From assembly GCA_947304585.1 (NCBI GenBank), contig CAMZBI010000001.1, positions 25,501-89,500 of the forward strand: a stretch of 64,000 nucleotides of DNA. The letters are read 5' to 3'. This DNA is from an uncultured Clostridia bacterium. GTDB taxonomy: Bacteria; Bacillota; Clostridia; UBA1212. Position 1 is the first letter of the stretch. Each line of letters begins with the position of its first letter. A model generated the notes under the pieces. The model ran no database searches. It saw only the letters and a list, made by a program, of their open reading frames with translations, and was not told where the DNA came from. The translations under genes and the position numbers were made by a program. Shown piece after piece: positions 1-64,000 of this stretch.

Positions 1-735
1 GATTCTAACTGTATTTCCCTTGGTCTCACATCCGAGGACAAAGACGAAGGTTATCCGGGCAAGCTTGATCTTACGGTTACGTATACTTTTACCGACACTT
101 CATCGCTCATCATAGACTATTCGGGGACCTGCAATAAAAGGACTGTTTTCAGTCCCACGAACCACAGTTATTTCAATCTGAGCGGTCAGAACTCCGGCAG
201 AAACATTCTGGATACTTATTTGCACCTCAACGCCCCCTATGTCACGCCTCTCGGGCCGGATTTTACTCCGACAGGAGAAATAAGACCGGTGGACGGAACC
301 TCTTTTGACTTCACAGGGCTAAAATCCATTGGCGAAGATATAGACAAAGACGATTCCCAGCTTCTTTTGGCCGGTGGATATGATATAAACTATGTTATTG
401 ACGCCTTTGGCAACGGAAAACTGCCTGATTTCATGAGAAATATCTCGCTGCCGGTGTCGCTGCCGGTAGCAGGCTATGCGTTCAGTACTGATTCGGGGAT
501 TGGGATGGTCGTTCAAACTGACCTTCCCTGTGTTCAATTCTACAGCGGCAACTTTTTGACCCCTTCAGAGGGCAAGGACGGCGCAGTTTACGGTCACCGC
601 TACGGTTTTTGCCTTGAGACCCAGTCCTTCCCGGATGCTGTCAACAAGAAATCTTTCCCGTCAGTGTCTCTTTTCCCCGGGGAGGAATACAGAAGCACCA
701 CCGCCTATTCCTTCGGAACGGTATCCCGTCAATAA
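1..735 (+). CDS. galM: aldose 1-epimerase (galactose mutarotase), 5'-truncated at window edge
   Basis: Frame-1 translation from nt 1 (…GYPGKLDLTVTYTF…HRYGFCLETQ…) matches the mutarotase C-terminal region; the ORF continues upstream of the window. Confidence 0.8.
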   Translation, partial: DSNCISLGLTSEDKDEGYPGKLDLTVTYTFTDTSSLIIDYSGTCNKRTVFSPTNHSYFNLSGQNSGRNILDTYLHLNAPYVTPLGPDFTPTGEIRPVDGTSFDFTGLKSIGEDIDKDDSQLLLAGGYDINYVIDAFGNGKLPDFMRNISLPVSLPVAGYAFSTDSGIGMVVQTDLPCVQFYSGNFLTPSEGKDGAVYGHRYGFCLETQSFPDAVNKKSFPSVSLFPGEEYRSTTAYSFGTVSRQ

Positions 736-854
736 CTGCAAGACTTCAGCTGTCCGAACATATTATATCAGCGTCATACAAAAAAAGAGCTTCACGGTGT
801 CGATCCAGGTTGATCGAAACAGCCCGAAGCTCTTGTTTTTTAATTAAGTCCTTG

Positions 855-1319
855 TTATTTTGCCTTCTCTTCTCGCTTTTTCCTTCGCCTGAGTCCTTCT
901 TCAAACTCGGCTCTCTGTTCTTCGGTCTCTATCTCCAAAAGAGGGACCGCGCAGGGAATATTGTTCTGATCCAGTGCCACCATGGTCACGTAAGCCTTAT
1001 TGATCTGTTTTCTGGTGCCGTCAAGGTTTTCCACAAAGGACTCAACGCAGATCTCCATGGACGTCTTGCCAACGTAAGACACATGTCCGCACAGCAGGAT
1101 CGTGTCATTGGCAAAGGCAGGCGCCTTAAAAACAAGTTCCGAAACATAGGCAGTGGTAACGTTGGCGCCTGAATGCCTTCTGGCCACCACCGCGGCAACG
1201 ACGTCGATCCAGGACATAAGAGTACCGCCAAAAAGCCTGCCGTAGCCGTTCATATGCTCCTGTGTCAGTATCTGGACCTGTTCGGTATAGGATTCTTCCG
1301 CTTTTTTAGTGTCTCTCAT
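855..1319 (-). CDS. acyl-CoA thioesterase (hotdog fold, YciA-like)
   Basis: 154-aa ORF with a hotdog thioesterase core; AGGAG RBS 9 nt upstream of the ATG. Confidence 0.7.
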   Translation of the reverse strand: MRDTKKAEESYTEQVQILTQEHMNGYGRLFGGTLMSWIDVVAAVVARRHSGANVTTAYVSELVFKAPAFANDTILLCGHVSYVGKTSMEICVESFVENLDGTRKQINKAYVTMVALDQNNIPCAVPLLEIETEEQRAEFEEGLRRRKKREEKAK

Positions 1320-1828
1320 TTATCTTTTCTCCTGTATTTAGTGAAAAAATACCCTATTCCGCCTGTTCCGTCAGTCCCGGCATAGGAATGTCTCAGACTG
1401 CTCCTGTATACCGGTTCCCAGTCTTCTGACACCTCAAGGTCCGGAAAATAAACGTCTTTTTCAAAGATCTCAAGTATCTTCGTGACGTAGCAGCAGTCGC
1501 AATAGGGCAGAAACTGTCTGTAAACGCTCCCGCCGCCGATCACAAAAACGTTTTCGGGGTCTTCGCCGGATACCATTGCCAATGCATCCTCAACGGACCT
1601 TGCGATCTCCGCGTTTTCAACCCCTTCAAGTTTTCCGGACAAAATAATATTCCGGCGCCCCTTGAGAGGCACTTTCCCGGGGAAGGTCTCCAGTGTCTTT
1701 GACCCGTAAATGACGGTCTTGCCTTTGGTAAGTCTCGCAAACTGCCTCAGGTCTTCCCGGATACTTATAAGGAGACTGTTTTTGTTCCCGATCCCCCACT
1801 CCTTATCCACAGCAACGATAATATTCAT
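1316..1828 (-). CDS. folA: dihydrofolate reductase
   Basis: MNIIVAVDKEWGIGNKNSLL…VIGGGSVY DHFR signature; GGAGG RBS. Confidence 0.85.
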   Translation of the reverse strand: MNIIVAVDKEWGIGNKNSLLISIREDLRQFARLTKGKTVIYGSKTLETFPGKVPLKGRRNIILSGKLEGVENAEIARSVEDALAMVSGEDPENVFVIGGGSVYRQFLPYCDCCYVTKILEIFEKDVYFPDLEVSEDWEPVYRSSLRHSYAGTDGTGGIGYFFTKYRRKDK

Positions 1829-1843
1829 AAGACCTCCGGCCTC

Positions 1844-3358
1844 TCAGTTCCTTCCGAAAATTTTGTTAACTTCCTTATAATAGGCAAAATCGATATTATC
1901 CAGCGCCTCGTCGGTGATCCTGAACCGCCAGTTGCCCTCCGGCTCTCCGGGTATGTTCATCCTGCAGTCCTTGCCGAAACCGCACATGTCCTGAACAGAG
2001 ACCACCGCAAGCTTTGCGTGGGACTTCCAGACTGCCTCGGTCAGGGCTCTGCAGGAAGCGGATTTGTACCCGCCGCTGCTCCAGTCATCGCCCTGAAATC
2101 CGCAGTATCTCAGAGCAAAATCTCTCTCTTGCGGCAAGGCCTCCCAGAGCCATCCGAGGATGGTGTTGTTGTCGTGGGTCCCCACGTATGCAATCGTATT
2201 TTTCCCGTAATTGTGGGGCAAATTTGAACTTTCAAAAGAATCATCGAAGGCGAACTGTATGACCTTCATTCCGGGAAGCCCCACAGTCCTCAGCAGTTCC
2301 TCCACGTCTTCTCCGAAAACGCCAAGGTCCTCCGCGATAAGTCTGTCCTTTGTATAACCCGGAATGCTTTCAAATGCGTCAAACAGGTCTTTTCCCGGCC
2401 CCTTTTCCCAGGCGCCGGTCCTTGCGTCATCCGAGTCTGCAGGAATTGCCCAGTAGGACGCCAATCCCCTGAAATGGTCTATCCTGACCACGTCGTAAAG
2501 GTCAAGAGCCGTCTTCAGCCTGGCCTTCCACCAGGAAAAGCCGTTTTTCCGCATCTTTTCCCAGTCGTACAGCGGGTTTCCCCAGAGCTGACCTGTTTCA
2601 GAAAAATAGTCCGGAGGCACACCGGCCACTTTAAACGGTTTCAATGTCAGAGGATCTATTTGAAAGTCCGTAATGTTTTCGCTCACGTCGGCGCTTTCAT
2701 AAGATATATAAAGAGGCATGTCTCCGATAATGGAAATACCGGAATCATTGGCGTATTTTCTGATCTCCGCCCACTGGCTGAAGAAAAGAAACTGGACAAA
2801 ACAGTAAAAATCAGCAAGCCGGTCCGCATTTCCGTCTTCCGACAGTTCAGACTTCCAGGTGTTCCAGGCGGCAGTGCCGCTCAGTTCTTTAAGGGCCATA
2901 AACCGCCCGTAGCCTGACACCCACTTCTGATCATAAAGAAAATCCCTATATTTACCTAAAAAATCACTATCGAACGGAAGCCTGAAAAAGTTCTCGTAAG
3001 CCTTAAGAAGCAGCTGCTTTTTCTTTTCTTTGGCAAAAGCGTAGTCTGCGGTGTGGGGCGTTCCCGGATAGTAACACTCCGCCACGTCATCCGGAGTTAC
3101 AAGACCTGCTCTTTCAAGTCCCCTGGGATCAATATAGAGTCCATTCCCTGCAAAGGCGCTCTCTCCGCAGTAGGGAGAATTGCCGTGATCGACGGGGCCC
3201 AGCGGCAGCACCTGCCAATAGGAAAAACCCATTTTCCTGATCCTGTCAACGAACCGCTTGGCTTCTTCTCCGAAAACACCGATTCCGAAAGGTCCGGGCA
3301 GTGAAGAAACGCTGAGCAATACCCCGGCTCTACGCTTGTCAGTAAGTCCTGCCGCCAT
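1844..3358 (-). CDS. malQ: 4-alpha-glucanotransferase (amylomaltase)
   Basis: 504-aa ORF with GH77 motifs (SLPGPFGIG…WQVLPLGP…); AGGAG RBS. Confidence 0.9.
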   Translation of the reverse strand: MAAGLTDKRRAGVLLSVSSLPGPFGIGVFGEEAKRFVDRIRKMGFSYWQVLPLGPVDHGNSPYCGESAFAGNGLYIDPRGLERAGLVTPDDVAECYYPGTPHTADYAFAKEKKKQLLLKAYENFFRLPFDSDFLGKYRDFLYDQKWVSGYGRFMALKELSGTAAWNTWKSELSEDGNADRLADFYCFVQFLFFSQWAEIRKYANDSGISIIGDMPLYISYESADVSENITDFQIDPLTLKPFKVAGVPPDYFSETGQLWGNPLYDWEKMRKNGFSWWKARLKTALDLYDVVRIDHFRGLASYWAIPADSDDARTGAWEKGPGKDLFDAFESIPGYTKDRLIAEDLGVFGEDVEELLRTVGLPGMKVIQFAFDDSFESSNLPHNYGKNTIAYVGTHDNNTILGWLWEALPQERDFALRYCGFQGDDWSSGGYKSASCRALTEAVWKSHAKLAVVSVQDMCGFGKDCRMNIPGEPEGNWRFRITDEALDNIDFAYYKEVNKIFGRN

Positions 3359-3399
3359 ATGCTGCTCCTGTTAAAATTTACCTATTTTTTCGATAAAAC

Positions 3400-4230
3400 T
3401 TATATTGCTACTTCAAATCTCGGGATCTTGTCACCGTGTACGTAGTTTTCGACTTTGAAGCTTTCCGGAGTGAACTTGTAAAAATCGGTTATGGTCGGAT
3501 CCAGTGTTACCTTCGGCGAATCGTACACAGGTCTCTTTATCAGCTCTTCGATGATAGGAATGTGCCTGTCATAGATATGGCAGTCCGCAATAACGTGGAC
3601 GAACTCTCCCGGCTCCAGCCCGGAGGCCTGGGCGATCATCATGACCAATGCCGCATATTGGGCCACGTTCCAGCCGTTGGCGGCAAGCATGTCCTGGGAT
3701 CTCTGGTTCAGGATGGCGCAGAGTTTTCCGTCTGTAACGTTAAAAGTCATGCTATAGGCGCAGGGATACAGGGCCATTTCGCTCAGATCGGCAAAATTGT
3801 AGAGGTTCGTCATTATGCGTCTGCTGCAGGGAGTGTTTTTAAGGTCATAGAGAACCTTGTCCACCATGTCGAAGTCACCCTCTTTATAGTGATGCTTGAC
3901 TCCGGCCTGGTATCCGTAGGCCTTGCCAATAGTTCCGTTTTCGTCCGCCCAGCTGTCCCAGATATGGCTTCCCAGATCGTGAATATTATTTGACTTCTTC
4001 TGATATATCCACAGTATCTCGTCAACTGCAAGCTTCAGCGAGATCGGTCTCAGCGTTATAAGCGGAAACTCTTTTGAAAGATCGTACCTGTTCACTACGC
4101 AAAACAGTTTTTTTGTATATGCCGGCGTTCCGTCGGGCCATTTCGGTCTGACTTTTTCATCTCTCACCCAGGAGCCGTTTTCAAGAATATTCTTACAAGT
4201 TTCAATAAAAGCTACATCTGCAGAACCCAT
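3400..4230 (-). CDS. thyA: thymidylate synthase
   Basis: ThyA motifs (…PCHIYDRH…, RRIIM); start reassigned to MGSAD preceded by GGAGGA. Confidence 0.9.
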   Translation of the reverse strand: MGSADVAFIETCKNILENGSWVRDEKVRPKWPDGTPAYTKKLFCVVNRYDLSKEFPLITLRPISLKLAVDEILWIYQKKSNNIHDLGSHIWDSWADENGTIGKAYGYQAGVKHHYKEGDFDMVDKVLYDLKNTPCSRRIMTNLYNFADLSEMALYPCAYSMTFNVTDGKLCAILNQRSQDMLAANGWNVAQYAALVMMIAQASGLEPGEFVHVIADCHIYDRHIPIIEELIKRPVYDSPKVTLDPTITDFYKFTPESFKVENYVHGDKIPRFEVAI

Positions 4231-4278
4231 GATAATCCTCCGACTGTTGTTCGTTTTTGATCTCATTTTCAAGATCAC

Positions 4279-4560
4279 ACGGTCATTTGATTTTACTATT
4301 TTTTTCCTCTTCTTTCAACTCGGTTAAATTTTACTTTTTTCGTGAAATTTTATTTATTACAATTTCTTGTAGTTTAACGCCTACATGTTTCTATATGTTG
4401 TGTTTTGCGGGTTTAAGTGTTGTTTTTTTCATTTTTTTTCTTGTATTTTCCTTGTTGCATAATTATTTTCCGTTTGTTATACTCTTGAAACCCTCTTACT
4501 AATGATAAATTGATTATATGATTTCAACGATGAGAATTGGACAATTGGTTTTTGTTCACC
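4279..4560. promoter_or_regulatory. AT-rich region upstream of dnaA (putative oriC DNA-unwinding element plus dnaA promoter)
   Basis: About 280 bp of very AT-rich sequence with T-runs between divergent thyA and dnaA. Confidence 0.45.
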
Positions 4561-4581
4561 ATTCTCGCTAAGGAGCACTCC

Positions 4582-5967
4582 ATGAATTTTTTGGATGGAT
4601 ATTCCTCTATCTGGGATAGTTTTACAAGCGAATACAGATCGGTTCTCGGGTCTGCCATTTTCTTTTCAACATATATCGAACCCTCTTCCATCGCATACTA
4701 TGACGGGGAGACTGTAGTTATTGCATGCGAAAATTCTCTTGCCGAGAAGTTTTTTACAAAGCGCTACGAGTCGGTGAATTCTGTTTTCACGCAGGTCCTC
4801 GGCCATGAGTGCACCCTTGTTTTTACTTCTGACAAAGACGAGATCGCCCGCTTCAAGTCCCTCTCTCCCGACGGCGACGCCAATGTTTCCGATATCATTG
4901 ACACTAAAAATGCCGTTGGCAGCGCTGTAGTGACTCTTTTTGGCGATGAAAACTCTTCAAACCTAATTTCCAAGTATACTTTTGACAATTTCGTTGTCGG
5001 CGACAACTGCCGCCAGGCTTACAGCGTAGCCACCCAGATCGCGGCAAATCCCGGCGTTCTCTACAACCCTGTTTTTATTTATGCCAGTTCCGGCCTCGGA
5101 AAGACCCACCTTCTCCATGCCATTGGCAATGAAATAAAAAAGAACGATCCCAAAAAGCGCATTCTGTACGTGCCCACGGAAACCTTCACCACCGACTATA
5201 TTTCATCCATTCAGAACAACAAAATGAGCGAATTCCGGATGAAGTACAGATCTGTTGACGTTCTTCTTATCGACGATATTCAGTTTATTGCCAATAAATC
5301 CGGCACCCAGGAGGAGTTTTTCAACACCTTCAACGAGCTCTATGCCCACGACAAGCAGATAGTCATCTCCAGCGACTGCAGAATATCCGAGATCAATGCC
5401 CTTGCGGAGCGTTTAAAGACAAGGTTTGAGAACGGTTTCCAGACTTCCATCGCCGCGCCTGACTATGAGGTCCGCTATGCGATCATGCTTAAGAAGAGCG
5501 ACGATATGGATATGGACATTTCCCGGGAGATTCTTGATTCCCTTGCCCAGTCTGACCTTACCAACGTCCGTGAAATAGAAGGCATCCTGAACCAGTTCAA
5601 GCTGCTGGCATCCCACGGAGAAAAGATCACCATGGAAGCCGCCAGAAAAGCCCTCAGTCATTTGAATATTTCAGAAATAAAGGAAGTCAATACCGAACTG
5701 ATCCTCGACGTGGTCTCCAGATATTTCAACGTTAAAGTTGAAGACATCACCTCAAGGAGCAGATCCAGAGATCTTGTAAAAGCACGCCACATCGCCATGT
5801 ATCTCTGCAGAACTATTCTCGGATATTCGTATCAAAAGATCGCCGACGATTTCGGAGGTCTGAACCACTCCTCAGTTCTCGACGGCTGCAAAAACGTTCA
5901 GGAACGATACCATACCGACGAGGATGTCAAGGCCTACGTTGACGAGATCAAAAAGCTCATTTCTTAA
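4582..5967 (+). CDS. dnaA: chromosomal replication initiator DnaA
   Basis: AAA+ Walker A GLGKTHLL plus C-terminal DnaA-box-binding domain; AAGGAG RBS; start reassigned to MNFLDG. Confidence 0.95.
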   Translation: MNFLDGYSSIWDSFTSEYRSVLGSAIFFSTYIEPSSIAYYDGETVVIACENSLAEKFFTKRYESVNSVFTQVLGHECTLVFTSDKDEIARFKSLSPDGDANVSDIIDTKNAVGSAVVTLFGDENSSNLISKYTFDNFVVGDNCRQAYSVATQIAANPGVLYNPVFIYASSGLGKTHLLHAIGNEIKKNDPKKRILYVPTETFTTDYISSIQNNKMSEFRMKYRSVDVLLIDDIQFIANKSGTQEEFFNTFNELYAHDKQIVISSDCRISEINALAERLKTRFENGFQTSIAAPDYEVRYAIMLKKSDDMDMDISREILDSLAQSDLTNVREIEGILNQFKLLASHGEKITMEAARKALSHLNISEIKEVNTELILDVVSRYFNVKVEDITSRSRSRDLVKARHIAMYLCRTILGYSYQKIADDFGGLNHSSVLDGCKNVQERYHTDEDVKAYVDEIKKLIS

Positions 5968-5985
5968 GCAAATAACAGCTGCTTT

Positions 5986-6012
5986 TCGGGGGATAAACTC
6001 CCCCTTTTTTTA
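5986..6012 (+). terminator. intrinsic terminator after dnaA
   Basis: GGGGGataaactCCCCC hairpin followed by a T8 run. Confidence 0.55.
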
Positions 6013-6025
6013 TATCATCAACGGA

Positions 6026-6137
6026 TACCCACAGAAGAATCGCCGGATTGTCGGAAACCGACTGCGTTCCCCACATAAAACCCACATATGGTTTTGGCTA
6101 TTTTTAGCGTATTAATAAGGTTTCCCACAAACCCACA
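6026..6137. promoter_or_regulatory. DnaA-box-like cluster between dnaA and dnaN (oriC part)
   Basis: Five 9-mers ATACCCACA, TTCCCCACA, AAACCCACA, TTTCCCACA, AAACCCACA (7/9 matches to TTATCCACA), all in one orientation within about 110 bp. Confidence 0.5.
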
Positions 6138-6332
6138 ATCTCTATTATTACATCTATAAAAACCATTAATAAAAAGAGAGGAAAGCTCTCTCCGTGAGCC
6201 GTTTTTTCATATCGTACAATTTAAGTTTCAGCCCTTTTCAGAAAGGCCGTTTTGCTTTACAGAAAAGTCAAAATATGTTATAATCTCTATATTCCGATCG
6301 AGAGAAAAGATCCGGAAAAAAGGGAGGTAAAT

Positions 6333-7439
6333 ATGAAGTTTACTTGCAACAGAGATTTACTTGCCGAAGGACTCTCCATAGTCCAGAAGGCCATTCCGAA
6401 TAAGTCTAATTATCCTGCTCTTGAATGTGTGTTGATCGATGTCAGCGAGGACCTCATTTTAACCGGCTCTGACACGGATCTCAGTATAACTTATCAGGTT
6501 CCTGTCATGATAATCGAAGAGATCGGACAGACATTGGTCAATGCAAAAGTGTTCTGCGATATAGTGAGAAAACTGCCGGACATTTTTGTTACGATAGAAA
6601 CCGCCGATAACGGTACGCTGGTGGTAAACTGCGGAAATTCCCACTTTGAACTGCCCACCATTAATCCGGAGCAGTATCCGAAGATCAGTTTTCTGACGGA
6701 CTCGGAGAACGCCCTTGAACTTCCCGCAGAGACCCTTAAAAATCTGATCAAACAGACGGTTTTTGCAGCCAGTGTTGACAATGCGAAAATGATCCTGAGA
6801 GGAGTTCTGGCTGAAAACTCCGGGAACGAACTCAGATTTGTGGCAATAGACGGCTACAGGATGGCATACAAGTCATATCCCAGCGATTACGAAGAGGATT
6901 TCCGAATAGTTATTCCTGCAAAGGTGCTAAGCGAACTTGTTAAGATCATTGAGAAAAGCGAAAAATCCGTCAGATTCTGTTTCAGTGACAATCAGGTAAT
7001 GTTCTACAACGGAAGCTTCTCGCTGATCTCGAATCTTTTAAAAGGAGATTTTCCGGACTACAAGATGCTCATTCCGAAGAGCTATATGTGCGTCATGAAG
7101 GTCAAAAATCAGGTCTTTGTGGACACTATCGAAAGAGTATCTCTTGTCATTAACGACGATAAAAAGTGGTTTGTCGATCTGACCACGTATCCGGATCAGG
7201 TGTTTATCTGCGCAGCAGGCGAAAACGGAAGATCCCACGAGACGGTTGCGGCGGATATATCGGGACAGGAGATACTGATCTCGTTCAACGAAAAGATACT
7301 TACCGAATGTTTGAGAGCCATCGACAAAGAGATCGTTACGGTTAATTTTTCTTCTGAAAAAGGACCCTGCGTCATTGCGGCGGACGAAGACAACTCGTAT
7401 TTCATTCTGCTGATGCCTGTCAAACACAAATCCAGGTGA
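6333..7439 (+). CDS. dnaN: DNA polymerase III beta sliding clamp
   Basis: MKFTCNRDLL… sliding-clamp fold; GGGAGG RBS; follows dnaA. Confidence 0.95.
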   Translation: MKFTCNRDLLAEGLSIVQKAIPNKSNYPALECVLIDVSEDLILTGSDTDLSITYQVPVMIIEEIGQTLVNAKVFCDIVRKLPDIFVTIETADNGTLVVNCGNSHFELPTINPEQYPKISFLTDSENALELPAETLKNLIKQTVFAASVDNAKMILRGVLAENSGNELRFVAIDGYRMAYKSYPSDYEEDFRIVIPAKVLSELVKIIEKSEKSVRFCFSDNQVMFYNGSFSLISNLLKGDFPDYKMLIPKSYMCVMKVKNQVFVDTIERVSLVINDDKKWFVDLTTYPDQVFICAAGENGRSHETVAADISGQEILISFNEKILTECLRAIDKEIVTVNFSSEKGPCVIAADEDNSYFILLMPVKHKSR

Positions 7440-7443
7440 AAAG

Positions 7444-8580
7444 GTGATAATTAAAGGGTTAGAACTTCACAATTTCAGAAATTACAACAGCCTCACGGTT
7501 GATTTTTCCCCGTCCATTAACGTTATCTACGGGAAAAACGGTTACGGGAAAACCAATTTGCTTGAGGCTATGTTTTTATGCTGCGTCGGAAAATCCTTTA
7601 AGTCCGTAAAAGACACGGATCTTATACAGTACGGGAAAGACAGTTATAAGGTCAAGACCCGTATCGACAATAACATCTGCAAGAGTATAAGTGTTTTTTA
7701 TGAGAGAAACAAGTCAAAATACGTTGAAATAGACGGAGCCTACATTGAGAAGCTGAGGATGCTTTTCGGCAATCTCATCGGCCTTGTCTTTTCTCCGGAA
7801 TCTGTTAGAGTAGTTACTGACGGCCCGGCCTACAGGAGAAGGCTTCTTGACATTGCCCTTTGCCAAATAAAAAAGGACTACTACTACAGCTTGATGATGT
7901 ACAACCGGTTCTGCGAAGAGAAGGGAAAGCTTCTCGAACAGGGAACGGCTGCCGATCCCATTGAAATGGAGTCGTTAAACGAAAATATTGCACTGTACGG
8001 AGCAAGTATCGCAGTCGACAGAAAAAATTTCGTTGCGCAGCTGAATGAGCTTGCCGGGAAATACTATTCCGAAATCGCAGGTGAAAGGGAGACAGTCACC
8101 ATGCGATACGAGCCTTTCATCCACTCGTTCTCCGGAGCGGTTAACGAAGGCCTTGAAAATGAAAACCGGTCCGTGACGGAAAGGGTCAAAGAGGAATTTC
8201 TGAAGGAACTCTCTGACGAAAGGCTGATGAAGAGGGAAAGGGAATTCAGAAAGAATCTGATCGGCATCCAAAGGGACGACATCGGCATGTTTCTCGGCGG
8301 AAACAGTCTGAGAAATTTCGGCTCTCAGGGGCAGAAGAGAAGTTTTGCCATTGCGATCACATTGGCGGAACTGGAGATTTTGAGGCAGAAATCGGGCAGG
8401 ACACCCGTGCTTTTCCTTGACGACGTGCTCTCCGAACTGGACAGCTCCAGAAAAAGAAAAATCATCGAAATGACCGGAAAAATACAAACGTTTTACACCT
8501 GCACGGAGAAAGAGATGATGGGTGCGGCTGTTGCCGGAGGGGCGCCGGTGAACTTTATTGATGTTGAAAAACTGAGGTAA
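7444..8580 (+). CDS. recF: DNA replication/repair protein RecF
   Basis: N-terminal P-loop NGYGKTNLLEA; SMC-like signature near the C-terminus. Confidence 0.93.
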   Translation: MIIKGLELHNFRNYNSLTVDFSPSINVIYGKNGYGKTNLLEAMFLCCVGKSFKSVKDTDLIQYGKDSYKVKTRIDNNICKSISVFYERNKSKYVEIDGAYIEKLRMLFGNLIGLVFSPESVRVVTDGPAYRRRLLDIALCQIKKDYYYSLMMYNRFCEEKGKLLEQGTAADPIEMESLNENIALYGASIAVDRKNFVAQLNELAGKYYSEIAGERETVTMRYEPFIHSFSGAVNEGLENENRSVTERVKEEFLKELSDERLMKREREFRKNLIGIQRDDIGMFLGGNSLRNFGSQGQKRSFAIAITLAELEILRQKSGRTPVLFLDDVLSELDSSRKRKIIEMTGKIQTFYTCTEKEMMGAAVAGGAPVNFIDVEKLR

Positions 8581-8626
8581 AAATGATAAAATAAATGTGT
8601 ATATTTACACATCCCGGGAGCAGAAA

Positions 8627-10848
<2,222 letters not shown>

Positions 10849-10961
10849 CGATTTACTCCCCAAAGAGGCGGAGGGAGTCGCAAGACCCCGAAAGAATCTT
10901 GATTATCTGACCCCGGACCCTGCGGAAGACGTTGATGCGGGCCGGAGAACGGAAGTAAAAA

Positions 10962-11723
10962 ATGGCTGTTAAGATCATTGCTATTGCAAACCAAAAAGGC
11001 GGAGTGGGAAAGACAACGACTGCGATCAACCTCTCCGCTTCCGTTGCCTATTACGGGAAGAGGGTGCTCCTTGTGGATCTGGATCCCCAGGGAAACGCCA
11101 CTACGGGTCTTGGCATAAACAAGAAAAACCTGGAAAAGTCTTCCTATGACGCCGTGATCAATGACGAACCCGCTTCGGACATTATCATAAAGACGTCCCA
11201 GGAGAATCTGTATCTCATGCCGTCAAACATTTCCCTGGCGGGAGCGGAAGTGGAACTGGTCAGCCTTATGTCGAGGGAGAGCAAACTGAAACTGGCCCTT
11301 GACGAGATCCGGGACGACTATGACTACGTATTTATCGACTGCCCGCCGGCGCTGGGGCTTCTGACGCTCAACGCGCTGACCGCCGCGGATACGGTGCTTG
11401 TGCCCATCCAATGTGAGTTCTACGCCCTTGAGGGACTGTCCCAGCTTCTGGACACTGTTAAAAAAGTTCAGAAGTACCTGAACCGCAGACTGACTGTGGA
11501 GGGCGTAGTTATGACCATGTTCGACGTCAGGACAAATCTTTCGGCGGAAGTTGTCGATGAGGTGAGAAAATATTTCGGGGACAAGGTCTACTCCACATTG
11601 ATCCCCCGGAACATACGGCTGGGCGAGGCGCCGAGCTACGGACAGTCTATAATCCAGTATGACAGCAAATCAAAGGGGGCAGAGGCCTACCTTTCCCTTG
11701 CAAGAGAAGTTCTTGACAAATAG
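10962..11723 (+). CDS. soj: ParA/Soj chromosome partitioning ATPase
   Basis: Deviant Walker A KGGVGKTT. Confidence 0.9.
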   Translation: MAVKIIAIANQKGGVGKTTTAINLSASVAYYGKRVLLVDLDPQGNATTGLGINKKNLEKSSYDAVINDEPASDIIIKTSQENLYLMPSNISLAGAEVELVSLMSRESKLKLALDEIRDDYDYVFIDCPPALGLLTLNALTAADTVLVPIQCEFYALEGLSQLLDTVKKVQKYLNRRLTVEGVVMTMFDVRTNLSAEVVDEVRKYFGDKVYSTLIPRNIRLGEAPSYGQSIIQYDSKSKGAEAYLSLAREVLDK

Positions 11724-11816
11724 TTCAACCGAATCGCATTCTACAGGATCACATTCAAATGGATTGCAGGAGAGGCGAAAATCGTATTAAATCCGGTATT
11801 AAAGGAGGCGGCTTGA

Positions 11817-12710
11817 ATGGCCAGGAAAAGAAACAGCGGTTTGGGACTGGGCATTGACGCACTGTTCCAAAGCACAACAGACCGGGAAGGATCTTTGCCG
11901 GTCACAGGCTCAGTACTGGAAGTGAAGATCAGCGACATTGAGCCGGACGAGAGTCAGCCCCGTAAAAATTTTGATTTCGAGAAGATCAACGAGCTGGCGG
12001 AGTCCATAAAAGCCCACGGCGTTATCCAGCCGCTTATTGTGAGAAGCGAAGGCCCGGTCTATAAAATTATTGCGGGCGAGCGCCGGTGGCGGGCGGCCAG
12101 GATCGCCGGTCTTGAGACTGTGCCGGTCATTGAGAAGTCGGTAACCGAACGGGAAGTTCTGGAGATCGCCCTGATCGAAAACATCCAGCGGGAGGACCTG
12201 AACCCGATTGAAGAGGCGGAGGCCTTTGACAGACTGATCAACGATTTCGGCATGACCCAGGAGACGTTGGCGTCCACTATTTCCAAAAGCAGGACCGACA
12301 TAACCAATTCGATCCGCCTGCTCTCCCTTGACCCCGAGATCAAGGCCATGATCGCAGCAGGTCAGCTCACAAAGGGTCACGGGAAAGCCCTTCTGGGACT
12401 GAACGGTTCCATTGATGCGGTAAAAGTTGCCAAGGCCATGGCGGAGGAGAGCATCAGCGTCCGGCAGGCGGAAAAACTTGTCAGCAGATACAATGCGCTG
12501 AAGAGCGGCTCCGAGCCGAAAAAAGCGGAAGCCGGAAGCGACGAGTTTACCATTTCAAAGAAGAGCGTTGAGTCAAAACTGAAGAAAAAACTGGGGACAA
12601 AGATATCCCTGGTGGAGAAAGCCAAAAACGGAAAAGGCAAGATCCAGATCTTTTACTATTCCGCAGACGAGAGAGAGCGGCTGATAGAGATGCTTCTCGG
12701 CGAAGATTGA
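11817..12710 (+). CDS. spo0J: ParB/Spo0J chromosome partitioning protein
   Basis: GERRWRAA CTPase motif and HTH; AAAGGAGG RBS. Confidence 0.9.
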   Translation: MARKRNSGLGLGIDALFQSTTDREGSLPVTGSVLEVKISDIEPDESQPRKNFDFEKINELAESIKAHGVIQPLIVRSEGPVYKIIAGERRWRAARIAGLETVPVIEKSVTEREVLEIALIENIQREDLNPIEEAEAFDRLINDFGMTQETLASTISKSRTDITNSIRLLSLDPEIKAMIAAGQLTKGHGKALLGLNGSIDAVKVAKAMAEESISVRQAEKLVSRYNALKSGSEPKKAEAGSDEFTISKKSVESKLKKKLGTKISLVEKAKNGKGKIQIFYYSADERERLIEMLLGED

Positions 12711-12738
12711 GCCTTGATAACGGGGAAAGGAGACGAAG

Positions 12739-13488
12739 ATGAAAGAATTTTTTGATAAACTGTCGAATTTTATGGATTTTCAAACGCAGATCTACATCAT
12801 CATGGGAGTCTTTTTTCTCCTGCTTCTGCTTTGCTTCATCCTGCTGGTAGTTGTCGGCGTAAAGAACAAAAAGCTTGCCGAAGAGGTCAAAGGGATGAGA
12901 AAGGCATTGGCAAAGGTCAAAAAAACCGCCAATGCAGTTCAGGAGGCCGCCGGTGAACAGCCGGTTGCCGGTGAGATCTCTGTTGACGCGGAACAAGAGG
13001 CGCCTGAGGAGAAGGTGATTCCGGAAAAAATTGAGGAAGACGAGACCGAAGATTTGCCGGAAGCAGGACAATCACCGGAGAAAGAGGCAGACGACCGGCC
13101 GGCAGAAGATGCCCCGGAGAAGAATGCAGATAAAAACGAGGCCGCAACTGAAGCAACGGCGACGGTCCTTCCCGAGGAACAGCAGGCGTTTAATGAGGCT
13201 GTTGAGGCTGAAATCGACGCCCTTAAGGAAAAAACAGACCTCATCGCCAAAAATCAGCGAAAGAGCTTTGACAAAATTAAAGTTGTGCGGTATAGTTCAA
13301 CTCTGCCTGACGGAACGGAGACCGTTTCATACTCTATCGGTATTACCAATCAGGACAGAGACGGTATCGTGCTGACAGGCACCGAAACTGCGGACGGAGC
13401 CACGTCTCTCGTGGTGAAATCCGTCAAGGGAGGATTAAGCAAAACTCCTTTGACCGCAGCAGAGGACTGCGCCATCAAACGCGGCTGA
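12739..13488 (+). CDS. DUF4446-like membrane-anchored protein with acidic low-complexity linker
   Basis: N-terminal TM helix, E/A/P-rich acidic segment, conserved C-terminal domain; typical position downstream of parB. Confidence 0.55.
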   Translation: MKEFFDKLSNFMDFQTQIYIIMGVFFLLLLLCFILLVVVGVKNKKLAEEVKGMRKALAKVKKTANAVQEAAGEQPVAGEISVDAEQEAPEEKVIPEKIEEDETEDLPEAGQSPEKEADDRPAEDAPEKNADKNEAATEATATVLPEEQQAFNEAVEAEIDALKEKTDLIAKNQRKSFDKIKVVRYSSTLPDGTETVSYSIGITNQDRDGIVLTGTETADGATSLVVKSVKGGLSKTPLTAAEDCAIKRG

Positions 13489-13598
13489 AGGCCGTTCTGA
13501 AAAAGCCGACGGACTGCGGATCATTGGCGTCCGGACTTTCATACAAACAACAGACCCGCAGTTTTGCGGGAAAAACAGATTTCGGGGAGTTGATTTAA

Positions 13599-14900
13599 TT
13601 GTTAGATATAAAACTTATCAGACAGAATCCTGATCTCGTAAGAGAAGCACTGAAAAAGAGAAATTCGTCGCTTACCCTCGACGAAGTCATTGCCGCGGAC
13701 GAACGTCGCCGGGAGATACTGGTGACTGTGGAGCAGCTGAAGAAAAGGCAGAACGACGCCTCAAAACTCATCCCTGCATACAAAAAAGAGGGAAAAGACG
13801 TGGCGCCTCTCATGGACGAGATGAAGGAGATCTCCGCCAAGGTCAAAGATCTCGACGCAGAGCTCAAGGTAGTTGAAGCCAAGATTAGAACTCTGATGCT
13901 TAATTTCCCCAATATTCCCAACGAGAAAGTGCCCTACGGCGTTGACGACAGGGACAATTTCGAGATGAGGAAGTTCGGCGAGCCCACAAAATTTGACTTC
14001 CAGCCCAAGGCTCACTGGGACATCGGAACCGATTTGAATATTCTTGACGCGGAAAGAGCCGCCAAGATCACCGGAGCCAGATTCACGGTCTACCGCGGTG
14101 CAGGGGCCAGACTTGAGCGCGCCATCTACAATTTCATGCTTGACCTCCACGTGGAAAAGCACGGCTACACCGAGATATTCCCGCCCTACATGGTCAACCG
14201 GGCCAGCATGACAGGCACCGGCCAGCTTCCGAAGTTCGAAAACGGCGCATTCAAGATCAAGAACATGGACAGCGAAGCCGCAGAGGACGAAAAAGACTTC
14301 TTCCTCATCCCCACGGCGGAAGTTCCGGTAACGAACCTCCACAGGGACGAGATCCTTGACGGAAGCAAGCTCCCCATCAAATACTGCGCATACTCGGCCT
14401 GCTTCAGGTCCGAAGCCGGTTCCGCCGGCCGCGACACCAGAGGCCTCATCAGACAGCACCAGTTCAACAAGGTGGAACTGGTAAAGTTCACAACGCCGGA
14501 AACCTCTTACGCAGAGCTGGAGACCCTCACCAATGACGCAGAGGACGTCCTCAAGATCCTGGGCCTGCCCTACCGCGTTGTCCGCCTCTGCAGCGGCGAC
14601 CTTGGCTTCTCCTCGGCAATGACCTACGACATCGAAGTCTGGATGCCCAGCTACGGCCGCTACGTCGAGATCTCCTCCTGCAGCGACTTTGAAGACTTCC
14701 AGGCAAGACGTGCCAATATCAAATACCGCGACGCCGACGGAAAACCGAAGCTTGTCCACACTCTCAACGGGTCGGGCCTTGCAGTCGGAAGAACAACCGC
14801 TGCGATCCTGGAGAACTACCAGCAGGCAGACGGCAGCGTAATAATCCCCGAAGCCCTTAGAAAGTACATGGGCGGCATGGAAAAGATTGAAAAGGCCTGA
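13599..14900 (+). CDS. serS: serine--tRNA ligase
   Basis: Class II aaRS motifs; TTG start with GGGGAG RBS. Confidence 0.95.
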
Positions 14901-14928
14901 TCGTAATAATTTGCTATAAAAAGGTAAA

Positions 14929-14970
14929 AGCAGCCTTCCCGCAAAAGCCTTTGCGGGAAGGCTGCTTTCG
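14929..14970. terminator. strong hairpin terminator after serS
   Basis: GCAGCCTTCCCGCAAA/TTTGCGGGAAGGCTGC stem of about 16 bp followed by a T-rich tail; further GC hairpins to 15027. Confidence 0.65.
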
Positions 14971-15028
14971 TCTGCGGCGCCGCAGGCGCAGCACAACTGT
15001 TAACTGACCACTCGCGCCGCAGGCGCGT

Positions 15029-15967
15029 TCACTTGGCAATTTTGATGATGATCTCGATCGCATTATCCGTTTCGGTCCTCTCGATGGTTGCGGGGATGCC
15101 GCTGCTTTTAATTCTGTTGACGTTGGACTGGAGGGTCTTTATCAGCAGGCTCCGTTCCTTGTCAATGGCGAAATTCAGGTCTTTCAGGGACTTGTTAATC
15201 AGGTCGACGTATGCCTCCTTGCCCAGTTCAGACAGAGATACGTTTTTTAGTATTTTCCCCAGCTGCTCGACTCTTTTCGAACCTATCCTCCTGCGAACTA
15301 TCAGTTTAGCGGTGTATAGCTGCATTTCCTCGGTCTCAATGCTGAGGAGCGCTCTGCAATGCCTTTCAGAGAGACCTGAGGCCAGGGCGGCTTTCTGGAC
15401 CGCAGGGCTCAGGCTTGCCAGGCGGAGTTTATTGGCAATTGTGGGCTGAGCGACGCCGAACCAGGCGATCAGGTCCTTTTGGGTCAGTTGAACTTTTGAG
15501 TTAAGAAAATGAAAACCGTTTGAGATCTCGAAAAAATCTGCGACGGGGTTGTTGCAGGCGGTGACGCAGGCAAGGACGTCCTTGATCAGGTCGCTGTCGA
15601 TTTCGTAAATGACGGCTTTTACGAAATCACCGGACTTCGGCGAATGGAGGACAGGTACGGCGCCGTCAACAGGCCTGATCATGCGGTACTTCCCGGGACC
15701 TTCCCAAAGCACGACAGCAATAGGAGTTCGAATCGAAGTCTGCGCGACGGGACCCACAAGGTCGAAATACTGTTCGAGAGCCATTCCTCCCGGCAAAAAG
15801 ACCTCGCCAAGAGGCAATACGTCAATGCGGCAGGAGACCGGCCCGTCCCCGCTTCTGTTAACGATCTGACTGAAGATCTTCCTTTGCTCACTGAAGGAAG
15901 AGGTTTCATGTTTTCGTGACACCGGCAATTCATCCGATTCGTTTCTTTTCTCTTTTGTAGCGTTCAT
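15029..15967 (-). CDS. ParB/Noc-like HTH protein with degenerate N-terminal domain (no GERRxRA motif)
   Basis: C-terminal half aligns by eye with the ParB/Noc HTH (…QPTIANKLRLASLSPAVQKAALASGLSERHCRALLSIE…). Start reassigned to MNATKEK (GGGAGG RBS). Confidence 0.5.
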   Translation of the reverse strand: MNATKEKRNESDELPVSRKHETSSFSEQRKIFSQIVNRSGDGPVSCRIDVLPLGEVFLPGGMALEQYFDLVGPVAQTSIRTPIAVVLWEGPGKYRMIRPVDGAVPVLHSPKSGDFVKAVIYEIDSDLIKDVLACVTACNNPVADFFEISNGFHFLNSKVQLTQKDLIAWFGVAQPTIANKLRLASLSPAVQKAALASGLSERHCRALLSIETEEMQLYTAKLIVRRRIGSKRVEQLGKILKNVSLSELGKEAYVDLINKSLKDLNFAIDKERSLLIKTLQSNVNRIKSSGIPATIERTETDNAIEIIIKIAK

Positions 15968-16101
15968 TATTAACCTCCCGTACGGCAATAAGCCGGAATA
16001 ATGAATAATTATACACTATGTGAAATAAAAAACAAGAGAAAAAATGAAAAAATAGAAAAAAATTCAAGATATAAAAAAACATAGATAAAAAAAGAAAAAA
16101 T

Positions 16102-16132
16102 TCCCGACAAAATCCGACAAATTTCGACAAAA
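16102..16132 (-). promoter_or_regulatory. three tandem Spo0A-box-like repeats (TTTTGTCGRR) at 10-bp spacing upstream of the ParB-like gene
   Basis: Minus-strand reading is TTTTGTCGAAATTTGTCGGATTTTGTCGGGAA. One TGTCGAA is perfect; two TGTCGGR are 6/7. They lie 135-165 bp upstream of the start. Confidence 0.35.
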
Positions 16133-16335
16133 TTAGAAAACGCCAACAAACACGATCCGACACAACAAACAGCCTGACAGCAAAGGGACAGCCGCCAATA
16201 ATCGTTCCGCCGCAGGTTGAAACCTGTATCATGTTCAGATTGAATCAGATTTCGGGGAAATACGTTCTATGACAGAATAAACTCAGAAAAAAAGCGGCTG
16301 CTTGACGTTTGGCAAGTAACCGCAGATCATTACAA

Positions 16336-16815
16336 TTATTGTTTTTTTGTTAACCGGCGAAGGATCTCAACTCCCCGTTGTATCATGTCTTCTTCCCGGC
16401 AATTTTTCGCTTCCAGAATGCGTTCAATGGCAGCGGCGTTGTCAAGAGAGTGGTAAGGATAGAATAGTTCTCTGAGCTCGACCGGCTTTATGATTCGGTA
16501 GACTTGCCGGCTCGTCTTTTCATAGGTATAACACCAATATCGGTAAAGGTAACCCATCCAGTACAATTCATTTTCAGAGTACTTCACTTTGCCGTAACTG
16601 CTCTTTCCAAACGCTTCTTCGATCTCTGCAATAACAGATTCGTTGGTGCTTGATTCAAACAAAAAGCTGCCGTTGTCGATTCTTTTCGCAGCAGAAGAAT
16701 TCATAAAACGGCGCAGGAAAACCGCAGAACTGCAATTCGTCAAATCGATTGATGATACAAACAGTTTCGCCTGGATTCTGCATAGTATTTGTCCTGTTTC
16801 ATCCATTGGCTTCAT
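16336..16815 (-). CDS. hypothetical protein (159 aa)
   Basis: Intact ORF, no family recognised. Confidence 0.4.
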   Translation of the reverse strand: MKPMDETGQILCRIQAKLFVSSIDLTNCSSAVFLRRFMNSSAAKRIDNGSFLFESSTNESVIAEIEEAFGKSSYGKVKYSENELYWMGYLYRYWCYTYEKTSRQVYRIIKPVELRELFYPYHSLDNAAAIERILEAKNCREEDMIQRGVEILRRLTKKQ

Positions 16816-17022
16816 TTTCGTAAATATCCAAAGTAGTCAAGCTGCCTGCGGGCAATAGTGCCGTAACGTTAACAAAACTTGTTATCCGCAAATGTCGACA
16901 GCAAGTTTTCGAGCGTGTCGGATGACACAAGATTAACAGACAGATTTGCACCGGCCTGGCCTTTTTCTGAGACGTAATTATGACATTATTCGGAATAAAA
17001 AAGTATGAGTATTTGACCGCGG

Positions 17023-18831
17023 TTATTTCTGCCTTACGACCGCTTTTTTACCCTTGAAGGCTATGCCGACCCTGATGATTCCGGACATGCCCTGATCAAG
17101 CAGGTCGGATTCATATTTCTTTTCTTCGATCTGCGCGAGAGCCGCATTGGCAAGTGATTCAAGATCATCGGTGTCTTTGCCGGCATATTTGAATTCAAAT
17201 ATAAAGCAGGGGTCTGTTTTGTTTTCCGGTATGAGTGCAATATCAAACCGACCGTATCCGGATTCCGCATTTGACTTGATCCTGTATTGGGGGCTTAGGA
17301 CCGCACAAAGCCCAAGCATCATGCCGTGATAAAAACTCTCGCCTGTTCCGTCGAAAACAGAGACCGAACTGAGCATAAAATCTTCAAGCAGTTTTTGAAG
17401 CTTGGATGCGTCGTTGGAAAAGAGGGCTTGCCGAATATTGATCGCAGCATTTGTTCTTCCGGTTTTGTTCAGGATTTCTTTCCCGTAAACAAAGGCAATT
17501 TCCTTGTTCGGGACCGCCACGTCGCACATATAGTTTCCGTCGTGCTGCGGGTAGATCTTGGCGACCTTGAGATACCCGGCGACAAGCAGAAAACTGTAAA
17601 TGCTGTACGGATTGTTCTGCACTTCCGGATATATGACGCCTGTGTCGATATAGGATGTGACGGTCTCGCCGGACATCAGTTTATACAAAGCCTCTGTAAT
17701 CTCATCGTTTGCGGCGCCGACGATCTCGCCAATAATGTCATTGCTCCCGGTGGATTGCCAAAACGCCTTGGCAAAGCAGTTTTCGGCAACGTAGTTGATG
17801 ACCGACCAGGGGTTGAATATCTCCGTGGTGCCGAACATATATCCATCATACCAGTCGCACACCTCGTCGAACTTGTCGCCGCACCCGTAGTATTCAAGCA
17901 TCCGGCGGACTTCCTCTTTTGTAAAGCCGAAGTAAGAACTGTACTGCTCGTCGAGAATGGAATTGACCGACAAGTTGTTCAGTCCGCTGAAAATGCTTTC
18001 TTTTGCAACCCGAAGAATGCCGGTCAGGAACCCGTACGCAAGGTGGGAATTGTCCTTGAGCCCGCCGGAGAAGAAGTTGCGCATAAAATCTATAACGTCC
18101 TTGTAGAAGCCCTCTGTATGCCCCTGCTGGATAGGAGTGTCGTACTCGTCAATTATTATAATGGTCTGCTTGCCGTAATGCCTGTGAAGAAACAGAGACA
18201 GGGTCTTGAGCGAAAGCTGATACTCGGTCGAATCTGCTTTGCCCGTTGACAGGTCGGCATACTGTGCCTTTTCATAATCACTTAGCCGGTCGCTTTTTTC
18301 GAGTTCCGGGTGCCGCCTGAATTCTGCGGAGACCAACTTTGCGAGCATTTCATAGGTTTCCCGCCAATTTGAACATTTTACGTCCTTAAATGACAGGAAG
18401 ATCACAGGGTATTGGCCCTGATAGCCTGTGTATGCCTTGCCGTATGACCATATGGCTTTATCGCTAAAGTATTTTGAAGTATCTTCGTCCGTTTTTTCAA
18501 AAAACACGCGCAGCATGTCCATGTTCAAGGTTTTGCCGAACCTGCGCGGACGCAAGAAAAGGGAGACCAGCGGCTTTTTGTCAAGAAAGTCCTTGATCAG
18601 CATGGTCTTGTCAACGTAGTAGTAGTCCGACGTCGCAATTCTGTAATCGGAAATGCCCACAGGAAGCGGCTTTTTGGAGCCGCCGATATCGCCAATGGCA
18701 TCGGAAGGGATACGCCAATGTCGTCCTTCTTTTCTGGCGCCGCGGATCTCGCCTGAGGCGCACATTTGCTGAATTCTTCTTGAGGTGATATTCAATTCGT
18801 TTGCCGCATCGGCAACTGAAATAAAGTTCAT
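17023..18831 (-). CDS. HTH + AAA-ATPase-like (AAA_35) + PD-(D/E)XK nuclease-like (DUF1703) protein
   Basis: N-terminal excisionase/MerR-like HTH (…ELNITSRRIQQMCASGEIRGARKEGRHWRIP…). Then …YYYVDKTMLIKDFLDKKPLVSLFLRPRRFGKTLNMDML… typical of the AAA_35 family. Start reassigned to MNFISV (GGGAGG RBS). Confidence 0.7.
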   Translation of the reverse strand: MNFISVADAANELNITSRRIQQMCASGEIRGARKEGRHWRIPSDAIGDIGGSKKPLPVGISDYRIATSDYYYVDKTMLIKDFLDKKPLVSLFLRPRRFGKTLNMDMLRVFFEKTDEDTSKYFSDKAIWSYGKAYTGYQGQYPVIFLSFKDVKCSNWRETYEMLAKLVSAEFRRHPELEKSDRLSDYEKAQYADLSTGKADSTEYQLSLKTLSLFLHRHYGKQTIIIIDEYDTPIQQGHTEGFYKDVIDFMRNFFSGGLKDNSHLAYGFLTGILRVAKESIFSGLNNLSVNSILDEQYSSYFGFTKEEVRRMLEYYGCGDKFDEVCDWYDGYMFGTTEIFNPWSVINYVAENCFAKAFWQSTGSNDIIGEIVGAANDEITEALYKLMSGETVTSYIDTGVIYPEVQNNPYSIYSFLLVAGYLKVAKIYPQHDGNYMCDVAVPNKEIAFVYGKEILNKTGRTNAAINIRQALFSNDASKLQKLLEDFMLSSVSVFDGTGESFYHGMMLGLCAVLSPQYRIKSNAESGYGRFDIALIPENKTDPCFIFEFKYAGKDTDDLESLANAALAQIEEKKYESDLLDQGMSGIIRVGIAFKGKKAVVRQK

Positions 18832-18872
18832 GGCGAACCTCCCTAACGGTTTCTGCCATCCGATTTTAGCAC

Positions 18873-18907
18873 ATCGAGCGAAATCAATCAATGAAATTTC
18901 GCTCGAT
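18873..18907. promoter_or_regulatory. perfect 12-bp inverted repeat operator candidate upstream of the HTH-AAA_35 gene
   Basis: ATCGAGCGAAAT-N11-ATTTCGCTCGAT, plus a third half-site ATTTCGCTCGGAT at 18927. Confidence 0.4.
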
Positions 18908-19281
18908 TTCGCATAAATACAAATCAATTTCGCTCGGATTTCGTTTGCACGCAACGCTCGCGAAGACGGAAATTGCCAATGGAGATCCACAGATGTCAGT
19001 GAAAATTACGCCGCACAGCACAAATCCACATAAAACCCAAAGAAAATTTACACTTTTCCACGGATTTTTCTTCGATTTTCTGCACTTTTTCCGATTGGTG
19101 CGGTCCGGCTCGTACTAGTCAATAAAAAAGACACAAAAGTTCGCAGCAGGCATCAAAAACCGCCCCCCAAAAGTGCGGCTATGCATTGCGGAGCAACGTC
19201 GGGGATTACGGCAGGAGCGACGGTGTTGGCGGCAGAACGGCTTTATTTATAAAATAAAAAGGAAATAATTGAAAAAAACGC

Positions 19282-19311
19282 TTGACAAAGGATTTGGCGC
19301 TGAATTATAAT
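19282..19311 (+). promoter_or_regulatory. sigma-A promoter of the str operon
   Basis: TTGACA-18 bp-TATAAT, about 150 nt upstream of rpsL. Confidence 0.6.
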
Positions 19312-19463
19312 CCCTAAGCTTGCCGCCTTTTGCGGTGTTGCTTGTTTGCGGAATCAAAAGCACGGTCCGGACCGCTTGCGCGGGAGGTCAGCGAAGTGCT
19401 CCGGAAGCGAAAAACAAGGCAAAAGATCACGGCGGGACGTTTTAAAAGGAGGTGAATCGATAG

Positions 19464-19883
19464 ATGCCAACATTTAACCAATTGGTTCGCAAGGGAAGAG
19501 AAATGGTGACTTACAAGTCTACGGCTCCGGCGCTTCAGAAGGGATTTAACTCTCTTAGAAAGAAGAGCACCGACATCAGCAGCCCTCAGAAAAGAGGCGT
19601 TTGCACAAACGTAAGAACAACTACACCGAAGAAGCCGAACTCCGCGCTCAGAAAGATCGCAAGGGTAAGACTGACAAACGGTATGGAAGTCACAGCTTAC
19701 ATTCCCGGAATCGGCCACAATCTGCAGGAGCACAGCGTAGTGCTTATCAGAGGCGGCAGGGTTAAAGATCTCCCTGGTGTAAGATACCACATTATCAGAG
19801 GTTCTCTTGATACAGCCGGTGTTACAAACAGAATGCAGGGCAGATCCAAGTACGGCGCGAAAGTGCCGAAGGCAAAGAAATAA
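19464..19883 (+). CDS. rpsL: 30S ribosomal protein S12
   Basis: Nearly invariant S12 sequence. Confidence 0.97.
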
Positions 19884-20212
19884 TCGTTCATAAAGCTGCT
19901 GTACGATACGGTCGGGGCGGCTGTGGGCAATACCCGTATGAACGATTATTGTTGCCGGTGATTTCTTACGAAATTAGTTTGGCAAGCTGCAGGACGGGCT
20001 GAAGTCCGAAGAGCAGCGGTTAGCCGGAACAGGTCCGGCTAAGAGTGCCGGTTACGTAATCGAATATTTAACGTCAAAATGATTTCCTGAGAAATTATGC
20101 GGCGATATTTCTTTTAAGTAATCCAGCACAGACTGCACACGGCAAGTGCAGAGTACCGTTGGCACAAGGTTTTGTGCCGATTGATTAAAAATAATCAAAG
20201 GAGGGAAGAAAA

Positions 20213-20683
20213 GTGCCGAGAAAAGGTTATATTGCGAAACGTGAAGTTTTGCCGGATCCGGTCTACAATGACGTGATCGTAACAAAACTGATCAACAATA
20301 TCATGCTCGACGGCAAAAAGGGTACAGCCCAGAAAATTTGCTACGCCGCATTTGATATTGTAAAAGAAAAGACAGGCAGAGACGCACTGGAAGTTTTCAA
20401 CCAGGCGCTCAATAACGTAATGCCTCAGCTCGAGGTCAAGGCCAGAAGAGTCGGTGGATCCACATACCAGGTCCCGATGGAGGTCAGACCCGCAAGAAGG
20501 CAGGCGTTAGGCCTGAGATGGCTTGTAACATTTTCCAGAAAGCGCAGCGAGAGAACAATGGCTGAGAGACTTGCAGGCGAGATAATCGATGCAACCAACA
20601 ATGCCGGCGCCGCTTTCAGAAGAAAAGAAGACATGCACAAGATGGCGGAAGCAAACAGAGCTTTTGCCCATTACCGTTGGTAA
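20213..20683 (+). CDS. rpsG: 30S ribosomal protein S7
   Basis: S7 signature sequence. Confidence 0.97.
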
Positions 20684-20704
20684 TTTTTTTGGAGTATCTG
20701 ATCA

Positions 20705-22807
20705 ATGGCCAGAGAGTTTTCGCTTGAGAATACGAGAAACATCGGCATAATGGCCCACATCGACGCCGGAAAGACCACCACCACCGAGAGGATCCTTCTC
20801 TACACCGGAAGGATACACAAGGCGGGCGAGGTCCACGACGGCACGGCCACCATGGATTCAATGGAGCAGGAGCAGGAGCGCGGCATTACCATCGCGTCTG
20901 CTGCGACTACTGTGCATTGGCGTACCACCGATGAAGACGGAACAAGCAAAGACACCAGGATAAACATTATCGATACCCCCGGACACGTTGATTTCACGGT
21001 GGAAGTCGAGCGTTCGCTGAGAGTGCTTGACGGCTCTGTGACGCTGTTTTGCGCCAAGGGAGGCGTTGAGCCCCAGTCCGAGACTGTTTGGCGTCAGGCA
21101 GACCGCTACGGAGTTCCCAGGATCGCCCACGTTAACAAAATGGACATCATGGGCGCCGATTTTTACCGGGTAGTCGACATGATAAAGGCCAGACTTGGCG
21201 CCAATGCGGTTCCGATCCAGCTTCCTATAGGAAAAGAGGACTCGTTTATCGGCGTCATTGACCTGGTTAAAATGGAAGCACACATCTATCGCGATCCCGA
21301 AGGCAACGTTGTTGAGATCGCTCCGATACCTGAGGATATGGTCGAACTGGCCGAACGCTACAGGGCGGAGATGCTCGAGACCATTGTCGAGGAAGACGAT
21401 GATGTGATGATGAAGTACCTTGAGGGCGAGGAACTTTCCGTTGGCGACATTAAAAAGGCTATCAGAAAGGGAACCCTTGCGCTCCATCTCGTTCCGGTGA
21501 CCTGCGGATCCTCCTATAAGAACAAAGGGGTCCAGCAGCTTTTGGACGCGGTGGTGGACTTCCTGCCTTCGCCGTTGGATATTCCCGCAATCAAAGGGCA
21601 AAAACCCAACGGAGAGGATGCGGAGAGACACCCGAGAGATGACGAGCCCTTCTCGGCATTGGCATTTAAGATCGTCTCCGATCAGTACGGAAAGCTCTGC
21701 TTCATAAGAGTTTACTCCGGTGTGCTGAAGGTCGGCTCCTACGTTCTCAACGCGTCGAAAGACAAACGGGAGAGAGTGGGCCGGATCGTGCTCATGCACG
21801 CGGACCAGAAGACCGAGGTGGAGGAAGTATATGCGGGAGACATTGCCGCTGTTATAGGACTGAAGGAAACCACCACGGGCAACACTCTGTGCGACCCCGC
21901 AAAGCCGATAATCCTTGAGTCGATGGAATTCCCGGAGCCGGTCATTTCGGTTGCCGTGGAGCCAAAGACAAAGGCCGGCCAGGAAAAAATGAGCATCGCC
22001 CTTCAGAAGCTTGCGGAAGAGGATCCGACGTTCCGGGTCACCTCCAATGTGGAGACGGGACAGACGGTCATCTCGGGCATGGGCGAGCTTCACCTGGACA
22101 TTATCGTGGACAGGCTGCTTCGCGAGTACCGTGTGGAGGCCAACGTGGGAAAACCCCAGGTCGCTTACAAAGAGGGCATCCGGAAGACGGTCACTCAGGA
22201 GGGCAAATTTGTTCGCCAGACCGGCGGCCATGGCCAATACGGACACTGCGTCATCGTGGTGGAACCCAAGGAGCGGGGAACGGGCTACGAATTCGTCAAT
22301 AAGATCGTTGGCGGCGTTATCCCGAAAGAGTACATTGCCCCCGTTGACCAGGGAATCAAAGACGCGATGATGAGCGGCGTTCTGGCGGGATATCCCGTTG
22401 TCGACGTCAAAGTCACGCTGATCGACGGTTCCTACCACGAGGTGGACTCCTCCGAGATGGCGTTCAAGATCGCCGGATCCATGGCCTTTAAAGAAGCCAT
22501 GAAGAAAGCGGATCCCGTGCTGCTGGAACCGGTCATGAAAGTGGTCGTTACAGTTCCCGAACAGTATTTCGGAGACGTCATCGGAAGCCTCAGTTCAAAA
22601 CGGGCCAGGATCGACGGCTCCGAGGAAGCCGGCAACGGTGCGAAGTACATCAACGCAACAGTTCCGCTGGCGGAGATGTTCGGCTACACCACCACCTTGA
22701 GATCCATGACCCAGGGAAGAGGTACATTCACAATGGAACCGAGCCACTATGAGGAAGTTCCCAGGAGCGTCCAGGAGAACATTCTGAAAGGAAGCCGGCC
22801 CTATTAA
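20705..22807 (+). CDS. fusA: elongation factor G
   Basis: GTPase G1-G4 motifs, 700 aa. Confidence 0.97.
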
Positions 22808-22915
22808 AAAACCGCAAAAACAGGGAAAACCGGGGGAACCAAAGCGAAAACGCCAATGCCCTCCGCCCCTGCACTGCGGACCCGTTGACTTCGGCAGAGA
22901 CGCTGAAAATCATTG

Positions 22916-22944
22916 TTGAAAACCGCAAGTCAATTTGTTATAAT
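22916..22944 (+). promoter_or_regulatory. internal promoter upstream of tuf
   Basis: TTGAAA-17 bp-TATAAT. Confidence 0.5.
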
Positions 22945-23017
22945 CAACTCAGTATGTGCGTAAACCGCACCCATAATCTTGCTGCAGATTCATTTACTAA
23001 AGGAGGAATCACAAACT

Positions 23018-24229
23018 ATGGCAAAGCAAAAGTTCGAAAGAACCAAACCCCACGTCAACATCGGAACCATCGGCCACGTTGACCATGGCAAGACAACACT
23101 CACAGCTGCTATTACCAAAGTTCTCAGCTTCACAGACTCCAGCATCGTCGTTAAAGCATACGATCAGATCGACGCTGCTCCCGAGGAGAGACAGAGAGGT
23201 ATTACCATCAACACAGCTCACGTTGAGTATCAGACAGAGAAAAGACACTATGCTCACGTTGACTGCCCCGGACACGCTGACTATGTTAAGAACATGATCA
23301 CCGGCGCAGCTCAGATGGACGGCGCTATCCTTCTCGTTTCAGGTCCCGACGGCCCGCAGGCTCAGACCAGAGAGCACATCCTTCTTGCCCGTCAGGTCGG
23401 TGTTCCTTACATTGTCGTTTTCATGAACAAGTGCGACATGATCGATCCCGGCGACGAAGAGCTCCTCGACCTCTCCGAGATGGAGATCAGAGAACTCCTC
23501 AACCAGTATGACTTCCCGGGCGATGACATTCCGATCATCAGAGGTTCTGCTCTGAAAGCTCTTGAGAGCACAAGCACAGACCCCAACGCTCCCGAGTACG
23601 CATGCATCCACGAGCTCATGGACGCTGTTGACACCTACATTCCCACTCCTGAGAGACCGACCGACAAACCCTTCCTGCTCCCTGTTGAGGACGTATTCAC
23701 CATCACAGGCCGCGGAACAGTTGCTACAGGCCGTCTTGAGAGAGGCACCATCAGAGTTGGCGACGCAGCTGACATCGTAGGACTTAAAGATGAGAAGATG
23801 AGCACAGTCGTTACCGGCGTTGAGATGTTCAGAAAACTCCTCGACCAGGCAGAAGCCGGCGACAACATCGGTGTTCTTCTCCGTGGTATTCAGAGAACTG
23901 ACGTTGAGCGCGGCCAGGTTATCGTAAAACCCGGCACGATCCATCCTCACACCCACTTTAAAGGTCAGGTCTACGTTCTGACCAAAGATGAGGGCGGACG
24001 TCATAAACCCTTCTTCTCCAACTACAGACCTCAGTTCTACTTCAGAACAACTGACGTTACCGGCGTTATCACTCTCCCCCAGGGCGTTGAGATGGTTATG
24101 CCCGGCGACAACATCGAGATGGAAGTTCAGCTCATTACTCCTATCGCTATGGAGCAGGGTCTCCGCTTCGCTATCCGCGAGGGCGGCAGAACAGTCGGAG
24201 CCGGCACGGTTGCTTCGATCATCGAATAA
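23018..24229 (+). CDS. tuf: elongation factor Tu
   Basis: [27 protein letters not shown]; AAAGGAGG RBS. Confidence 0.97.
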
Positions 24230-24271
24230 TTAAAACAGATCATCCGCTCATTCGGCGGTGACAGTGAGAAG

Positions 24272-24304
24272 GCGGAGGCCCGGTCCCGGGTTTCCGCTTT
24301 TTTC
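24272..24304 (+). terminator. intrinsic terminator after tuf
   Basis: GCGGAGGCCCGG…CCGGGTTTCCGC hairpin followed by T6. Confidence 0.7.
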
Positions 24305-24404
24305 GTAAAAAACGGCAAATGTATCGGCGGCGCTTTAAAACAAGGCACACCCCGGAAACGGCAAATATGAGCAGATCAGAGGTCTCAACAAATCAAAATA
24401 ACGC

Positions 24405-24434
24405 TTGACGCAAGACGGTAGGAAATGATAAAAT
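24405..24434 (+). promoter_or_regulatory. putative xpt promoter
   Basis: TTGACG-18 bp-TAAAAT. Confidence 0.4.
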
Positions 24435-24466
24435 AATTGTGCTATTTTTTCTCAGCGGAGGTATTC

Positions 24467-25039
24467 GTGAAGGCACTCGAGGAAAAAATTTTGGCGGAAG
24501 GTAAGGTTTGTCCCGGCGACATCTTAAAAGTCGGCGGATTCCTTAACCAAAGGATCGACACAGACTTTATTTTCCAAATGGGCAGCGAGATCTCAAGGCT
24601 CTTCGAAACTGCCCGTGTAACCAAAATTCTCACCGTAGAGGCTTCCGGAATAGCCATCGCTCTTGCAGCGGCACATTATCTCAAGGTGCCCATGGTCTTT
24701 GCGAAAAAGAGCACAGCCAAAAATCTGGGAGACGACGTTTACAAGGCTTCGGTCCACTCCTATACCCACGGGAAGGACTACGAGATCGCCGTAAACACCG
24801 ACTATATCAGCCCCGAGGACCGGGTCCTTCTGATCGACGATTTTTTGGCGACGGGCGAAGCAGCTGAAGGCCTCATTGAGATAGTGAGACAGTCCGGCGC
24901 AGAAATTGCAGGATTCTGTGCGGCGATAGAGAAAGGCTACCAGGGCGGCGGAGATTCTCTGCGCGCTAGGGGAATTCGTGTAGAATCGCTGGCGATTATA
25001 GACGAAATGATAGGCGAAAACATCAGATTCAGATCGTAG
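24467..25039 (+). CDS. xpt: xanthine phosphoribosyltransferase
   Basis: PRTase motif VLLIDDFLATGE; GTG start 7 nt after GGAGG. Confidence 0.88.
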   Translation: MKALEEKILAEGKVCPGDILKVGGFLNQRIDTDFIFQMGSEISRLFETARVTKILTVEASGIAIALAAAHYLKVPMVFAKKSTAKNLGDDVYKASVHSYTHGKDYEIAVNTDYISPEDRVLLIDDFLATGEAAEGLIEIVRQSGAEIAGFCAAIEKGYQGGGDSLRARGIRVESLAIIDEMIGENIRFRS

Positions 25040-25378
25040 CATGCACTTTGCATCGCTGCGCTTTTTTGTTTTTGATGATTTCATAAACCCGCACTTAGCT
25101 GCGGGGCGGTAATCTTTGAAATCGCTTTTGCCCAAAAGGCAGGAGCGGCAAACCAAATATTTTGCCAATATATTTCCGGGGAAACGCAGCCGGATTTCGG
25201 ACAGCTGCGACCGGCCCGGATAGTTTCTACCATGACGCCGAATGTCACGACTATTGGGAAACCCCGTTTCAAGCGATCGAATTGCCGGAGCGGGACGTGT
25301 TGGCAAAAACAGACCCCTTAAAAGGTCTGCTTTTTGTTTGCAGTATACACACGTTATATTCAATATTTGGAGGAAATT

Positions 25379-26569
25379 ATGAAAAGAATTATTGCGATCA
25401 TCGTTGCAATCATTGCCGTATTCGCTTTCGCAGCCTGCGGCCCCACAGAGAAACATGACGTTAAAATCGGTGTGATCTGTCTCCACGACGAGAACTCCAC
25501 CTACGACGCCAACTTCATCAACGCCATCAAAGCAGTCCAGAAATCTCTCGGACTCTCTGACAGCCAGGTCATCATCAGAACCAACGTTGACGAGTCCATC
25601 GACTGCTACAACGCAGCAGCCGAGATGGTCGACGCAGGCTGCAACATCGTTTTTGCAGACAGCTTCGGTCACGAGGACTTCATGATCCAGGCAGCTCAGG
25701 AATTCCCGAACGTTCAGTTCTGCCACGCTACCGGAACCAAGGCTAAAACAGCCGGTCTTTCCAACTTCCACAACGCATTCGCTTCCATCTATGAAGGCCG
25801 TTACCTCGCAGGTATCGCTGCCGGCATGAAGCTCAACGAAATGATCGAGAGCGGCAAGATCACAGCTGACCAGGCCAAGATCGGTTACGTCGGTGCATGG
25901 CCCTATGCAGAAGTTAAATCCGGTTACACCTCCTTCTTCCTCGGCGCAAGATCTGTTTGCCAGAGCGCAACAATGAAGGTCGTTTTCACAATGTCCTGGT
26001 TCGATATCGCCAAAGAGAAAGAGTCCGCTGAGAAACTGATCAACGACGGTTGCGTCCTCATCAGCCAGCACGCTGACTCCGAAGGTGCTCCTAAGGCTTG
26101 CGAAAAAGCAGGTGTTCCGAACATTGCCTACAACATCGACACCGGCGACCTCGGCCCCAACACAGCCATCATCTCCTCGAAGATCGACTGGGAGCCTTAC
26201 TTCAAGCTCATCATCGATGCAGTTGCCAACGGCACAGCTATCCCCACCGACTACTGCGGTGACTTCTCCACCGGTTCCGTTGCTCTTACCGAACTCCACG
26301 AGAACGTTGCAGCAGCAGGCACAAAAGCCGCTATCGAAGCTGCAAAAGCAAAACTGATCTCCGGCGAGATCAAAGTTTTCGACACCAGCAAGTTCACAGT
26401 TGAAGGAAAGACTCTTACCGAATACATTGCCGACGTTATCGACAACGGCGACTATGTTCCCGAGACCAACGTTATCCACGACGGTTACTTCGACGAGTCC
26501 AACGCAAAAGACTTCAGATCTGCTCCTTACTTTGATCTCACCATTGACGGTATCACTGTAGAGCAATAA
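25379..26569 (+). CDS. BMP-family (PnrA/Med-like) ABC substrate-binding lipoprotein
   Basis: Lipobox FAACG after MKRIIAIIVAIIAV; BMP family fold; GGAGG RBS. Confidence 0.85.
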   Translation: MKRIIAIIVAIIAVFAFAACGPTEKHDVKIGVICLHDENSTYDANFINAIKAVQKSLGLSDSQVIIRTNVDESIDCYNAAAEMVDAGCNIVFADSFGHEDFMIQAAQEFPNVQFCHATGTKAKTAGLSNFHNAFASIYEGRYLAGIAAGMKLNEMIESGKITADQAKIGYVGAWPYAEVKSGYTSFFLGARSVCQSATMKVVFTMSWFDIAKEKESAEKLINDGCVLISQHADSEGAPKACEKAGVPNIAYNIDTGDLGPNTAIISSKIDWEPYFKLIIDAVANGTAIPTDYCGDFSTGSVALTELHENVAAAGTKAAIEAAKAKLISGEIKVFDTSKFTVEGKTLTEYIADVIDNGDYVPETNVIHDGYFDESNAKDFRSAPYFDLTIDGITVEQ

Positions 26570-26825
26570 TCACTGACCGACAGGGCGGACGGATCTCTTA
26601 AAGATCCAGCCGCACCCAGACGACCGGCAGGGTGCCGCTGACGAAAAGCGCCCTGCCGGAACCCGGTCCATCGGCTTACTGCGGCTCGGTCCGAAAACGA
26701 CGCCGCAGCAGCGGAATTGAAAACATACGGCGGAAAGCCGTGAGAAGAGACCACCACGGGGGCAAAGCTTCGTGGCTGTTTGTTTTGACGGCTTACACAG
26801 GGAAAACTGCGAAGGAGAACAGAGC

Positions 26826-28356
26826 TTTGGAAAGTGTTGCTATAGAGCTGAGAGGGATCTGCAAGCGGTTCGGCCGGATACAGGCGAACAACAATGTGAA
26901 TCTCACACTGTACCACGGAGAAATACTGTCTCTGCTCGGTGAGAACGGTTCCGGAAAGACCACGCTTATGAACATGATCTCCGGCATCTACTATCCCGAT
27001 GCGGGACAGATTTTTATTAACGGGGAAGAAGTGGTCATCAAGTCGCCAAAGGACGCCTTTGACCATGGAATAGGAATGATCCACCAGCACTTCAAACTCA
27101 TTGACGTGTTTACCGCAACGGAAAACATTGTCCTGGGTCTGGAGGAGAAGGGCCGTTTCGACATAAAAGCCGCCTCCAAAAGGGTCAAGGAACTCTGCGA
27201 CAGGTACGGCTTCATTCTTGATCCCGACAAAAAAATATACGAGATGTCCGTCTCCGAAAAGCAGACCGTTGAGATCATCAAGGTGCTTTACAGAGGCGCC
27301 AATATCCTTATCCTTGACGAGCCCACGGCGGTGCTGACTCCTCAGGAAACCGTAAAGCTGTTCGAAGTCATGCGCAAAATGAAAGAGGACGGCAAGGCCA
27401 TCATAATCATCACCCACAAGCTCAACGAGGTCCTTTCGGTCTCCGACCGTGTCACGGTGCTGAGAAAGGGCGAGACCATCGGCTCCGTCAATACCGCGGA
27501 GGCGACGGCCGAGAGCCTTACGGAGATGATGGTCGGCAAGAAAGTCGTTCTCAACATAGAGCGCACGGATCCTGACAACCCGGAGGACAGGCTTATCATT
27601 GACGGTCTGAACTGCATCAACCGTGAAGGCGTCCAGGTACTCAAAGATATTTCCTTTACCGCAAAAGCGGGAGAGATCCTGGGCATTGCCGGAATCGCAG
27701 GCAGCGGCCAGAGGGAGCTTCTTGAGTCCATTGCCGGACTTCAGCATGTGAACACCGGATCCATCGTCTATATCGATCCTGAAACCGGGAAAGAAAAGAA
27801 ACTCAGAGACATGACCCCAATGCAGATAAGAAGCCTTGGCGTCAGACTTTCCTTCGTGCCTGAGGACAGGCTCGGCATGGGTCTTGTGGGTAACATGGAT
27901 ATTGTCGACAATATGATGCTGAGAAGCTACAGCAAAGGAAAATCCGCATTTTTACAGAAAAAAGAGCCTACAGACCTGGCACAGCAGATAGTGGACAGGC
28001 TGGAAGTGGTGACGCCAAACATCTCCACTCCCGTGAGAAGGCTTTCCGGCGGCAACGTGCAGAAAGTCCTTGTGGGCAGAGAGATATCCTCGGGACCCAC
28101 AGTCCTTATGGTGGCCTATCCCGTGAGAGGTCTTGACATCAACTCCTCCTACCTCATCTACAATCTCCTCAACAAGCAGAAGGAGAACAGGGCGGCGGTC
28201 ATTTTCGTTGGCGAGGACCTGGACGTGCTCATCGCCCTCTGCGACAGGATCATCGTTCTCGGCGGCGGCCGCATCACAGGCGAAGTTGACGCCAGAAACA
28301 CGACAAAAGAACAGATAGGATATCTTATGACAAAATCGGCCGGAGGTGAGGAATGA
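26826..28356 (+). CDS. ABC transporter ATP-binding protein (duplicated NBD)
   Basis: Two Walker A/signature sets (GENGSGKTT…, …LSGGNVQK…). TTG start after AAGGAG; the upstream ORF extension is judged non-coding. Confidence 0.8.
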
Positions 28357-29462
28357 TGGAAGCGAAACCAAAAAAGGAACCTCTGATCCACATAACCAAA
28401 CGTGACGTGATGCCCCTCTGGAAGGCGATACTGGTTAGAGTTATCGCCATTGCCATTGCCCTTGCGGTATCGGCGGGCCTCGTGGTCATCCTGACCCAGA
28501 AGAACCCTTTGGAGATCTTCTCCGCCATGTTCAACGGCAGCTTCGGAACCCCCAGAAAGATCCTCAACATGCTGCAGGACGTGGCAATGCTTCTCTGCAT
28601 CGCATTGGCGGTGACGCCGGCCTTCAGAATGAAATTCTGGAACATCGGAGCCGAGGGACAGGTGCTCATGGGGGCGTTGGCGTCTGCGGCGCTCATGTAT
28701 TTCCTTGGCGGCAGCGGTCTTCCCAACGGGGTGCTGATCCCGATGATGTTCATTGGGTCCCTTGCCGTGGGTATGATCTGGGCGGTGATCCCGGCCATAT
28801 TTAAAGCGATCTGGAACACCAATGAGACCCTGTTCACCCTGATGATGAACTACGTGGCAATGCAGATAATCCAGATTTGCATCGCCAGCTGGGCCACCAG
28901 CGGCTCCGGCGTCATGGGCGTCATCAACCTGAACACCAAGTTGGGCTGGCTCCCGGATCTCTTTGGCCAGAAATACATTCTGAACATAATTTTTGTGGCG
29001 CTGCTCACGGTCTTCGTGTTCATCTACATGAAGTACAGCAAGCAGGGCTACGAGATCGCAGTCGTTGGCGAGAGCGAGAACACCGCCAGGTACATCGGCA
29101 TCAACGTAAAGAAGGTCATCATCAGGACGATGCTCATTTCCGGTGCGATGTGCGGTTTTGCGGGCTTCCTGCTGGTCTCCGGCGCAAGCCATACTATAAC
29201 CAAGGACCTTGCCGGCGGCATGGGCTTTACGGCAATCATGGTCTCCTGGCTTGCCAAGTTCAACCCCGCGATAATGGTGGGCACCTCCTTCCTGCTGGTC
29301 TTCCTCGACAAGGGCGCCAGCAGCATTGCCATGGAGTGCAGGCTTAACGAGAGCGTTGGCGAGATCATCACTGGCATAATCATTTTCTTCATAATCGGCT
29401 GTGAATTCTTCATCAGATACAAGATCAACTTCCGTTCTTCCGGAAAGGAGGCGGCGAAATGA
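28353..29462 (+). CDS. ABC transporter permease
   Basis: Polytopic membrane protein; 4-nt overlap with the ATPase gene. Confidence 0.85.
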   Translation: MMEAKPKKEPLIHITKRDVMPLWKAILVRVIAIAIALAVSAGLVVILTQKNPLEIFSAMFNGSFGTPRKILNMLQDVAMLLCIALAVTPAFRMKFWNIGAEGQVLMGALASAALMYFLGGSGLPNGVLIPMMFIGSLAVGMIWAVIPAIFKAIWNTNETLFTLMMNYVAMQIIQICIASWATSGSGVMGVINLNTKLGWLPDLFGQKYILNIIFVALLTVFVFIYMKYSKQGYEIAVVGESENTARYIGINVKKVIIRTMLISGAMCGFAGFLLVSGASHTITKDLAGGMGFTAIMVSWLAKFNPAIMVGTSFLLVFLDKGASSIAMECRLNESVGEIITGIIIFFIIGCEFFIRYKINFRSSGKEAAK

Positions 29463-30439
29463 CCAAGATAATCCATATTCTGATCGCGGCAATAGTTCAG
29501 GGCATCCCCCTTCTGTTCGGCGCCACAGGTGAGATAATCACCGAAAAGAGCGGCAACCTAAACCTGGGCATACCGGGAATAATGTACGTTGGCGGAATCT
29601 CAGGAATCGTTGGCGGTTACCTCTACGAAAGGGCGACGGACACGCCAAACGGTTTCCTGCTGGTACTGATCCCGCTGCTCTCCTCGCTGCTGGGCTCGCT
29701 GCTGATGTCGCTGATCTACAGTTTTCTGACCATCACCCTCAGGGCGAACCAGAACGTCACGGGACTTGCCCTCACCACCTTCGGTATTGGCGTCGGCAAC
29801 TTCTTCGGCGGCTCCCTCCTCAGTATGTTCGGTGAGACGGGCTCCATTGCCCTCAAGGAAACCGGCAAGGCCTTCAGAACGACGCTGCCCTTTGCCTACT
29901 CCCTTGGTCCTGTCGGCGAGCTATTCTTCTCCTACGGTTTTCTGGCTTACACCGCGATCATCATCGCAGTGGTGGCGGGCATCATATTCAACAAGACCAG
30001 AGTCGGCCTGAACCTTAAGTCGGTGGGCGAAAATCCGGCAACGGCAGACGCTGCAGGCATCAACGTCACAAAGTACAAGTATTTCGCAACCTGCATCGGC
30101 GGCATGATCGCGGGCCTGGGCGGACTCTACTGGGTCATGGACTACACCGACGGCGCCTGGACCAACAACGGTTTCGGCGACAGAGGCTGGCTTGCAATCG
30201 CCATCGTAATTTTCGCGATATGGCGGCCACGCTTGGCAATCCCCAGCGCCTTCCTGTTCGGCGGCCTGTACATCCTCAGCGTGTTCATCCCGGGCCTCAC
30301 CAGCTGGATGAAGGAAGCCATCAACATGCTGCCCTACCTTGTCACCATCATAGTTCTGTGCACCGTGAGCGCGAGAAAGAAGAGGGAAAACCTGCCTCCC
30401 GCAAGCCTGGGCCTGTCCTATTTCCGGGAAGAGCGTTGA
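29459..30439 (+). CDS. ABC transporter permease
   Basis: Second permease; 4-nt overlap with the first. Confidence 0.85.
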   Translation: MTKIIHILIAAIVQGIPLLFGATGEIITEKSGNLNLGIPGIMYVGGISGIVGGYLYERATDTPNGFLLVLIPLLSSLLGSLLMSLIYSFLTITLRANQNVTGLALTTFGIGVGNFFGGSLLSMFGETGSIALKETGKAFRTTLPFAYSLGPVGELFFSYGFLAYTAIIIAVVAGIIFNKTRVGLNLKSVGENPATADAAGINVTKYKYFATCIGGMIAGLGGLYWVMDYTDGAWTNNGFGDRGWLAIAIVIFAIWRPRLAIPSAFLFGGLYILSVFIPGLTSWMKEAINMLPYLVTIIVLCTVSARKKRENLPPASLGLSYFREER

Positions 30440-30462
30440 CTTGAATCAAGACATAATGAAAA

Positions 30463-30498
30463 AGCCTGCGAAGCTTGAAACGGCTGCGCAGGTTTTTT
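30463..30498. terminator. bidirectional terminator between the permease gene and tmcAL
   Basis: CCTGCG…CGCAGG hairpin followed by T6. Confidence 0.5.
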
Positions 30499-30519
30499 AA
30501 TTGTGACGGACTTTTGAGT

Positions 30520-31716
30520 TTAGACCCTTATAAGAGGGGTGGTCAGCTCTTTATGGGCGTTCACGTCGGGTGATCTCATCCCGAGAACGTAATAGTCGGA
30601 GGCCAGGATCTCGAGGCGGAGAATCTCTGCAACTTCAGCGGGAAAAACGTCCGCGTAATTCTTAGGAACGTTGCCAATGATCACAGGACCGCCAATACCG
30701 GAAAGCGTCGAAAGCAGGTCCGGTCTTTCCTTTGAAACGGCCAACACTCTAACGTACGGCACCGTCAGTCTGTCGCCAAGCATATCCGCCGCTGCACCGG
30801 TCAGGACCGAAAGAAGTATCCTGCGTATCCTGCCGGAGGTGAAGGTCCTGCTGGTGGCAAGTTCAACGACTTTCTCCACCGAAGAGGTCCCGCAGGCGGC
30901 GTCGAAGATCTTTGCAGCCAGCCCCTCCGAGGCAAAGGGAAGCCGCGCGACACCCTCGGGTCCCATCTCCCGGATCTTTCCTATTATTAGGGAATTATAT
31001 GACTCTATCGAGGGCACGAAAAAGCCCTTTTCAACAAGGCCCACAAGCAGCTCTGCGCAGGGCCCCGGCATGTATTGGCTGAGTTCGTCAGTGCTTCCGG
31101 CGGCGATCGCCCTTCTGAGAGACGCGGCACTCGTTATCCGGCCCTCGCCCGTGATCTCCGGGTCCCCGTGGTCTGCCTGTCCAACCCTTTTCATGCAATG
31201 AACCTGTATTGGCGAGGACCGCTTGGCAAGGGCAACCAGATATTCGACGCCAAGGGTGTCGTTGGACCCAAGTTCACATCCGTAAAGAGCCGCCAGCGCA
31301 CGGGGATAGGAAAGCCCGCCGTCCATGAGTTTTTTGATCTCTTCGCCAAAACCGTCGCTCAGCTTTTTATCCGCAAGAGACCGCAGAAAAGCCAGATCTC
31401 CCGACTCGCTCCCGAAAACAAGCGCATCGCAAAGACCAGACCGGCACAGGACGTCCACTGCCGCATCTGCAAAAAACTGGGCGCTCTGCTGGGCAAAAAC
31501 CGACGGTATCTCAAGAACGATATCCGCCCCTCCCATAACCGCCATCCGGGCCCGGATCCACTTGTCAACGACCGCCGGCTCGCCCCGCTGGGTGTAATTG
31601 CCGCTCATAACGGCGACAACGGTGTTTCCGCCCCCGCCAAGCCCCTTTGCAAACTCAAAGACTGCCCGGTGCCCGTTGTGAAAAGGATTCAATTCGCAGA
31701 TAACGCCAACATTCAT
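30520..31716 (-). CDS. tmcAL: tRNA(Met) cytidine acetate ligase (YlbM/UPF0348 nucleotidyltransferase)
   Basis: MNVGVICELNPFHNGH HxGH-type motif; start reassigned to MNVGV. Confidence 0.7.
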   Translation of the reverse strand: MNVGVICELNPFHNGHRAVFEFAKGLGGGGNTVVAVMSGNYTQRGEPAVVDKWIRARMAVMGGADIVLEIPSVFAQQSAQFFADAAVDVLCRSGLCDALVFGSESGDLAFLRSLADKKLSDGFGEEIKKLMDGGLSYPRALAALYGCELGSNDTLGVEYLVALAKRSSPIQVHCMKRVGQADHGDPEITGEGRITSAASLRRAIAAGSTDELSQYMPGPCAELLVGLVEKGFFVPSIESYNSLIIGKIREMGPEGVARLPFASEGLAAKIFDAACGTSSVEKVVELATSRTFTSGRIRRILLSVLTGAAADMLGDRLTVPYVRVLAVSKERPDLLSTLSGIGGPVIIGNVPKNYADVFPAEVAEILRLEILASDYYVLGMRSPDVNAHKELTTPLIRV

Positions 31717-31897
31717 TCCCGAAAAGCTCCCAGAAAAATACACGCCAATTGTATCACTGAAGAGGGGCTGCCGCAAGGGATGCGCTTCGCGCAGTGTGCG
31801 CCTGCGGCGCAAACGATTTCACCGAAAGTTCACAACAACTATTCACAAACCGCCGGAAGCGCATGCTTCCCGCGAAGCGAAGAAGAGAACTTCTTCA

Positions 31898-31926
31898 TTG
31901 ACACAAACGCTTCAATATGATACCAT
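31898..31926 (+). promoter_or_regulatory. putative promoter of tRNA-Ala
   Basis: TTGACA-17 bp-TACCAT, about 55 nt upstream of the tRNA. Confidence 0.4.
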
Positions 31927-31983
31927 CTCATCCGCACGGTTGGGAGTTATCTCGACAGACTGCGCAAAGGCTGAAGAAAATAC

Positions 31984-32056
31984 GGGCCTATAGCTCAGTT
32001 GGGAGAGCGCTGCGTTCGCAACGCAGAGGTCATGGGTTCGAATCCCACTAGGTCCA
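31984..32056 (+). tRNA. tRNA-Ala (anticodon CGC)
   Basis: Manual cloverleaf: acceptor GGGCCTA/TAGGTCC with the G3:U70 Ala identity pair, D-arm GCTC-AGTTGGGA-GAGC, anticodon loop TTCGCAA, T-loop TTCGAAT; no encoded CCA. Confidence 0.85.
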
Positions 32057-32415
32057 CAAGACAGAATCAGGGGGGGTAGCCGTCGAGGTTACCCCCCTGA
32101 TTCTGTCTTGAAACAATAGCGTTGGATTCGAACCCGAGGCCCCCGCAAAATCGTCAGATATATTAAATATGGGGTCCCCGTAAAATCGTTAGATTTTGCG
32201 GGGAAGAGGAGCCACAGCGACGCAAACGGAGACTTTCAAGAGAGAAAGAGAGGAAGTTTCTTGAAAGTCGGAGTCCACGTTGCTTGTGGCGACGTGGAGC
32301 CGCAGCGGAGCGATTGAAGTCTTCCAACAAAGGAGAAAAAAAGAAAACCGTATTAAAACAAGAAATAACGGTTTGTTGCCGACTGAATGATGAAACTTCT
32401 GCCGGCTTTTTTATG
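32057..32415 (+). repeat. structured modular repeat, copy A (abuts tRNA-Ala; ends in terminator)
   Basis: 17-bp hairpin immediately after the tRNA; GGGATTCGAACCC; helix CCCCGCAAAATC…GATTTTGCGGGG; GAGGAGCC; GACTTTCAAGA…TCTTGAAAGTC hairpin; terminator TGCCGACTGA…TCAGCCGGCTTTTTT. Confidence 0.7.
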
Positions 32416-32516
32416 CAAAAGCAAACTTTTTGTGGCAAGACAAGACGAAATGAGTTTGGTACAATTTGCAATGTAAAAAATAGCCGGCATTTTTAAGACG
32501 GGAGGTGATTCCGCAA

Positions 32517-33005
32517 ATGAACACAGCTGAAAAAATCATAGCGCTCAGAGCTGAGAGAGGCATTTCGCAGCAGGAACTTGCTGACGCAGTTTTTGTTTCA
32601 CGATCTCTCGTGTCAATGTGGGAGGCGGGAACACGCATTCCGGACAGTTTGAGCGTTGAGAAAATGGCTGCGTTGTTCAATGTAAGTGAGGAGGAGATTT
32701 TGAGCGATAGGAAATACGCTTTTGCGTCGTCGCTTGAGAGGAAACTCATTGGCGATGAGATTGCGGAGTTTACCGATGTTGACAGTTCACCGGGTGACAA
32801 GGAACAGGTAAAAAAGATAATGAACGGGTTCCTTCAAAGCATTGGTGGCGTTGACCGCGAGTTGTTTATGAGTCGATACTTCGAAATGAAAACATGCAAA
32901 GCTATCTCAGAGGAAACGCATATGAACGTTTCTACAGTCAGGTGGAGATTGTCCAAACTGAGAAAGAAGCTTGTGCTTTACGCGAAAAAAGGAGGTAAAA
33001 AATGA
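32517..33005 (+). CDS. XRE-HTH + sigma-70 region 4 fusion regulator (ECF-like)
   Basis: N-terminal Cro/C1 HTH (…RGISQQELADAVFVSRSLVSMWEAG…); C-terminal sigma region 4.2-like (…RELFMSRYFEMKTCKAISEETHMNVSTVRWRLSKLRKKL). GGAGGTG RBS. Confidence 0.65.
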   Translation: MNTAEKIIALRAERGISQQELADAVFVSRSLVSMWEAGTRIPDSLSVEKMAALFNVSEEEILSDRKYAFASSLERKLIGDEIAEFTDVDSSPGDKEQVKKIMNGFLQSIGGVDRELFMSRYFEMKTCKAISEETHMNVSTVRWRLSKLRKKLVLYAKKGGKK

Positions 33006-35233
33006 ACGAAAAAGACTTTAGGGAGGCTTTGTCTGAGATTGGAAATGACGTCGATGCGCCAATTTCGGGCGACGCAGTGATAAAAAATAAAAGTAAATTC
33101 AGAAACATTGTGATCATATCTGCCGCGGCGGCAATCGTGCTGACTTTTGCGGTCATTGCCGCTGTTATTATCGGTACGATCGGATCGAATAATCAAAACA
33201 TAAGCGGGGGAGGGCCTTCTGACAAGGTCCTTTTGGTGAATACTCCTTCGCCTGGAGGTATTGACAAGACCGAAGAACCCGGCAATAAAGCAAACCACGG
33301 GGCAACGTCCTCGCCGACCGCAGACCCGACTTCAGCTCCCACAAATCCGCCAATTTCTCAGCCCACTGAGACTCCTGATGGACCTCAAGGGACTCGGGAG
33401 CCTTATTACGTTGAGCCTTTCTGGCTTAAGGGGGAGTATTTGACGGTCAAAAAGCTTGGCTACGGCGGCTCCTCAAACATCGTTTCCTTTGGCGAGGGGA
33501 GTGTCAGCGCAAAGATTATCCCCACAACGGTATTCGGCGAGCATGAGAACTGCGGGAAGGTCTACTATAACACGGAGACCAATGAGATATATTGCGTTTA
33601 CCACGAGTTTCTGGAGGCCTCGGGCGTGACCGTGCCGGAGGGTTATTACATCTATTATGAGCAGGACACGGTGCGGGACGATCTGATGTGCATAAAGATT
33701 GTTGATCCGGGTGACCTTGGCACCACGGACCTGTGGCTTTTTGACATGGACGACCGCCTGGCAAAGAGAGTGGGGCTTCCGGAGGGATGCGGCAGCTACG
33801 AGGATATAAAGATCTATACGCCGGGCCTCTGCAACGGGAAGCTTGCCCTTTGCGTCAGCGATGACATTGGCGATTGCTACATAAGTATTTTTAACAGCGG
33901 AACAGGTGAATATCAGGACTTCGGCAAGGACGCAGGCCTTAAGTCTCTGACCTGCACCTTCCTGACGGAGACTGTGCTTGAGGTGTCGACTCCCGACGGG
34001 TATTACGCCTGGAACACCGCCAATTCTAGAATGTTCAAGCTTATCGGTGAGCACAATATCGTGTTTGACGGGCTCCTTTATTCCGTGAAGAACTGGTGGG
34101 GAGGCTACCATAAGGACGTGGAAGTGGCGGTATATAACGTCGAGACCGGGCTCCTGAGGAAGGGAAGCGGCGGCGTGTTGGCATTGGCGGTGATGGACGA
34201 CGGATCCTACGGCGTGCTTTCTATTGACGACGAGACCGGAAATGAGACGGTCATCATGGATCATTATACGGAGGGCGCTACTGCCTGGAGCAAAGATCAT
34301 GCCTACTTTTACGCATATTCCGCCAAGGACAACAGAGTCCTCTGCTATTCGGTCTCCGCTTGCCAATGGACTTTTGCAGACGTTGCTCCGATAACAAAAG
34401 ATCCGGTACTCGTCGAAGGGACTCTTTATGCGGTGTTCAACAGCTGCAGGCTTGCCGTCGACGACAACTGCAGGGAGGTTACGCTTTACCACACAAGAAA
34501 ACTGGAAGAAATACCTGACCTTCCGGATTTTGAGGAGCAGAGGGTTGACTCCCCTTACTGGGACGACTATCGCGACATTGCCGCAAATAACCGTTTCTCG
34601 GAAACTGACCGCTGGTATGTCACCTACAAAGAGGACAGGGTCAGCACGGGATGGATCGGACATGACGTCGCCAACATGGATGCCCTGCGGGATATCATAC
34701 TGCTTTGCCTGGAGACCCGGGGCGAAAGACTAAAATACGATTTGACTGAAAGCGATTACGACTTCTTTAAAATGAGTTTCAGCTACAGTACATTCAGCAT
34801 GGAGTTTTTTGAAAAAGACGGCAGATACTACTTGAATCTCAATGCCAACAGACAGCCTCCAATGGGTTTCGTGAGTGAATTCAGCGAGATACCGGAAGAG
34901 ACTTTCCTAAGGGTCATGGATATGCACAGCCCTTACGTTCAGTTCACATGGATATCGGTATCAGCCCGAATCGACGATGTTTCAGATCCAAATTGCAAGG
35001 TGGTACTTGATGAGAGCGAGAAGAGTTATTTGAAGGAGTTAATATCTTCCGGCAATTGGAGGCAAAACGATTTTCAGGGCGTTACGTATTTCAGGTACGC
35101 ATGCTTTTTCATTGACGGTGATGTGTGGTTCTGTTATGAGCCCAACATGAAAATCTTGCAGGATATCATGCACTCAACACATATAGAGCTAACAGACGAG
35201 GAGTGCGCCGCCATCGACATAATGCTGAATTGA
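33002..35233 (+). CDS. single-pass membrane anti-sigma-like protein with large extracytoplasmic domain
   Basis: 4-nt overlap with the regulator gene; short cytoplasmic N-terminus, one TM helix (IVIISAAAAIVLTFAVIAAVIIG), about 680-aa exterior domain. Confidence 0.5.
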   Translation: MNEKDFREALSEIGNDVDAPISGDAVIKNKSKFRNIVIISAAAAIVLTFAVIAAVIIGTIGSNNQNISGGGPSDKVLLVNTPSPGGIDKTEEPGNKANHGATSSPTADPTSAPTNPPISQPTETPDGPQGTREPYYVEPFWLKGEYLTVKKLGYGGSSNIVSFGEGSVSAKIIPTTVFGEHENCGKVYYNTETNEIYCVYHEFLEASGVTVPEGYYIYYEQDTVRDDLMCIKIVDPGDLGTTDLWLFDMDDRLAKRVGLPEGCGSYEDIKIYTPGLCNGKLALCVSDDIGDCYISIFNSGTGEYQDFGKDAGLKSLTCTFLTETVLEVSTPDGYYAWNTANSRMFKLIGEHNIVFDGLLYSVKNWWGGYHKDVEVAVYNVETGLLRKGSGGVLALAVMDDGSYGVLSIDDETGNETVIMDHYTEGATAWSKDHAYFYAYSAKDNRVLCYSVSACQWTFADVAPITKDPVLVEGTLYAVFNSCRLAVDDNCREVTLYHTRKLEEIPDLPDFEEQRVDSPYWDDYRDIAANNRFSETDRWYVTYKEDRVSTGWIGHDVANMDALRDIILLCLETRGERLKYDLTESDYDFFKMSFSYSTFSMEFFEKDGRYYLNLNANRQPPMGFVSEFSEIPEETFLRVMDMHSPYVQFTWISVSARIDDVSDPNCKVVLDESEKSYLKELISSGNWRQNDFQGVTYFRYACFFIDGDVWFCYEPNMKILQDIMHSTHIELTDEECAAIDIMLN

Positions 35234-35282
35234 CGTGCAGGGTTCAAAAGGACAGGTCGGCGGATGTGACGGATTGAACAGC

Positions 35283-35752
35283 GCATCTATTAAGGATGCA
35301 CTGTAGGGTAAAAACGGCCCACTGCATCTAAACCGACCACACACCACACAGACGCAGGGAGTAGCCTCCACGGCTACTCCCTGTGTCTGTAATAGAAACT
35401 ACCTGGTGGGATTCGAACCGGGGCCCCCGCAAAGATTTGGCGAAAAGGCTTTAATAACGCCAATTCTTTGTGGGGAAAAGGAGGCGCAGAGATGCAAACA
35501 AAGTGATTCAAGCGAATTTGTTCTTAAAATGCTTAGATCACGCAGTCGGCGTCTCTTGCGGCGACGCATTCGTACGCTATTGAGGCTTTTCAAACACGGG
35601 TTTCAAAACTGAAAAACAGTCTTTTTTACAGGTTTTTCTAAAGATTTTTTTGCCGAAATCAATGACCGGTTTCCGGGAAATCCGAGAACAGGATCAAGAA
35701 TAACAACGATATGTTCCCGACTGATTGATGAATATTCAGCCGGCTTTTTTTT
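35283..35752 (+). repeat. structured modular repeat, copy B
   Basis: TGCACTGTAGGG…CTGCATCTAAACCGACCACACACCACA; hairpin CAGACGCAGGGAGTAGCC/GGCTACTCCCTGTGTCTG; 18-bp helix CCCCGCAAAGATTTGGCG…CGCCAATTCTTTGTGGGG; AAAGGAGGCGCAGAGATGCAAAC; micro-ORF; terminator. Confidence 0.75.
35529..35612 (+). other. Arg-rich micro-ORF inside repeat copy B (MLRSRSRRLLRRRIRTLLRLFKHGFQN)
   Basis: ATG conserved in copies B, C and D2; coding status uncertain. Confidence 0.25.
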
Positions 35753-35821
35753 ATGCAAAAAAATGAATTGAAGGATTTCACATCGAAGGAACAATTGAAA
35801 ACAATTTCACACTTTGTACAT

Positions 35822-38230
35822 TCACTCAACCGCTTTCTGTTTACCGAAAAGGATAGAGCCAAGAGAAATATAGTCTCCGCGCACATGATCGATCCTGAAC
35901 CTCGCCGAGCGGTCATACTCATATACCATGTATGCGCCGCCGCAATAATCCTTTAAAATTTTCACAGGAGCAATCAGGTTTAAGCTTTTTGCGTCAAACA
36001 TCTCTACCGCGAGGCAGCAGTCCGGAGCATTGGCAGTAAAACGGAGAGCCACAGTATATTTCTGCTTCCGTTTCATCTTAATATCGGCGGTGAAAGACTG
36101 GGCGCAAACGTTATCATAATTTGTGCCGTAGGTTTCAGAGCCGCCGTTTTTGATGTAAATCCCGCGTGACAGGACGATATCTTCAACATATTCCGGAAGC
36201 TTTGATTTAACCATGGAAGAGCAGTCAAAGAAGCCGTCACTGCCGTATTTCTCATTGGCGTCGCGGTCGATGCCTTTGAAGGACGCAGGGTAGCAAAACA
36301 TAGGTGCTCTGTACGTTTTAACCCTTCCGGTATAAGCGGCGCTGAAAGTGTATTCCCCGGCGGAAATGTTTTCATAATAACAAAAATCATCGTCTTCCTT
36401 GTCAAAGGTTGCAGGGGAACCATTCAATTCTATATTTGAAATACGCATTCCTGCCTTGGGGATGGCGACGAGAGCTTCCGTACCTTCGGGTACCGAAACA
36501 TGATGAATTCCTTTTTTTATGTCAAACGAGGCTCTTATTGTGCCGTGAGGCGTAGGCATATCGCCAATGACATTTTTTAACTGAGTGCCCAAATGGGGGA
36601 TAACCGAAAACTTCTCGAAACCCGGTTTGACAGGTTTTATACCCAGTACTTCTGTGCTTAGAAAAGCAAGGACGCCTGCGCTCCAGGGATGAGCAAGACT
36701 TGTATATCCCGCCTGACTGTTCGGCAAGGGACCGTTCTTGTCGATTTCGTCTTTCCAGCCCGGACGAAAAACTTCAAAGAAGCAGGTCCCGCCGTATTCT
36801 ATCTGAGACCCCCAAAGATCAAGGATCGATGATAAAGCATCATCGTATTTACCTGTTTTGGCGAGAGCCTTAAGGATAAAGAACTCGTTGAAGGGAGAAT
36901 AGGATATGCGGTTGGTGCGGTCGTTAAAAAACTTTTTGAACAATTCTTCTCGGACCTTTCCGTCTGCGACACCGGCATTCACCGAGTCCGCAAAAGCATG
37001 GATGCCGCAGGACTTGTGCCATAAAGGATCGCTGCTTAAAAGAATACCCTTTTCCTCAGCATATCTCGTGCAACGCCGGGCGTAGTCCTGCCGCCCGAGC
37101 AAATTGAATATATCGGCATATTTTTTGAAACATTCAATGGAAAGAAACTTATATGAAAGACGGTTCTCGGGTATGTCCGGGTTTTCAAAACCCGCGCCAA
37201 GGCGTTCATCCCAGCCGAAAAATGAGAGCGGATAGTTTTTGTCAAAGATTTCATTGGCGTGTTCCAGTCTTTTAACAGCCTCGTCGATCAAACTCAATAC
37301 GCCTACATTATCTCCGGAAAAATCATAGTAGTCGGCAAGTGAAAGAAGCCAGTACAGTTCAAAGCTTTCTATACCGTTCGGGTGTGCGGAAGTATGTTTC
37401 AGGTTTTCAAGCACAAAGTCATAGTTGGCAAATGCTGCAAGAGAAGCTGCCTGAGCGGTGTAAGCGTCTCCTGTCCACGAATGGCGATCACCGCGGTCAA
37501 TAAGTATTGCCGACATGTAGTCTTTTTTCAAATTGACTCTAACGTCATAGGCAGCCGTGTACCAGATCCGGTTCAGCATCCGATTGTCGCACTCAAATGA
37601 GCCGTAATAGTTGACCGGTTTTACCTGGCAGACAAGTCTTACGCCGGTGATATGAAATTCCTTTTTAAGTCCTTGTATATGAATGAAACCGAAGCGCACG
37701 CCCTCATAAAGTTCCGGGTTAAGAACAAGCCTGTAAACGGTATCTGACACTTTTACGGGGTGCCTTGTCTTTTTTGATGACTGAACTCCCCGGTTAACGA
37801 TCTCGGGACTTGTGTACTCACTGACGCTTAACACAATGTTTTCCGGATCGCCAAGGTCAGGACTCATTATCTCAAGCCACGCCGCAAATTCCGAACCGAA
37901 GTCGATCATTACGGTACCATCGCCTTTTACGGTTAAATCTGTATCACCGGAAAGCAACGATTCAAGGTTCAGGAAACTGTTATTGTCCTCCGTTTCATAC
38001 TTTACCGGATAGGCGAAGAAAACCCGCAGCTCGTTTCCTGCGCTCACGTCGTCAAAGCGATAAGACAGAAGAGGATCAGGGGAAAAAGCAGCACCGGCGT
38101 TTTTTACCAATGTCCCGCCCGATATGTGTTTATAAGGTTCTTCGATATCAATATTGGCGATATTGATTCTGAATCTGTCGGAATGATCGTTGCACATGAA
38201 ACTCTGATTATCAATTTCCCGCAAAAGCAT
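35822..38230 (-). CDS. six-hairpin glycoside hydrolase, alpha-L-rhamnosidase-like (GH78-like)
   Basis: 802-aa ORF; central (alpha/alpha)6-type segment (…RHSWTGDAYTAQAASLAAFANYDF…). Exact start uncertain; family assignment by resemblance only. Confidence 0.5.
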   Translation of the reverse strand: MLLREIDNQSFMCNDHSDRFRINIANIDIEEPYKHISGGTLVKNAGAAFSPDPLLSYRFDDVSAGNELRVFFAYPVKYETEDNNSFLNLESLLSGDTDLTVKGDGTVMIDFGSEFAAWLEIMSPDLGDPENIVLSVSEYTSPEIVNRGVQSSKKTRHPVKVSDTVYRLVLNPELYEGVRFGFIHIQGLKKEFHITGVRLVCQVKPVNYYGSFECDNRMLNRIWYTAAYDVRVNLKKDYMSAILIDRGDRHSWTGDAYTAQAASLAAFANYDFVLENLKHTSAHPNGIESFELYWLLSLADYYDFSGDNVGVLSLIDEAVKRLEHANEIFDKNYPLSFFGWDERLGAGFENPDIPENRLSYKFLSIECFKKYADIFNLLGRQDYARRCTRYAEEKGILLSSDPLWHKSCGIHAFADSVNAGVADGKVREELFKKFFNDRTNRISYSPFNEFFILKALAKTGKYDDALSSILDLWGSQIEYGGTCFFEVFRPGWKDEIDKNGPLPNSQAGYTSLAHPWSAGVLAFLSTEVLGIKPVKPGFEKFSVIPHLGTQLKNVIGDMPTPHGTIRASFDIKKGIHHVSVPEGTEALVAIPKAGMRISNIELNGSPATFDKEDDDFCYYENISAGEYTFSAAYTGRVKTYRAPMFCYPASFKGIDRDANEKYGSDGFFDCSSMVKSKLPEYVEDIVLSRGIYIKNGGSETYGTNYDNVCAQSFTADIKMKRKQKYTVALRFTANAPDCCLAVEMFDAKSLNLIAPVKILKDYCGGAYMVYEYDRSARFRIDHVRGDYISLGSILFGKQKAVE

Positions 38231-38233
38231 TTC

Positions 38234-39307
38234 TCATCGGTCTATAACAGCTTTAATAACTCCGCCGCCGATAACCAAACCTCTTTCATCATAAAAAACG
38301 GCGGACTGCCCCTGTGCGGCAGCCCTCACGGGCTCGTCAAATTCAACTCTTACAGTGTCGTTTCTCGCTTTTTCGATAAATGCGGGCTGACCTTTGTGCC
38401 CGTATCTGATCTTGACAATGCATCTTACTTTTTTACTGTCCTCAAGGCTCTCAATACTCATAAAGTTCAGATTATTGCAAAGTATTTCCCGATTGTAGAG
38501 AGAGTCACTCTTTCCGATAACGACTTCGTTTTTTTCCGGGAGTATTTCCTTCACATAGCCCGGATATCCCAGGGAAATACCGAGCCCTTTTCTTTGGCCC
38601 ACAGTGTAATATATGATTCCCTTATGCCTTCCCAGCACATTTCCGTCAGGATCGACAAAATTGCCTTCTTTTGCACAGCCTGTTTTGGCTGCAATAAAGT
38701 CCCCGTAGCTCCCGCCGGTCACAAAGCAAATCTCCTGAGAATCCGGCTTTGAAGCAACGGCAATTTCCGCCTCCTTTGCGATACTTCTGACTTCGTCTTT
38801 ACTTAAACCGCCAAGAGGCATCAGCGTCGCTGCAAGCTGTTCCTGGGTCAGCCTGTAAAGCATGTAAGTCTGGTCCTTTTCGGTATGGCAGGCTGTCTTC
38901 ACCGTATACCTTCCGTTCTCAAGCTTTTCAACAGAAGCGTAGTGCCCGGTGGCAATATGATCTGCCCCGAAAACCTTGGCGTAAAACAGAAGCTTCTCCC
39001 ATTTAACATACCTATTGCAAAAAACACAGGGGTTGGGTGTACGGCCGGAAAGGTATTCGCCGACAAAAGGCTCTACTATATGTCTCCTAAAATCCGACGT
39101 ACAGTTTATGGGATAATAAGGTATGCCGATGCTTCTTGCGGCGTCTCTTGCATCGTCGATGTCGCAACAACGTCCTTCGTCACCGTCTTCAGTCTGCCAG
39201 ACCCTCAGGGTCACGCCAATGACATCATATCCCTCTTTTTTTAGGAGATATGCCGCTACGGCGCTGTCGACTCCTCCCGACATTCCCACAACAACCTTAT
39301 TACCCAT
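38234..39307 (-). CDS. mnmA: tRNA 2-thiouridine(34) synthase
   Basis: PP-loop VVVGMSGGVDSAVAA and conserved cysteines. Confidence 0.9.
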   Translation of the reverse strand: MGNKVVVGMSGGVDSAVAAYLLKKEGYDVIGVTLRVWQTEDGDEGRCCDIDDARDAARSIGIPYYPINCTSDFRRHIVEPFVGEYLSGRTPNPCVFCNRYVKWEKLLFYAKVFGADHIATGHYASVEKLENGRYTVKTACHTEKDQTYMLYRLTQEQLAATLMPLGGLSKDEVRSIAKEAEIAVASKPDSQEICFVTGGSYGDFIAAKTGCAKEGNFVDPDGNVLGRHKGIIYYTVGQRKGLGISLGYPGYVKEILPEKNEVVIGKSDSLYNREILCNNLNFMSIESLEDSKKVRCIVKIRYGHKGQPAFIEKARNDTVRVEFDEPVRAAAQGQSAVFYDERGLVIGGGVIKAVIDR

Positions 39308-39572
39308 AATAATTTACTGCCCGGAACACATTGCTATAAAAGAAATGCGATCATTCAACTTTTTTGAGTGGTTTAAAGTTTTTGTCACCATCCCTGAAAA
39401 AAGATTACGGTAGATTATAAACCTTTCTGCCTACTATGTCAATGGGTATATTCTGCTGTGCCGGGATCAATGTATCAACACGGATTGGTATGGAAAAGCA
39501 TTGGCGGCTTTGATATCTTCCTGTGACGCATATTTCACCAAGGTAACGCTGCAGTTAGGTCCGTAGGAGAGC

Positions 39573-40266
39573 GACTCTATTTAGTTTTCAAGTCATGTTA
39601 TCTTGTACACTGTATCTATTTAGTCTGTACAGTGCATCTTTTAGGGATGTACAGTAGGCCAAAAACGGCCCTCTGCATCTAAATCGACCACACACCACAA
39701 GGTGAACCCGGGTCCCCGAAAGTGCTCGCGCTTTTGGGGAGAGGAGCCGGGGCGGCGGGAATGGAGTCTTTCAAGTGAGGATCTATAAACTTCTTGAAAG
39801 ACGGAATCGTCGGCGTTCGCGGCGACGAAAATAGATGCACACGCAAAAATCGGCTATTTTTAGCCGATTGGAGCGGCTCGAAAGGCCAAAAATTTTAGTG
39901 CGAAATAAAAAGATGCAAAAGCCTATTCCCGAGGGGAATCCATAGGGGCCCCCGAAACTCGCTTTCACACATTGGCCCGTCACTAGTCCGCTTTCGCGGA
40001 AATCGTTCCGGCTCCAATGTGTGGCGCGAGATGGGCCTATTTATGCGCTTTTGGGGAGAAGGAGCCGCAGAGACGCAAACGAAGTGGTCCAAGCGAATAC
40101 AATCTTATAATGCTTGAAACACGCAGTCGGCGTCTCTTGCGGCGACGCATTCGTACGCTATTAAAGCCTTACAACAAGAGTCTTTAAGGGAAAAAGAGAG
40201 CTATATTAAAACAAGAAATAACGGTTTGTTGACGACTGAGTGATGAAACTTCAGCCGGCTTTTTAG
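39573..40266 (+). repeat. structured modular repeat, copy D (composite, two tandem module sets)
   Basis: ACTGTATCTATTTAG and TGTACAGT(×2) block; CCCCGAAAGTGC…GCGCTTTTGGGG; GTCTTTCAAG…CTTGAAAGAC; AATCGGCTA-TTTTT-TAGCCGATT; second helix CCCCCGAAA…CTTTTGGGG enclosing CACACATTGG…CCAATGTGTG; micro-ORF; terminator. Confidence 0.75.
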
Positions 40267-40409
40267 ATCCGACAAACATCCAATCAATGTTTCTTTGTTT
40301 TGTAACGGTTGACTTTCTGCCATTTAAAAATCACGCAATCTATGCTATACTGTCATTACTAAATTTGAAATGCCAAACTGGCAGAGCAAGTTAAGATTGG
40401 AGCCTTGCT

Positions 40410-41357
40410 ATGAGCAATGATAAAACGAAACTCATTCTCGCGAATACCAATGAGCAGGGCACAGATGCCCTCAATATTCAAAGCTTAATTTACGTTTTTC
40501 GTGATAAACAGGTCATGCTTGACAGTGACTTGGCTTATTTGTATAAAGTTGAGACCGGATATCTCAACAGAGCAGTAAAACGCAACATCAGCCGATTTCC
40601 AGAGGATTTTTGTTTTCAACTTACAATAGAAGAATATGCAATCTTGAAATGCCAAATTGGCATAGCAAGTTCGGAGTCAGCTAATGGATATGGCGGCAGG
40701 AGGACTCGGCCATATGTGTTTACAGAGCAAGGCATTTCGATGCTTGCAAGTGTTTTGCATAGTGATGTCGCCGTTAGTGTAAGCATCCGGATTATGAGAG
40801 CTTTTGTGGAGCTGCGACATTTCATTTCCGGCAATGCGCTGCTGTTTGAGCGAATAAGTTCCGTTGAACTTCGTCAACTGGAATACCAAAAAGAGGTTGA
40901 TGAAAAGTTTGAGAAGGTTTTTGAATATATTTCGGATCATCAAGAGGCTTCGCAGAAGGTCTTTTTCAATGGGCAGATTTATGATGCTTTCAGCCTGATT
41001 TCCAGTTTGATTAAGAAGGCTTCAACAGATATTATCCTGATTGATGGATACGTAGACACGGGAACCCTTGATTTGCTCTCAAAGAAACGGTCAGGCGTTG
41101 GCGTCTCTGTTTATACCTCGCAACACGGATGCCGACTCACTAATGCTGAAGTTACTGCATTTAATGCCCAGTATCCCGCTCTCTCTGTGTCATATACCAG
41201 CGTTTTTCATGATCGCTTTTTAATTTTGGATCACCGGAAAGGATATCACATTGGAGCCTCAATTAAAGATGCCGGGGGAAAGTGTTTTGCTATTTCCAAG
41301 TTGGAGGATTCACAGATTATACAAGACATCATCAATAGGCTATCGCATTCAAACTGA
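40410..41357 (+). CDS. ORF6N (KilA-N-related) domain protein with C-terminal extension
   Basis: …VMLDSDLAYLYKVETGYLNRAVKRNISRFPEDFCFQLT… matches the ORF6N domain; low-GC gene. Confidence 0.65.
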   Translation: MSNDKTKLILANTNEQGTDALNIQSLIYVFRDKQVMLDSDLAYLYKVETGYLNRAVKRNISRFPEDFCFQLTIEEYAILKCQIGIASSESANGYGGRRTRPYVFTEQGISMLASVLHSDVAVSVSIRIMRAFVELRHFISGNALLFERISSVELRQLEYQKEVDEKFEKVFEYISDHQEASQKVFFNGQIYDAFSLISSLIKKASTDIILIDGYVDTGTLDLLSKKRSGVGVSVYTSQHGCRLTNAEVTAFNAQYPALSVSYTSVFHDRFLILDHRKGYHIGASIKDAGGKCFAISKLEDSQIIQDIINRLSHSN

Positions 41358-41379
41358 CTGCACGAAAGGCTGAAATCTC

Positions 41380-42726
41380 ATGGGACAATCATTTGAACGA
41401 ATACTTGCTCTAAACAAGGAAACAACAGGCTTGTCGTTGGTTCCCGGAATGCGTAAAGCTGCTGCAGAAATCGGATATTCAGAAAGCACGGAGGGTATTG
41501 GCATTTCCGTTCGTATAAGGCGTCATGAAGACAGCGAGTGGTACGAAATCGAGTCGCCTCTGCTTGGATCCACCGCAGAAACAGCAGAGCCTTTTTTGAG
41601 GGCAATTTCCCGCGAAGTGCATACACCGGTGCTTTTCCTTTGTTGTGTCGACAGTGATTTTGTTTATTGCCGGTTGATAGACTCTACTACCGAAATCGAT
41701 ACAGGCGCCTGCTTAGGAGAACCGTATGTTGACGTCGGTGAACCGGATTACAATGCGTGGGCCGGAGCATGTAAAAAGAAATGGAAGTGCACTGCCGAAC
41801 AGTTTCGTGAAGTGTTCGAGGGCGATTATGTCTTCGCAGAAGAGGGGCTGGAACCGCTTGCTGCGCTGATGCATTTCTCACCGGTTGTTGTAAATGTGTC
41901 TGAAGATGAGCCTGCCGACAGGATAATATGGTTTTCACCTTCTGGAGATGGGACCAACGCCAGGTCTCCGCAAACGTTGCTCGAAAAAGCTGCGGATTTC
42001 ATGGAAACAGAGTATGCGGACAAATTGGTCGAAAAAGGCTTTCAACGGTTTAAAAACTCTCCGCTTCGGTGGCATAAGCTCGTTGGCGACGAGGGCAACG
42101 AGGTGCTGCAGAGCATTGTTATCACTTCGCATTACGATTGGTATGAGATCTTTTACGGAGCACAATCGCTGTATTGTCCGGTTGTCTTCTCCGACAAGTA
42201 TTATCCGCATCACGACAATGATCTTTACTGGCTGGAAGCTCGTTTTGAGTATGTATGTAATGTCGACAAAGGTCTGTTCTACATTGAAGAGGAGAATCCT
42301 GAACTTGGCAAATGCGAAAGAATGTTGCCTTTTGACGACCCGCAGCAGTTCCGTCCCATACTGGAAAGATTGATCTTTCCTGCGCTCGACCGCATCGTTG
42401 ATCTTACGACATGCCACGATGCATATATGCAAACGCGCCTGGTCAAACTCTATAAGGACAATCCAAAGATTAATATTGATCATTCAAGGCTTTGGCTCGA
42501 GGCATTTCTCTCCGGCGATGAAGCATTGACCAAAAAACATTTTGCGCTTGTTAAACAACTGTATGAAAATCAAAAACAAATAGCACGAAATCTAAACATA
42601 GAATGTGAAGAGCCGCTGGTCGAAGCCTTTGGCAAAGGCGATATGGTCCTGTTCAGAGAATTATTGGACAAGACATATGCCACCAATATGAAAAATCTCA
42701 GGAACGCAGGGGTCGTTCAACGGTGA
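41380..42726 (+). CDS. hypothetical protein (448 aa, no recognised domain)
   Basis: Intact ORF 22 nt downstream of the ORF6N gene; low GC. Confidence 0.4.
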   Translation: MGQSFERILALNKETTGLSLVPGMRKAAAEIGYSESTEGIGISVRIRRHEDSEWYEIESPLLGSTAETAEPFLRAISREVHTPVLFLCCVDSDFVYCRLIDSTTEIDTGACLGEPYVDVGEPDYNAWAGACKKKWKCTAEQFREVFEGDYVFAEEGLEPLAALMHFSPVVVNVSEDEPADRIIWFSPSGDGTNARSPQTLLEKAADFMETEYADKLVEKGFQRFKNSPLRWHKLVGDEGNEVLQSIVITSHYDWYEIFYGAQSLYCPVVFSDKYYPHHDNDLYWLEARFEYVCNVDKGLFYIEEENPELGKCERMLPFDDPQQFRPILERLIFPALDRIVDLTTCHDAYMQTRLVKLYKDNPKINIDHSRLWLEAFLSGDEALTKKHFALVKQLYENQKQIARNLNIECEEPLVEAFGKGDMVLFRELLDKTYATNMKNLRNAGVVQR

Positions 42727-42755
42727 ACCTGGACTGAGCTTTTATAATCCAATCT

Positions 42756-43254
42756 CATATGCATCTATTTGGTCTGAACACTGTATCTATTTAGGATGTA
42801 CAGTAGGGTAAAAACGGGCCTCTGCATCTAAATCGACCACACACCACACACAGAATCAAGGGGTAGCCTTCGCGGTTACCCCTTGATTCTGTGTTGAAAC
42901 AATAGCGTGGGATTCGAACCCGGGGCCCCCGAAAGATTTGGCGAAAAGGCTTTAATAACGCCAATTCTTTGTGGGGATAAGGAGCCGCAGAGACGCAAAC
43001 GAAGTGATTCAAGCGAATTTATTCATAAAATGCTTGGATCACGAAGTCGGCGGCTCTTGCGGCGACGCATTCGTACGCTATTGAGGCTTTTCAAACACGG
43101 GTTTTAAGACTGAAAAACAGTCTTTTTTACAGGTTTTTCAAAAGATTTTTTACCGAAATCAACGACCGGTTTCCGGGAAATCCGAGACCGGGATCAAGAC
43201 AAATAACAACGATCTGTTGCCGACTGAGTGATGAAAATTCAGCCGGCTTTTTGG
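42756..43254 (+). repeat. structured modular repeat, copy C
   Basis: Near-identical architecture to copy B, but the 5' hairpin is ACAGAATCAAGGGGTAGCC-TTCGC-GGTTACCCCTTGATTCTGT. Confidence 0.75.
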
Positions 43255-43344
43255 TTTGTTCGAAATGTTTGATTTTTGGCGTTGTTTAGAGTAAGATAGT
43301 TTTGAAATCTAACAGTTCGATAAACAGGGATTTGTGAGGATGTT

Positions 43345-43812
43345 ATGATCATCAGAAGAATCGAGCCAGAAGATGCAGAAAAGGTATCTGCTTTGATCGC
43401 CAGGACGCTCAGAGAAGTCAACATCAAAGACTATTCGAGCGAATACATAGAAAAGATTGTTCAGGAATTACAGCCTAAAGACATCCTGGAACGTGCGAAA
43501 TGGACTCATTTTTATGTAGTATGTGATGAGGACAGAATTGTGGGCTGCGGGGCAATCGGTCCGTACTGGGGCAAGGTGGACGAAAGCAGTTTCTTCACTA
43601 TCTTCGTTTTGCCCGAGTATCAGGTGCAGGGAATCGGAAGAAAGATCATAGATACTTTGGAAAAAGACGAATATTTCCTTCGTGCGAACAGAATTGAAAT
43701 ACCTGCCTCGATCACTGCAACTCCCTTTTATATAAAAATGGGATACACATATAAAAACGGAATTAGTGTACCGGATGAAGAAGGTCTTATACGCTTAGAA
43801 AAGCATAGATAA
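43345..43812 (+). CDS. GNAT family N-acetyltransferase
   Basis: Acetyl-CoA-binding motif …VLPEYQVQGIGRKII…. Confidence 0.8.
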   Translation: MIIRRIEPEDAEKVSALIARTLREVNIKDYSSEYIEKIVQELQPKDILERAKWTHFYVVCDEDRIVGCGAIGPYWGKVDESSFFTIFVLPEYQVQGIGRKIIDTLEKDEYFLRANRIEIPASITATPFYIKMGYTYKNGISVPDEEGLIRLEKHR

Positions 43813-44034
43813 AGACATATTCCGGTTTGTCAAAATAAAACCATCCCGCAAAAAAGCATAGGGCCTGTGGAAAGTGATAACATTATTGATTATTGATTCC
43901 GCAGTTTCCTTTTTGCACACTGTTTGCCTTCTTTTGCAATTGCAAATACACCCATTATTTCTTAGAATATGAACACTGCATGATGCTGTTCACTTTTGAG
44001 AGAGGTTTCCGAAAAACGGAAAGATGGCGCTTTT

Positions 44035-45576
44035 ATGAAGAAATTGATCGCATTTTTGATTTGCTTGCTGGTCCTGATGTCTGCTGCTGAGATCTGTTCC
44101 TTCGGGATGAGCGACGAAAAGCTTGACGGCGAGATCTCCCGCACCACGGAAATTATTCGCAAAGGAGTTGTCTGCACCCATATATCCCTTGGCGACAGTT
44201 CCAAGTATAAGAGGCAGGAGATATGGGTCGTCGAGTTCGATCCGCAAGATCCCGTCTTCGACTTGCAGGTTACCTGCGGCGGGAAGTACACGACGAAGCT
44301 TGTGACCGTGGAGGAAACAGTCAAAAGGTTCAAAGACGCCAACGTTGACAAAGGACTGGTCCCCGTTGTTGCGATCAACGGCGATATATGGACAACGTCT
44401 TACGCCCATGCGAGGATACTGGGCAGCGGAACGGAATACGGAGGTTTCAGCGACCCCGTGGTTACCCACGCAATGACACTTCCGAGGGGCCTTGATATCT
44501 ATGACGGAGAGATCGTTTCCAGCCCTCACACCGCCAAGGAGACCCCCTACGAGAGGCAGCTGCACGCCTTTGGCATTACGCCGGACGGCAGGACCGTTCT
44601 GGGCACGCCAAGCCTCAAAATACGCCTTAACGACCTCTCGCTTAATGGCTTTGAGGAGGTCGACATCTCGGGGCTCAACAGGCTTCCCGCTAAGAATACG
44701 ATCATGATCTACTCCGACAAAGTTGGGGAAGACACGGCTGCGCTTGACGACGCCTATGAGATAGTGATCGACTGTGACTACGATTACGTGATAAAACACG
44801 GCGCCGCGATAAAGGGCAGGGTCACCGCCATCTGCAAAGAAGGCGACGAAGATCCTAAAATGCAGGAAAACCGCCTGATCGTGACTGCAAGGGGGACAAG
44901 ATACGTCCAAAAAGTCAAAAACATCAGGGTCGGAGACGACGTGGAAGTGTCCTTCGAGATCTCAGACGCCAAGAACGACGGCGATATATGGTCACAGGTG
45001 ACCAACTGCGTCGGCGGCCATACGATATTGGTGAAAAAAGGCAAAGCGGTGGCAAACACCGATTCGGACGTGATCCCCGCAACAGCCATCGGGAACACCG
45101 CTGACGGGCACGTTATGTTCCTGGTGTGCGACGGGCGGCGGAAAGATTATTCGGTCGGCCTCAAGATCAGCGATATGCCCGGACTGTGCAAAGCTCTCGG
45201 TTATGAAAACTGCTTTCTCGTTGACGGGGGCGGCAGTTCGACTCTTTTGAAGGAAAGCGGGGATGGAAACTATGAAGTCGTCAACGTGCCCTGCGACAAA
45301 TATGAAGACGGCACGTACGGAAAACCCCGGACCGTCGTTAATTCAATCATTTTGTCGTTTATAGACGAGAGCCTTATCCCGACTCCGGAACCCGTTCAGA
45401 CTCCAACCGCAGAAGAACCGACCGATCCTGCGGCGGAAACTCCGACGACCGGCGGGGACTCCGAAAAAACCGGATGCGGCTCCTCCGTCACAGCTCTTGC
45501 AGTACTTCTGACCGCAACTGCCGCAATGTTTGCTTTGATAAAAAAACCGGAGGTTCACAAGTCAAAAGGCCGTTGA
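44035..45576 (+). CDS. secreted phosphodiester glycosidase-like (DUF2233/NAGPA-like) protein with C-terminal membrane anchor
   Basis: Signal peptide MKKLIAFLICLLVLMSAA; …GGHTILVKKG…FLVCDGRR…FLVDGGGSSTL… core; C-terminal TPTTGGDS + TM + KKPEVHKSKGR. Confidence 0.55.
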   Translation: MKKLIAFLICLLVLMSAAEICSFGMSDEKLDGEISRTTEIIRKGVVCTHISLGDSSKYKRQEIWVVEFDPQDPVFDLQVTCGGKYTTKLVTVEETVKRFKDANVDKGLVPVVAINGDIWTTSYAHARILGSGTEYGGFSDPVVTHAMTLPRGLDIYDGEIVSSPHTAKETPYERQLHAFGITPDGRTVLGTPSLKIRLNDLSLNGFEEVDISGLNRLPAKNTIMIYSDKVGEDTAALDDAYEIVIDCDYDYVIKHGAAIKGRVTAICKEGDEDPKMQENRLIVTARGTRYVQKVKNIRVGDDVEVSFEISDAKNDGDIWSQVTNCVGGHTILVKKGKAVANTDSDVIPATAIGNTADGHVMFLVCDGRRKDYSVGLKISDMPGLCKALGYENCFLVDGGGSSTLLKESGDGNYEVVNVPCDKYEDGTYGKPRTVVNSIILSFIDESLIPTPEPVQTPTAEEPTDPAAETPTTGGDSEKTGCGSSVTALAVLLTATAAMFALIKKPEVHKSKGR

Positions 45577-46443
45577 TGACTGCTCTCCGGCATCTGTTGG
45601 GGAAACGGGACCCGACCGGATCTTGACGGAGGAGGGGGAGATTCCGAAATGTTTGACAAAGGATTTGTAGAACACCGAGTAATCCCCGAAACCGCACCTT
45701 GATGCCGCAGTCTTAATGCTGCAGCCTTCCGATATGAGATTGTAGGCCAGATCAAGCTTTTTTACGGTGATATATTGCCAAACGGATATGCCCAGGGCAT
45801 CGCGGAAAAGCCGGTTCACGTGGGAGTTGCTGTAATGGAACACTGATTCGATAAACGACAGATCGGATATCATGTTGAGATTGTCGCCAATGTAGTCGAT
45901 CACCGCGTTCAGAAGCTCTGTGCCCCCGTTCTTTTTGCCCTTATATTCAAACGCAATACCGTTTTTCCGGACCGCATTGTGACAAAGTTCATAAAGTACA
46001 GCCTTAATATACGTGAAGTACATTTCCGGGTTCGTATCCGAACGCTCGTCGCAGATACGGCTCATACATGAAACGACTGTCGGGTAGATCGCGCTGTCTA
46101 CCGTAAGAACAGCTCCGCTTTTGCTCTTGCACAGATCTGCAAGGCCGGCAAGCACATTGTCGAGTTCCGCATTTTTGCAGGCTTTGGGAATAAACTGCAC
46201 AGCGAAAAATTCAAACGGCGCTTCATTTATCAAAAGGCCGTGGGATTCATTTTCAATCATGAATGCGACGTCATTGGCGCCAAGTTCATACTCCGTGCCG
46301 CCGATAACGATCCCGCATTTTCCCTTTGTAACGACAAGTATTTCATGCGAGGTGTGGCTGTGAACGGGATATGAAAAGCCGTCAGCGCTTTTTTCGACTT
46401 TATGAACAGTGTATAATCCGTACATCTCCATATTGTGCATCAC
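45562..46443 (-). CDS. AraC family transcriptional regulator (cupin + HTH)
   Basis: C-terminal AraC HTH (…IKTAASRCGFGDYSVFYKSFVKHFGISP…). Confidence 0.85.
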   Translation of the reverse strand: MMHNMEMYGLYTVHKVEKSADGFSYPVHSHTSHEILVVTKGKCGIVIGGTEYELGANDVAFMIENESHGLLINEAPFEFFAVQFIPKACKNAELDNVLAGLADLCKSKSGAVLTVDSAIYPTVVSCMSRICDERSDTNPEMYFTYIKAVLYELCHNAVRKNGIAFEYKGKKNGGTELLNAVIDYIGDNLNMISDLSFIESVFHYSNSHVNRLFRDALGISVWQYITVKKLDLAYNLISEGCSIKTAASRCGFGDYSVFYKSFVKHFGISPSSVKIRSGPVSPTDAGEQSSTAF

Positions 46444-46561
46444 CCGCTTCGATTATATTAAAACAGTATCGTTATTGCAATATCGCTTCACGGTTTTGCA
46501 ATTGTAATTGCAATCATTATGAAGTAATCTTATTTCATACTTTTGTTTGGAGGACGCAGCA

Positions 46562-49500
46562 ATGAAAAAACGGATTCGAGGGTTTCTCTGTATTCTGTTG
46601 GGCATAGTGATGATATTGCTCTACGGCTGTGACGGGACAGGCAACGGCCCCGGAAGAGTATACGTTTTTGACGACGGCATAACAGAAGACAGAGGTCAGG
46701 CGGGCACGGAAACGAAGGAGCCGCAGATCTATTCGTACACTCAGAATTTTGACCAAAGGATAAAGGCAAACGATCCCGACTGGTACGTAAATTCCGAGGG
46801 GACCTTCGAGGACGGAGTGTTCAAGAGCAAAACGAATCACGCCTATTTTGCCTCAAAACACAAGATAAAAACTGATGTATTTGTCGCCGAATGGGACGTC
46901 AATACGGACAGAAAAGGCAATACCGATAACGTTTCCGAATACATAGGACTGAGGCTTCCGGGATACGATGATCAGTTCGCCGCCGTCGGGTCCAACGGCA
47001 TCTGGTTCCTGTTTCACAATAACAAAGTCGGAATAATAGACACCTGGCCGACAGTTAAATCGTTTAAGGTTGACGTCGATTTCTCAAAAACGCAGCGCGT
47101 CAGAGTTACCGACAATACCGTTGACAACATCATTACTTTTGAAGTGCAGCAGGAGGGTGAATTCCGGCCTCTCTTTTCTGCGGTGATCGAAGACGGGAAA
47201 AACGTTTTTGTGAAGGACGTGAACGGTAAAGACAGGATCAAAGCCAAATTCACTTATGATATTGACACAAAGGGCTATTTTTCTCTCTGGTCAAGCGGGG
47301 GCAATTCGGGAAGCGCATACATTGACAATGTTGAGATCAATTGGAAAGAAGCTTTGCCGGAGCAATACCATCCTGCGGATATTACTCTTTTGCGCGACCT
47401 GTACTCCGACACCTGGGTAGCGACTGACGACCTTGACAGAACGGTTTCTGACGGCGCCGCTGCACCCCGCGACAAGCTTGTGGGAATGTTTTACCAGATC
47501 TGGTTTACGCCAACGAGCGTGACCTATTCCGATCAAAAAATATACGATCACAACAAGATCTATCATGAGGGCGGTTTTGAAGCCCTCAAAAAGGCCTACG
47601 ATAAAGGTCCGCAGGGCTGGGGCCACTACTGGGGAGAGCCCTATTTCGGCTATTATCTCACCAATGACAAATGGATAATCCGGAAGCACGCGTCAATGCT
47701 TTCGGACATTGGCGTGGATTTCATATTTCTTGACGTTACAAACGGCAACTCCCAGACCACGAGCTACCGCGCAATATTCAAGGAGTACGAGCAGATGCGC
47801 AAAGAGGGCCTTGATACGCCTGACATTTGTTTCTTCATTGCCGACAACACAAGTCTTGTGGAGAACGTTTTTCTTGACATTTGGGACGACGTTTATTCCA
47901 CCGGCCGGTACAGTGATCTTTACGTCATGTACGACGGAAAGCCCCTTATCCTTGGCAATTTGTCGGAACTGTCTGAAGAGGCAAGTGCGATCGCCAATGA
48001 GAATTTCACCTGGCGCCGCTGCTGGGCGCTCCGGGAAAACGTAAAAGACGGAAAGGATTTCTGGACCTGGATGCACGAGACGCCTCAGGTCGCGTCCTAT
48101 AACTCGAAAAAAGGCAATGCGGTGGAGGAGATCTCTATATCCGCAGGAATACTTGCCAATACGAGCACGGGCAGAAGTTTCTCAAACGGCAAACAGCCCG
48201 GAGTCGGCACGCTCCCTGACGGTACGAAGGATTATTTCCAGTTCAACCTCGAAACGACGGGACAGGGTCTGCTGTTTAAAGAGCAAATGCAACGGGCTCA
48301 AGAGGTAGATCCATATGTTGTTCTTATCAACGAGTGGAACGAGTGGATCGCGGGGCGCTGGGAGGGAACGGGGCATCCCACGATTGCCAACACATACGTA
48401 TCATGGTCCGACAGCTTTTACGTTGACTGCTTCGATCCGGAATTCAGCCGCGACATCGAGCCGATGAAGGGCGGATTTGGCGATAATTATTATTATCAGC
48501 TGGCTGCATTCCTGCGTACCTTTAAGGGCGGACGTACCGCTCCTGCAGCCTCCGGCCAGCACGAAATATCGCTTAACGGGGGGCTTGACCAGTGGTCAGA
48601 CGTATGGCCCGAATACCGCGATACGACGGGCGATACGCTCCACAGGGATTCGCTTGGCTACGGCGGACTGGTATCTTATAAGAACGACAGCGGCAGGAAC
48701 GATATCGTCAGCGCGAAAGTTTCAAGAGCCAACGGAAAAACGTACTTCCTGGCGGTATGCGCGGATTCGCTGACTCCCCGGGAAGGCGAAAACTGGATGA
48801 ACCTTTTCATTGATACCGACGGCAATTCCGCCAACGGCTGGCACGGATACGATCTGATCATAAACCGCGACAACGGCTCTATCGAAAAGTTCACGGACGG
48901 ATGGAATATGCAGAAGACCGGTCAGTGCGAACTGTTTGCAGGCGAGAACTATCTGGTGCTCGCAGTCGACGACGCTTCCTGCGGCCTTGGCGCTGATTTT
49001 AACTTCAAATGGTCCGACAACTCCACCACCACAGGCGAGATAATGCAGTTCCTTGACCTTGGGGACGCCGCTCCGAATGCCCGGTTCAACTATGCGTACA
49101 GAACAAAAGCAAAAGAAACAAAGCTTACCGCCAATGTCAAGACCGTTGTCGGCGCAGGCGCTTCGTTTACAGCGAACAGACCTTACGCTTTGTCTGACGG
49201 GAAAATCGCGGCTGTCTACGGTGCGGATACGGCGGTCCTGCCGGAGATGCATAAAAACAGGCTGTTTGTACCCGCCTCTTCCCTAGACATCATCAAAGAT
49301 ATGACGGTCACGGTATCGGGCGGTACCGCAACCGTAAAGTATAAAAACAAGACTTTTGTTTTCGAGGACGGCAACAAAGAAGTGAAACGCGGCAATGATA
49401 CCTATCAGATACCTGTGGCGCCTTACGTAAAAGGCAACGTCCTGTACGTTCCGCTCAATGCCGCCGCATTTATTGCCGGATTGAATTACGTGCAAAATGA

Positions 49501-49588
49501 TCTTGGCGTTGCGATCGTTACTCCCGCCAAACTGCCAAATGAAGATAAAGTCAATGGGGCGTTAAACGAACTGTATATTTCGTATTGA
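46562..49588 (+). CDS. large secreted lipoprotein, glycoside-hydrolase-like core plus C-terminal copper-amine-oxidase-N-like domain
   Basis: Signal/lipobox …LLYGCDG; GGAGG RBS. C-terminal …YQIPVAPYVKGNVLYVPLNAAA… resembles the Cu-amine-oxidase N-domain of clostridial surface proteins. Catalytic family unresolved. Confidence 0.45.
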   Translation: MKKRIRGFLCILLGIVMILLYGCDGTGNGPGRVYVFDDGITEDRGQAGTETKEPQIYSYTQNFDQRIKANDPDWYVNSEGTFEDGVFKSKTNHAYFASKHKIKTDVFVAEWDVNTDRKGNTDNVSEYIGLRLPGYDDQFAAVGSNGIWFLFHNNKVGIIDTWPTVKSFKVDVDFSKTQRVRVTDNTVDNIITFEVQQEGEFRPLFSAVIEDGKNVFVKDVNGKDRIKAKFTYDIDTKGYFSLWSSGGNSGSAYIDNVEINWKEALPEQYHPADITLLRDLYSDTWVATDDLDRTVSDGAAAPRDKLVGMFYQIWFTPTSVTYSDQKIYDHNKIYHEGGFEALKKAYDKGPQGWGHYWGEPYFGYYLTNDKWIIRKHASMLSDIGVDFIFLDVTNGNSQTTSYRAIFKEYEQMRKEGLDTPDICFFIADNTSLVENVFLDIWDDVYSTGRYSDLYVMYDGKPLILGNLSELSEEASAIANENFTWRRCWALRENVKDGKDFWTWMHETPQVASYNSKKGNAVEEISISAGILANTSTGRSFSNGKQPGVGTLPDGTKDYFQFNLETTGQGLLFKEQMQRAQEVDPYVVLINEWNEWIAGRWEGTGHPTIANTYVSWSDSFYVDCFDPEFSRDIEPMKGGFGDNYYYQLAAFLRTFKGGRTAPAASGQHEISLNGGLDQWSDVWPEYRDTTGDTLHRDSLGYGGLVSYKNDSGRNDIVSAKVSRANGKTYFLAVCADSLTPREGENWMNLFIDTDGNSANGWHGYDLIINRDNGSIEKFTDGWNMQKTGQCELFAGENYLVLAVDDASCGLGADFNFKWSDNSTTTGEIMQFLDLGDAAPNARFNYAYRTKAKETKLTANVKTVVGAGASFTANRPYALSDGKIAAVYGADTAVLPEMHKNRLFVPASSLDIIKDMTVTVSGGTATVKYKNKTFVFEDGNKEVKRGNDTYQIPVAPYVKGNVLYVPLNAAAFIAGLNYVQNDLGVAIVTPAKLPNEDKVNGALNELYISY

Positions 49589-49629
49589 CCGTACTCGTTT
49601 GAATACGGGAAGAGTCTTCCTTCAGCGCC

Positions 49630-49740
49630 GCACCTGTTTGGTCTGCATACAGTATCTTTTTATATGCACACGCAGAAATCGGCTATTTTTAGCCGATTGG
49701 AGCGGCTTGGAAAGCGATTTTTTGAGCAATGAAATAAAAA
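49630..49740 (+). repeat. partial copy (E) of the structured repeat
   Basis: TTTGGTCTGCATACAGTATC…GCACACGCAGAAATCGGCTATTTTTAGCCGATTGGAGCGGCTTGGAAAG matches the internal segment of copy D. Confidence 0.55.
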
Positions 49741-49819
49741 GAGACAAATGCCAATTATGGCGTTTTTGTGCTGTCGATTGCGGATCGGTAGGCATTGGCG
49801 CCAATGCTGCCGGATCGCA

Positions 49820-51238
49820 TCACCTTTTTCCCGCATCCTTGCCGATCCTGAAGATAAGATTGCCGTTTTCGTCATAGCCGGAATAAACGGTCTCCACGTT
49901 GAGTCCGATCGAATTAACAAGCGGGCCCTTATCATATACACTTTTCACGTATTCCGAAACTATGAGACAGTACTCACCGTAATCAATAACTGCAGTCGGC
50001 GTTCCTGCGTCAAAGTCCTGAAAACGACTGTCATTTGAGAAAATGAATGAACCGTTTATAATTCCCACTAACGATTCGTTGCGAAACATATTATCTGACA
50101 CTGTCGATCCGAGAACGTTAAGGTCGTAATCGATCTCCACGTTCATGTCGACAGCGAGAACGGTTTTACCGGAATCAACAAAATCACCGTCGGTCGACTG
50201 CGTTCTGACGAAAAGCATAAACCCGCCCTCAGAGGGTTTTGCATAGTTTAAATGATCAAAATCACTGCCTTTGAGGAAACCTCTTTTGATCTCTTGTCCG
50301 TCATCGGCGAGAATGATCATTATAACGTCGGTCTCTCCGTAGTCACGCCACTTCTGCTGATCACGATGCGTTCCGAAAAAGAAATATCTGCCTTCCCTTT
50401 CGATGCAGTTGTAAAACGAACTGCCCTCAAGGCCGTCAAATGCTTTATCAAACTGGAGATTTCCGAATCTGTCGCATTTTATGACTCTCGAGGCGTAACC
50501 TTCATCGCTCGCCCGTTTTTGATCCAAATAGTCATAAGTATAATCTTGAAAGCCGAGGACGAAAAGAAAGCCTCCGTCGGAAGTTGCGGTCAGTGTCGTG
50601 ACGATGTATGCGTCATCGCATTTCACGGTATACTCGGCAAGAACGTCGCCAAAGATATCGAGCATCGTTACCTTTTGAACGACCGTTCTCGTTTCCGGAT
50701 CTTTTTCAACGGTCTCACTTTTCAGCAGTCTGTCGGAAAAAGCTTTGGCGTCTTTAAAGGCGTTCTCATCGATGAGGCTCGTAAGCTCCGGCGGTATCGC
50801 GCCGCTGTCTGTCTCTCGAGGCGGGAAAACGTACCTGTTCCAGATTTCCTCAAGCATCTCGGGTGTCATTTCGGCGTTCCCGATCTCCTCGCAGGGAACA
50901 CTGTTTTTGATTACTTCCGCTGTTTTCTCATCCGTGAACCTTTTTTCTATGATATCGAAGAATACGTTTTTCATTTCTGTACGGCTGAGACCTTCCGAAT
51001 TCAGTCCGTTGTTTTCAAAGAAGGCTGAAGCAGCGTCAAAGGCCTTGGCTTCCGAATAGGCAAATACGCCTGCCACGGCAGCAAGTGCCGCGATTAGAAG
51101 AACGCATACGGACACGGGTATCCATCGTAAATGGTTCCGGCTGTTTTTTTTACTCGATCCTGAGTACGATCTCAAAGCACGGTCAGCCATTTCTTCGTCT
51201 ATACCGGCGAACGCGTCGAAAAGCTGGTTATCTTTCAT
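49820..51238 (-). CDS. single-pass membrane anti-sigma-like protein (paralog of 33002..35233)
   Basis: N-terminus MKDNQLFDAFAGIDEEM resembles MNEKDFREALSEIGNDV of the first partner; one TM helix; 4-nt overlap with the upstream regulator gene. Confidence 0.5.
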   Translation of the reverse strand: MKDNQLFDAFAGIDEEMADRALRSYSGSSKKNSRNHLRWIPVSVCVLLIAALAAVAGVFAYSEAKAFDAASAFFENNGLNSEGLSRTEMKNVFFDIIEKRFTDEKTAEVIKNSVPCEEIGNAEMTPEMLEEIWNRYVFPPRETDSGAIPPELTSLIDENAFKDAKAFSDRLLKSETVEKDPETRTVVQKVTMLDIFGDVLAEYTVKCDDAYIVTTLTATSDGGFLFVLGFQDYTYDYLDQKRASDEGYASRVIKCDRFGNLQFDKAFDGLEGSSFYNCIEREGRYFFFGTHRDQQKWRDYGETDVIMIILADDGQEIKRGFLKGSDFDHLNYAKPSEGGFMLFVRTQSTDGDFVDSGKTVLAVDMNVEIDYDLNVLGSTVSDNMFRNESLVGIINGSFIFSNDSRFQDFDAGTPTAVIDYGEYCLIVSEYVKSVYDKGPLVNSIGLNVETVYSGYDENGNLIFRIGKDAGKR

Positions 51239-51717
51239 TTTTTTGACTCCTTTATGTACCTTGCAAGTTTGGCTCTTGTCTTTGAGAGAATGCTCCTGAC
51301 GTGATTCTCGCGAATGCCGTACGCTTCAGCGATCTCGGCAGTGTTCTTCAGGTGATAGTAACGATTAATAAAAATATCAGCGTCCTTTTCCGGGATGCTC
51401 CTTAGAAAACGGTCCAAAACAACTGCCAGATCTGCGTCGCTGATTTCGATTCCGGCAAGGTTGCCGTCAAAGAGTTCTTTGAAAACAAGGTCGGTTGTAT
51501 CAACTATTTCGTCAACTTTGGCGTTAAATACTTCTGCTATTTTTTCGATCATACGATAATTCGGACGCCTCGTTCCGTTTTCCCATTTTGAGACCAGATC
51601 TCTTGAGACAAACAAACTGTCGGCAAGCACCTGCTGAGACATACCGTTTTTATTGCGCAATTCACTTATTTTTTTGCCGATATTCAGCGAAAACACCTCC
51701 TTTGACCATGATCGCAT
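51235..51717 (-). CDS. XRE-HTH + sigma-70 region 4 fusion regulator (paralog of 32517..33005)
   Basis: Same two-domain architecture (…GMSQQVLADSLFVSRDLVSKWENG… and …DIFINRYYHLKNTAEIAEAYGIRENHVRSILSKTRAKL). Confidence 0.65.
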   Translation of the reverse strand: MRSWSKEVFSLNIGKKISELRNKNGMSQQVLADSLFVSRDLVSKWENGTRRPNYRMIEKIAEVFNAKVDEIVDTTDLVFKELFDGNLAGIEISDADLAVVLDRFLRSIPEKDADIFINRYYHLKNTAEIAEAYGIRENHVRSILSKTRAKLARYIKESKK

Positions 51718-51900
51718 GTAAATTATACCTCATTGACGGTAACATAATAAGGGACAAAACGCACCCGGACCGGAAAGATTGTTTTCGTAAGCTTATTCCC
51801 CGAATTTTTTATGATTTTGGGAAATAATCCCGGTACTCTGATGATCCGAAGGTGCTCTCTTGCCAATGGGACAGGGAAGAAGTAAGCGGGACTCTTTACG

Positions 51901-52085
51901 GAGTTATGTACAGTACCCGCGAAAACCCTTAAAAACCCGGGAAAATACCGCCAAGAAATCTAAAACGACCACACCCCCCAAGGATAAAGACTCCTTCGCG
52001 GGGGCTTTTTCGTGGCGTTGTACAAGCGCTAAGAGGCCCCCGAAAGCGCTTGCACTTTTGGGAGGAGAAAAGCCGCAACGACGTT
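51901..52085 (+). repeat. partial copy (F) of the structured repeat, upstream of the AAA ATPase gene
   Basis: ATGTACAGTA…TCTAAAACGACCACAC; GACTCC-TTCGC-GGGGGTC hairpin; GAGGCCCCCGAAAGCGCTTGCACTTTTGGGAGGAG. Confidence 0.65.
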
Positions 52086-52201
52086 TTTGGATATGAATCA
52101 AATTCACTTGACAAATTGCGATTATGTATATATAATGCCAAAAACAAATTGCGATTACGTCGTGATTTGACCCAAAAGAAATTGCGACAGGAGATTACGC
52201 C

Positions 52202-53530
52202 GTGTTTAGAAGAAAAATCTATGATAAGCTTTTGGAGTGGAAAAAGGAATCACAGGGCAGAACTGCGTTGATGATTGAAGGGGCTGGGCGAGTTGGAAAA
52301 TCGACAGTAGCGGAAGAATTTGCGAAAAATGAATATGACAGTTTTATTCTTATAGACTTTTCAATTGCGCCGCAGGCTGTCAAGAACCTTTTCGATGATA
52401 TGTCGAATCTTGATTTCTTCTTTCTTCAACTTCAACTGCTATACCATGTCGACCTCGAAGAACACAGATCTATTATTATTTTTGACGAAGTGCAGTTCTT
52501 TCCAAAAGCCAGGCAGGCGATAAAGCATCTGGTCAAGGACCGAAGATACGATTATCTTGAGACGGGCTCTCTTATCTCGATAAAGAAAAACGTAAAAGAC
52601 ATTCTGATTCCAAGTGAGGAACAGAAAATCAAAATGTATCCGATGGACTATGAGGAATTCCTTTGGGCCATTGGCGATAATACGACGATTCCTCTGATCC
52701 GCCAATGCTTTGAATCGCGAAAGGCTGTGGGCGAACAGCTGAACCGGAGACTTATGCGCGATTTCAGGTTATATATGCTTGTCGGCGGTATGCCTCAGGC
52801 TGTAAATGAATACCTGGAAACGAATAATTTACGGAAAGTCGATCTTGTCAAGCGAACGATTTTGTCGCTTTACGAAGAGGATTTCAGGAAAATCGACCCA
52901 TCCGGAAGAGCTTCTATGATGTTCGATGCCATACCTGCGCAACTTTCGAAGAACGCATCAAGATATATGATAACAAGTGCTCTGCAAAAGAGAAAGACCG
53001 AAAAAACATCCGAAATGATAGCCGATATGGCAGATTCAGGGACCGTTTTGATTGCTTGTCATGCTGACGACCCGAACGTCGGCCTTTCGGCCACCGGAGA
53101 CTTTTCCTCTTTTAAGATGTTTGTATGTGATACCGGACTTTTCGTAACACTGATGTTCAAGGACCGTGATTTTACTGAAAATATCATATATGAAAAACTG
53201 CTTAACGACAAGATTGGAGCAAATCTTGGATATTTGTACGAGAATGCCGTGGCACAAACGCTTGCATCTAACGGAGACAGGTTGTTTTACTACACATTTT
53301 TCAACGAGTCATCCCGGCACAACTACGAGATCGATTTTCTCTTGGCACGCGGAAACAAGATTTGCCCTGTTGAAGTTAAATCGTCAGGATACAAGGCCCA
53401 TGTTTCTTTAGATAAGTTTTTTGAGAAGTACTCGTCGCGTATTCTTCAAAAATATCTTGTTTATACTAAAGATCTCGCCAAAGATACCGATACGCTTTGC
53501 GTGCCTGTTTATATGGCCCAATTCATGTAA
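52202..53530 (+). CDS. AAA+ ATPase (AAA_14 + DUF4143 family)
   Basis: Walker A GAGRVGKST; the widespread orphan ATPase family; GTG start after AGGAG; low GC. Confidence 0.75.
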   Translation: MFRRKIYDKLLEWKKESQGRTALMIEGAGRVGKSTVAEEFAKNEYDSFILIDFSIAPQAVKNLFDDMSNLDFFFLQLQLLYHVDLEEHRSIIIFDEVQFFPKARQAIKHLVKDRRYDYLETGSLISIKKNVKDILIPSEEQKIKMYPMDYEEFLWAIGDNTTIPLIRQCFESRKAVGEQLNRRLMRDFRLYMLVGGMPQAVNEYLETNNLRKVDLVKRTILSLYEEDFRKIDPSGRASMMFDAIPAQLSKNASRYMITSALQKRKTEKTSEMIADMADSGTVLIACHADDPNVGLSATGDFSSFKMFVCDTGLFVTLMFKDRDFTENIIYEKLLNDKIGANLGYLYENAVAQTLASNGDRLFYYTFFNESSRHNYEIDFLLARGNKICPVEVKSSGYKAHVSLDKFFEKYSSRILQKYLVYTKDLAKDTDTLCVPVYMAQFM

Positions 53531-53775
53531 GATTATTGCCAAGAAAACTAAAACGTCTACACACTCCACGAAAAAAGACTCCTTCGCGGGGTCTTTTTTC
53601 GTGGTGGAGCAAGTAAAGAAAGAGGCCCCCGAAAGTGCTTGCACTTTTGGGAGGAGGAGCCAAAACGGCGGAAATGGGGAGTCCTTCAAGGAAACGAAAA
53701 AACGAGAGTGGAATAATGACAAATAATAACGGTTTGTTGCCGACTGAGTGGTGAAGCTTCAGCAGGCATTTTTTA
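53531..53775 (+). repeat. copy G of the structured repeat, immediately downstream of the AAA ATPase gene
   Basis: CTAAAACGTCTACACAC; perfect 14-bp stem CCACGAAAAAAGAC/GTCTTTTTTCGTGG around the TTCGC loop; GAGGCCCCCGAAAGTGCTTGCACTTTTGGGAGGAGGAGCC; terminator. Confidence 0.7.
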
Positions 53776-54033
53776 CAAATTGAAAATAGGAGGATCTTAA
53801 AAAGAAATAAACAATTGAAAACGACATTTATTCAGAAAAGTACTGTTGCCCGCTCAAGTTCAATTGCTACGAAGGAGGCGTTGAAGAATGTTGAATGTGA
53901 GTTCAAAATGAAGTATCATTCCGGTGGATATTGTATGCATAAGAAGCAGAAAAAACCTAATGGTTTTTCATACCGGTCTGCGGTATAAAAAGCGGATGAG
54001 ATTCACATATTGTTGCGACATTTTGGAGGGAAC

Positions 54034-54384
54034 ATGAAAACAATAGTTATTGGGCTTGGCGGATTAGGATGCAGGGCTGTTTCACAAATATATGGGAAAC
54101 TTGATAAAAGAAAAGTTGAGGCATTTGGATTAGATGTCGATTGTGTTGATCTTGACCATATAATGAAAGGATCGACCGGACTCCCGTGTTTTTTCGTGAG
54201 TCCTATAAGAGATTTGAACTCGACGGATTTATCAGTATTAACATCAATATTAAACAATAAAGAATGGTTTCCGTTTGATCATATTCCTCCCATCTCACAT
54301 AATGTGGGAGGCAATAGAGCATTCGGAAGACTGTTTTTTGAATCATTCCTTCAACTGAAAAAAATGATTTCTTATCTCGCCTAG
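54034..54384 (+). CDS. tubulin/FtsZ (TubZ-like) GTPase, N-terminal part (T1 loop), separated from its continuation by an A7 homopolymer frameshift
   Basis: MKTIVIGLGGLGCRAV resembles the FtsZ/TubZ T1 glycine loop; frame-1 ORF stops at 54384. Confidence 0.45.
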   Translation: MKTIVIGLGGLGCRAVSQIYGKLDKRKVEAFGLDVDCVDLDHIMKGSTGLPCFFVSPIRDLNSTDLSVLTSILNNKEWFPFDHIPPISHNVGGNRAFGRLFFESFLQLKKMISYLA

Positions 54385-54422
54385 AGCAAGCGTATTACGA
54401 GGCTCAAGGACCTGTTAGAGTT

Positions 54423-56567
54423 GTGATTGTGACTTCTTTAGCAGGAGGCTTTGGCTCAGGGGTACTAATACCTTTATCATTGATGATAAGGGGACTGTCC
54501 GAGGCTTATAGTACCGGAAAAACAATAATAACAGGCGTTTTTATCTCTCCTGAATCCTTTATTTCTTTTTTATGGGACGATCTGTCGTTATATGAGAAAG
54601 ACGCTATGCGTGCGAATGCGTATGCAACTTTAAAAGAGTTGAATATGATTAACGAAATATGTATGTCAAAGTCACCGGCAAATGATGTATGGGATATGAA
54701 AATAATGGATCTGTTTGATAGCGACAAAGACAAGGGAAATAGAAGAAAAATCCCATTTGATGAAGTCTTATTTGTCAAATCTCAATACGCAAAAAACGAC
54801 CGGTGGGACTTCATTGATGAAGTGTCCAATTGCCTGTTGACCATTGTAACGTCTGGATTATATGCCTCTAAAAAGGATGCGAATTTAGCCCTAGTACCGT
54901 ACGGGATTTATGGTGACTATTCCGGAGTTTGTGGATACGTTGGCTCGTCGTGCATAACTTATCCTTACCGTTTTGTTGTGAAATACTGTTGCTGGCGCGC
55001 AACGATTCGTGAATTATCCGACGTGTGGACGTTAGTAGATCGAGAAATAAAAAACACAAAATGTGATCATAGCCCTGAAAGCGGTGACTCAAGAGACAAC
55101 AAGGAGAGCCTTGGAAAGCTGTTTGTTGCGACTGTTAACAGCATGCTTGAAGATGGCAACTCCAAACTTGGTTTTATTGCCAATGCAATTACAGATAGCT
55201 CTGAAGACGGAAGTCAGTTCGACAAGGTCGACGTATATTACGATCATGTGTATAATTTTGTCTTGGATAAAATTAGGAGTGACGAAGAAATCAAGACGAA
55301 ATCTGATGGAGCCGGTGTTACAGAGAAGCAGCTGAAGGACAATTTAGTGACCGGTGTAACCCGCTGCGAAACTGCTTTAAAGGATTATTTTTATACGATC
55401 GACAGCAGAATTGACCATATTCGCAGTTTGGTTGTTCCTGTCATCCCGGATGATTCAGGTTTTGTAATTATTCCTGACAGCAACTTGGACATCATGAAGC
55501 TTGTTACAAGTCATGGACACATTGTCCACCCGCTTGCAATGCGTATGCTTCTGTATAAGTTCAGAGCAAAAGTGGCTGAAGAGTATGAACGCAGCTCTTC
55601 GTTAACGGCATCTTATATTGAAGACATTAACTACTATTTTAAAAAAGCATACGACATCAAGGGAACAGAGAGAATTGAGCATGCGTACGATCGCGCTGAT
55701 CAGAAAGGGTTTTTCAAACAAAGAAAGTTCAGAGCAGAGTATTTGATTAAATCTGCAGATCAGAAGTCATTACTTGACAAATACCGTGATACAAAAGCTA
55801 TTGCAGTTGTTTTTGGTGATATCCTTGAGCGCCTTGATTATATTATTGATGTTTTTGAAAAGTTCTTTGATTCTTTGGATCATGTAGTAAAGGAATTACA
55901 ACGCGGTGTTGAGGATTTGGAAAAAAGTATAATGAAAACGGAGGGAAGCCTGTATCTGTCGAAACCCGAAATTGAAGAGATTTATGACTCCCTGGATATA
56001 AGTTCTTTTGAGTTTAACAATAGTGACATATTTGAAGTTATCTTTAATGAGTTATATATGAAGGCACTTCATCCCTATGAGTACAAACATTATGGAGACA
56101 ATTTTTTTGTGGAAAAGATTATTCCAATAATAGAGTCCAATTTTACTGAGGCGTTTTCCAATAAACTTAATCTGGATCTATTTGATGTGATGGAGAAAGT
56201 TGCTGAGGGAGACAGAGGTTTAGAAGAAAAAATGGTTGGTTCTGCCTGTCAACGAGCAACTCCTCCGGTAGCTTTTGCTCCGATCGATTTGTCGATATGC
56301 ATTGTAAACAACTCGTTATATGAGCACCTTGAAATGGATAATGCTTTGTCAGTATTCTCCCACCATTGTGGTGTTGATACGGCTGACTGCGTCAGTAATA
56401 AAGATGCGATATTTTTAAGAGAAAAAAGCGGATTGTCTTTTGCCGATATTATTCTTTCAGCGGAATTCACCAAGTGTGAAGAGGCGTATAAATTAGTGCT
56501 TGATAAATACAAAAAAAGCCCCCGGGGTAATTATTGTCCGCATATTGACAAGAGATGGTGCGTGTAA
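54423..56567 (+). CDS. tubulin/FtsZ (TubZ-like) GTPase, continuation (T4 loop onward) with about 570-aa C-terminal extension
   Basis: Frame-3 reading is already open from 54342 (…KNDFLSRLEQAYYEAQGPVRVVIVTSLAGGFGSGVLIPLSLMIRGL…); AGGFGSG matches the tubulin signature [SAG]GGTG[SA]G. One extra A in the run 54358-54364 fuses both parts into a protein of about 840 aa. Confidence 0.45.
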   Translation: MIVTSLAGGFGSGVLIPLSLMIRGLSEAYSTGKTIITGVFISPESFISFLWDDLSLYEKDAMRANAYATLKELNMINEICMSKSPANDVWDMKIMDLFDSDKDKGNRRKIPFDEVLFVKSQYAKNDRWDFIDEVSNCLLTIVTSGLYASKKDANLALVPYGIYGDYSGVCGYVGSSCITYPYRFVVKYCCWRATIRELSDVWTLVDREIKNTKCDHSPESGDSRDNKESLGKLFVATVNSMLEDGNSKLGFIANAITDSSEDGSQFDKVDVYYDHVYNFVLDKIRSDEEIKTKSDGAGVTEKQLKDNLVTGVTRCETALKDYFYTIDSRIDHIRSLVVPVIPDDSGFVIIPDSNLDIMKLVTSHGHIVHPLAMRMLLYKFRAKVAEEYERSSSLTASYIEDINYYFKKAYDIKGTERIEHAYDRADQKGFFKQRKFRAEYLIKSADQKSLLDKYRDTKAIAVVFGDILERLDYIIDVFEKFFDSLDHVVKELQRGVEDLEKSIMKTEGSLYLSKPEIEEIYDSLDISSFEFNNSDIFEVIFNELYMKALHPYEYKHYGDNFFVEKIIPIIESNFTEAFSNKLNLDLFDVMEKVAEGDRGLEEKMVGSACQRATPPVAFAPIDLSICIVNNSLYEHLEMDNALSVFSHHCGVDTADCVSNKDAIFLREKSGLSFADIILSAEFTKCEEAYKLVLDKYKKSPRGNYCPHIDKRWCV

Positions 56568-56723
56568 GTTGCATAACGATCCATTCAGTGAGAACGGCTA
56601 AGATTTGACTCCACGCAGACACACAAGAGCCGTCAAAGAAAAATGGACAGTATGGAAAAACTTTAGTGGCTTCGACAACAGCCCGGCGCTGTTTATCGCC
56701 AAGGAAAAGGGGGCATCAGGTCC

Positions 56724-57236
56724 GTGCAAAAAATGGACTTGCAACTATACATCCCGAAAAAAGAAGACGGCTGGTTCTATATAAAAATGATGACTGACCC
56801 GGAAACGATGGCTTACAATGCACCCTGGTTTCCGCCGGACGGATGTATTCCTGATCCGGAAGAGGAGTGGGAGAAGTTGCTCGCTTCGTGGATCGGCAAC
56901 GAGGACAAAAGGTTTTATGCCTTTTTAAAGCGCACCTCTGACGGCGCTTTTGTTGGCGACGTAAACTATCATTACAACCCCCGGCAGGATTGCTACGAAA
57001 TTGGCGTGGTGATTTTTGCCCCGGAGAGAGGCAAGGGCTATGCCAAGCAGGGTCTTCAGTTGCTCCTGGATCGAGCTTTCAGGGTTAACAGAATACCAAA
57101 GCTGCGCAATTCTTTCGAGACTGACCGCAATGCGGCGTACAGGGCACATAAGGCGGCAGGGTTCAAAGAGATAGGAATTGTAGACGGATGTTACCTTTTT
57201 GAAATAACAAGAGAGGATTATTTGGGTGAGGCTTGA
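56724..57236 (+). CDS. GNAT family N-acetyltransferase
   Basis: …GVVIFAPERGKGYAKQGLQLLL… acetyltransferase core. Confidence 0.7.
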   Translation: MQKMDLQLYIPKKEDGWFYIKMMTDPETMAYNAPWFPPDGCIPDPEEEWEKLLASWIGNEDKRFYAFLKRTSDGAFVGDVNYHYNPRQDCYEIGVVIFAPERGKGYAKQGLQLLLDRAFRVNRIPKLRNSFETDRNAAYRAHKAAGFKEIGIVDGCYLFEITREDYLGEA

Positions 57237-57459
57237 GGGAAAGCAAAGGGAACACCGGATCCGGATTCCCGGAGACGTTGCTTTTTATCTGATAAAGAAA
57301 TCAATCTTGACCGTGAGCCCGGAACAAAGTATCATATACGGGGGAATGGCATGCATGAGGATCAAGGAAAACGCCAATACTTTTCCGTGTCGGCACCCAC
57401 AGACAGAAAGGCGGATCGTAAATGAGAACCATGCGAATACGTAAAGCTTCTGCTTTTTT

Positions 57460-58479
57460 TTGATAATATTTTTGTTGCTGGCAGGTTGTTCGGGCAACGT
57501 TTCTCCTGTAGAATCGCCGACTGAAACAGCAGACATAACGCCGGAGGCTTCACCCACAACGGCCTCGCAATACTACACCCGCGTCGGCAATTGCATCTAT
57601 TTGGGCAGGTATCCTCAAACCGAAGTCACGGACGAGGAGCTCAAAGCTGCCCTGACAAATTCCGCCGGAGACACAAGCACCTGGACTTCCTATGACTATT
57701 TCATTGAAGGCACAGCCTCTGACTTCATGGTCTATAAAGACGTTAGCTTTGGCGGAGAAAAGTACAGGGGGGTATATTTTTCAAAATACAGACCCTGGTT
57801 TATCACACAAAGCTCCGTGGAGGAAAAATCTTATCAGGACGACAACGGCTACTATCCCGACACGGTTTATTGGTTCAAATATGATCCCATCAAATGGAGA
57901 ATACTGTCGAAATCAAACGGCAGCGCACTCCTTTTGGCAGACATGCTGCTTGACTGTCCGAATTTTCCCGAATATCCGCTGGATGAACAAAGCGATTTTT
58001 TCCTTAACAACTACGAAATGTCTCACATAAGGACCTGGTTAAATGATTCGTTCTTAAAGACTGCGTTTACAGACGATGAAAAAGGAATTATCAAAAAATC
58101 ATTTGTTGACAACAGTGCATCAACAACATTTATTGTACATGGTTCCGGCATCAACCAAAGCAGGTATATCTGCGACGACACTTACAACAGGCTGTTCCTG
58201 CTGAGCTACATGGAAGCCATCGATAGCAGGCTTGGATTTATAGGCAGTTCACGAGATGACCCATACAGGGAAGGCGTTCCAACGGCCTATGCAATGTCGC
58301 AGGGCGCTCGGGTTGACGTTAATACTGCCGCAGGCAGCTGGTGGTTGCGGTCGCCCGGCTGGTATTCTTATGAAACCTACTTCGTTTCCGGTAAAGGCAG
58401 AATAGATAACAGAAGCACAAGCGTCAATTATACTTGCATTTGCGTGAGGCCTGCTTTGCAGCTGAGTTTGAACGGCTGA
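57460..58479 (+). CDS. surface lipoprotein with DUF1566/Fib_succ_major-like C-terminal motif
   Basis: Lipobox LLLAGCSG at a TTG start; C-terminal …SWWLRSPGWYS…CVRPALQL…. The better signal peptide (MRTMRIRKASAFF…) sits in another frame across a T8 run. Confidence 0.5.
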   Translation: MIIFLLLAGCSGNVSPVESPTETADITPEASPTTASQYYTRVGNCIYLGRYPQTEVTDEELKAALTNSAGDTSTWTSYDYFIEGTASDFMVYKDVSFGGEKYRGVYFSKYRPWFITQSSVEEKSYQDDNGYYPDTVYWFKYDPIKWRILSKSNGSALLLADMLLDCPNFPEYPLDEQSDFFLNNYEMSHIRTWLNDSFLKTAFTDDEKGIIKKSFVDNSASTTFIVHGSGINQSRYICDDTYNRLFLLSYMEAIDSRLGFIGSSRDDPYREGVPTAYAMSQGARVDVNTAAGSWWLRSPGWYSYETYFVSGKGRIDNRSTSVNYTCICVRPALQLSLNG

Positions 58480-58558
58480 ACGGCTGAATGGCGCCGCTGC
58501 GCCTGCCCGATGACCATTGTCTCTGCGGCAGGATGCGACAATACGCTCCGTCCAACGA

Positions 58559-58593
58559 CCCCGAAAAACACCGTTGTTTTCGGGGTTTTGTTG
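58559..58593 (+). terminator. intrinsic terminator after the lipoprotein gene
   Basis: CCCCGAAAAACA-ccgt-TGTTTTCGGGG followed by TTTTGTTG. Confidence 0.6.
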
Positions 58594-58782
58594 TATTGGT
58601 TGTATTGTTTGCGGATTTCCAAGATTGAAATCGGGTGAGGAATGAAGTATCATTTTAGCGACGACCGGTTATTTGTGCGGCGAGGTGTCCGCTGATATAT
58701 TTGCGCAACAGTTTTGAATAACGGCAGCGGTCCGGAAGAGCGCTGAAAACGCAAAAACTGAACTTGATGAAAGGATACAGAC

Positions 58783-61410
58783 ATGTTTAAAAGTACCGCA
58801 AAAACGATTTGTTTAATATTATTGGCATTGGTCATTGCCGCAGGAACGCCCCTGTGTTCCGTTGCAGACGGAGAAACACAGATGCCGGCTGTGATCAGCG
58901 GCTCTTACAGCTACACCTCGAACGAGAGCGAGACAAACGTTCAGGGGACAGACACCTTTACCTTCAGAGAAAGATGCTTTATGGCCTCGTCTTATACCGG
59001 CTGTGTGCATTTGGCCACTTTGTCCGCTCAGGTTGCGATCTCTTCCGCAGGCCGCTGGGGCGAAGACATCGATCCGGAGCTTACCGACGATCCCTCCTCC
59101 AACCCCCAAAACGTCATCGACATGCTGCAGAGCATGGGTTTTTCGGACGTCGAAACGAACAAATACTATACGCTTGAAAAGCAGGAAAACAGCGCCGGCG
59201 TGGCGTTAGGCCGCAGAACGTTGGAGGCGGACGGAAAGACCTATACACTGCTTGCCGTTGTCCCGAGAAGCGCCAACTACAAACAGGAGTGGGTCGGCAA
59301 CTTCACCGTCGGCGACGCCGAATATCACGACGGGTTCAAACAGGGCAGGGACGAGATCCTTCGCTTTGTAAAGCAGTACCTCACCGCCAACAACGTCACC
59401 GGCGATCTCAAGATCTGGATCGCGGGACACTCGAGAGGCGCTGCACTTTCAAACGCTCTAGGCGGGTTCTTTGCCGGCGGCGGGGCGGCCTTTTTCGACA
59501 ACGTCAATATTACCCCCGACAACGTCTACTGCTACACTTTTGCCACGCCGAAGACCGTTACGGAGAGCGTCTCAAAGGCGGCCTGGCTCAGCGTTTCGGG
59601 GCCAAGGGAGGACCCCGCATACGCCGGCGACACTGAGGGAGAAGCGTATGTTTGCACGGACGAAGGAACTCTGGACCCCCACGATCCGGTGTTCAACTGT
59701 ATAAGAAACTATCCTCTTCCCTATGACGTTATCACAAAATTGCCCCCTGAGGCGTGGGGATACACCTATTTCGGCACTGTCGAGACCAGCGACCTTAACG
59801 GTGCGGTCACAGTTGAGGAGATGCTGGAACAACTCATTGTTTTCGCGCCGTTTACCTACGAAGAATACGTAAACGGAGGCGATTACAGGACGTTCTCCAT
59901 GAAGACCTTCGACCTTGCAAATCTTGCGATAGTTGACGATCCTTCCGCTCCGGAGGGAGTGAGTCTGGCTCAGTTTGTTGAATCGCGGGTGGCAGGCCTT
60001 GTTCACCTGGCTCCTTCGATCGGCGACCTTCCCGCCAACGGCTACGACGAGACCCTGAAGGCTGTCGCCGGGCTTTACGGAATGCTCCACAGCTTTAAAG
60101 ACGTTGAACTCGACAGCGCGGTCGGCATTATGGTCGAACCTCTTGCATTGGCGTATATCGCCTACGGAAGAGATCTGCTCAAAGCCGAGGGAAGGCTCCC
60201 TCAGGAAGCGACGGATGAAGAAGCCGCCTGCGCGGTGCTCTGCGATCTGTTGTCGTATTTCACCGGTACAGAGATCACCGGAGAGACACTGACGGATACC
60301 GCCATTAGAGCGATTCTTACCTATATTGTCGAAAACGAGGGCTCGCCCCTCTACAATACCGCAATCGCAACAGTCTCCGGCATGCTTCCGACGGAAGGTT
60401 TTGCGGCGAGCATGGTGGTGGCCCTCCTGAGAATGTTCGTTGCCGATCCGGACAATGCGACAGACGAAGAAATGGTTGGCGCTCTGCTGAAGGCATGTAT
60501 CTACGGTCCCGAGGAGGGAACCCAGGCGTACGAGGACGGAGTCGCTGCGGAGACGGTCTGCTCGCTCATTTACGCAACGCTGGGCATGGTGGATTCGGAT
60601 CTCGGAGACGCAGTGGGATACGGATATTCGCCAACGTCCGGACTCACGAACTACATACTCAAATATCTCCTTGTCAGCGAAAAGGACGACGACGGCAAAC
60701 CGATCGCGTATTACTCTTCCCTTGACGAGGGCGCGGACGCAAAATTGGCAACTGCAGCCGAAACAGTCCTTCGGCCCTTGATCGAAATGCATACCGGCAA
60801 GTACGGCGACCTGTTCGACGCCCAGTTGCAGGGCCACATGGACACCCTGCTCTCGGGAAGCAACGTTACAAACCTGCGGAAAATAGTGACGTACATGCTC
60901 ATGTACAGTGAAGGCGAGTCCTTCGGAGCCAAGACAGCAGTCGGCAACGCCGCTACACTCGCAGGCGCCGCGTCAATACTTCCTCTCGCACACTACAACG
61001 AGGTCAACGTTGCCTGGTGCAAGGCTGTCGAAAACAGACTGAGCGCACCGGCTCCTGAGACGAAGCGCCTGAACGAGAACGGAACCGCTCAGCCCCTCGT
61101 CATCCCCGCAGAGGCGAAAGAAGGCTTGACGGTGCTTTACGCCCTGGGAAGCGACGGCGTTACCGTTCCCCCTGAGGATGCATTCAGCGAAACCGTTCCG
61201 ACCGCAACCGAAAGCGGCGTCTATTACGTCTGGTTCAAAACCGTCAGCGGAAACATCACCGGAGAGGCTGACTGCATAGAGGTGAGGATCCTCGAACCCG
61301 AACACGTTGCTCCTGTGCCCACCGGAGACTCCGGCATTGGCGTCATGGTCTTCTGCCTGGCCGTCAGCGCGGTGATGCTTATGACTGTGCGGAGAAAAAA
61401 GGCTGATTGA
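58783..61410 (+). CDS. cell-surface alpha/beta hydrolase, lipase class 3 (GHSRG) family, with C-terminal sorting-signal-like anchor
   Basis: Signal peptide MFKSTAKTICLILLALVIAAG; …IWIAGHSRGAALSNALG… nucleophile elbow; C-terminal VPTGDSG + TM + RRKKAD. Confidence 0.55.
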   Translation: MFKSTAKTICLILLALVIAAGTPLCSVADGETQMPAVISGSYSYTSNESETNVQGTDTFTFRERCFMASSYTGCVHLATLSAQVAISSAGRWGEDIDPELTDDPSSNPQNVIDMLQSMGFSDVETNKYYTLEKQENSAGVALGRRTLEADGKTYTLLAVVPRSANYKQEWVGNFTVGDAEYHDGFKQGRDEILRFVKQYLTANNVTGDLKIWIAGHSRGAALSNALGGFFAGGGAAFFDNVNITPDNVYCYTFATPKTVTESVSKAAWLSVSGPREDPAYAGDTEGEAYVCTDEGTLDPHDPVFNCIRNYPLPYDVITKLPPEAWGYTYFGTVETSDLNGAVTVEEMLEQLIVFAPFTYEEYVNGGDYRTFSMKTFDLANLAIVDDPSAPEGVSLAQFVESRVAGLVHLAPSIGDLPANGYDETLKAVAGLYGMLHSFKDVELDSAVGIMVEPLALAYIAYGRDLLKAEGRLPQEATDEEAACAVLCDLLSYFTGTEITGETLTDTAIRAILTYIVENEGSPLYNTAIATVSGMLPTEGFAASMVVALLRMFVADPDNATDEEMVGALLKACIYGPEEGTQAYEDGVAAETVCSLIYATLGMVDSDLGDAVGYGYSPTSGLTNYILKYLLVSEKDDDGKPIAYYSSLDEGADAKLATAAETVLRPLIEMHTGKYGDLFDAQLQGHMDTLLSGSNVTNLRKIVTYMLMYSEGESFGAKTAVGNAATLAGAASILPLAHYNEVNVAWCKAVENRLSAPAPETKRLNENGTAQPLVIPAEAKEGLTVLYALGSDGVTVPPEDAFSETVPTATESGVYYVWFKTVSGNITGEADCIEVRILEPEHVAPVPTGDSGIGVMVFCLAVSAVMLMTVRRKKAD

Positions 61411-61532
61411 CCGGCGCCTTGAGGGCTTATGGCCGTGCACACCGCCAAGGCGCAGCACAGGGCTCTTACACTTTGTTCACATTCATCCGGCCCGGTATGA
61501 TTTGCTTTCCGGGCCGTTTTGCGGAGATCAGA

Positions 61533-61913
61533 ATGAAAACCTGTCTAAAGGTAATTATAATATCGCTTTCATTCTACGTCATCGTGCCCTTGGCGTTTAT
61601 GACGTACTTTGGCGGCGCGCCTTTTGACATCGTTGTATTCTTTGTTGCCGCCCCGATCGCCTTTCTCATCATCGGGCTTGCGTCAGACCGCTGGTGGATG
61701 GTGCCTCTCTTCGGGACCAACTTCGCAGCCGCCTACCTCCTGCACGTCGCCCTTTCGACCCGCCTGTACTACGACAACATCTCATCTGACGAACTGACCC
61801 CGCCCATAGGCATGCTGGTTGCATTCGCCGGCGCGTTCATCGCCCTGGCTGTAACGGCAATAATGACGGTCGTAAAGGTGATCGTGCATAGAAAAGAGAC
61901 AAGGCGCTCCTGA
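61533..61913 (+). CDS. small integral membrane protein
   Basis: Three to four predicted TM helices; GGAG RBS. Confidence 0.4.
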   Translation: MKTCLKVIIISLSFYVIVPLAFMTYFGGAPFDIVVFFVAAPIAFLIIGLASDRWWMVPLFGTNFAAAYLLHVALSTRLYYDNISSDELTPPIGMLVAFAGAFIALAVTAIMTVVKVIVHRKETRRS

Positions 61914-61995
61914 AACAGCGACCAACGGACTTTTATCGCAGCCAACCGCCAATGCCGGCAGCCGCAAACATTACTCCCGGAAAGGAAAGAAACCC

Positions 61996-62352
61996 GTGAA
62001 AAGACACTATAATCGGAACCTGTTTTGGGCAGGCTTTTTGATTAATCTTTTTAGATTGTTCTTTATCGTGATCCCTGCGCTGATACTTGTTATCGTTGGC
62101 ATCTGGGTCAGGCCCTGCCTGTTCATTGGCCTCGGTCTTTTGGCGATAGCGCTAATCATTGCATTCATCCAGCAACTGGCGATCAAGAGGACTGCGGAAA
62201 CAAGCGACAACCCGAACTTCGAGCCCTTCGCAGAGGCCATGTGCTCCGACGACTGGAGGGAAAAGATTGACGAACTGGTCAATGAGAGGATAAAAGATCA
62301 GACAGAAGGGGACGGGGATAAAACCGGAGAAGATGAGGCGCCGGATCAATAA
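61996..62352 (+). CDS. small membrane protein with acidic C-terminal tail
   Basis: Two TM helices; GTG start after AAAGGAAAG. Confidence 0.35.
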   Translation: MKRHYNRNLFWAGFLINLFRLFFIVIPALILVIVGIWVRPCLFIGLGLLAIALIIAFIQQLAIKRTAETSDNPNFEPFAEAMCSDDWREKIDELVNERIKDQTEGDGDKTGEDEAPDQ

Positions 62353-62477
62353 AAAGAGTCTGAAAATAGAGTATCGTTGTTGTTAAAAATTATTAATAAT
62401 TATAAATCGACGAGCACCAGGCAAACCGTCGAAAAAATAGCTTTGAAATAATTTAAAAATACAGTTTATAATTTTCA

Positions 62478-62535
62478 ATTTTGTGGTAGATTGCAGTCAC
62501 AGAGGCAAACAAGCACTTGCCCTTGGAAGTCAAAC
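62478..62535 (+). repeat. ~55-bp repeat, copy 1 (GTGGTAGATTGCAGTCACAGAGGCAAACAAGCACTTGCCC…AGTCAAA)
   Basis: Same element recurs at 63232 and 63338. Confidence 0.5.
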
Positions 62536-62592
62536 TATAATTCACAATTGTTTCTCACCAATATTCTAATAATTCAAAAAAGGAGGGTTTTT

Positions 62593-63111
62593 ATGAAAAA
62601 ACTCATTACTGTTGTCCTCGTTGTTCTTTCACTCATCATATGCATACAGCCTTTTGCAGCTGAAGCAAATGCGTTCACAAGCCAGGAAGAGGACGAGATT
62701 AATCGGTATTCCGGCGGTCTTTATAAAAAAATAAACACTTTGACCAGAAAAGATTGCATCGATAGAGGTTATATATCAAAATCCGATTTGAAGGGATGGC
62801 GAGCCGGCGCATTTGATTGTTATCTGAAGACTATTGCGCCCCATGCCAAAGGCAAAGCTTACAAGGACCTTTGCGAGATTTTCATCGACACCGCCAAGAA
62901 GCTCGATGAAGCGTATAATAAATATAGTGATAATTACAGTTTGTTTTTCCGTATTTTTAATATTGGAAACTGCATAGATAAAATAAAAGCCAACGCCATC
63001 TCCTTTGTGGAAGATAAATACCTGGACGAAATCAAATCGGTCTATTACAAAAGACTTGGCACATTGTGCGAATACGCTTTCGAAAAGGCCCTTGAATCAT
63101 TTAATAAATAA
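62593..63111 (+). CDS. small secreted protein (172 aa)
   Basis: Signal peptide MKKLITVVLVVLSLIICIQPFAAEANA; AAAAGGAGGG RBS. Confidence 0.4.
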   Translation: MKKLITVVLVVLSLIICIQPFAAEANAFTSQEEDEINRYSGGLYKKINTLTRKDCIDRGYISKSDLKGWRAGAFDCYLKTIAPHAKGKAYKDLCEIFIDTAKKLDEAYNKYSDNYSLFFRIFNIGNCIDKIKANAISFVEDKYLDEIKSVYYKRLGTLCEYAFEKALESFNK

Positions 63112-63231
63112 TGTCGTAGAAGACATCGTTCATCCCTTCAACAATAGTTGGAGGGATGATTCCTTACGCGCAGGAGAATAATCACATTATAGTTTTGATT
63201 ATTTTTTTAAAAGCTCTTTAAAAAAACCATT

Positions 63232-63395
63232 TTCGTGGTAGATTACAATCACGGAGGCGAACAAACAGTTGCCTCTGAGAGTCAAAAAAATTCCAGTCAA
63301 AAAAATTATTTAAAACCCTTTAAAAAATTCAATTTCGTGGTAGATTAAAGTCACAGAGGCGAACAAACAGTTGCCCCTGAAAGTCAAAAAAAGTT
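63232..63395 (+). repeat. two tandem copies of the ~55-bp repeat (63232-63290 and 63338-63395)
   Basis: TTTCGTGGTAGATTACAATCACGGAGGCGAACAAACAGTTGCCTCTGAGAGTCAAAAAAA and TTTCGTGGTAGATTAAAGTCACAGAGGCGAACAAACAGTTGCCCCTGAAAGTCAAAAAAA. Confidence 0.55.
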
Positions 63396-63689
63396 TCAGT
63401 TAGATTTTAGTTAACAGATTCGTTTTTACCTAAATTATCAAATAATTTATTCGGAAGAACAGGTTGGCGTTCGTTGCCGGCAATGCAGCCGAACATTATT
63501 AAAGATTCTTTTTTCAACCTTTTTAATTCACCGTCGCTTTTTCAAATAAATGCATCGGCCAAAAGGCAAAAGGCCGAACGAAAAAGATAAACAGCGAACG
63601 ATAATTTATCCGGTCAGGACAAGAAATCCCAAAAAACAATAAAATCATTGGCGGCATGACCGCCTTTCAAATCAAAATGGAGGTTTATC

Positions 63690-64000
63690 ATGAGTACTAC
63701 TAATAGATCGCGTATAATTGCTGTTATTCTGGCAGTAATAGTACTTTTCGGAGTTGCTGTTGGAACAGTTCGCCCTACAGAGGCAGCTGAATATGCACCC
63801 GCCAAAGCGCTCCCGAGTCTTTCCGGCAAAACCACTCAGCAGAAAGTTGTTGCCATTGCTCAATCACAGATCGGCTATGCCGAGACTGTTAACAACAAGA
63901 CAGTTTATGGAAAATGGTTCCACGATAAAACCGGTAAACAGGGGTATTGTGCCTGGTGTGCGATATTTATCTCATGGGTCCTGATGAAGGCCGACGCAGG
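63690..64000 (+). CDS. CHAP-domain (peptidoglycan amidase/peptidase) protein, 3'-truncated at window edge
   Basis: TM/signal MSTTNRSRIIAVILAVIVLFG; …IAQSQIGYAETVNNKTVYGKWFHDKTGKQGYCAWCAIFISWVLMKA contains the CHAP Cys motif. Confidence 0.55.
   Translation, partial: MSTTNRSRIIAVILAVIVLFGVAVGTVRPTEAAEYAPAKALPSLSGKTTQQKVVAIAQSQIGYAETVNNKTVYGKWFHDKTGKQGYCAWCAIFISWVLMKADA

Follow-up and report, generated by a model that had tools for sequence, protein, structure and literature searches.

The window analysed here, a stretch of 64,000 nucleotides, belongs to an uncultured rumen Clostridia genome and includes a tRNA-Ala(CGC) gene (31984-32057; ARAGORN, and Rfam tRNA at 66 bits) that anchors an entire array of cargo cassettes. 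Directly 3' of this gene is a terminator-like hairpin (32059-32108, with a terminator-like scan match at 32070-32098), and equivalent hairpins stand before copies B, C, G and F of a two-hairpin module of ~120 nt that we have named S. Seven copies of S, five of them complete, mark the junctions of the cassettes behind the tRNA gene: A (32137-32295; covariance model, 93 bits), B (35420-35567; 104 bits, fold z-score -7.4), D1 (39710-39828; 110 bits, z -4.1), D2 (39946-40148; 104 bits), C (42922-43068; 110 bits, z -8.9), a truncated copy G that consists of the first helix, P1, and a degenerate GGAGAAAAGCC (52030-52096; 23 bits), and a short, diverged copy F which has P1 and GGAGCC and in which the helices P2/P3 have decayed (53619-53746; 27.5 bits). 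The hairpins ahead of G and F are found at ~51990-52015 and ~53569-53608. The tRNA gene, its hairpin, the S copies and the cassette ends described below all lie on the + strand.

Immediately before copy A, also on the + strand, is an exact reverse complement of the T-arm of tRNA-Ala, GGATTCGAACCC (32124-32135), which we call rcT; the rcT copies of B (GTGGGATTCGAACC, 35406-35419) and C (GTGGGATTCGAACCC, 42907-42921) have the same strand. Downstream of copy A a conserved terminator module, T3 (…GTTGCCGACTGAATGATGAAACTTCTGCCGGCTTTTTT; 32376-32413, + strand, from the sequence and a terminator scan), stands before the promoter of the cargo, and its homologues are at ~35714-35752, 40228-40265, 43216-43253 and 53736-53775.

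The cassette ends carry iterons of 22 nt, about three at one end and two at the other, in inverted orientation. Right ends lie at 35275-35348 (~22-nt iterons and a terminal GCATCTAAACCGACCACACACCACA), at 39604-39699 (three iterons, TGTACAC…, TGTACAGTGCATCT…, and a terminal GCATCTAAATCGACCACACACCACA) and at 42775-42848 (iterons and a terminal site). A truncated left end at 39829-39934 is composed of an inverted iteron AAAATAGATGCACACGC, a terminator hairpin AAAAATCGGCTATTTTTAGCCGATT and a second iteron; its complete homologues abut a copy of the tRNA 3' end in three related loci (L012, L004 and L010). At 49640-49720 there is a cassette joint that lacks S, where a piece of a right-end iteron abuts a piece of a left-end module. 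One relative (L001) has the tRNA gene, the hairpin, a single S and then an ORF6N gene; by comparison, additional cassettes amounting to ~8 kb are intercalated in the window.

The S-bearing arrays, those of the window and of about a dozen distinct loci, yielded no gene for an integrase, a transposase, a reverse transcriptase, a Cas protein, TnpB or an IS110-type enzyme. Neither tnsB/tnsC/tniQ nor cas genes gave a Pfam or NCBIfam match in the window and the related loci, RVT had no match in the same set, and a search of the ORFs at 30-63 kb of the window and of those in the related loci gave none for OrfB_Zn_ribbon, RuvC-type and HNH domains. No CRISPR repeat-spacer array was found, and no DEDD-type recombinase gene lies near S. 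The serine recombinase of one locus (L017) belongs to a different element, without S, that recombines in the D-loop.

Architecture and covariation of the S module

The first-pass annotation of this sequence had described a nested long-range helix with a CCCCG base, and this CCCCG…UGGGG hairpin (P1) is indeed present in all seven window copies (A, B, C, D1, D2, F and G). The range that it gave, 32118-40075, fits A, B, D1 and D2, but C, G and F fall outside it. In copy A the perfect 12-bp stem it reported is borne out, CCCCGCAAAATC (32141-32152) pairing with GATTTTGCGGGG (32192-32203) around the palindrome GGGGTCCCC (32171-32179). The stem of copy B (35425-35442 with 35458-35475) has 16 Watson-Crick pairs out of 18, with one G.U and one U.U, and that of C (42927-42943 with 42959-42976) has one extra bulge; the helix of C stands, but the sequence reads CCCCGAAAG where CCCCGCAAAG had been given. 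Similarly, the helix of D1 (39714-39739; 11 bp and a 4-nt loop) is correct, but in the string quoted for it one G had been counted twice. Copy D2 has the base CCCCGAAA / UUUUGGGG (39951-39958 with 40049-40056) and, as had been claimed, an insert of ~90 nt (39959-40048) which contains a perfect 10-bp inverted repeat, CACACATTGG / CCAATGTGTG (39967-39976 and 40015-40024). In F and G, P1 occupies 53627-53652 and 52038-52063. Upstream of P1 the previously noted GGGG/GAGG-N-CCCC is found; the motif described after it, (A)GGAGCC, holds for most copies, but B has AGGAGGC and G has GGAGAAAAGCC. The string CCCCGMAAR occurs 14 times versus 3.2 expected.

P1 is one of three covarying helices in S. Its CCCCG/UGGGG base is conserved, and the inserts in its free distal part range from 4 to 90 nt. 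P1 is followed by a purine linker and then by a hairpin of ~90 nt, at the base of which GGAGCC is predicted to pair with an invariant GGCGAC(G), giving a G-C pair and a tandem G.A/A.G. Above this base the hairpin continues with P2 (13 bp, a single U being bulged) and, beyond an internal loop that is conserved, with P3 (11 bp). In copy A, for example, AGGAGCC is at 32207-32213, followed by P2/P3, and GGCGACG is at 32288-32294. Independent folding with RNAfold returned the same architecture for 15 of 15 copies, and, measured against dinucleotide shuffles, the z-scores of the minimum free energy folds of six copies ranged from -4.1 to -8.9.

The covariance-model building that had been proposed as a check supports the three helices over 16 copies from ~8 genomes. 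In this alignment 92.9% of the cells are paired, versus 39-48% in slid controls, and compensatory double changes occur at 19 of the 38 pairs. The observed covariation score was reached by 0 of 500 shuffles, a count that is not to be read as a probability, the alignment having been fitted to the model and the 16 copies being related. Both sides have changed at 6 of the 11 pairs of P1, so that the closing helix, whose lack of conservation in further copies or genomes would have told against the initial description, covaries across all 16 copies. We regard the helices of S as very probably real.

The S folds contain 46 G.U pairs, the fold of the + strand is more stable than that of the - strand in 14 of 15 copies, and a T-tract terminator follows S on the + strand. 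Judged from these folds, the structure probably works as a + strand RNA rather than as DNA. The initial view of a structured, RNA-like domain with a variable insert inside a conserved closing stem thus agrees with the covariation, the strand bias of the G.U pairs and the conserved unpaired bases. A promoter scan found no consensus promoter upstream of the window copies; a TGnTATAAA/C element lies between the hairpin and S in some relatives only.

S has no counterpart in the RNA family databases. An Rfam 15 scan of the window gave only tRNA and a distant purine riboswitch above the gathering score; with cutoffs of E<=5 for the stretch 31.9-43.4 kb and of E<=1 for three related loci (L009, L010 and L012), nothing relevant appeared, and S matches no known ribozyme family. 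The module is known from a few rumen Clostridia MAGs.

tRNA-derived flanks in related genomes

Every S-bearing locus adjoins a gene for tRNA-Ala(CGC), tRNA-Ala(GGC) or tRNA-Lys(CTT), and S lies downstream of it. In the relatives a unit has, in this order, a terminator hairpin, the T-arm of the local tRNA copied in antisense, S, and the tRNA 3' end copied in sense. These arms reproduce the 3' end of the local tRNA gene exactly, over 17-22 nt in the sense and 13-16 nt in the antisense copy, and both flanks of S switch with the identity of the tRNA. Full units are predicted to fold as three-way junctions closed by the two tRNA-derived arms. A second, unrelated scaffold uses the same arms, and a U-A pair is switched to C-G between the Ala and Lys contexts. 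Since the flanks copy the neighbouring tRNA in related genomes, S probably belongs to a tRNA-targeting mobile element and not to a gene switch; the context that decides this reading is found beyond the window.

Direct repeats of the tRNA 3' end bound the inserts in L004 (19 nt), L009 (20 nt) and L006 (16 nt), and L010 has six such repeats of 17-22 nt; within the window itself no sense repeat of the tRNA end was found. In L004, L009 and L010 (four copies) the 17-22 nt directly after S are those of the local tRNA's 3' end, and the array of L012 finishes distally in a fusion of the final 12 nt of S with a decayed tRNA end. The window copies are followed by other sequence, as is S in L001, L012 and L013. 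Both arms are lacking in D1, D2, the second copy of L004, L012 and L013; the arms are therefore not obligatory for S.

The layout of the cassette ends would fit that of Tn7-like elements, and also integrase arm sites. As in ends of the Tn7/Tn402/Mu type (or arm sites of lambda-type integrases), the cassettes have TGT…/…ACA termini and inverted 22-nt repeats, one end having ~3 in direct succession and the other 2 at a spacing of ~75 bp, and they are inserted with site and orientation specificity a few bp past the 3' end of a conserved gene, the complete left ends sitting 3-4 bp past the tRNA-end copy. They differ in having no tnsA/B/C/D or tniQ and no established 5-bp target duplication, and S is absent from known Tn7 ends. 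The lack of matches to tnsB/tnsC/tniQ, cas and repeat-spacer sequences in the loci covered speaks against a CRISPR-associated Tn7-like transposon.

Competing explanations

The unit could be a recombination site made of folded DNA, similar to an integron attC or the attP of CTX phage, an explanation that we consider unlikely. The antisense and sense tRNA pieces on one strand would rebuild the duplex 3' end of the tRNA gene, S being merely a variable terminal structure, and a host or trans-encoded tyrosine recombinase would join the site to the tRNA gene and so produce same-orientation cassette arrays. Like attC and CTX attP, the S units form same-orientation arrays, separated by imperfect palindromes and free of a local integrase, in which the palindrome's stem is a copy of the recombination target that closes an inner structure; in the S units this stem has internal purine mismatches that are conserved. 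That two unrelated scaffolds sit within the same closing helix, that no convincing promoter was found, and that DNA hairpins also tolerate G.T pairs are further points in its favour. Nonetheless, the target here is a tRNA gene, and the inner structure covaries and is strongly conserved, in sequence as well as in fold and with invariant unpaired bases and a tandem G.A motif, over three tRNA contexts, which is beyond what a variable terminal structure needs; its G.U pairs and tandem G.A motif suggest RNA, and S persists where the closing arms are missing (D1, D2, L012). An integron attC in the strict sense was rejected, since no module has R''(RYYYAAC)…R'(GTTRRRY) boxes and no integron integrase was matched.

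Equally unlikely, in our estimate, is that S is an ordinary small RNA gene or a tRNA 3'-trailer RNA with a function in the host or in maintenance of the element. S would then have been duplicated passively as islands at the tRNA locus carried along copies of their flanks, and the tRNA-derived arms would have arisen as by-products when integration took place and the palindrome at the terminator was extended. In the relatives (L001, L015, L013) a single S directly behind tRNA-Ala is what is commonly seen, terminators bracket each S, and partial tRNA repeats and tandem arrays are a known outcome of islands that target tRNA loci (bioRxiv 10.1101/2020.12.28.424599). Against this, S occurs at three different tRNA loci with arms that match locally in both orientations, and it lies just inside the left ends of cassettes (D2, the second copy of L004, L012). 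Its distribution is very narrow: the T3 terminator pattern that follows full copies has 2 true matches among 185,579 species genomes, and the S pattern is found on 4 metagenome contigs. The multi-copy state and the rapid decay of F and G suit a selfish element better than a host gene.

Still less probable is a retro-mobile RNA, in which a reverse transcriptase encoded elsewhere would copy S RNA, a nick in the tRNA T-loop providing the primer and the 3' arm a primer-binding site of SINE or pegRNA type. Such priming would explain why the junction between the 3' end of S and the tRNA end, GGCGACG(C) / T-loop-to-CCA, is constant in 7 copies, including the 12-nt remnant of S; junction duplications of the form GGCGACG-N-GGCGACGC resemble template switching, and at two loci the displaced tRNA-end copies deviate from the tRNA only at adenines. 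These adenine-only changes, however, amount to just 4 and 3 positions, 3'-truncated copies of S also exist (L006 copy a, F, G), and neither a reverse transcriptase, in any locus, nor poly-A or another hallmark of retroelements was found. A retron msr-msd RNA was rejected: no reverse transcriptase gene lies downstream, and the closing arms that do exist are tRNA-derived.

The earlier suggestion that S is a riboswitch-like or ribozyme leader, its closing helix gating an AGGAGCC Shine-Dalgarno sequence of the downstream ORF, drew on the conserved AGGAG-like motif and on a structured domain with a variable insert, and it can be given next to no probability. The motif is part of the scaffold: in all folded copies it pairs with the module's invariant 3'-terminal GGCGACG. 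When the proposed search for a conserved start codon was made, 15 of the 17 copies had no ATG, GTG or TTG 3-14 nt past GGAG, and the two exceptional copies open ORFs of only 4 and 32 codons. The genes downstream are unrelated (HTH-sigma-like, a glycosidase on the opposite strand, ORF6N, GNAT, AAA_14/DUF4143, tubulin-like), a conserved terminator and separate promoter-like sites intervene, and no Rfam aptamer or ribozyme matches; a cis-regulatory leader was rejected for want of a consistent class of same-strand downstream genes. AGGAGCC is not a ribosome-binding site and S is not a leader of the genes that follow it. The "RBS" of S copies is unsuitable for calling genes.

A candidate unit homing to tRNA ends

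Our preferred reading takes S to be part of a mobile unit that homes to tRNA ends, and this much we consider likely. That S is the structured RNA core of such an integrative module is nearly an even call, and a role of S in targeting or recombination is possible, if rather doubtful. In outline, the unit would integrate at the T-loop / 3' end of a tRNA gene, bring in a replacement tRNA end and terminator, and leave S abutting the displaced tRNA end. S would be transcribed from the + strand, the two tRNA-matched arms would close it into a three-way junction, and a recombinase encoded elsewhere could then use it as its specificity or assembly RNA; no gene of recombinase type was found in the S-bearing arrays, and this enzyme is therefore hypothetical. 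In the window the cassettes would have piled up behind tRNA-Ala(CGC), and most of the tRNA-derived flanks would have been lost via deletion between repeats.

Such arrays have much in common with the islands of tRNA genes, both the tycheposons of Prochlorococcus and the classical integrase-driven ones: the hotspot is directly past a tRNA gene, successive insertions displace older ones outward with partial repeats of the tRNA 3' end between units (in the relatives), and the cargo is of an accessory or defence-like kind. But the S-bearing arrays have no integrase inside or adjacent, and S units can be as small as ~220-250 bp. Moreover, classical islands lack a conserved structured scaffold and an antisense copy of the tRNA T-arm, whereas each of the present units carries both.

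The more ambitious proposal, that S and its two arms are the programmable RNA of an undescribed RNA-directed insertion system homing to the tRNA T-loop / 3' end, is quite unlikely. The two arms would complement opposite strands of the tRNA gene over one shared stretch, the first arm the top and the second the bottom strand, and the RNA may be bridge-RNA-like, or primer/template-like with a reverse transcriptase, its protein partner being encoded elsewhere. The guide RNAs of mobile elements (omega RNAs of TnpB/IscB, the IS110 bridge RNA, the IS1111 seekRNA, homing crRNAs of Tn7-like elements) are likewise structured non-coding scaffolds at an element boundary, and S too has a target-identical or complementary stretch directly after it, and also before it, that covaries with the target. 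The differences are nonetheless considerable. No effector gene (TnpB, IscB, DEDD recombinase, Cas, Tns) was found for S, neither its sequence nor Rfam shows a similarity, many copies of S are without arms, and the target matches are terminal arms of 13-22 nt that pair together, not internal loops or a single 3' guide. That no tnpB/iscB gene was found to overlap or adjoin S speaks against an OMEGA guide RNA, and an IS110/IS1111 bridge or seek RNA was rejected because there is no adjacent DEDD-type recombinase and the target matches do not lie in internal loops.

Should S be an RNA, it would represent a new and well-supported structured motif tied to mobile DNA, with three covarying helices, a tandem G.A base and no database match. 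For the uncultured rumen Clostridia genome studied here, the S copies are good landmarks of cassette boundaries in an accessory region of more than 20 kb. The signature itself is unusual, in that antisense and sense copies of the target, placed around a constant scaffold, vary with the neighbouring tRNA. Similar covariation with the target revealed the bridge RNAs and the omega RNAs. Here it would point to integration at tRNA genes specified by RNA or by folded DNA or, alternatively, to a new way of building tRNA-linked cassette arrays without a resident integrase.

S is a conserved structural module

The repeated module S, of about 120 nt, is found in the window in seven copies, every one on the + strand: A (32137-32295), B (35420-35567), D1 (39710-39828), D2 (39946-40148), C (42922-43068), the truncated G (52030-52096) and the decayed F (53619-53746). 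The first-pass annotation had described in these repeats a long-range helix, here called P1, followed by an RBS-like AGGAGCC. The helix itself stands, since its CCCCG… 5' strand and …UGGGG 3' strand are present in 7/7 copies, with GGGG or GAGG-N before it and A-rich purines and (A)GGAGCC after it. The range originally assigned to the family, 32118-40075, was too narrow, as copies C, G and F fall outside it. In A, B, D1, D2, F and G the details of the individual copies were accurate, and the slips are trifles: the D1 string counted one G twice, the motif of copy B is AGGAGGC, and copy C reads CCCCGAAAG where CCCCGCAAAG had been given. The word CCCCGMAAR occurs 14 times, against 3.2 expected.

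Of the 16 copies collected, the window contributed 5 and related contigs 11; RNAfold applied to 15 of the 16 one by one returned an identical architecture every time. P1 is followed by a purine linker of 3-4 nt and then by a long hairpin, at whose base a G-C pair precedes unpaired G-A on either side (tandem G.A/A.G). Above this lies P2 (13 bp with one bulged U), which is separated from P3 (11 bp) by an internal loop with a 2-bp mini-helix. The "RBS-like" GGAGCC is the 5' half of the basal element, and its 3' half is the invariant GGCGAC(G) with which the module ends. The distal part of P1 is free to vary (AAAGUGC/GCACUUU, AAAAUGC/GCAUUUU, CAAAGUC/GACUUUG, GAAGCGC/GCGCUUUU and AAAGAUUUGGCG/CGCCAAUUCUUUG) and in D2 it tolerates an insert of some 90 nt (39959-40048), which folds as a long hairpin of its own, CTCGC…GCGAG around CACACATTGG…CCAATGTGTG.

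The folds were also put to a covariance model made from 5 copies, which recovered 16/16 with scores of 47-133 bits; F and G scored 23-27 bits. Standard pairs fill 92.9% of the alignment cells versus 39-48% when the partners are slid by 1-3 columns, both sides have changed in 19/38 pairs (P1 6/11, P2 8/16, P3 5/11) and 0/500 shuffles reached the observed covariation; these figures are supportive and are not probabilities, because the alignment was made to fit the model and its copies are kin. The single-sequence folds, which are independent of the alignment, agree with them, and the six copies tested against dinucleotide shuffles gave z = -4.1 to -8.9. S is a strand-specific, covarying and conserved structural module. 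With 46 G.U pairs in the folds, and with a + strand that folds more stably than its complement in 14/15 copies, the predictions point to the + strand as the folded one, as RNA or, less likely, as single-stranded DNA.

Copies of tRNA ends beside S

S is tied to the 3' flanks of tRNA genes. Each S-bearing locus, in the window as in the related loci from other genomes and metagenomes (L-numbers), lies directly 3' of such a gene: tRNA-Ala(CGC) in the window, L001, L004-L006, L012, L013 and L015, tRNA-Ala(GGC) in L009, and tRNA-Lys(CTT) in L010. In the relatives S lies between two copies of the adjacent tRNA end, one in each orientation: the full unit runs from a terminator hairpin through the tRNA T-arm, copied antisense, and S to the last 17-22 nt of the tRNA, copied in the sense direction. 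Five full units stand in tandem behind the tRNA-Lys of L010, with arms GGGACTCGAACC(C) and (CG)AGTCCCTGAAGGTGCACCAA; the arms are GTGGGATTCGAACCC and (CG)AATCCCACTAGGTCCACCA in L004, L006 and L013, and CGGGATTCGAACCC and AATCCCGTATGCTCCACCAC in L009. In RNA folding the two arms are predicted to pair, closing S as a three-way junction. Of the two, the window has kept just the antisense arm, in copies A, B and C; no sense repeat of the tRNA end is left there. In L012 the terminal 12 nt of S remain joined to a decayed tRNA end at the far side of the array.

The tRNA ends themselves show two peculiarities. The tRNA-Ala(CGC) gene of the window does not encode CCA, because its end (32050-32060) reads …GGTCCACAAG; all relatives encode …GGTCCACCA. 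In L012 (1611-1642(-)) and L013 (9735-9775(-)), the 3' end of tRNA-Ala is present in copies, displaced or replacement, that deviate from the reference at adenines only, with four A-to-G changes in the former (AATCCCACCAGGTCCACCA to AAATCCCGCCGGGTCCGCCG) and exclusively A-to-C changes in the latter (3 against the displaced copy, 2 against the L006 equivalent). The pattern is reminiscent of adenine-specific mutagenesis, in numbers too small to call.

The slot between antisense and sense arms can also hold a second scaffold, type 2, unrelated to S and of about 110-130 nt (GAGGGTCGAGGCGTAAAACAAATCATCCGGTGGATGATTTGTAGCCGAGATCGCGAAGAGCTATGCTCGAGCAG…). It occurs at L006:9545-9695(-), L013:9568-9710(-), L010:14120-14281(-) and 13460-13620(-), and L005:3300-3436(-), has no Rfam match and is not present in the window; its closing helix switches from U-A to C-G between the Ala and Lys contexts. 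At the same tRNA-Ala locus in L017 (2690-3260(-)), another relative, a promoter and 5' tRNA fragment, broken at GTTGGGAG, is repeated in tandem at least 5 times; next come a single intact tRNA and a large serine recombinase in convergent orientation (L017:969-2609(+)). It is the only recombinase that was seen, and it belongs to a different element, which recombines in the tRNA D-loop and is without S.

Cassettes, terminators and the range of the family

In the window S marks the joints of cassettes stacked behind tRNA-Ala. The accessory genes between its copies are mutually unrelated, and comprise an HTH-sigma-like gene with a membrane protein, a glycosidase and mnmA on the opposite strand, ORF6N, GNAT, AAA_14/DUF4143 and a tubulin-like gene. 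The mnmA (tRNA 2-thiouridylase), which is full-length, lies within the cassette array together with a rhamnosidase-like gene (38234-39307(-)). At its right end every gene block carries 22-nt iterons (…GTGCATCTATTTAGTCTGTACA…), from two to four of them, and GCATCTAAATCGACCACACACCACA as the terminal sequence (35275-35348, 39604-39699 and 42775-42848). Complete left ends, found in L012, L004 and L010, start 3-4 bp past a tRNA-end copy and carry two iterons, the first of them inverse (TGTGCAGACTAAATAGATGCAC), with a terminator hairpin in between; the window retains truncated left ends at 39829-39934 and 49661-49720, the latter abutting a fragment of a right-end iteron (49640-49720 in all). The iterons are inverted at the two ends, with TGT…ACA termini. 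These termini and the arrangement of the sites, of which about 3 are contiguous at one end and 2 are spaced at the other, match Tn7/Mu-type ends, and the layout fits the arm sites of a lambda-type integrase equally well; the junctions offer no unambiguous 5-bp target-site duplication. Because no transposition genes were found, the blocks look like non-autonomous or decayed cassettes.

In the canonical long copies (B, C, D2, and those of L001 and L012) S is followed by a decayed second unit, ATTCGTACGCTATTGAGGC…, which resembles ATTCGAACCC-GAGGCCCCCG, and then by the highly conserved terminator module T3 (AACGGTTTGTTGCCGACTGAGTGATGAAACTTCAGCCGGCTTTTT). T3 (32376-32413, ~35714-35752, ~40228-40265, ~43216-43253 and ~53736-53775) ends each long copy, with the promoter of the following cargo gene immediately 3' of it, and its loop is conserved more than a terminator needs. 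The layout of L001 is tRNA, hairpin, one S and ORF6N, and comparison with it shows that in the window cassettes have been gained in the stretch from the tRNA to D2. A small HTH_3 and sigma-70 region 4 protein paired with a large membrane protein is found in the window at 32505-35233 and 49820-51717(-), in L006, L010, L013 and L015, and at L020:8001-10705, and recurs as cargo of the arrays. Such pairs were rejected as mobility genes, since in a relative a close homologue of the pair stands at a core locus that is free of tRNA, S and iterons.

When 185,579 species genomes were scanned for the exact T3 pattern, 2 true matches emerged, both in MAGs: L001 is a Ruminococcus sp. from the rumen, L002 a member of the Clostridia from goat reticulum. 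A pattern that fits all canonical S copies matched 4 metagenome contigs (L009-L012), and homologues of the neighbouring nucleotidyltransferase gene (~60% identity) led to L004-L008 and L013-L016; these loci are syntenic, and the S family is present in the majority of them. BLAST of a full unit against phage and plasmid collections returned no similar sequence, scans of IMG/VR with four patterns no match, and exact-protein look-ups for the sequence past the window's right end nothing on record. From the species-genome, metagenome-contig and synteny matches, the S family is therefore real, and within these searches it is confined to uncultured Clostridia of the rumen type, a small group. Rfam, at gathering and permissive thresholds, gave nothing relevant to S in the window and three related loci (L009, L010 and L012). 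It did place a purine riboswitch aptamer, unrelated to S, at 25146-25273(+) (39.3 bits against a gathering threshold of 37).

Possible roles of S

Scans of some 40 ORFs from the window and the related loci (Pfam, NCBIfam) revealed no integrase, transposase, reverse transcriptase, Cas, TnpB or IS110-type protein, and the same classes are absent from the precomputed annotations of S-bearing loci; the matches were all of cargo type (HTH-sigma-like, AAA_14/DUF4143, ORF6N, GNAT, CotH, AbiEi, FtsH-like, tubulin-like and surface proteins). The explanation that we prefer is that a unit integrates at the T-loop or 3' end of a tRNA gene. The incoming unit would supply a new tRNA end and terminator, leaving S beside the displaced end, and the S RNA with its arms may give specificity or scaffolding to a recombinase encoded elsewhere. 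As a whole package this falls slightly short of an even chance, and the functional step for S is by itself doubtful; in the structural and contextual parts alone our confidence is much higher.

Several other readings were weighed. S could be a folded single-strand DNA recombination site, like attC or the CTX attP, which is unlikely. An attC site proper was rejected for want of R boxes at S. To the same degree we doubt that S is an ordinary small RNA passively duplicated by island traffic, a reading for which tRNA-linked arrays of islands offer a well-known setting (bioRxiv 10.1101/2020.12.28.424599). A retro-mobile RNA primed at the T-loop is very improbable; simple 5' truncation, the retroelement-like pattern, was rejected as a rule because 3'-truncated S copies exist too. 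The sequestered Shine-Dalgarno or riboswitch element suggested by the first-pass annotation is scarcely credible, as no start codon lies 3-14 nt past GGAG in 15/17 copies, AGGAGCC belongs to the scaffold's own basal helix, and the downstream genes are heterogeneous and stand behind terminators, with no aptamer match. Some further identities were judged by eye and dropped because the sequence is unsuitable, its helices being without the bulges or cores required: a group II intron domain V, a hammerhead core in T3, a K-turn, a T-box Stem I, and a minus-strand tRNA or tmRNA. Neither Rfam nor ARAGORN gave a match.

Mobile elements with structured RNAs at their ends are already known. The smallest units here measure ~220 bp and are without a resident enzyme, and our literature search found no description of units of this size in which a conserved scaffold lies, with no enzyme of their own, between antisense and sense copies of a tRNA target. 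The most novel of the readings, in which S is a programmable RNA for tRNA-directed DNA insertion, is decidedly unlikely; if true, it would be of high interest.

What the first reader, a model, noticed from the sequence alone, without database searches (positions are those of the whole stretch)
40410..42726. ORF6N-domain protein plus 448-aa orphan as a repeat-bounded, low-GC two-gene cassette
The pair sits precisely between repeat copies D and C. The genes are separated by 22 nt and co-oriented.

The first gene has a KilA-N-related ORF6N DNA-binding domain (typical of phage and conflict contexts) plus a 170-aa C-terminal region. The second has no recognisable domain and no TM segments.

The pair could be a toxin/immunity, anti-phage or phage-derived regulatory module delivered as a cassette.
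Basis: inference. Interest (0 to 1): 0.5.

Follow-up and report, generated by a model that had tools for sequence, protein, structure and literature searches.

The report
Solo anti-phage gene plus passenger orphan
The first gene belongs to PDC-S05, a widespread family of single-gene candidate anti-phage proteins (a DNA-binding domain fused to a nuclease-like domain), while the second is an unrelated orphan that sits beside it only in this species, so this is an ordinary defence gene with a passenger and not a new two-gene system.

Summary
The anatomy is real. There are two co-oriented ORFs (315 aa and 448 aa) 22 nt apart, lying between two copies of a direct repeat. The low-GC claim is weak: 44.0% against 48.5% for the window, about the 10th percentile.

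Gene 1 is a full-length member of PADLOC candidate family PDC-S05 (E 8e-124). It has an ORF6N DNA-binding domain, a helical linker, and a PLD-fold domain with an invariant H-x-R-x4-D motif. The same C-terminal region occurs in RhuM proteins. One RhuM-type PDC-S05 member was reported to block T7 and T5.

Gene 2 belongs to a small family restricted to rumen Clostridia, with no known domain or fold.

The two genes are not a conserved pair. Of 22 loci with a gene 2 homologue and 96 with a gene 1 homologue, only one held both, and it is a near-identical strain.

The flanking repeats belong to a hairpin-rich, mosaic intergenic repeat family. Synteny between strains breaks at these repeats. The same 98%-identical block lies next to different genes in another strain and is deleted in a third. 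It therefore behaves like a cassette, most likely through repeat recombination.

Unexpected extra: ORF6N genes carry a covarying 25-nt palindrome inside the coding sequence, and PDC-S05-type genes repeat it in their 5'UTR. This is probably an autoregulatory operator.

The parts
39611..40264 (+). Repeat copy 'D', a mosaic, hairpin-rich intergenic repeat. Module 1 is 39611-39699. Extra modules are 39711-39775 and 39832-39927. The module 3 long hairpin is 40049-40198. The terminal hairpin plus T-run is 40205-40264.
   Evidence: Identity to same-species contigs L041-L043 ends exactly at 39699.
40323..40351 (+). Promoter-like site with an extended -10 (TGcTATACT, 40343-40351) in the unique DNA just after the repeat.
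   Evidence: One search gave a consensus match only. The sequence was read.
40365..40392 (+). 5'UTR copy (26 of 28 nt) of the palindromic segment of the gene 1 coding sequence, 18-45 nt before the ATG. Putative operator.
   Evidence: An equivalent upstream copy is present in 9 of 11 full-length ORF6N-PLD genes and in 0 of 31 ORF6N genes with other C-termini.
40410..41357 (+). Gene 1 (315 aa), a PDC-S05-type protein. The ORF6N domain covers residues 26-115 (nt 40485-40754). A helical linker covers about residues 119-185. The PLD-fold domain covers about residues 186-315.
   Evidence: Pfam ORF6N 1.7e-31. PADLOC PDLC04869, E 8.4e-124, over profile positions 8-301 of 306. Foldseek matches to PLD, NucT, Zucchini and PLD3 at E 2e-5 to 1e-3. 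pN/pS is 0.11 against L009.
40644..40671 (+). Intragenic palindrome (TTGAAATGCCAAATTGGCATAGCAAGTT) that encodes LKCQIGIASS within the ORF6N domain.
   Evidence: Across 21 distinct ORF6N genes, 7 of 12 palindrome pairs show changes on both sides, and 0 of 500 shuffles reach the observed score.
41208..41231 (+). Codons for H267-D-R269-F-L-I-L-D274, an HxK(x)4D-like motif of the PLD fold with Arg in place of Lys.
   Evidence: H267, D268 and R269 are invariant and D274 at least 90% conserved in 21 homologues. The motif is shared with a RhuM-family protein.
41358..41379 (+). 22-nt spacer with a weak ribosome-binding site (GAAAGG, 41364-41369). No terminator-like site lies in it.
41380..42726 (+). 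Gene 2 (448 aa), a cytoplasmic orphan from a family restricted to rumen Clostridia. It has two alpha/beta domains followed by a helical C-terminal domain.
42760..43252 (+). Repeat copy 'C'. Module 1 is 42760-42848. A 21-bp hairpin lies at 42849-42893. An inverted copy of the tRNA T-arm lies at 42907-42921. The module 3 hairpin is 42969-43120. The terminal hairpin plus T-run is 43193-43252.
   Evidence: The fold z-score is -8.6. Identity to L009 ends at 42848.

Best explanation
The locus is a chance operon of two functionally independent genes, carried on one of many repeat-bounded blocks that are reshuffled between strains of a rumen Clostridia species.

Gene 1 is a stand-alone PDC-S05-type defence protein. 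Its ORF6N domain binds DNA. A helical linker and a single PLD-fold domain (H-x-R-x4-D) probably make it a dimer, and the PLD domain is the likely nuclease effector. The gene has its own extended -10 promoter. It is probably autorepressed through a 25-bp palindrome that sits just downstream of the -10 and again inside its own ORF6N coding sequence.

Gene 2 is a lineage-restricted cytoplasmic protein of unknown role. In this species it lost its own upstream region and is read through from gene 1.

The block moved, and in one strain was lost, through recombination in or next to the flanking mosaic hairpin repeats. No dedicated cassette machinery is needed.

Shown: family membership, the fold, lack of co-occurrence, alternative flanks, the deletion, and palindrome covariation. 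Inferred: nuclease activity, autoregulation, co-transcription, and the recombination mechanism.
For: Gene 1 identity:
- Full-length PDC-S05 match, E 8e-124.
- More than 8000 homologues, still 72-73% identical to gene 1 in Massilimicrobiota, a distantly related genus.
- The C-terminal domain has a PLD fold, with H267, D268, R269 and the Y279-H-I-G-A-S-x-K-D block invariant and D274 at least 90% conserved.
- The same C-terminal region occurs in a RhuM-family protein (38% identity, E 1e-35). A RhuM-type PDC-S05 was reported to be active against T7, T5 and T4.
- Homologues are solitary or embedded in type I restriction-modification operons.

Independence of the two genes:
- Only L009 holds both, out of 22 loci with a gene 2 homologue and 96 with a gene 1 homologue.
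- Gene 2 homologues at about 45% identity lie in uvrA-DUF218-X-FakA_M synteny.
- DNA homology to the 67-70% homologues starts 18 nt before the gene 2 ATG.

Block behaviour:
- L009 matches 40044-42848 at 98.4%, then continues into a NUDIX gene.
- L022 is L009 minus positions 565-2860, with a 9-nt overlap at the junction.
- L041-L043 match 35802-39699 at 98.2% and diverge at the end of module 1.

Operator:
- Palindrome covariation, with almost no G-U pairs.
- An upstream copy in 9 of 11 full-length genes against 0 of 31 others.
Against: - No experiment links this exact ORF6N-type subfamily to defence. The tested PDC-S05 protein was RhuM-type.
- The HKD lysine is arginine, and PLD-like domains in TrmB, MITD1 and FAM83 are non-catalytic. 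These were also Foldseek hits.
- This copy has Gly at position 290, where at least 90% of homologues have Lys.
- The gene 1-gene 2 link is kept in two strains and the genes are tightly spaced, so a lineage-specific functional link cannot be excluded.
- The alternative flanks come from metagenome contigs, which can be chimeric at repeats. Only the NUDIX context has independent support, from a unique deletion junction.
- No empty site joining mnmA directly to the GNAT gene was found.
Confidence: 0.6

Rival explanations
1. Genes 1 and 2 form a true two-gene defence system, a species-specific elaboration of PDC-S05. Gene 2 would act as sensor, regulator or second effector for the ORF6N-PLD protein.
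For: The spacer is 22 nt, there is no terminator between the genes, and they are co-oriented. The pair is kept intact at 98% identity in a second strain. In L022 it was lost together, apart from the first 63 codons of gene 1. A remote gene 2 relative (P0179) lies in an accessory context: HTH plus ImmA-like peptidase, then small ORFs, then a WYL regulator.
Against: The genes do not co-occur outside the species. Gene 1 homologues are solitary in all 23 loci that have at least 1 kb of downstream DNA. Gene 2 homologues lie in housekeeping synteny. Gene 2 has no PADLOC hit. Gene 2 shows relaxed pN/pS of 0.52 against 0.11 for gene 1, although this rests on few substitutions.
Confidence: 0.12
2. Gene 1 is a DNA-binding regulator or anti-repressor-like protein whose PLD-like domain is non-catalytic, serving for dimerisation or ligand binding as in TrmB and TrmBL2. 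It would act by binding the palindrome and not by cutting DNA.
For: TrmBL2, TrmB, MITD1 and FAM83 are among the best Foldseek hits. The motif has K replaced by R. PHROG anti-repressor families match the N-terminal domain. The palindromic sites look like operators.
Against: The putative active-site region (H267-D-R269, D274, Y279-H-I-G-A-S-x-K-D) is far more conserved than in known pseudo-PLD domains: D274 is conserved in at least 90% of homologues and the other residues are invariant. The family is embedded in type I restriction-modification operons. It is a PADLOC defence candidate with one member reported active.
Confidence: 0.15
3. The pair is a toxin-immunity or toxin-antitoxin pair, with the PLD nuclease of gene 1 as toxin and gene 2 as its immunity protein.
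Confidence: 0.04
4. The flanking repeats are sites of a dedicated site-specific cassette system, analogous to an integron, that captures and moves gene blocks such as this pair.
For: All copies point the same way over 22 kb, starting right after a tRNA-Ala gene. Structure is conserved with compensatory changes. Block boundaries are sharp and coincide with module ends in three comparisons. The blocks often carry accessory-type genes such as GNAT, NUDIX, an HTH pair and the defence gene.
Against: No recombinase was seen among the ORFs examined. Some blocks are on the opposite strand and include the housekeeping gene mnmA. Each block has its own promoter. The repeats are 250-650 nt mosaics with terminators, unlike attC sites. 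Homologous recombination between dispersed repeats explains the same data. Metagenome contigs may be chimeric at repeats.
Confidence: 0.09

Closest known systems
PDC-S05 (PADLOC single-gene phage defence candidate; ORF6N-type and RhuM-type proteins)
   Same: Gene 1 matches profile PDLC04869 over its full length (E 8e-124). It has the same architecture and the same conserved C-terminal motif. The family is abundant in rumen genomes, with 3275 loci.
   Different: The member shown to protect E. coli carried a Virulence_RhuM domain, not ORF6N. This copy has K290G. It is fused transcriptionally to an unrelated downstream gene.
RhuM family (Pfam Virulence_RhuM) proteins of type I restriction-modification loci
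   Same: They share the linker plus PLD-like C-terminal region, with 38% identity over residues 119-306, including HDRF-I-D and YHIGAS-KD. They are enriched next to type I restriction-modification genes. The Treponema gene 1 homologue lies in the order hsdM-wHTH-ORF6N-hsdS.
   Different: The N-terminal domain differs. Gene 1 has no Virulence_RhuM Pfam hit at E up to 1. The RhuM gene examined has no upstream palindrome copy.
Single-HKD PLD-family nucleases (Nuc/NucT, BfiI, Zucchini/PLD6)
   Same: Same fold (Foldseek E 1e-4 to 1e-3, aligned over 130-150 residues). A single motif copy implies a dimeric active site. BfiI likewise couples a PLD nuclease to a separate DNA-binding domain (from general knowledge).
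   Different: The motif is H-x-R-x4-D, not H-x-K-x4-D, and GAS-x-K stands in place of GS-x-N. Activity is untested.
Phage ORF6N/KilA-N-type anti-repressors (for example PHROG 4792)
   Same: The N-terminal domain matches (E 6e-23). They carry the same intragenic palindrome at the same codons.
   Different: The phage versions have other C-termini and lack the upstream palindrome copy (0 of 31). No phage genes lie around gene 1.
Mosaic palindromic intergenic repeats (E. coli BIME/REP, pneumococcal BOX)
   Same: The flanking repeats are intergenic, modular and built of hairpins with compensatory changes. They are present in many copies, and their module content varies between copies.
   Different: They have no sequence relation to these families and no Rfam hit. 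They are much longer (250-650 nt), all copies in the window are co-oriented, and each ends in a terminator-like hairpin. They carry an inverted tRNA T-arm fragment.

Membership tests
PDC-S05 (PADLOC) | Full-length match to a family profile HMM | tested here: met
   PDLC04869 at E 8.4e-124, covering residues 14-312 against profile positions 8-301 of 306. Three further PDC-S05 profiles match at E 1e-31 to 1e-50.
PDC-S05 (PADLOC) | Single-gene unit with no obligatory partner | tested here: met
   Homologues are solitary or sit inside restriction-modification operons. None of the 23 full-length homologue loci with at least 1 kb of downstream DNA has a gene 2 relative.
PDC-S05 (PADLOC) | Location in a defence island or mobile-element context | tested here: inconclusive
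   No known defence system is adjacent here. The neighbours are mnmA and a GNAT gene. An AAA_14/DUF4143 ATPase lies 10 kb away. The block itself is strain-variable.
PDC-S05 (PADLOC) | Protection against phage | not testable with these tools
   The only evidence is a published assay on a RhuM-type member.
PLD (HKD) superfamily nucleases | PLD fold | tested here: met
   In the AF2 model, residues 190-315 have pLDDT of about 85-90. Foldseek against the PDB matched PLD 7e0m (E 1.9e-5), NucT 6ehi, Zucchini and PLD3 with probability 1.0.
PLD (HKD) superfamily nucleases | HxK(x)4D(x)6GSxN catalytic motif | tested here: not met
   The motif found is H267-D-R269-(x)4-D274-(x)7-G282-A-S-x-K286. The His and Asp are conserved, but Lys is Arg and Asn is Lys, in every homologue aligned. 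Gene 1 may work like a PLD nuclease, but strict motif membership fails.
Two-gene toxin-antitoxin, toxin-immunity or paired defence system | Conserved co-occurrence of the two genes across lineages | tested here: not met
   Only L009, the same species at 98% nucleotide identity, has both genes, among 22 loci with a gene 2 homologue and 96 with a gene 1 homologue.
Integron-type gene cassette | attC-type recombination site, a nearby intI integrase, and promoterless co-oriented cassettes | tested here: not met
   The block has its own promoter-like site. The neighbouring block is on the opposite strand and carries mnmA. The repeats are 250-650-nt mosaics with terminators. No recombinase was seen in the ORFs scanned. 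A formal attC model was not run.
Mosaic palindromic intergenic repeats (BIME/BOX-like class) | Intergenic, multi-copy, modular elements made of hairpins whose structure is conserved | tested here: met
   At least 5 copies in the window plus fragments. Module content varies between copies. In the module 3 hairpin, 10 of 27 pairs show compensatory changes. The fold z-score is -8.6. This is membership of a class, not of a named family: there was no Rfam match.

The most novel reading that the evidence does not exclude
The hairpin-rich mosaic repeats are the recombination sites of an undescribed cassette-shuffling mechanism in rumen Clostridia. It would relocate promoter-bearing gene blocks, including this defence gene with its passenger, between chromosomal sites. 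The crossover would be fixed at the end of module 1, which takes the position of a tRNA 3' end. In addition, the ORF6N-PLD protein would recognise the palindrome written into ORF6N coding sequences, using it both as its own operator and as a mark of incoming phage ORF6N genes.
Probability: 0.1. Interest if true: 0.7.

Novelty: new member of a known kind. Interest (0 to 1): 0.38.

Why it matters
For genome annotation, the pair should not be recorded as a new two-gene system. Gene 1 is one more copy of PDC-S05, one of the commonest candidate defence genes in rumen genomes. Gene 2 is an unrelated orphan.

Two by-products are more useful than the finding itself.

First, ORF6N genes contain a covarying 25-nt palindrome in their coding sequence, and ORF6N-PLD defence genes repeat it in the 5'UTR. 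To my knowledge, and in the 11 ORF6N papers in the searchable library, no DNA target is defined for this domain family. The palindrome offers a concrete, testable candidate binding site and a likely autoregulatory circuit for PDC-S05.

Second, a family of structured mosaic repeats marks strain-to-strain synteny breakpoints in a rumen Clostridia species. This bears on how accessory genes are reshuffled there, and on the reliability of metagenome assemblies of such genomes.

Tried and rejected
- Rfam, at gathering thresholds and at E up to 1 over 31.5-54.5 kb, gave no family for the repeats.
- Exact-sequence look-ups of both proteins found nothing on record.
- Gene 2 was searched against Pfam, NCBIfam, PADLOC and PHROGs, alone and as 35 family members. 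There was nothing.
- The afdb50 structure library was not available.
- Gene 2 has no match in the phage or plasmid collections.
- Remote gene 2 relatives number 339 representatives, most sharing only the first 170 residues or so. None has a Pfam domain.
- I looked for a conserved upstream partner of gene 2. The upstream genes in L001 and L006 are unrelated to each other and to gene 1.
- L025 looked at first like an empty site. It is a different locus that shares only repeat modules and 82 nt of upstream DNA.
- I looked for an empty mnmA-GNAT junction through mnmA homologues. The four same-species contigs carry other genes beyond the repeat.
- A repeat-core pattern has no match in viral contigs. 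Five of the nine metagenome pattern hits were chance matches.
- The integron and toxin-antitoxin readings were rejected for the reasons given in the membership table.
- The N-terminal half of the gene 1 AF2 model is of low confidence because the alignment was shallow. Only the C-terminal domain was interpreted.
Full report
OBSERVATION. They are on the + strand and 22 nt apart. The spacer holds a weak GAAAGG ribosome-binding site, and no terminator-like site separates the genes.

They lie between two direct-repeat copies, 39611-40264 and 42760-43252. These share three modules at 84-88% identity.

The unique DNA between the repeats (40265-42759) is 44.0% GC. The window mean is 48.5%, with an SD of 4.0% for windows of that size, so this is about the 10th percentile. 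Gene 1 is 41.8% and gene 2 is 46.5%. 'Low GC' is therefore true only weakly, and only for gene 1.

GENE 1. Pfam finds ORF6N at residues 26-115 (E 1.7e-31). PADLOC finds a full-length match to PDC-S05 (PDLC04869, E 8.4e-124). PHROG anti-repressor families match the N-terminal domain only.

The family is very large: more than 8000 hits at E below 1e-10. It is also highly conserved, at 72-73% identity in Massilimicrobiota.

An AF2 model is confident only for residues 190-315. That domain is a PLD fold by Foldseek: PLD 7e0m at E 1.9e-5, plus NucT, Zucchini and PLD3/4. The non-catalytic PLD-like domains of TrmB/TrmBL2, MITD1 and FAM83 also match.

The alignment shows H267, D268 and R269 invariant, D274 in at least 90% of homologues, and an invariant Y279-H-I-G-A-S-x-K-D block. 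This is the HxK(x)4D spacing with Arg in place of Lys. This copy has Gly at position 290, where at least 90% of homologues have Lys.

The linker plus PLD-like region is shared with a RhuM-family protein (38% identity, E 1e-35). This links gene 1 to the one PDC-S05 member tested. That member is RhuM-type and was reported to lower plating of T7 and T5 about 1000-fold (bioRxiv 10.1101/2024.09.26.614923). PDC-S05 is among the commonest candidate systems in rumen genomes, with 3275 loci (PMC13356809).

Homologues are solitary genes in varied contexts. In Treponema saccharophilum the homologue sits inside a type I restriction-modification operon, in the order hsdM-wHTH-ORF6N-hsdS. Full-length homologues also occur on IMG/VR contigs.

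GENE 2. It has no hit in any of the four profile libraries and no hydrophobic segment. It has 47 homologues, all about 440-450 aa and all from rumen Clostridia MAGs.

A profile search of 1.8 billion representatives found 339 relatives. Most share only the first 170 residues or so, and none has a Pfam domain.

DO THE TWO GENES BELONG TOGETHER? No.
- Among 22 loci with a gene 2 homologue and 96 with a gene 1 homologue, only L009 has both. L009 is from the same species, at 98% nucleotide identity.
- Gene 2 homologues at about 45% identity lie in conserved uvrA-DUF218-X-FakA_M synteny.
- The 47% homologues lie beside an HTH_3 gene and a PhzF gene.
- The 67% homologue lies beside a CBM9 gene and a DUF6577-AbiEii pair.
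- DNA homology to the 67-70% homologues begins 18 nt before the gene 2 ATG and ends at its stop. Gene 2 alone is therefore the conserved unit.
- Against L009, gene 1 has pN/pS of 0.11 and gene 2 has 0.52, although these rest on few substitutions.

THE REPEATS AND THE 'CASSETTE'. The flanking repeats belong to a family with at least five copies in the window, plus fragments: 32061-32411, 35260-35749, 39611-40264, 42760-43252, 53538-53773, 49661-49756 and 51950-52067. All are on the + strand.

They are mosaics of modules. They are strongly structured: copy C folds with z = -8.6. In the module 3 hairpin, 10 of 27 pairs show compensatory changes across 10 copies. Each copy ends in a hairpin plus T-run. 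They have no Rfam match.

Copies A, B and C contain an inverted copy of the tRNA T-arm core. Copy A starts 4 nt after a tRNA-Ala gene.

Strain comparisons show that synteny breaks at these repeats.
- L009 matches 40044-42848 at 98.4%. Right after module 1 it continues into another module and a NUDIX gene, not the GNAT gene.
- L022 is L009 with positions 565-2860 deleted. That is most of gene 1, all of gene 2 and module 1. The junction has a 9-nt overlap, and a tRNA-Ala lies upstream. This unique junction independently confirms the NUDIX context.
- Same-species contigs L041-L043 match 35802-39699 at 98.2% (the rhamnosidase-mnmA block). They diverge exactly at the end of module 1 into unrelated genes.
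- L028 and L029 show the same pattern for the 32.2-35.5 kb block.

The pair is therefore one of several repeat-bounded blocks with different neighbours in different strains. This supports cassette-like behaviour.

It does not point to a dedicated system. Blocks lie on both strands, and one holds the housekeeping gene mnmA. Each block has its own promoter, and no recombinase was seen. Homologous recombination between dispersed repeats is the simplest account.

Two caveats apply. Metagenome contigs can be chimeric at repeats. No mnmA-GNAT empty site was found.

AN UNEXPECTED FEATURE OF GENE 1. A 28-nt stretch of the 5'UTR (40365-40392) begins 14 nt after the extended -10 (TGcTATACT). It is a 26-of-28 copy of 40644-40671 inside the coding sequence, at codons 79-88 (LKCQIGIASS).

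The coding segment is a 12-1-12 palindrome. Across 21 distinct ORF6N genes it keeps 8-12 of 12 pairs. Seven of the 12 pairs show changes on both sides, and 0 of 500 shuffles reach the observed score. Slid controls pair at only 21-43%, against 89% for the true register.

The compensatory changes alter pairs of amino acids: S/V to C/G to S/A, and K/I to R/T. Selection therefore acts on the nucleotides. G-U pairs are almost absent (2 of 252 cells), which favours DNA-level symmetry such as a protein-binding site over an RNA hairpin.

An upstream copy lies 16-102 nt before the ATG in 9 of 11 full-length ORF6N-PLD genes, each reached by 0 of 200 shuffles. It is also present in L032, L038 and the frameshifted L056. 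It is present in 0 of 31 ORF6N genes with other C-termini. The upstream copy changes along with the coding copy. In L036, for example, GCCA/TGGC becomes CACA/TGTG in both copies.

It is absent where the gene sits inside an operon (Treponema) and in the Legionella homologues.

My reading, which is inference, is that this is an operator for the dimeric ORF6N-PLD protein and gives autorepression. Only 11 papers in the searchable library mention ORF6N, and none appears to describe this.

MECHANISM AND VERDICT. Most likely (0.6): gene 1 is an autoregulated, stand-alone PDC-S05 defence gene. ORF6N provides DNA binding, and the dimeric PLD-type domain is the probable nuclease. Gene 2 is a passenger read through from gene 1. 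The block is mobile through repeat recombination.

The rivals are:
- a species-specific two-gene system (0.12);
- a non-catalytic regulator (0.15);
- a toxin-immunity pair (0.04);
- a dedicated cassette system (0.09).

The finding is a new member of a known kind. The pair as such is ordinary. The palindrome/operator and the mosaic repeats are the parts worth following up.

Noticed in passing
window 40365-40392 and 40644-40671; also L031, L032, L036, L038, L047-L057: ORF6N genes carry a 25-nt palindrome in the coding sequence, at the codons for L-K-S/C-Q-I-V/G-I-S. Its compensatory changes alter pairs of amino acids. ORF6N-PLD (PDC-S05-type) genes have a second, co-varying copy in the 5'UTR or promoter region. 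ORF6N genes with other C-termini on viral contigs do not.
   Followed up: partly
window 32061-32411, 35260-35749, 39611-40264, 42760-43252, 49661-49756, 51950-52067, 53538-53773: A family of co-oriented, mosaic, hairpin-rich intergenic repeats with no Rfam match. The hairpins show covariation. Synteny with related strains (L009, L025, L028, L029, L041-L043) breaks at module boundaries.
   Followed up: partly
window 32124-32134, 35409-35419, 42907-42921 (compare the tRNA-Ala T-arm at 32034-48): Repeat copies A, B and C contain an inverted copy of the tRNA T-arm core (GGTTCGAATCC). In copy C, 15 nt are identical to the tRNA-Ala of the window. Module 1 occupies the position that tRNA-Ala occupies ahead of copy A.
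   Followed up: no
L022 1156-1164 (junction); L009 565-2860: A strain in metagenome Ga0247611 carries a deletion derivative. It has tRNA-Ala, repeat modules and the first 63 codons of gene 1, joined by a 9-nt overlap to the region upstream of a NUDIX gene.
   Followed up: yes
window 32505-35233 (+) and 49820-51717 (-); L041 3440-5473: Paralogous two-gene units. Each has a 160-172-aa protein with HTH_3 and sigma-70 region 4 domains, followed by a 470-740-aa protein with no known domain. Each unit lies next to repeat copies.
   Followed up: no
window 52202-53530 and 54010-56567: An AAA_14/DUF4143 ATPase gene and a Tubulin_2-like gene split into two ORFs (124 and 714 aa). Both lie in the lowest-GC part of the window (39-43% GC, 52-57 kb).
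   Followed up: no
window 62452-62538, 63204-63290, 63306-63392: A second, unrelated family of 87-nt direct repeats with 3 copies, two of them almost tandem, in a low-GC stretch.
   Followed up: no
window 25146-25273: A purine riboswitch aptamer scoring just above the Rfam gathering score (39.3 against 37 bits).
   Followed up: no
L050-L053 (IMG/VR contigs), about 1457-2800: A tandem arrangement: a short ORF6N-only gene directly followed by a full-length ORF6N-PLD gene. Each gene has its own version of the palindrome.
   Followed up: no
L045 4906-10561 (Ruminococcus, SRR094437): A remote relative of gene 2 (P0179) lies after an HTH_3 gene and a Peptidase_M78 (ImmA-like) gene. It lies before a run of small unknown ORFs and a WYL regulator. 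This is an accessory or mobile-element type of context, unlike the uvrA context of the closer homologues.
   Followed up: no

Follow-up and report, generated by a model that had tools for sequence, protein, structure and literature searches.

F and G, the direct repeats on either side of an AAA_14/DUF4143 ATPase gene, are two of seven boundary markers in an array of gene cassettes that starts at a tRNA-Ala gene of a rumen Clostridia bacterium, and the ATPase gene is therefore a cassette that can be replaced, not a mobile unit of a special kind. The cassettes are replaced from strain to strain, and the closest homologues of the ATPase gene show the same layout. We tentatively propose, as a reading slightly short of an even chance, that the ATPase gene constitutes a single-gene cassette (about 51981-53568) of a tRNA-anchored array built by site-specific accretion, with the recombinase encoded elsewhere; the type of recombination and the role of the iterons are what we infer from this arrangement. 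Throughout, the window means the whole stretch of DNA that was analysed (64,000 nucleotides), and numbers with the prefix L denote related loci.

The cassette array next to tRNA-Ala

The anchor of the array is tRNA-Ala(CGC), recognized by ARAGORN, by the Rfam tRNA model (66 bits) and from the sequence itself, and dnaA lies roughly 27 kb from the array. The first base of repeat copy A (32058) follows immediately 3' of the tRNA end (32057). From the tRNA-Ala onward, a modular repeat family forms seven boundaries between 32 and 54 kb; all copies, A to G, lie on the + strand and downstream of the tRNA, and a search of the remaining 42 kb of the window revealed no copies. Both the modular series of boundaries and its uniform orientation speak for accretion. 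The anchor and the first five repeats are as follows, F and G being given in the next section:

31984..32057, + strand: tRNA-Ala(CGC), array anchor
32058-32411, + strand: copy A, consisting of a hairpin, m3 (inverted T-arm copy), structured hairpins and the terminator module m7, without m1
35260-35749, + strand: copy B, full element with modules m1 to m7, after the 743-aa gene
39604-40264, + strand: copy C, comprising m1 (three 22-bp iterons), a pair of structured sub-units, module X and m7
42760-43252, + strand: copy D, full element (m1 to m7) with 88% identity to B
49661-49756, + strand: fragment E (module X), left edge of the cassette with the 472-aa and HTH-sigma genes

At a boundary, m1 (22-bp iterons) is followed by a hairpin that pairs almost perfectly and is unrelated in sequence, then by structured modules, where present, and a terminator; in copy A the tRNA stands where m1 would be. 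From 32 to 54 kb, all cassettes have boundaries of this type (HTH-sigma/743 aa; rhamnosidase-like/MnmA; ORF6N/448 aa; GNAT...HTH-sigma), and the cassette that starts at fragment E terminates in the m1 block of F. Three of the window cassettes contain minus-strand genes. The presence of mnmA, a housekeeping gene, within the array counts against site-specific accretion. Across the family the copies are only 73-92% identical over the greater part of their length, and their modules are found shuffled, duplicated and nested. Module m3 is the reverse complement of the T-arm of the adjacent tRNA and varies with that tRNA (GGGATTCGAACCC for Ala, GGGACTCGAACCC for Lys), which supports accretion. We also considered the 472-aa and 743-aa proteins as novel transposases and dropped this reading, since the two are mutually unrelated and the 472-aa protein has an anti-sigma-like layout (N-terminal segment, TM helix, ectodomain). 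Exact-protein look-up returned no identical proteins for the ATPase, the HTH-sigma protein or MnmA; for the tubulin-like protein P0121, a 100%-identical match exists.

The m1 block, of ~90 nt, is composed of two or three tandem 22-bp iterons with a 41-bp step, and its terminal iteron ends in ...CGACCACACACCACA. At 17 distinct m1 junctions, from the window and the related loci together, the same terminal 21-mer is followed by immediate divergence. A near-perfect hairpin of 14-21 bp and of unrelated sequence stands directly after 13 of the 15 folded m1 junctions (z down to -10.8 among folded junctions), and the same hairpin type directly follows the tRNA 3' end in 3/3 cases. Moreover, window copies C and D share their iteron spacing (22/22/41 bp) with L018, L019, L021 and L023, which suggests a protein-binding array. 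The junctions, the hairpins behind m1 and the iteron spacing all argue for accretion. Against it stand the weak likeness of the m1 terminus to a tRNA 3' end (12/23 positions, permutation p 0.02) and the search of the window for the tRNA-Ala 3' segment GAATCCCACTAGGTCCA, which, with 3 mismatches allowed, found no extra copy anywhere, the boundaries included. A two-ended transposon was likewise considered and dropped, as no inverted m1 was detected at the left ends of the window cassettes (z below 2); one inverted iteron opens module X, only in other strains.

The repeats might instead be elements of gene expression, i.e., a 3'-UTR block, terminators, and leader or small-RNA genes, which are dense here by chance and have no bearing on mobility. 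Such a reading draws on the position of m1, which in most cases separates a stop codon from a terminator-like hairpin (its start lies 27 nt past the stop at the 743-aa gene, 34 nt at the 448-aa gene and 7 nt at the ATPase gene), on the terminator-like character of the G hairpin and m7, and on the folding of the family: the boundary hairpins keep their pairing despite sequence change, and the modules fold stably. These features are compatible with the other readings too. Copies C and F follow divergently transcribed genes, and therefore m1 does not lie in a 3' UTR there; the Rfam 15 covariance models gave no relevant match to F, G or any other copy, either at gathering thresholds or up to E 5; and the repeats coincide with synteny breaks between strains. 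We thus regard an explanation by expression elements alone as very improbable.

Composition of F and G and the ATPase cassette

As the preliminary description had stated, a single low-GC AAA_14/DUF4143 gene (442-aa ORF; GC 41.9% vs 48.5% for the window) lies between shared direct repeats, and the motifs that it had quoted are present: GCCAAGAAA(T/A)CTAAAACG, GACTCCTTCGCGGGG, TTTTCGTGG and GAGGCCCCCGAAAG(C/T)GCTTGCACTTTTGGGAGGAG. Global alignment of F (51950-52095) with G (53538-53690) yielded 116 identical bases out of 134 aligned, with 20 nt as the longest exact run in common. When 51900-52110 was compared with the window by BLAST, 53538-53656 was matched (81.8% identity over 121 nt, E 3.9e-27), and the pair was also recovered by a repeat search, as families D7 and D8. 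The features of this segment are:

51906..51980, + strand: F part 1, m1 block of the F subtype ending ...ATCTAAAACGACCACACCCCCCA, right end of the preceding cassette
51981..52016, + strand: F part 2, decayed copy of the G-type hairpin (-11 kcal/mol, z 0.2)
52035..52067, + strand: F part 3, hairpin 2 (m4), GGCCCCCGAAAGCGC..GCACTTTTGGGAGG, with one C.A mismatch that is absent from G
52108..52136, + strand: sigma-70 promoter of the ATPase gene, TTGACA, 17 nt, TATAAT (12/12 consensus matches)
52113..52187, + strand: three AAATTGCGA boxes (putative operator), at 52113, 52146 and 52179, exactly 33 bp apart
52202..53530, + strand: AAA_14/DUF4143 ATPase, 442 aa (PADLOC PDC-S01), between F and G
53538..53568, + strand: G part 1, short m1 with the terminal iteron only, 7 nt past the ATPase stop codon
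53569..53601, + strand: G part 2, intact hairpin with A-tract, stem and T-tract (-19 kcal/mol)
53624..53656, + strand: G part 3, hairpin 2 (m4), perfectly paired (-17 kcal/mol)
53657..53776, + strand: G part 4, m5 remnant and terminator module m7 (GCCGACTGA...TCAGCAGGC plus T-run)

The 5' extension of F to 51906 is the 5' part of the m1 block and also matches L014 and L022, whose homology to the window ends at, or just before, the 3' end of this block; behind hairpin 2 of F, an m5 stub reaches to about 52095. G runs on to 53776 through the terminator module m7, which is also present in copies A-D and missing from F. In F, the m1 of the preceding cassette thus stands before the hairpin (decayed) and leader with which the ATPase cassette opens, while G comprises the short m1 of the ATPase cassette followed by the intact hairpin, leader and terminator of the downstream unit. 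The two resemble direct repeats because each joins the end of one cassette (m1) to the start of the next (hairpin, leader). The ATPase gene is likely terminated by the hairpin of G, which shares 98% identity with that found directly after tRNA-Ala in RUG13779 (L012) and behind an m1 in L021; its position behind the tRNA in RUG13779 is what would be expected if the array had inserted between the tRNA and the native terminator, which favors accretion.

Besides a mobilisable cassette, the preliminary description had offered insertion of the gene into one repeat copy with duplication. In a wider form, one ancestral copy would have doubled locally and the promoter and coding sequence of the ATPase landed between the products, or the insertion itself would have made the duplication, so that F and G would be sisters and not a mobilising unit. 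Indeed, G is the only strong match of F in the window and the two are each other's closest relatives there; both are devoid of m3 and carry the same hairpin and m4 alleles; and the ATPase unit has sharp edges (52107 and 53533) and occurs elsewhere without repeats. The G hairpin, however, is nearly identical to those of other strains and loci, as given above, whereas F and G are just 82-87% alike. In L015 and L016 the ATPase homologue is likewise followed by a short m1 after its stop codon, but it has a different hairpin allele upstream and no m4, and therefore the flanks were not made by one local duplication. In addition, the leader-gene-m1-hairpin layout recurs for unrelated cassettes, and we know of no insertion mechanism that duplicates about 150 bp of target. 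Hence, local duplication seems to us improbable.

Other readings of the F/G pair were dropped as well. A composite or TIR transposon, or a MITE, does not agree with repeats that are direct and not inverted, and there is no transposase in the window. For the TR/VR pair of a DGR, the mismatches are not adenine-specific (the spectrum is mixed: T>A 4, C>T 3, C>A 3, G>A 2, A>G 2, others) and the window has no RT. For the structured modules, group II intron, bridge RNA/IS110, IS200/IS605 omega-RNA and tmRNA-like readings were weighed on anatomical grounds, and neither a supporting protein nor an Rfam match was found for them.

The encoded protein matches Pfam AAA_14 (E 6.2e-20, residues 21-154) and DUF4143 (E 2.3e-17, residues 226-395), and the PADLOC PDC-S01 model PDLC04786 covers residues 1-441 of 442 (E 4.2e-97). 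Its translation contains intact Walker A (GAGRVGKST) and Walker B (IIIFDEVQ) motifs and a PD-(D/E)XK-like motif, EIDFLL...PVEVK; the DUF4143 family is counted in the PD-(D/E)XK superfamily (PMC3424549). Homologues share 70-91% aa identity, and no relative was found in PDB by sequence. The protein may therefore be described as a candidate ATPase-nuclease of the defence-candidate family PDC-S01, for which phage protection is a candidate role family-wide (PMC12988326) and which, among single defence-candidate loci of rumen genomes, was reported to be the commonest (PMC13356809).

The promoter is kept at all homologous ATPase loci. The AAATTGCGA boxes, which overlap the -35 element, the post-10 region and the RBS, are invariant alignment columns; they are present also in L015-L017 and L025-L026 and are kept in every context examined. 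They probably constitute an autoregulatory operator. To our knowledge, neither the phased triple AAATTGCGA operator nor the repeat-bounded context has been described before.

Cassette replacement between strains and its possible mechanism

One scan of a genome collection with the m7 pattern yielded 4 related loci, and one of metagenomes with the m1 pattern yielded 7. MAG contigs often break at or near the repeats, and the contigs of L011, L013, L015, L016, L020 and L027 end within or beside a copy; L027 stops before F. No repeat modules were found in viral contigs, PLSDB plasmids or INPHARED phages, and the family is therefore not a known phage or plasmid element.

Among 97%-identical strains, the same m1 is followed by the ATPase gene, by a CotH gene or by another cassette. 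L022 is 97% identical to the window over 49659-51980 and then continues into a different hairpin and a CotH-domain gene, with no ATPase. In L014, the F-type m1 is joined to m7 and the HTH-sigma/743-aa cassette, while in L021 the HTH-sigma/743-aa cassette retains its B-type m1 but has a D-type hairpin. All three arrangements support accretion. Compared with the window, L022, L014, L021 and L012 differ in cassette content and break at the repeats, the first three of them where m1 ends. Identical repeat junctions with unrelated content, which the preliminary description had named as counter-evidence, occur in L022 and L014 and point away from a mobile unit specific to the ATPase and towards a general exchange site. 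What holds of the recombination-mobilisable cassette proposed earlier is that the content is repeat-bounded and exchangeable (L015/L016, L022); the bracketing is not specific to the ATPase, as all cassettes between 32 and 54 kb are bounded alike.

The closest ATPase homologues, L015 and L016 (86% nt), likewise favor accretion: m1, a hairpin and ~20 nt precede the promoter and CDS, which are followed, after 7 nt, by the short m1. A different DUF4143 gene occupies the same leader-gene-m1-hairpin layout in L021, which also speaks for accretion. In more distant homologues (L017, L025, L026, L001, L005 and L009; 83-77% nt), the promoter-to-stop unit with its operator boxes lies in unrelated contexts with no repeats, and the ATPase gene family therefore also moves without repeats of the F/G type. 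Related loci further contain gene-less elements of 190-340 nt (L014, L020 and L021), which are built from modules of the window family and flanked by partial direct copies of the 3' end of tRNA-Lys or tRNA-Ala; such copies are a classic integrase signature and again point to accretion.

In the accretion reading, the cassette unit would consist of a hairpin, an optional structured leader, genes and then m1, and site-specific recombination where m1 (or the tRNA 3' end) meets the hairpin would bring cassettes in and out. This could proceed by Campbell-type integration or by accretion of integrase-less, cis-mobilisable units. The recombinase would act from elsewhere, with the iterons as its arm-type binding sites. 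The cargo is self-contained, with its consensus sigma-70 promoter, three phased AAATTGCGA boxes and candidate ATPase-nuclease, the G hairpin probably serving as its terminator. Two results count against accretion: in Pfam scans of ORFs, neither the 64-kb window nor ~72 kb of loci with the repeats yielded an integrase, a transposase or any other recombinase, and the ATPase cassette was recovered neither as a circle nor as an empty site. A third is that other strain breakpoints fall at module edges (window 40044 and 40218 vs L012 and L013, and likewise 32413), which has the appearance of mosaic shuffling rather than of one fixed crossover site.

The main rival explanation, which we consider possible but on the whole doubtful, dispenses with a dedicated recombinase: the mosaic repeats would act as portable homology for RecA-dependent deletion, swap and insertion, and the ATPase gene would have been captured in this way. 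The lack of a recombinase in any repeat-bearing DNA examined, the strain breakpoints at several module boundaries instead of the m1 end alone, and the shuffling, duplication and nesting of modules agree with it, and the terminal 21-26-mer of m1, identical in many copies, would provide short perfect homology. Since homology that ends sharply at a repeat edge fits homologous recombination too, the junctions do not decide between these readings. Against the rival speak the divergence of the copies over most of their length and the limit of 20 consecutive identical bases shared by F and G, a poor substrate for RecA. Homologous recombination also leaves unexplained the partial direct repeats of tRNA 3' ends, the equivalence of m1 end and tRNA end before hairpins, the strict iteron spacing and the uniform orientation relative to the tRNA.

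Going further than site-specific accretion as such, we speculate, as an unlikely extension, that rumen Clostridia possess an undescribed cassette-capture system. The array, placed between a tRNA gene and its terminator, would take up small promoter-bearing cassettes, often single-gene and enriched in defence candidates (PDC-S01 and PDC-S05, to which related loci add Fic, AbiEii and more DUF4143 genes). These would be inserted and swapped at phased 22-bp iterons plus a hairpin recognised by its shape and not its sequence, by a trans-acting recombinase, and tRNA-mimicking modules (the inverted T-arm copy, acceptor-like ends) may take part in site recognition.

Significance and comparison with known systems

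We found no explanation in the literature of how solitary PDC-S01 genes are transferred and regulated. The locus offers a chromosomal entry route, i.e., a tRNA-anchored array with base-precise boundaries whose contents differ between 97%-identical strains, and a regulatory element that travels with the gene, i.e., the consensus promoter with three AAATTGCGA boxes at 33 bp spacing. If a dedicated recombinase acts on the iteron-plus-hairpin sites, the array would represent an integron-like defence-gene platform in Firmicutes and could help to discover new cargo genes in rumen metagenomes. With merely homologous recombination, it would be an ordinary variable region with an unusual repeat family.

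The ends of Tn7-, Mu- and Tn402-type elements carry several transposase-binding repeats of 19-22 bp, with the terminal copy at the tip. The m1 block resembles them in its 3-4 direct 22-bp repeats at fixed spacing, the last of which abuts the junction, and its reverse strand reads 5'-TGTGG..., like the ends of Tn7; the block also lies beside the end or terminator of a tRNA-type gene. The window cassettes differ in having no inverted partner end, transposition genes or identified target-site duplication. BIME/REP elements of enterobacteria and BOX elements of pneumococcus are similarly modular, intergenic combinations of variable palindromes, often near terminators; the window copies, in contrast, are much longer, cluster in one tRNA-linked region in a single orientation, coincide with cassette replacement and contain tRNA-derived segments.

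Integron cassettes are likewise short, often single-gene and serial, and their attC sites, like the window boundaries, keep a hairpin structure while the sequence varies, with the recombinase outside the cassettes. Unlike integrons, the window contains no IntI gene and no attI; its hairpins are near-perfect, without the R/L boxes (RYYYAAC/GTTRRRY) and extrahelical bases of attC; its cassettes bring their own promoters (12/12 sigma-70 for the ATPase) and have genes on both strands; and a conserved iteron block stands beside each hairpin. As for the cargo, the window ATPase corresponds to PDC-S01 (COG1373, AAA_14 plus DUF4143) in its full-length model match, intact motifs and solitary gene; the family has a patchy, multi-copy distribution, and nothing atypical was seen in the window protein.

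Islands arranged in tandem behind a tRNA or tmRNA gene and delimited by direct repeats, some of them without integration genes, are documented, with ICESt1-related elements, the ssrA genomic islands of Dehalococcoides and CIME accretion as examples (PMC5704250, PMC3146451), and this precedent favors accretion here. The window boundary repeat departs from these systems in not being a tRNA 3'-end copy and in consisting of ~90 nt of iterons, a variable-sequence hairpin and up to 400 nt of structured modules; moreover, the window cassettes are very small, from one gene (1.6 kb), and Pfam found no integrase among the ORFs of the window or the repeat-bearing loci. In common with CIME and tRNA accretion, however, strain-specific gene blocks lie downstream of a tRNA-type gene near the origin, same-orientation direct repeats bound every block, many blocks are free of integration genes, content varies between close strains, and related loci carry partial direct repeats of the tRNA 3' end.

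A tRNA-anchored array of composite repeats

According to the preliminary description, a single low-GC AAA_14/DUF4143 ATPase gene lies between directly repeated partial copies, F upstream and G downstream, of a structured repeat, and these elements were all recovered. BLAST of 51900-52110 against the window returned 53538-53656 (81.8% identity over 121 nt, E 3.9e-27), and the pair corresponds to families D7 and D8 in a repeat search of the window. Globally aligned, 51950-52095 and 53538-53690 agree at 116 of 134 aligned bases, with a longest exact run of 20 nt and a mixed, not adenine-specific, mismatch spectrum. One ORF separates the copies (52202-53530, +, 442 aa; 41.9% GC vs 48.5% for the window).

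Repeat copies, modules (m1-m7 and X, working names) and related elements (L numbers, related loci from other genomes or metagenome contigs)
31984-32057: tRNA-Ala(CGC)
32058-32411, +: copy A, from the first base after tRNA-Ala(CGC)
35260-35749, +: copy B
39604-40264, +: copy C
42760-43252, +: copy D, full, all seven modules
49661-49756, +: fragment E
F: m1 (51906-51980), decayed m2, m4 with one mismatch, m5 stub
G: short m1 (53538-53568, terminal iteron only), intact m2, perfect m4, m5 remnant, m7
m1: ~90 nt; two or three tandem 22-bp iterons (ATCTAWWTAG-NN-TGTACA), 41-bp step, terminal iteron ATCTAAATCGACCACACACCACA
m2: hairpin
m3: GGGATTCGAACCC, reverse complement of the tRNA-Ala T-arm; window 32109-32136, 35410-35425, 42912-42925; L014 3075-3095; L012 3442-3459
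m4, m5: long hairpins
X, m6: optional blocks
m7: terminator-like hairpin and T-run
Gene-less mini-elements, 190-340 nt: L014 3019-3375; L020 3640-3855 (-); L021 12960-13527 (-)

All window copies lie on the + strand within 32-54 kb, and no Rfam family matches any module. The iteron spacing (22/22/41) is identical in copies C and D and in L018, L019, L021 and L023. Moreover, m3 exactly matches the reverse-complemented T-arm of the tRNA gene directly upstream and varies with that tRNA (GGGATTCGAACCC beside tRNA-Ala, GGGACTCGAACCC beside tRNA-Lys). A CAATAGCG...CGCTATTG pair could close an m3-m5 domain; together with m3, it resembles a tRNA mimic or an anti-tRNA structure.

The mini-elements, in tandem in L021, are composed of the same modules and lie between a complete tRNA and an incomplete direct repeat of that tRNA's 3' end (tRNA-Lys, AGTCCCTGAAGGTGCACCA; tRNA-Ala, GAATCCCACTAGGTCCA), which is the classic footprint of tRNA-gene integration. 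Two oppositely oriented m1 blocks face each other in L019 (5930-6365) and L023 (300-740) across ~245 bp holding hairpins and a reverse-complement piece from the 3' end of tRNA-Lys, as though a single site were the meeting point of two arrays.

In the genome collection the m7 pattern occurs in four places, all in rumen or related Clostridia MAGs (Ruminococcus sp. RUG13779, Mageeibacillus sp. UBA1257, Clostridia RGIG3403), and a metagenome scan for m1 yielded seven contigs. None of three repeat patterns was present in viral contigs, and full copy D had zero matches among plasmids and phages. Contigs from metagenomes and MAGs frequently terminate within or next to repeats (L011, L013, L015, L016, L020, L027); the family breaks short-read assemblies, so that MAG-based surveys probably under-represent its copy number and cargo. 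The window also holds dnaA, dnaN, recF, gyrB and parA/parB (4537-12710 and 25146-25273, recorded jointly with a purine riboswitch that barely passes the Rfam threshold, 39.3 vs 37 bits), which places the array ~27 kb from the chromosomal origin.

The ATPase unit and other cargo

The 442-aa protein matches AAA_14 (E 6e-20), DUF4143 (E 2e-17) and, over its full length, PADLOC PDC-S01 (E 4e-97), and its Walker A, Walker B and EID...EVK motifs are all intact. PDC-S01 is a candidate defence family (PMC12988326) in which an ATPase is fused to a PD-(D/E)XK domain (PMC3424549), and among single defence-candidate loci in rumen genomes it is reported to be the commonest (PMC13356809). Homologues are numerous (70-91% aa identity). 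In nine contexts (L001, L005, L009, L015/L016, L017, L025, L026 and the window), nucleotide homology begins shortly before the -35 element (52107) and ends at the stop codon (53530-53533). The unit has a sigma-70 promoter (12/12) and three invariant AAATTGCGA boxes (52113, 52146, 52179) spaced by exactly 33 bp. Since the gene travels with nothing else, the boxes may be an operator bound by the ATPase itself. The L025 homologue (128-260, 83% nt) carries four boxes, the fourth having arisen by duplication of one ~34-nt unit; the number of these putative operator copies varies between homologues (four in L025, three in others).

Repeat-family flanks were seen only in the two closest homologues, L015/L016 (86% nt), arranged as in the window: after a full m1 come a different hairpin allele and 20 nt, then promoter and CDS, and 7 nt further on a short m1, followed by the contig end. 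More distant homologues are without repeats. The proposal of a repeat-bounded cassette holds in part: the ATPase cassette, counted from hairpin start to m1 end, spans ~51981-53568, but the bracketing is a trait of the entire array rather than of the ATPase, whose family also occurs without repeats. F and G resemble direct repeats since every boundary combines one cassette's m1 end with the next cassette's hairpin and leader; we regard local duplication with insertion as an improbable origin of these flanks.

Further defence-type genes (three more DUF4143 genes, Fic, AbiEii, NTP_transf_2) enrich the repeat-bearing loci. In the window, an ORF6N-domain protein (40410-41357) matches PADLOC PDC-S05 (E 8e-124) and shares a cassette with a 448-aa protein that lacks annotation; RUG13779 and RGIG3403 carry this cassette at 98% identity. 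Small proteins that combine HTH_3 with sigma-70 region 4 (38% mutual identity) occur in two cassettes (32505-35233 and 49820-51717, -), each gene overlapping the start of a large unannotated protein (743 and 472 aa, mutually unrelated). With a TM helix near the N-terminus of the 472-aa protein, the layout is sigma/anti-sigma-like. An apparently housekeeping mnmA (tRNA 2-thiouridylase; tRNA_Me_trans, E 5e-69; 38234-39307, -) lies inside the array between copies B and C, adjoining a rhamnosidase-like gene.

A Tubulin_2-like gene is split into 54010-54384 (124 aa) and 54423-56567 (714 aa). Its homologues are ~1120 aa long (34-48% identity), and the sole near relative is a 714-aa protein of 100% identity (P0121), carried by a 173-kb contig. 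The window gene may be a truncated variant or a pseudogene. An 87-nt element (..TTTCGTGGTAGATTACAATCACGGAGGCGAACAAACAGTTGCCTCTGAGAGTCAAAAAAA) without Rfam match adjoins a small secreted-protein gene, once just upstream (62452-62538) and twice in tandem just downstream (63204-63290, 63306-63392), and may be a cis-regulatory leader or small-RNA family. A second orphan ATPase-nuclease (17023-18990, -; HTH_17, AAA-ATPase_like, PDDEXK_9) among housekeeping genes has neither flanking repeats nor a PADLOC match.

Junctions, cassette exchange and possible mechanism

The window and related loci yielded 17 distinct m1 junctions, all conserved through ...CCACA and unrelated from the next base. A near-perfect hairpin of 14-21 bp directly follows m1 in 13 of 15 folded junctions, and one also follows all three tRNA 3' ends (tRNA-Ala of the window and RUG13779, tRNA-Lys of RUG13779), so that m1 ends and tRNA 3' ends hold equivalent positions. 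The hairpin alleles all differ in sequence (folding z-scores down to -10.8). The G hairpin is 98% identical both to that directly 3' of tRNA-Ala in RUG13779 (L012) and to one after m1 in L021.

Close strains differ at these junctions. L022 matches window 49659-51980 (the cassette of the 472-aa and HTH-sigma genes with the m1 of F) at 97% identity; beyond the m1 end come another hairpin and a gene with a CotH domain, and the ATPase is absent. In L014 (RUG13779), F-type m1 (92%) is joined straight to m7 and the HTH-sigma/743-aa cassette (97%), which lies 3' of copy A in the window; L021 has that cassette and its B-type m1, but a D-type hairpin; and L012 reads tRNA-Ala, G-type hairpin, m3-m7, ORF6N cassette (98%). 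These differences indicate that cassettes have been reshuffled between close strains, with one break at the m1 end; that the repeats are expression elements with no part in mobility appears very improbable.

We tentatively favor the view that an enzyme encoded elsewhere acts site-specifically at the m1|hairpin junction, recombination by which tandem accretion of integrase-less units would build the array. This reading is preferred because the array is anchored at a tRNA and runs in one orientation, iteron architecture is conserved, m1 and tRNA 3' ends are equivalent before hairpins, the distal end of the window array has the G-type hairpin (which natively adjoins tRNA-Ala in a relative), and the mini-elements carry the classic integrase signature, with m3 changing with the tRNA. 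Against it count the lack of any recombinase or transposase in the window or ~72 kb of repeat-bearing loci, the absence of the tRNA-Ala 3' segment from the window boundaries, strain breaks at other module edges (40044 and 40218), and junction data that by themselves would also fit homologous recombination inside m1. Homologous recombination between repeats is the main rival and seems to us somewhat less likely. A dedicated recombinase, if found, would make the locus of high interest.

The tandem accretion proposed under site-specific recombination has published parallels in CIME accretion and the Dehalococcoides ssrA islands (PMC5704250, PMC3146451). The array is of a known kind, that of tRNA-anchored tandem islands or cassettes; what is unusual here is its boundary of iteron block and hairpin. 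Its cargo includes a PDC-S01 defence candidate.

Follow-up and report, generated by a model that had tools for sequence, protein, structure and literature searches.

Why should a bacterial chromosome carry a large tubulin-like gene that is split into two reading frames at a run of seven adenines, and what kind of protein would the joined frames encode? We analysed such a locus in a stretch of 64,000 nucleotides (the window). An earlier sequence-only reading had described two open reading frames that are joined by inserting one A into the A7 run, in a low-G+C gene beside an ATPase gene. Coordinates and sequences obtained here match this description; the gene has a G+C content of 38.9% compared to 48.5% for the window, and the AAA_14/DUF4143 ATPase gene lies upstream. 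The locus is composed of the following elements:

54025..54030, plus strand: Shine-Dalgarno-like GGAGGG, 3 nt 5' of the ATG (direct sequence reading).
54034..54384, plus strand: ORF1, from ATG at 54034 to TAG at 54382-54384, encoding a product that begins MKTIVIGLGGLGCRAV; 109 in-frame N-terminal tubulin-like codons (in translation strand S1, the T1 loop and a degenerate T3-like region), followed by 7 out-of-frame codons and TAG.
54342..56567, plus strand: second frame, opening after TGA 54339-54341 and ending with TAA 56565-56567, encoding a product that includes VIVTSLAGGFGSGV; residues ~110-844 with the rest of the tubulin-like domain, a helical stalk and the C-terminal region.
54358..54364, plus strand: A7 run, site of the 1-nt deficit; one additional A or a -1 slip restores the frame.

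Once one A is added, an uninterrupted protein of 844 aa results, with the junction ESFLQLKKNDFLSRLEQAYYEAQGPVRVV. The two frames can be joined by a switch only within their 40-nt overlap (54342-54381), where the A7 run is the sole homopolymer, and the fused frame is free of stops over its other 844 codons. The ORF starting at GTG 54423 (714 aa) is protein P0001 of the public collection. Neighbouring genes code for the AAA_14/DUF4143 ATPase and a GNAT acetyltransferase; direct repeats of ~120 nt flank the ATPase gene. The window also holds dnaN, recF, gyrB and parAB, which were recognised by their translated ORFs and their order rather than by profile search, and the tubulin-like gene is chromosomal and located near oriC. 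No near-identical copy of the gene turned up in any collection searched. When synteny of the GNAT gene was used to look for copies of the locus with or without the tubulin-like gene, similarity was limited to the GNAT coding sequence and contexts differed.

Profile matches assign the predicted protein to the FtsZl1/Tubulin_2 branch of the tubulin/FtsZ superfamily, i.e. the FtsZ-like 1 family of Makarova & Koonin 2010 (PMC2875224), which corresponds to Pfam PF13809 (Tubulin_2) and whose members are named 'tubulin-like domain-containing protein' by NCBI. The PF13809 match scores 97.2 bits, with the cut-off at 27 (E=1.6e-27), and spans residues 4-279 (profile positions 1-298 of 356), thus crossing the junction, while PF00091 stays below its threshold (16 vs 33 bits). 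The proposal of a large tubulin/FtsZ-superfamily protein was therefore upheld across the break, its 'TubZ-like' label giving way to FtsZl1/Tubulin_2. Employing five homologues (P0002, P0006-P0009) as tblastn queries against the locus, four of the five matched frame 1 up to ~54339-54405 and all five matched frame 3 from ~54372-54414; by these alignments, homologue matches to the split gene lie far above chance in both frames. Every homologue reads through the fused frame without a break. The protein was also tested for membership of the E1/ThiF or Rossmann NAD/FAD enzymes and was not assigned to them. It has no FtsZ_C or Tubulin_C domain and no match in PADLOC or NCBIfam, and a family profile search of PDB sequences yielded no solved relative. 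Its nucleotide-binding part contains:

54034..55067, plus strand: tubulin/FtsZ-fold nucleotide-binding domain, residues 1 to ~345.
54052..54072, plus strand: T1 glycine loop GLGGLGC, residues 7-13, within IVIGLGGLGC.
54435..54461, plus strand: T4 'tubulin signature' loop SLAGGFGSG, residues 135-143.

The family alignment A1 shows no variation at G7, L8, G9, G10 and G12. Among 178 long forms, 110 have Thr at residue 11 and 3 have Leu. The T4 consensus [SAG]GGTG[SA]G is not satisfied, since the gene reads AGGFGSG: the glycines and Ser are retained and Phe140 (TTT, 54450-54452) stands in place of the family Thr, a difference of two nucleotide changes. This Thr is 99% conserved (69 long forms), 'GT' is present in 149 of the 155 recognised long forms, and two other short forms lack the Thr as well, namely P0090 (SF) and P0155 (AA). 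The T3 'GAG' is lost. Of the earlier designation as a GTPase, the tubulin/FtsZ fold stands, but GTPase activity is doubtful in this copy owing to the Thr-to-Phe exchange in T4. The Phe by itself is no mark of a dead gene, as it is also found in intact P0090. The ~570 aa that had been called unrecognised correspond to the conserved helical/coiled-coil region that follows the FtsZ domain in the family and can be aligned with homologues right up to its last residues. An AF2 model predicts long helices at residues 500-634 with moderate confidence (pLDDT 67.9; alignment of nine sequences).

Typical family members have ~1150 aa. The 844-aa product comprises the FtsZ-like domain and the helical stalk without the ~230-aa tail of the usual proteins, and ends shortly after a conserved motif:

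56538..56558, plus strand: C-terminal motif PHIDKRW, residues 836-842 (family form PHxDxxW).

Conservation is 99% or higher for P836, H837, D839 and W842. In an exhaustive phmmer search, P0011 (860 aa) and P0012 (851 aa) aligned end to end with the window protein, with identical start and end points. Short forms stop 4-17 aa past PHxDxxW, and a census identified such a short tail (<=17 aa after the motif) in 12 of 190 family representatives, to which P0012 adds, marking it as a minority architecture in the family. A second word-based search with the short-form alignment as query found nothing new. At the 67 columns conserved in long forms, whose own median is one departure, the window protein departs at 22-23, P0011 at 24 and P0012 at 22; since the latter two are intact, such departures are useless as a pseudogene test, and we dropped them as a measure of degeneration. 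Remnants of the missing C-terminal domain were not found elsewhere in the 64-kb window. From the alignments, we read the short form as a full-length architecture and not as a truncation.

The genomic setting differs between the two forms. Long-form relatives usually sit in a tightly conserved vWA-FtsZl1-C-D(-FtsK-like) operon. Besides FtsZl1, it codes for a vWA/MIDAS protein that is secreted, two large proteins of unknown kind, one of which contains an HExxH/transglutaminase-like domain, and an FtsK-like ATPase, the only partner matched by PADLOC. Such vWA/FtsZl1 operons have been described (PMC2875224), and the operon found here agrees. Partner tblastn queries from L002 (A, C, D, FtsK-like) and L084/L085 (C, D) revealed no trace of operon partners A, C, D and E in the 64-kb window. 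The neighbourhood survey of homologues that the sequence-only reading had called for also identified solitary short forms (P0011/L088, P0071 and P0142), and short forms are often stand-alone. The family is common in gut and rumen Clostridia. Tubulin-like proteins of this size had been taken as rare in bacteria and usually plasmid- or phage-borne; neither expectation held, given 272 matching stretches confirmed in GTDB species-representative genomes with one peptide pattern, and only 4 matching records among 72,556 plasmids and one among 50,697 phages.

The stalk has a history of its own, which is apparent from one segment of the gene:

55113..55832, plus strand: recombinant patch, codons ~361-600 of the helical stalk, from a long-form P0002-like lineage.

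Nucleotide identity in the patch is 63-82% to L001/L087 (P0002 clade) and 64-78% to L002, compared to 32-57% in the N-terminal and 27-60% in the C-terminal flank. At the amino-acid level, the patch is 74% identical to P0002 but only 30-32% to the short forms P0011 and P0012, and its flanks are ~35% identical to the long-form clade; in a tree of the N-domain, the window protein groups with short forms. In L173, where short and long paralogues reside together, there was no sign that their stalks had evolved in concert, and the mosaic is therefore regarded as a one-off event. Dating of the inactivation by dN/dS was abandoned because synonymous sites were saturated in all comparisons.

Taken together, we suggest, with a probability of roughly 0.55, that the locus is a horizontally acquired stand-alone short-form FtsZl1 gene into which a stalk of the P0002 clade was recombined and which was recently inactivated by the frameshift. 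Its intact 844-aa product would have consisted of the N-domain (~1-345), an alpha-helical stalk (~360-640) and a helical C-terminal region ending in PHxDxxW, with stalk codons ~361-600 replaced by recombination with a P0002-clade long-form gene. The gene would have remained under selection until shortly before the frameshift. As assembled, translation would yield a 116-aa N-terminal fragment and, at best, re-initiation at GTG 54423 a 714-aa fragment devoid of T1-T3. Judging by these predicted products, this copy is probably non-functional. No experimental study of any FtsZl1 member was found in the searchable literature, and the functions of the family are therefore inferred here. The long-form protein is probably a nucleotide-dependent assembling scaffold. 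In short forms, the T1 and T3-like motifs are divergent, as is T4 in this copy; their GTP binding or hydrolysis is probably poor, and they probably act alone or as modulators.

What, then, is the nature of the break? In the homologues, the reading frame runs through this site without interruption. L083, L084 and L001 were compared at the DNA level, and none of the three carries an A-run at the equivalent position; the run is thus not a conserved feature. The break appears to be lineage-specific from this comparison. It is also recent: the rest of the frame is free of stops, and the patch has a pN of 0.16 against a pS of 0.80 (saturated). Most likely, it represents a recent inactivating mutation, as far as the reading frames tell.

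An error of sequencing or assembly, with a true A8 and an intact, expressed 844-aa short-form protein, is a possible though not a probable alternative. Single-base changes in homopolymers are the commonest kind of consensus error, and exactly such a base is missing here; the remaining 2.5-kb frame is intact, intact stand-alone short forms exist elsewhere and the T4 Phe is shared with intact P0090. However, none of the other 36 homopolymers of at least 7 nt in the window interrupts a long ORF and the only other candidates for homopolymer breaks are ordinary gene junctions, so the assembly does not look homopolymer-error-prone. In addition, A7 is short for an error of the Illumina type.

We consider it rather unlikely that the run acts as a contingency tract, in which replication slippage between A7 and A8, or low-level transcriptional slippage, restores expression. 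The gene is accessory, low in G+C and horizontally acquired, and the break falls exactly in a mononucleotide run within its 5' part. One extra A restores the frame, and an otherwise intact gene would fit a functional one under slippage as well as under mis-assembly. Nevertheless, seven A's are at the low end for efficient slippage, and none of the three homologues compared has the tract at the corresponding site.

A still less probable extension of slippage would view short forms as non-GTP-cycling 'pseudo-tubulin' modulators of long-form FtsZl1, with the A7 run as an on/off slippage switch. Short forms lack the C-terminal domain, have divergent T1 and T3-like loops and sometimes an altered T4 loop, and are often solitary. 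They may then cap, nucleate or antagonise long-form assemblies via the shared helical stalk, and the grafted P0002-like stalk of this copy may be an interaction surface.

Programmed -1 ribosomal frameshifting at CUG AAA AAA AUG, which would produce the full-length protein as a regulated fraction, had been listed as an option by the sequence-only reading and is very improbable. Slipping back by one nucleotide on the pair of AAA Lys codons would yield exactly the fused frame, but the 0-frame motif G AAA AAA departs from the canonical X XXY YYZ heptamer, the predicted folding of the following 96 nt does not surpass that of shuffled sequences (z = -0.87), and an Rfam search for a frameshift-stimulating RNA or any other family gave no match. 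As the homologues examined are single continuous ORFs without a slippery run and no downstream RNA structure is predicted, this mechanism is unsupported. Finally, a decaying, C-terminally truncated remnant of a ~1150-aa FtsZl1 gene after operon loss, to which the first word-based search (eight homologues, all of 1119-1193 aa), the stop just past PHIDKRW, the changes at 22 of 67 conserved columns and the absent partner genes would all point, is hardly credible and was ruled out, since intact relatives of 851 and 860 aa share both ends and show 22-24 departures, short tails recur in 12 of 190 representatives and no stops exist beyond the frameshift.

Under the preferred reading of a recently inactivated short form, the locus on its own is probably a dead accessory gene. 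It nevertheless points to FtsZl1/Tubulin_2, the most divergent branch of the tubulin/FtsZ superfamily, predicted in 2010; the family itself is already known, and this gene adds a short, stand-alone member. Our survey indicates that a minority of the family consists of paralogues that are short and frequently solitary and whose nucleotide-binding motifs are altered. Should the family be characterised, short forms and T4 variants with Thr replaced by Phe or Ala would be natural controls on the need for GTP turnover.

How does the gene compare to known systems? Programmed -1 frameshifting of the dnaX/IS3 type involves a canonical heptamer, a stimulatory structure and conservation of the site, none of which is found in this gene. 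With homopolymer-frameshifted pseudogenes and contingency loci it shares a one-base change in run length that splits an otherwise intact ORF, but its tract of seven A's is short and lacks conservation in three homologues. In contrast to FtsZ, CetZ, tubulin and BtubA, the protein lacks FtsZ_C, Tubulin_C, the T3 'GAG' and the T4 Thr. TubZ and PhuZ are plasmid- or phage-encoded proteins of ~300-480 aa, and TubZ (~400-480 aa) works with TubR/tubC, whereas the present gene lies on the chromosome near oriC, has a product of 844 aa that includes a helical stalk, lacks TubR/tubC partners (no small DNA-binding partner gene of a TubZ type III partition system was found in the window) and belongs to a family nearly absent from plasmid and phage collections. 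[quoted passage not shown] Compared to this, the gene is short by ~230 aa, has neither vWA nor other partners, and carries the T4 Thr-to-Phe exchange, a recombinant stalk and a broken frame. FtsZl1 is still the family that it resembles, with a profile match well above threshold and long-form relatives that adjoin a vWA/MIDAS protein, just as originally described (PMC2875224).

The gene under study is carried by two overlapping frames:

54025-54030, plus strand: GGAGGG, 3 nt upstream of ATG 54034, read from the sequence
54034-54384, plus strand: upstream frame (frame 1), from the ATG to the TAG at 54382-54384, encoding MKTIVIGLGGLGCRAV...
54342-56567, plus strand: second frame (frame 3), open directly after a TGA up to the TAA at 56565-56567, encoding ...VIVTSLAGGFGSGV...

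The frames overlap by 40 nt, in which an A7 run (54358-54364) is the sole homopolymer, and addition of one A to this run yields an unbroken 844-aa protein. We could thus confirm the split gene as described in the sequence-only reading, including its coordinates and sequences. The join is not coincidental, since four of five homologues matched frame 1 upstream of it in tblastn, all five matched frame 3 downstream, and a single Pfam match spans the junction. In all homologues examined, the fused frame is one continuous ORF.

For the fused protein, PF13809 (Tubulin_2, 'Tubulin like') scores 97.2 bits (cut-off 27) over residues 4-279; the PF00091 (Tubulin/FtsZ) score is under threshold, and PADLOC and NCBIfam searches gave no match. 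In an AlphaFold2 model (9-sequence alignment, pLDDT 67.9), an N-domain of alternating strands and helices is followed by very long helices. Profile match and predicted fold support the tubulin/FtsZ-superfamily core proposed earlier and rule out an E1/ThiF-Rossmann identity of the N-domain. PF13809 is the 'FtsZ-like 1' family of Makarova and Koonin (PMC2875224). Plasmid-borne relatives carry the NCBI name 'tubulin-like domain-containing protein'.

Complete family members are nearly all 1120-1320 aa long (long forms). In 79 loci gene order is strongly conserved: A, the tubulin-like gene, C, D and often an FtsK/SpoIIIE-like ATPase, with A (~745 aa) directly upstream of the tubulin-like gene in 71 of them. 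The operon is seen in loci L002, L007, L011, L039, L043, L049 and ~70 others (e.g. L043 7810-22395). A combines a signal peptide with a vWA domain that contains the MIDAS motif DxSxS (VWA_2 profile matches in 3/14 members). C measures ~650-700 aa and D ~1400-1750 aa, the latter with an HExxH plus CxxC region at its C-terminal end. D (alignment A5, profile positions 1258-1573) matches PDB 9crn_A, a 'transglutaminase-like domain-containing protein' (E=1.5e-38); a literature search found no paper citing 9CRN. Among the partners, the FtsK-like ATPase alone matches in PADLOC, from which the operon is absent, and we found no literature on the operon. Between loci L001 and L002 (proteins P0002 and P0003, >90% identical), whose hosts differ in codon usage, the N-terminal domain has a pN of 0.03 at a saturated pS of 0.80, indicating that purifying selection on this domain is unusually strong in long forms.

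The homologues found first all had at least ~1120 aa. Against these, the window protein, which ends right after PHIDKRW and departs at 22 of 67 highly conserved columns, looked like a truncated remnant. Such a decaying long form is ruled out by two intact short relatives from the exhaustive search, P0011 (860 aa) and P0012 (851 aa), which align with it end to end, share its start MKTIVIGLGGFGC and its end (...CPHIDKRWC plus ~8 aa) and show equal departures from the long-form consensus columns (24 and 22). The tail after the PHIDKRW-type motif measures 4-17 aa in 12 of 190 family representatives (median of the others, 232 aa), and an N-domain tree groups the window protein with P0011, P0012 and three further short forms. 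Hence, 844 aa is the full length of a minority short form.

The window copy is solitary, as are the short forms P0011 (locus L088), P0071 and P0142, and no remnants of A, C, D or the further partner gene E were found within the 64 kb. P0012 lies downstream of C and D, P0090 precedes an operon of A, a long form and C by 5 kb, and P0042 is found between Metallophos fragments. A short-form gene in locus L175 (48-3715) sits between two weak Metallophos-match fragments, as if inserted there, and one in L084 (12698-15389) is followed by an RNA-repair-like cassette of Metallophos, RNA-ligase and HD/AAA_33 genes; the two contexts hint at a recurrent association with Metallophos genes. Three independent assemblies with the P0012 short form (L084, L085, L086) break or change within ~90 codons of the C gene start, suggesting either a hotspot for rearrangements or an assembly break caused by a repeat. 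The C gene of L084 is shorter at its N-terminus and lies next to PorV and YgbB genes, which are unrelated.

Across the family, the N-domain is conserved best and the helical stalk worst (42-62% versus 14-38% identity between P0002 and P0006), a pattern reversed between the window gene and the P0002 clade. Compared with L001 and L087, the closest genes of this clade, nucleotide identity is 32-57% upstream, 63-82% over codons 361-600 and 27-60% downstream. This patch is 74% identical to P0002 in amino acids and 30-32% to P0011 and P0012, with which alone the C-terminal segment aligns fully. The best explanation for these steps is an old recombination by which a short-form gene received the stalk of a long form. 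As the longest exact match is only 17 nt, either the event is not a recent one or the donor has not been sampled. The short and long genes that reside together in locus L173 showed no homogenisation of this kind.

Among the nucleotide-site loops, the T1 of the window protein (GGLG) is unremarkable in its Leu, a residue that also occurs at this position in the family, where only 62% of long forms have Thr. The long-form 'GAGQxRxxSR', which we read as T3-loop-like (tubulin, FtsZ), is degenerate in the three aligned short forms (window protein, P0011, P0012). T4 is GGFGSG, lacking a Thr that is 99% conserved among long forms and also gone in the short forms P0090 (SF) and P0155 (AA). Its loss in 3/14 short forms versus ~1/155 long forms suggests that selection on GTP handling may be relaxed in short forms.

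We regard the break as a recent genuine inactivating mutation, with a probability of roughly 0.55. Frameshift aside, the 844 codons are free of stops and pN in the patch is low (0.16; pS saturated at 0.80); the gene was thus under purifying selection until recently. An assembly error is a possible, if doubtful, account: among 37 homopolymers of at least 7 nt in the window, only this A7 interrupts a long ORF, the remaining flagged sites being normal junctions between genes, so homopolymer errors do not seem to be typical of this assembly. The collections searched yielded no near-identical copy for a comparison of A7 with A8. Slippage-based switching is improbable, as the three homologues inspected as DNA (L083, L084, L001) lack an A-run at the corresponding position. 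Programmed frameshifting, also raised from the sequence, deserves hardly any weight given the non-canonical 0-frame context (CUG AAA AAA AUG, no X XXY YYZ heptamer), 96 downstream nt that fold no better than shuffled (z = -0.87), an Rfam search without match and the single ORFs of homologues.

The neighbours of the split gene are an ATPase gene and a GNAT acetyltransferase gene. Further features of the window, with the ATPase gene first:

52202-53530: AAA_14/DUF4143 ATPase gene
51950-52090 and 53538-53680: direct repeat, ~120-140 nt, 85-97% identical, bracketing the ATPase gene
32505-35233, plus strand, and 49820-51717, minus strand: two gene pairs that resemble each other, with a large protein encoded beside a small one of HTH_3 plus sigma-70 region 4 type

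The G+C content of the split gene (38.9%, window 48.5%) points to horizontal acquisition and agrees with the low GC noted for it in the island beside the ATPase. The repeats, which hold a terminator-like hairpin and whose 37-nt core occurs in the window at these two sites only, look like a duplicated insertion target or cassette boundary. On the basis of translated ORFs and the order of genes, the window carries dnaN, recF, gyrB, parA and parB (6252-12710) and appears chromosomal, near oriC, which would place the low-G+C islet with the ATPase and tubulin-like genes ~40 kb from the origin. Within each gene pair, the genes overlap by 4 nt and the large proteins (743 and 472 aa) have no known function; both junctions lie at short homopolymers, yet with normal overlapping stop and start and no frameshift.

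Extending the 2010 prediction for FtsZ-like 1 (PMC2875224), we propose that long forms are probably nucleotide-dependent assembling scaffolds of a membrane-associated machine, whose partners would be the secreted vWA protein, the FtsK-like ATPase and two large proteins of unknown function. Short forms, keeping fold and stalk with altered nucleotide-site loops, may act independently or modulate long-form assemblies. As encoded, the window gene would yield only a 116-aa fragment, perhaps also a 714-aa fragment without T1-T3; a tubulin-type fold would be expected of neither.

The suggested TubZ label, rarity and plasmid or phage segregation habitat were not borne out, in an otherwise supported core interpretation. 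We confirmed 272 relatives by one peptide pattern in GTDB species-representative genomes, mostly of gut and rumen Clostridia (371 clusters at 50% identity in exhaustive phmmer), versus matches in 4/72,556 plasmids and 1/50,697 phages. Near-absence from both sets the family apart from the segregation proteins TubZ and PhuZ. Neither a TubZ gene nor the first of a novel kind of system, the window gene adds a frameshifted and mosaic member to a family that is known but experimentally uncharacterised.
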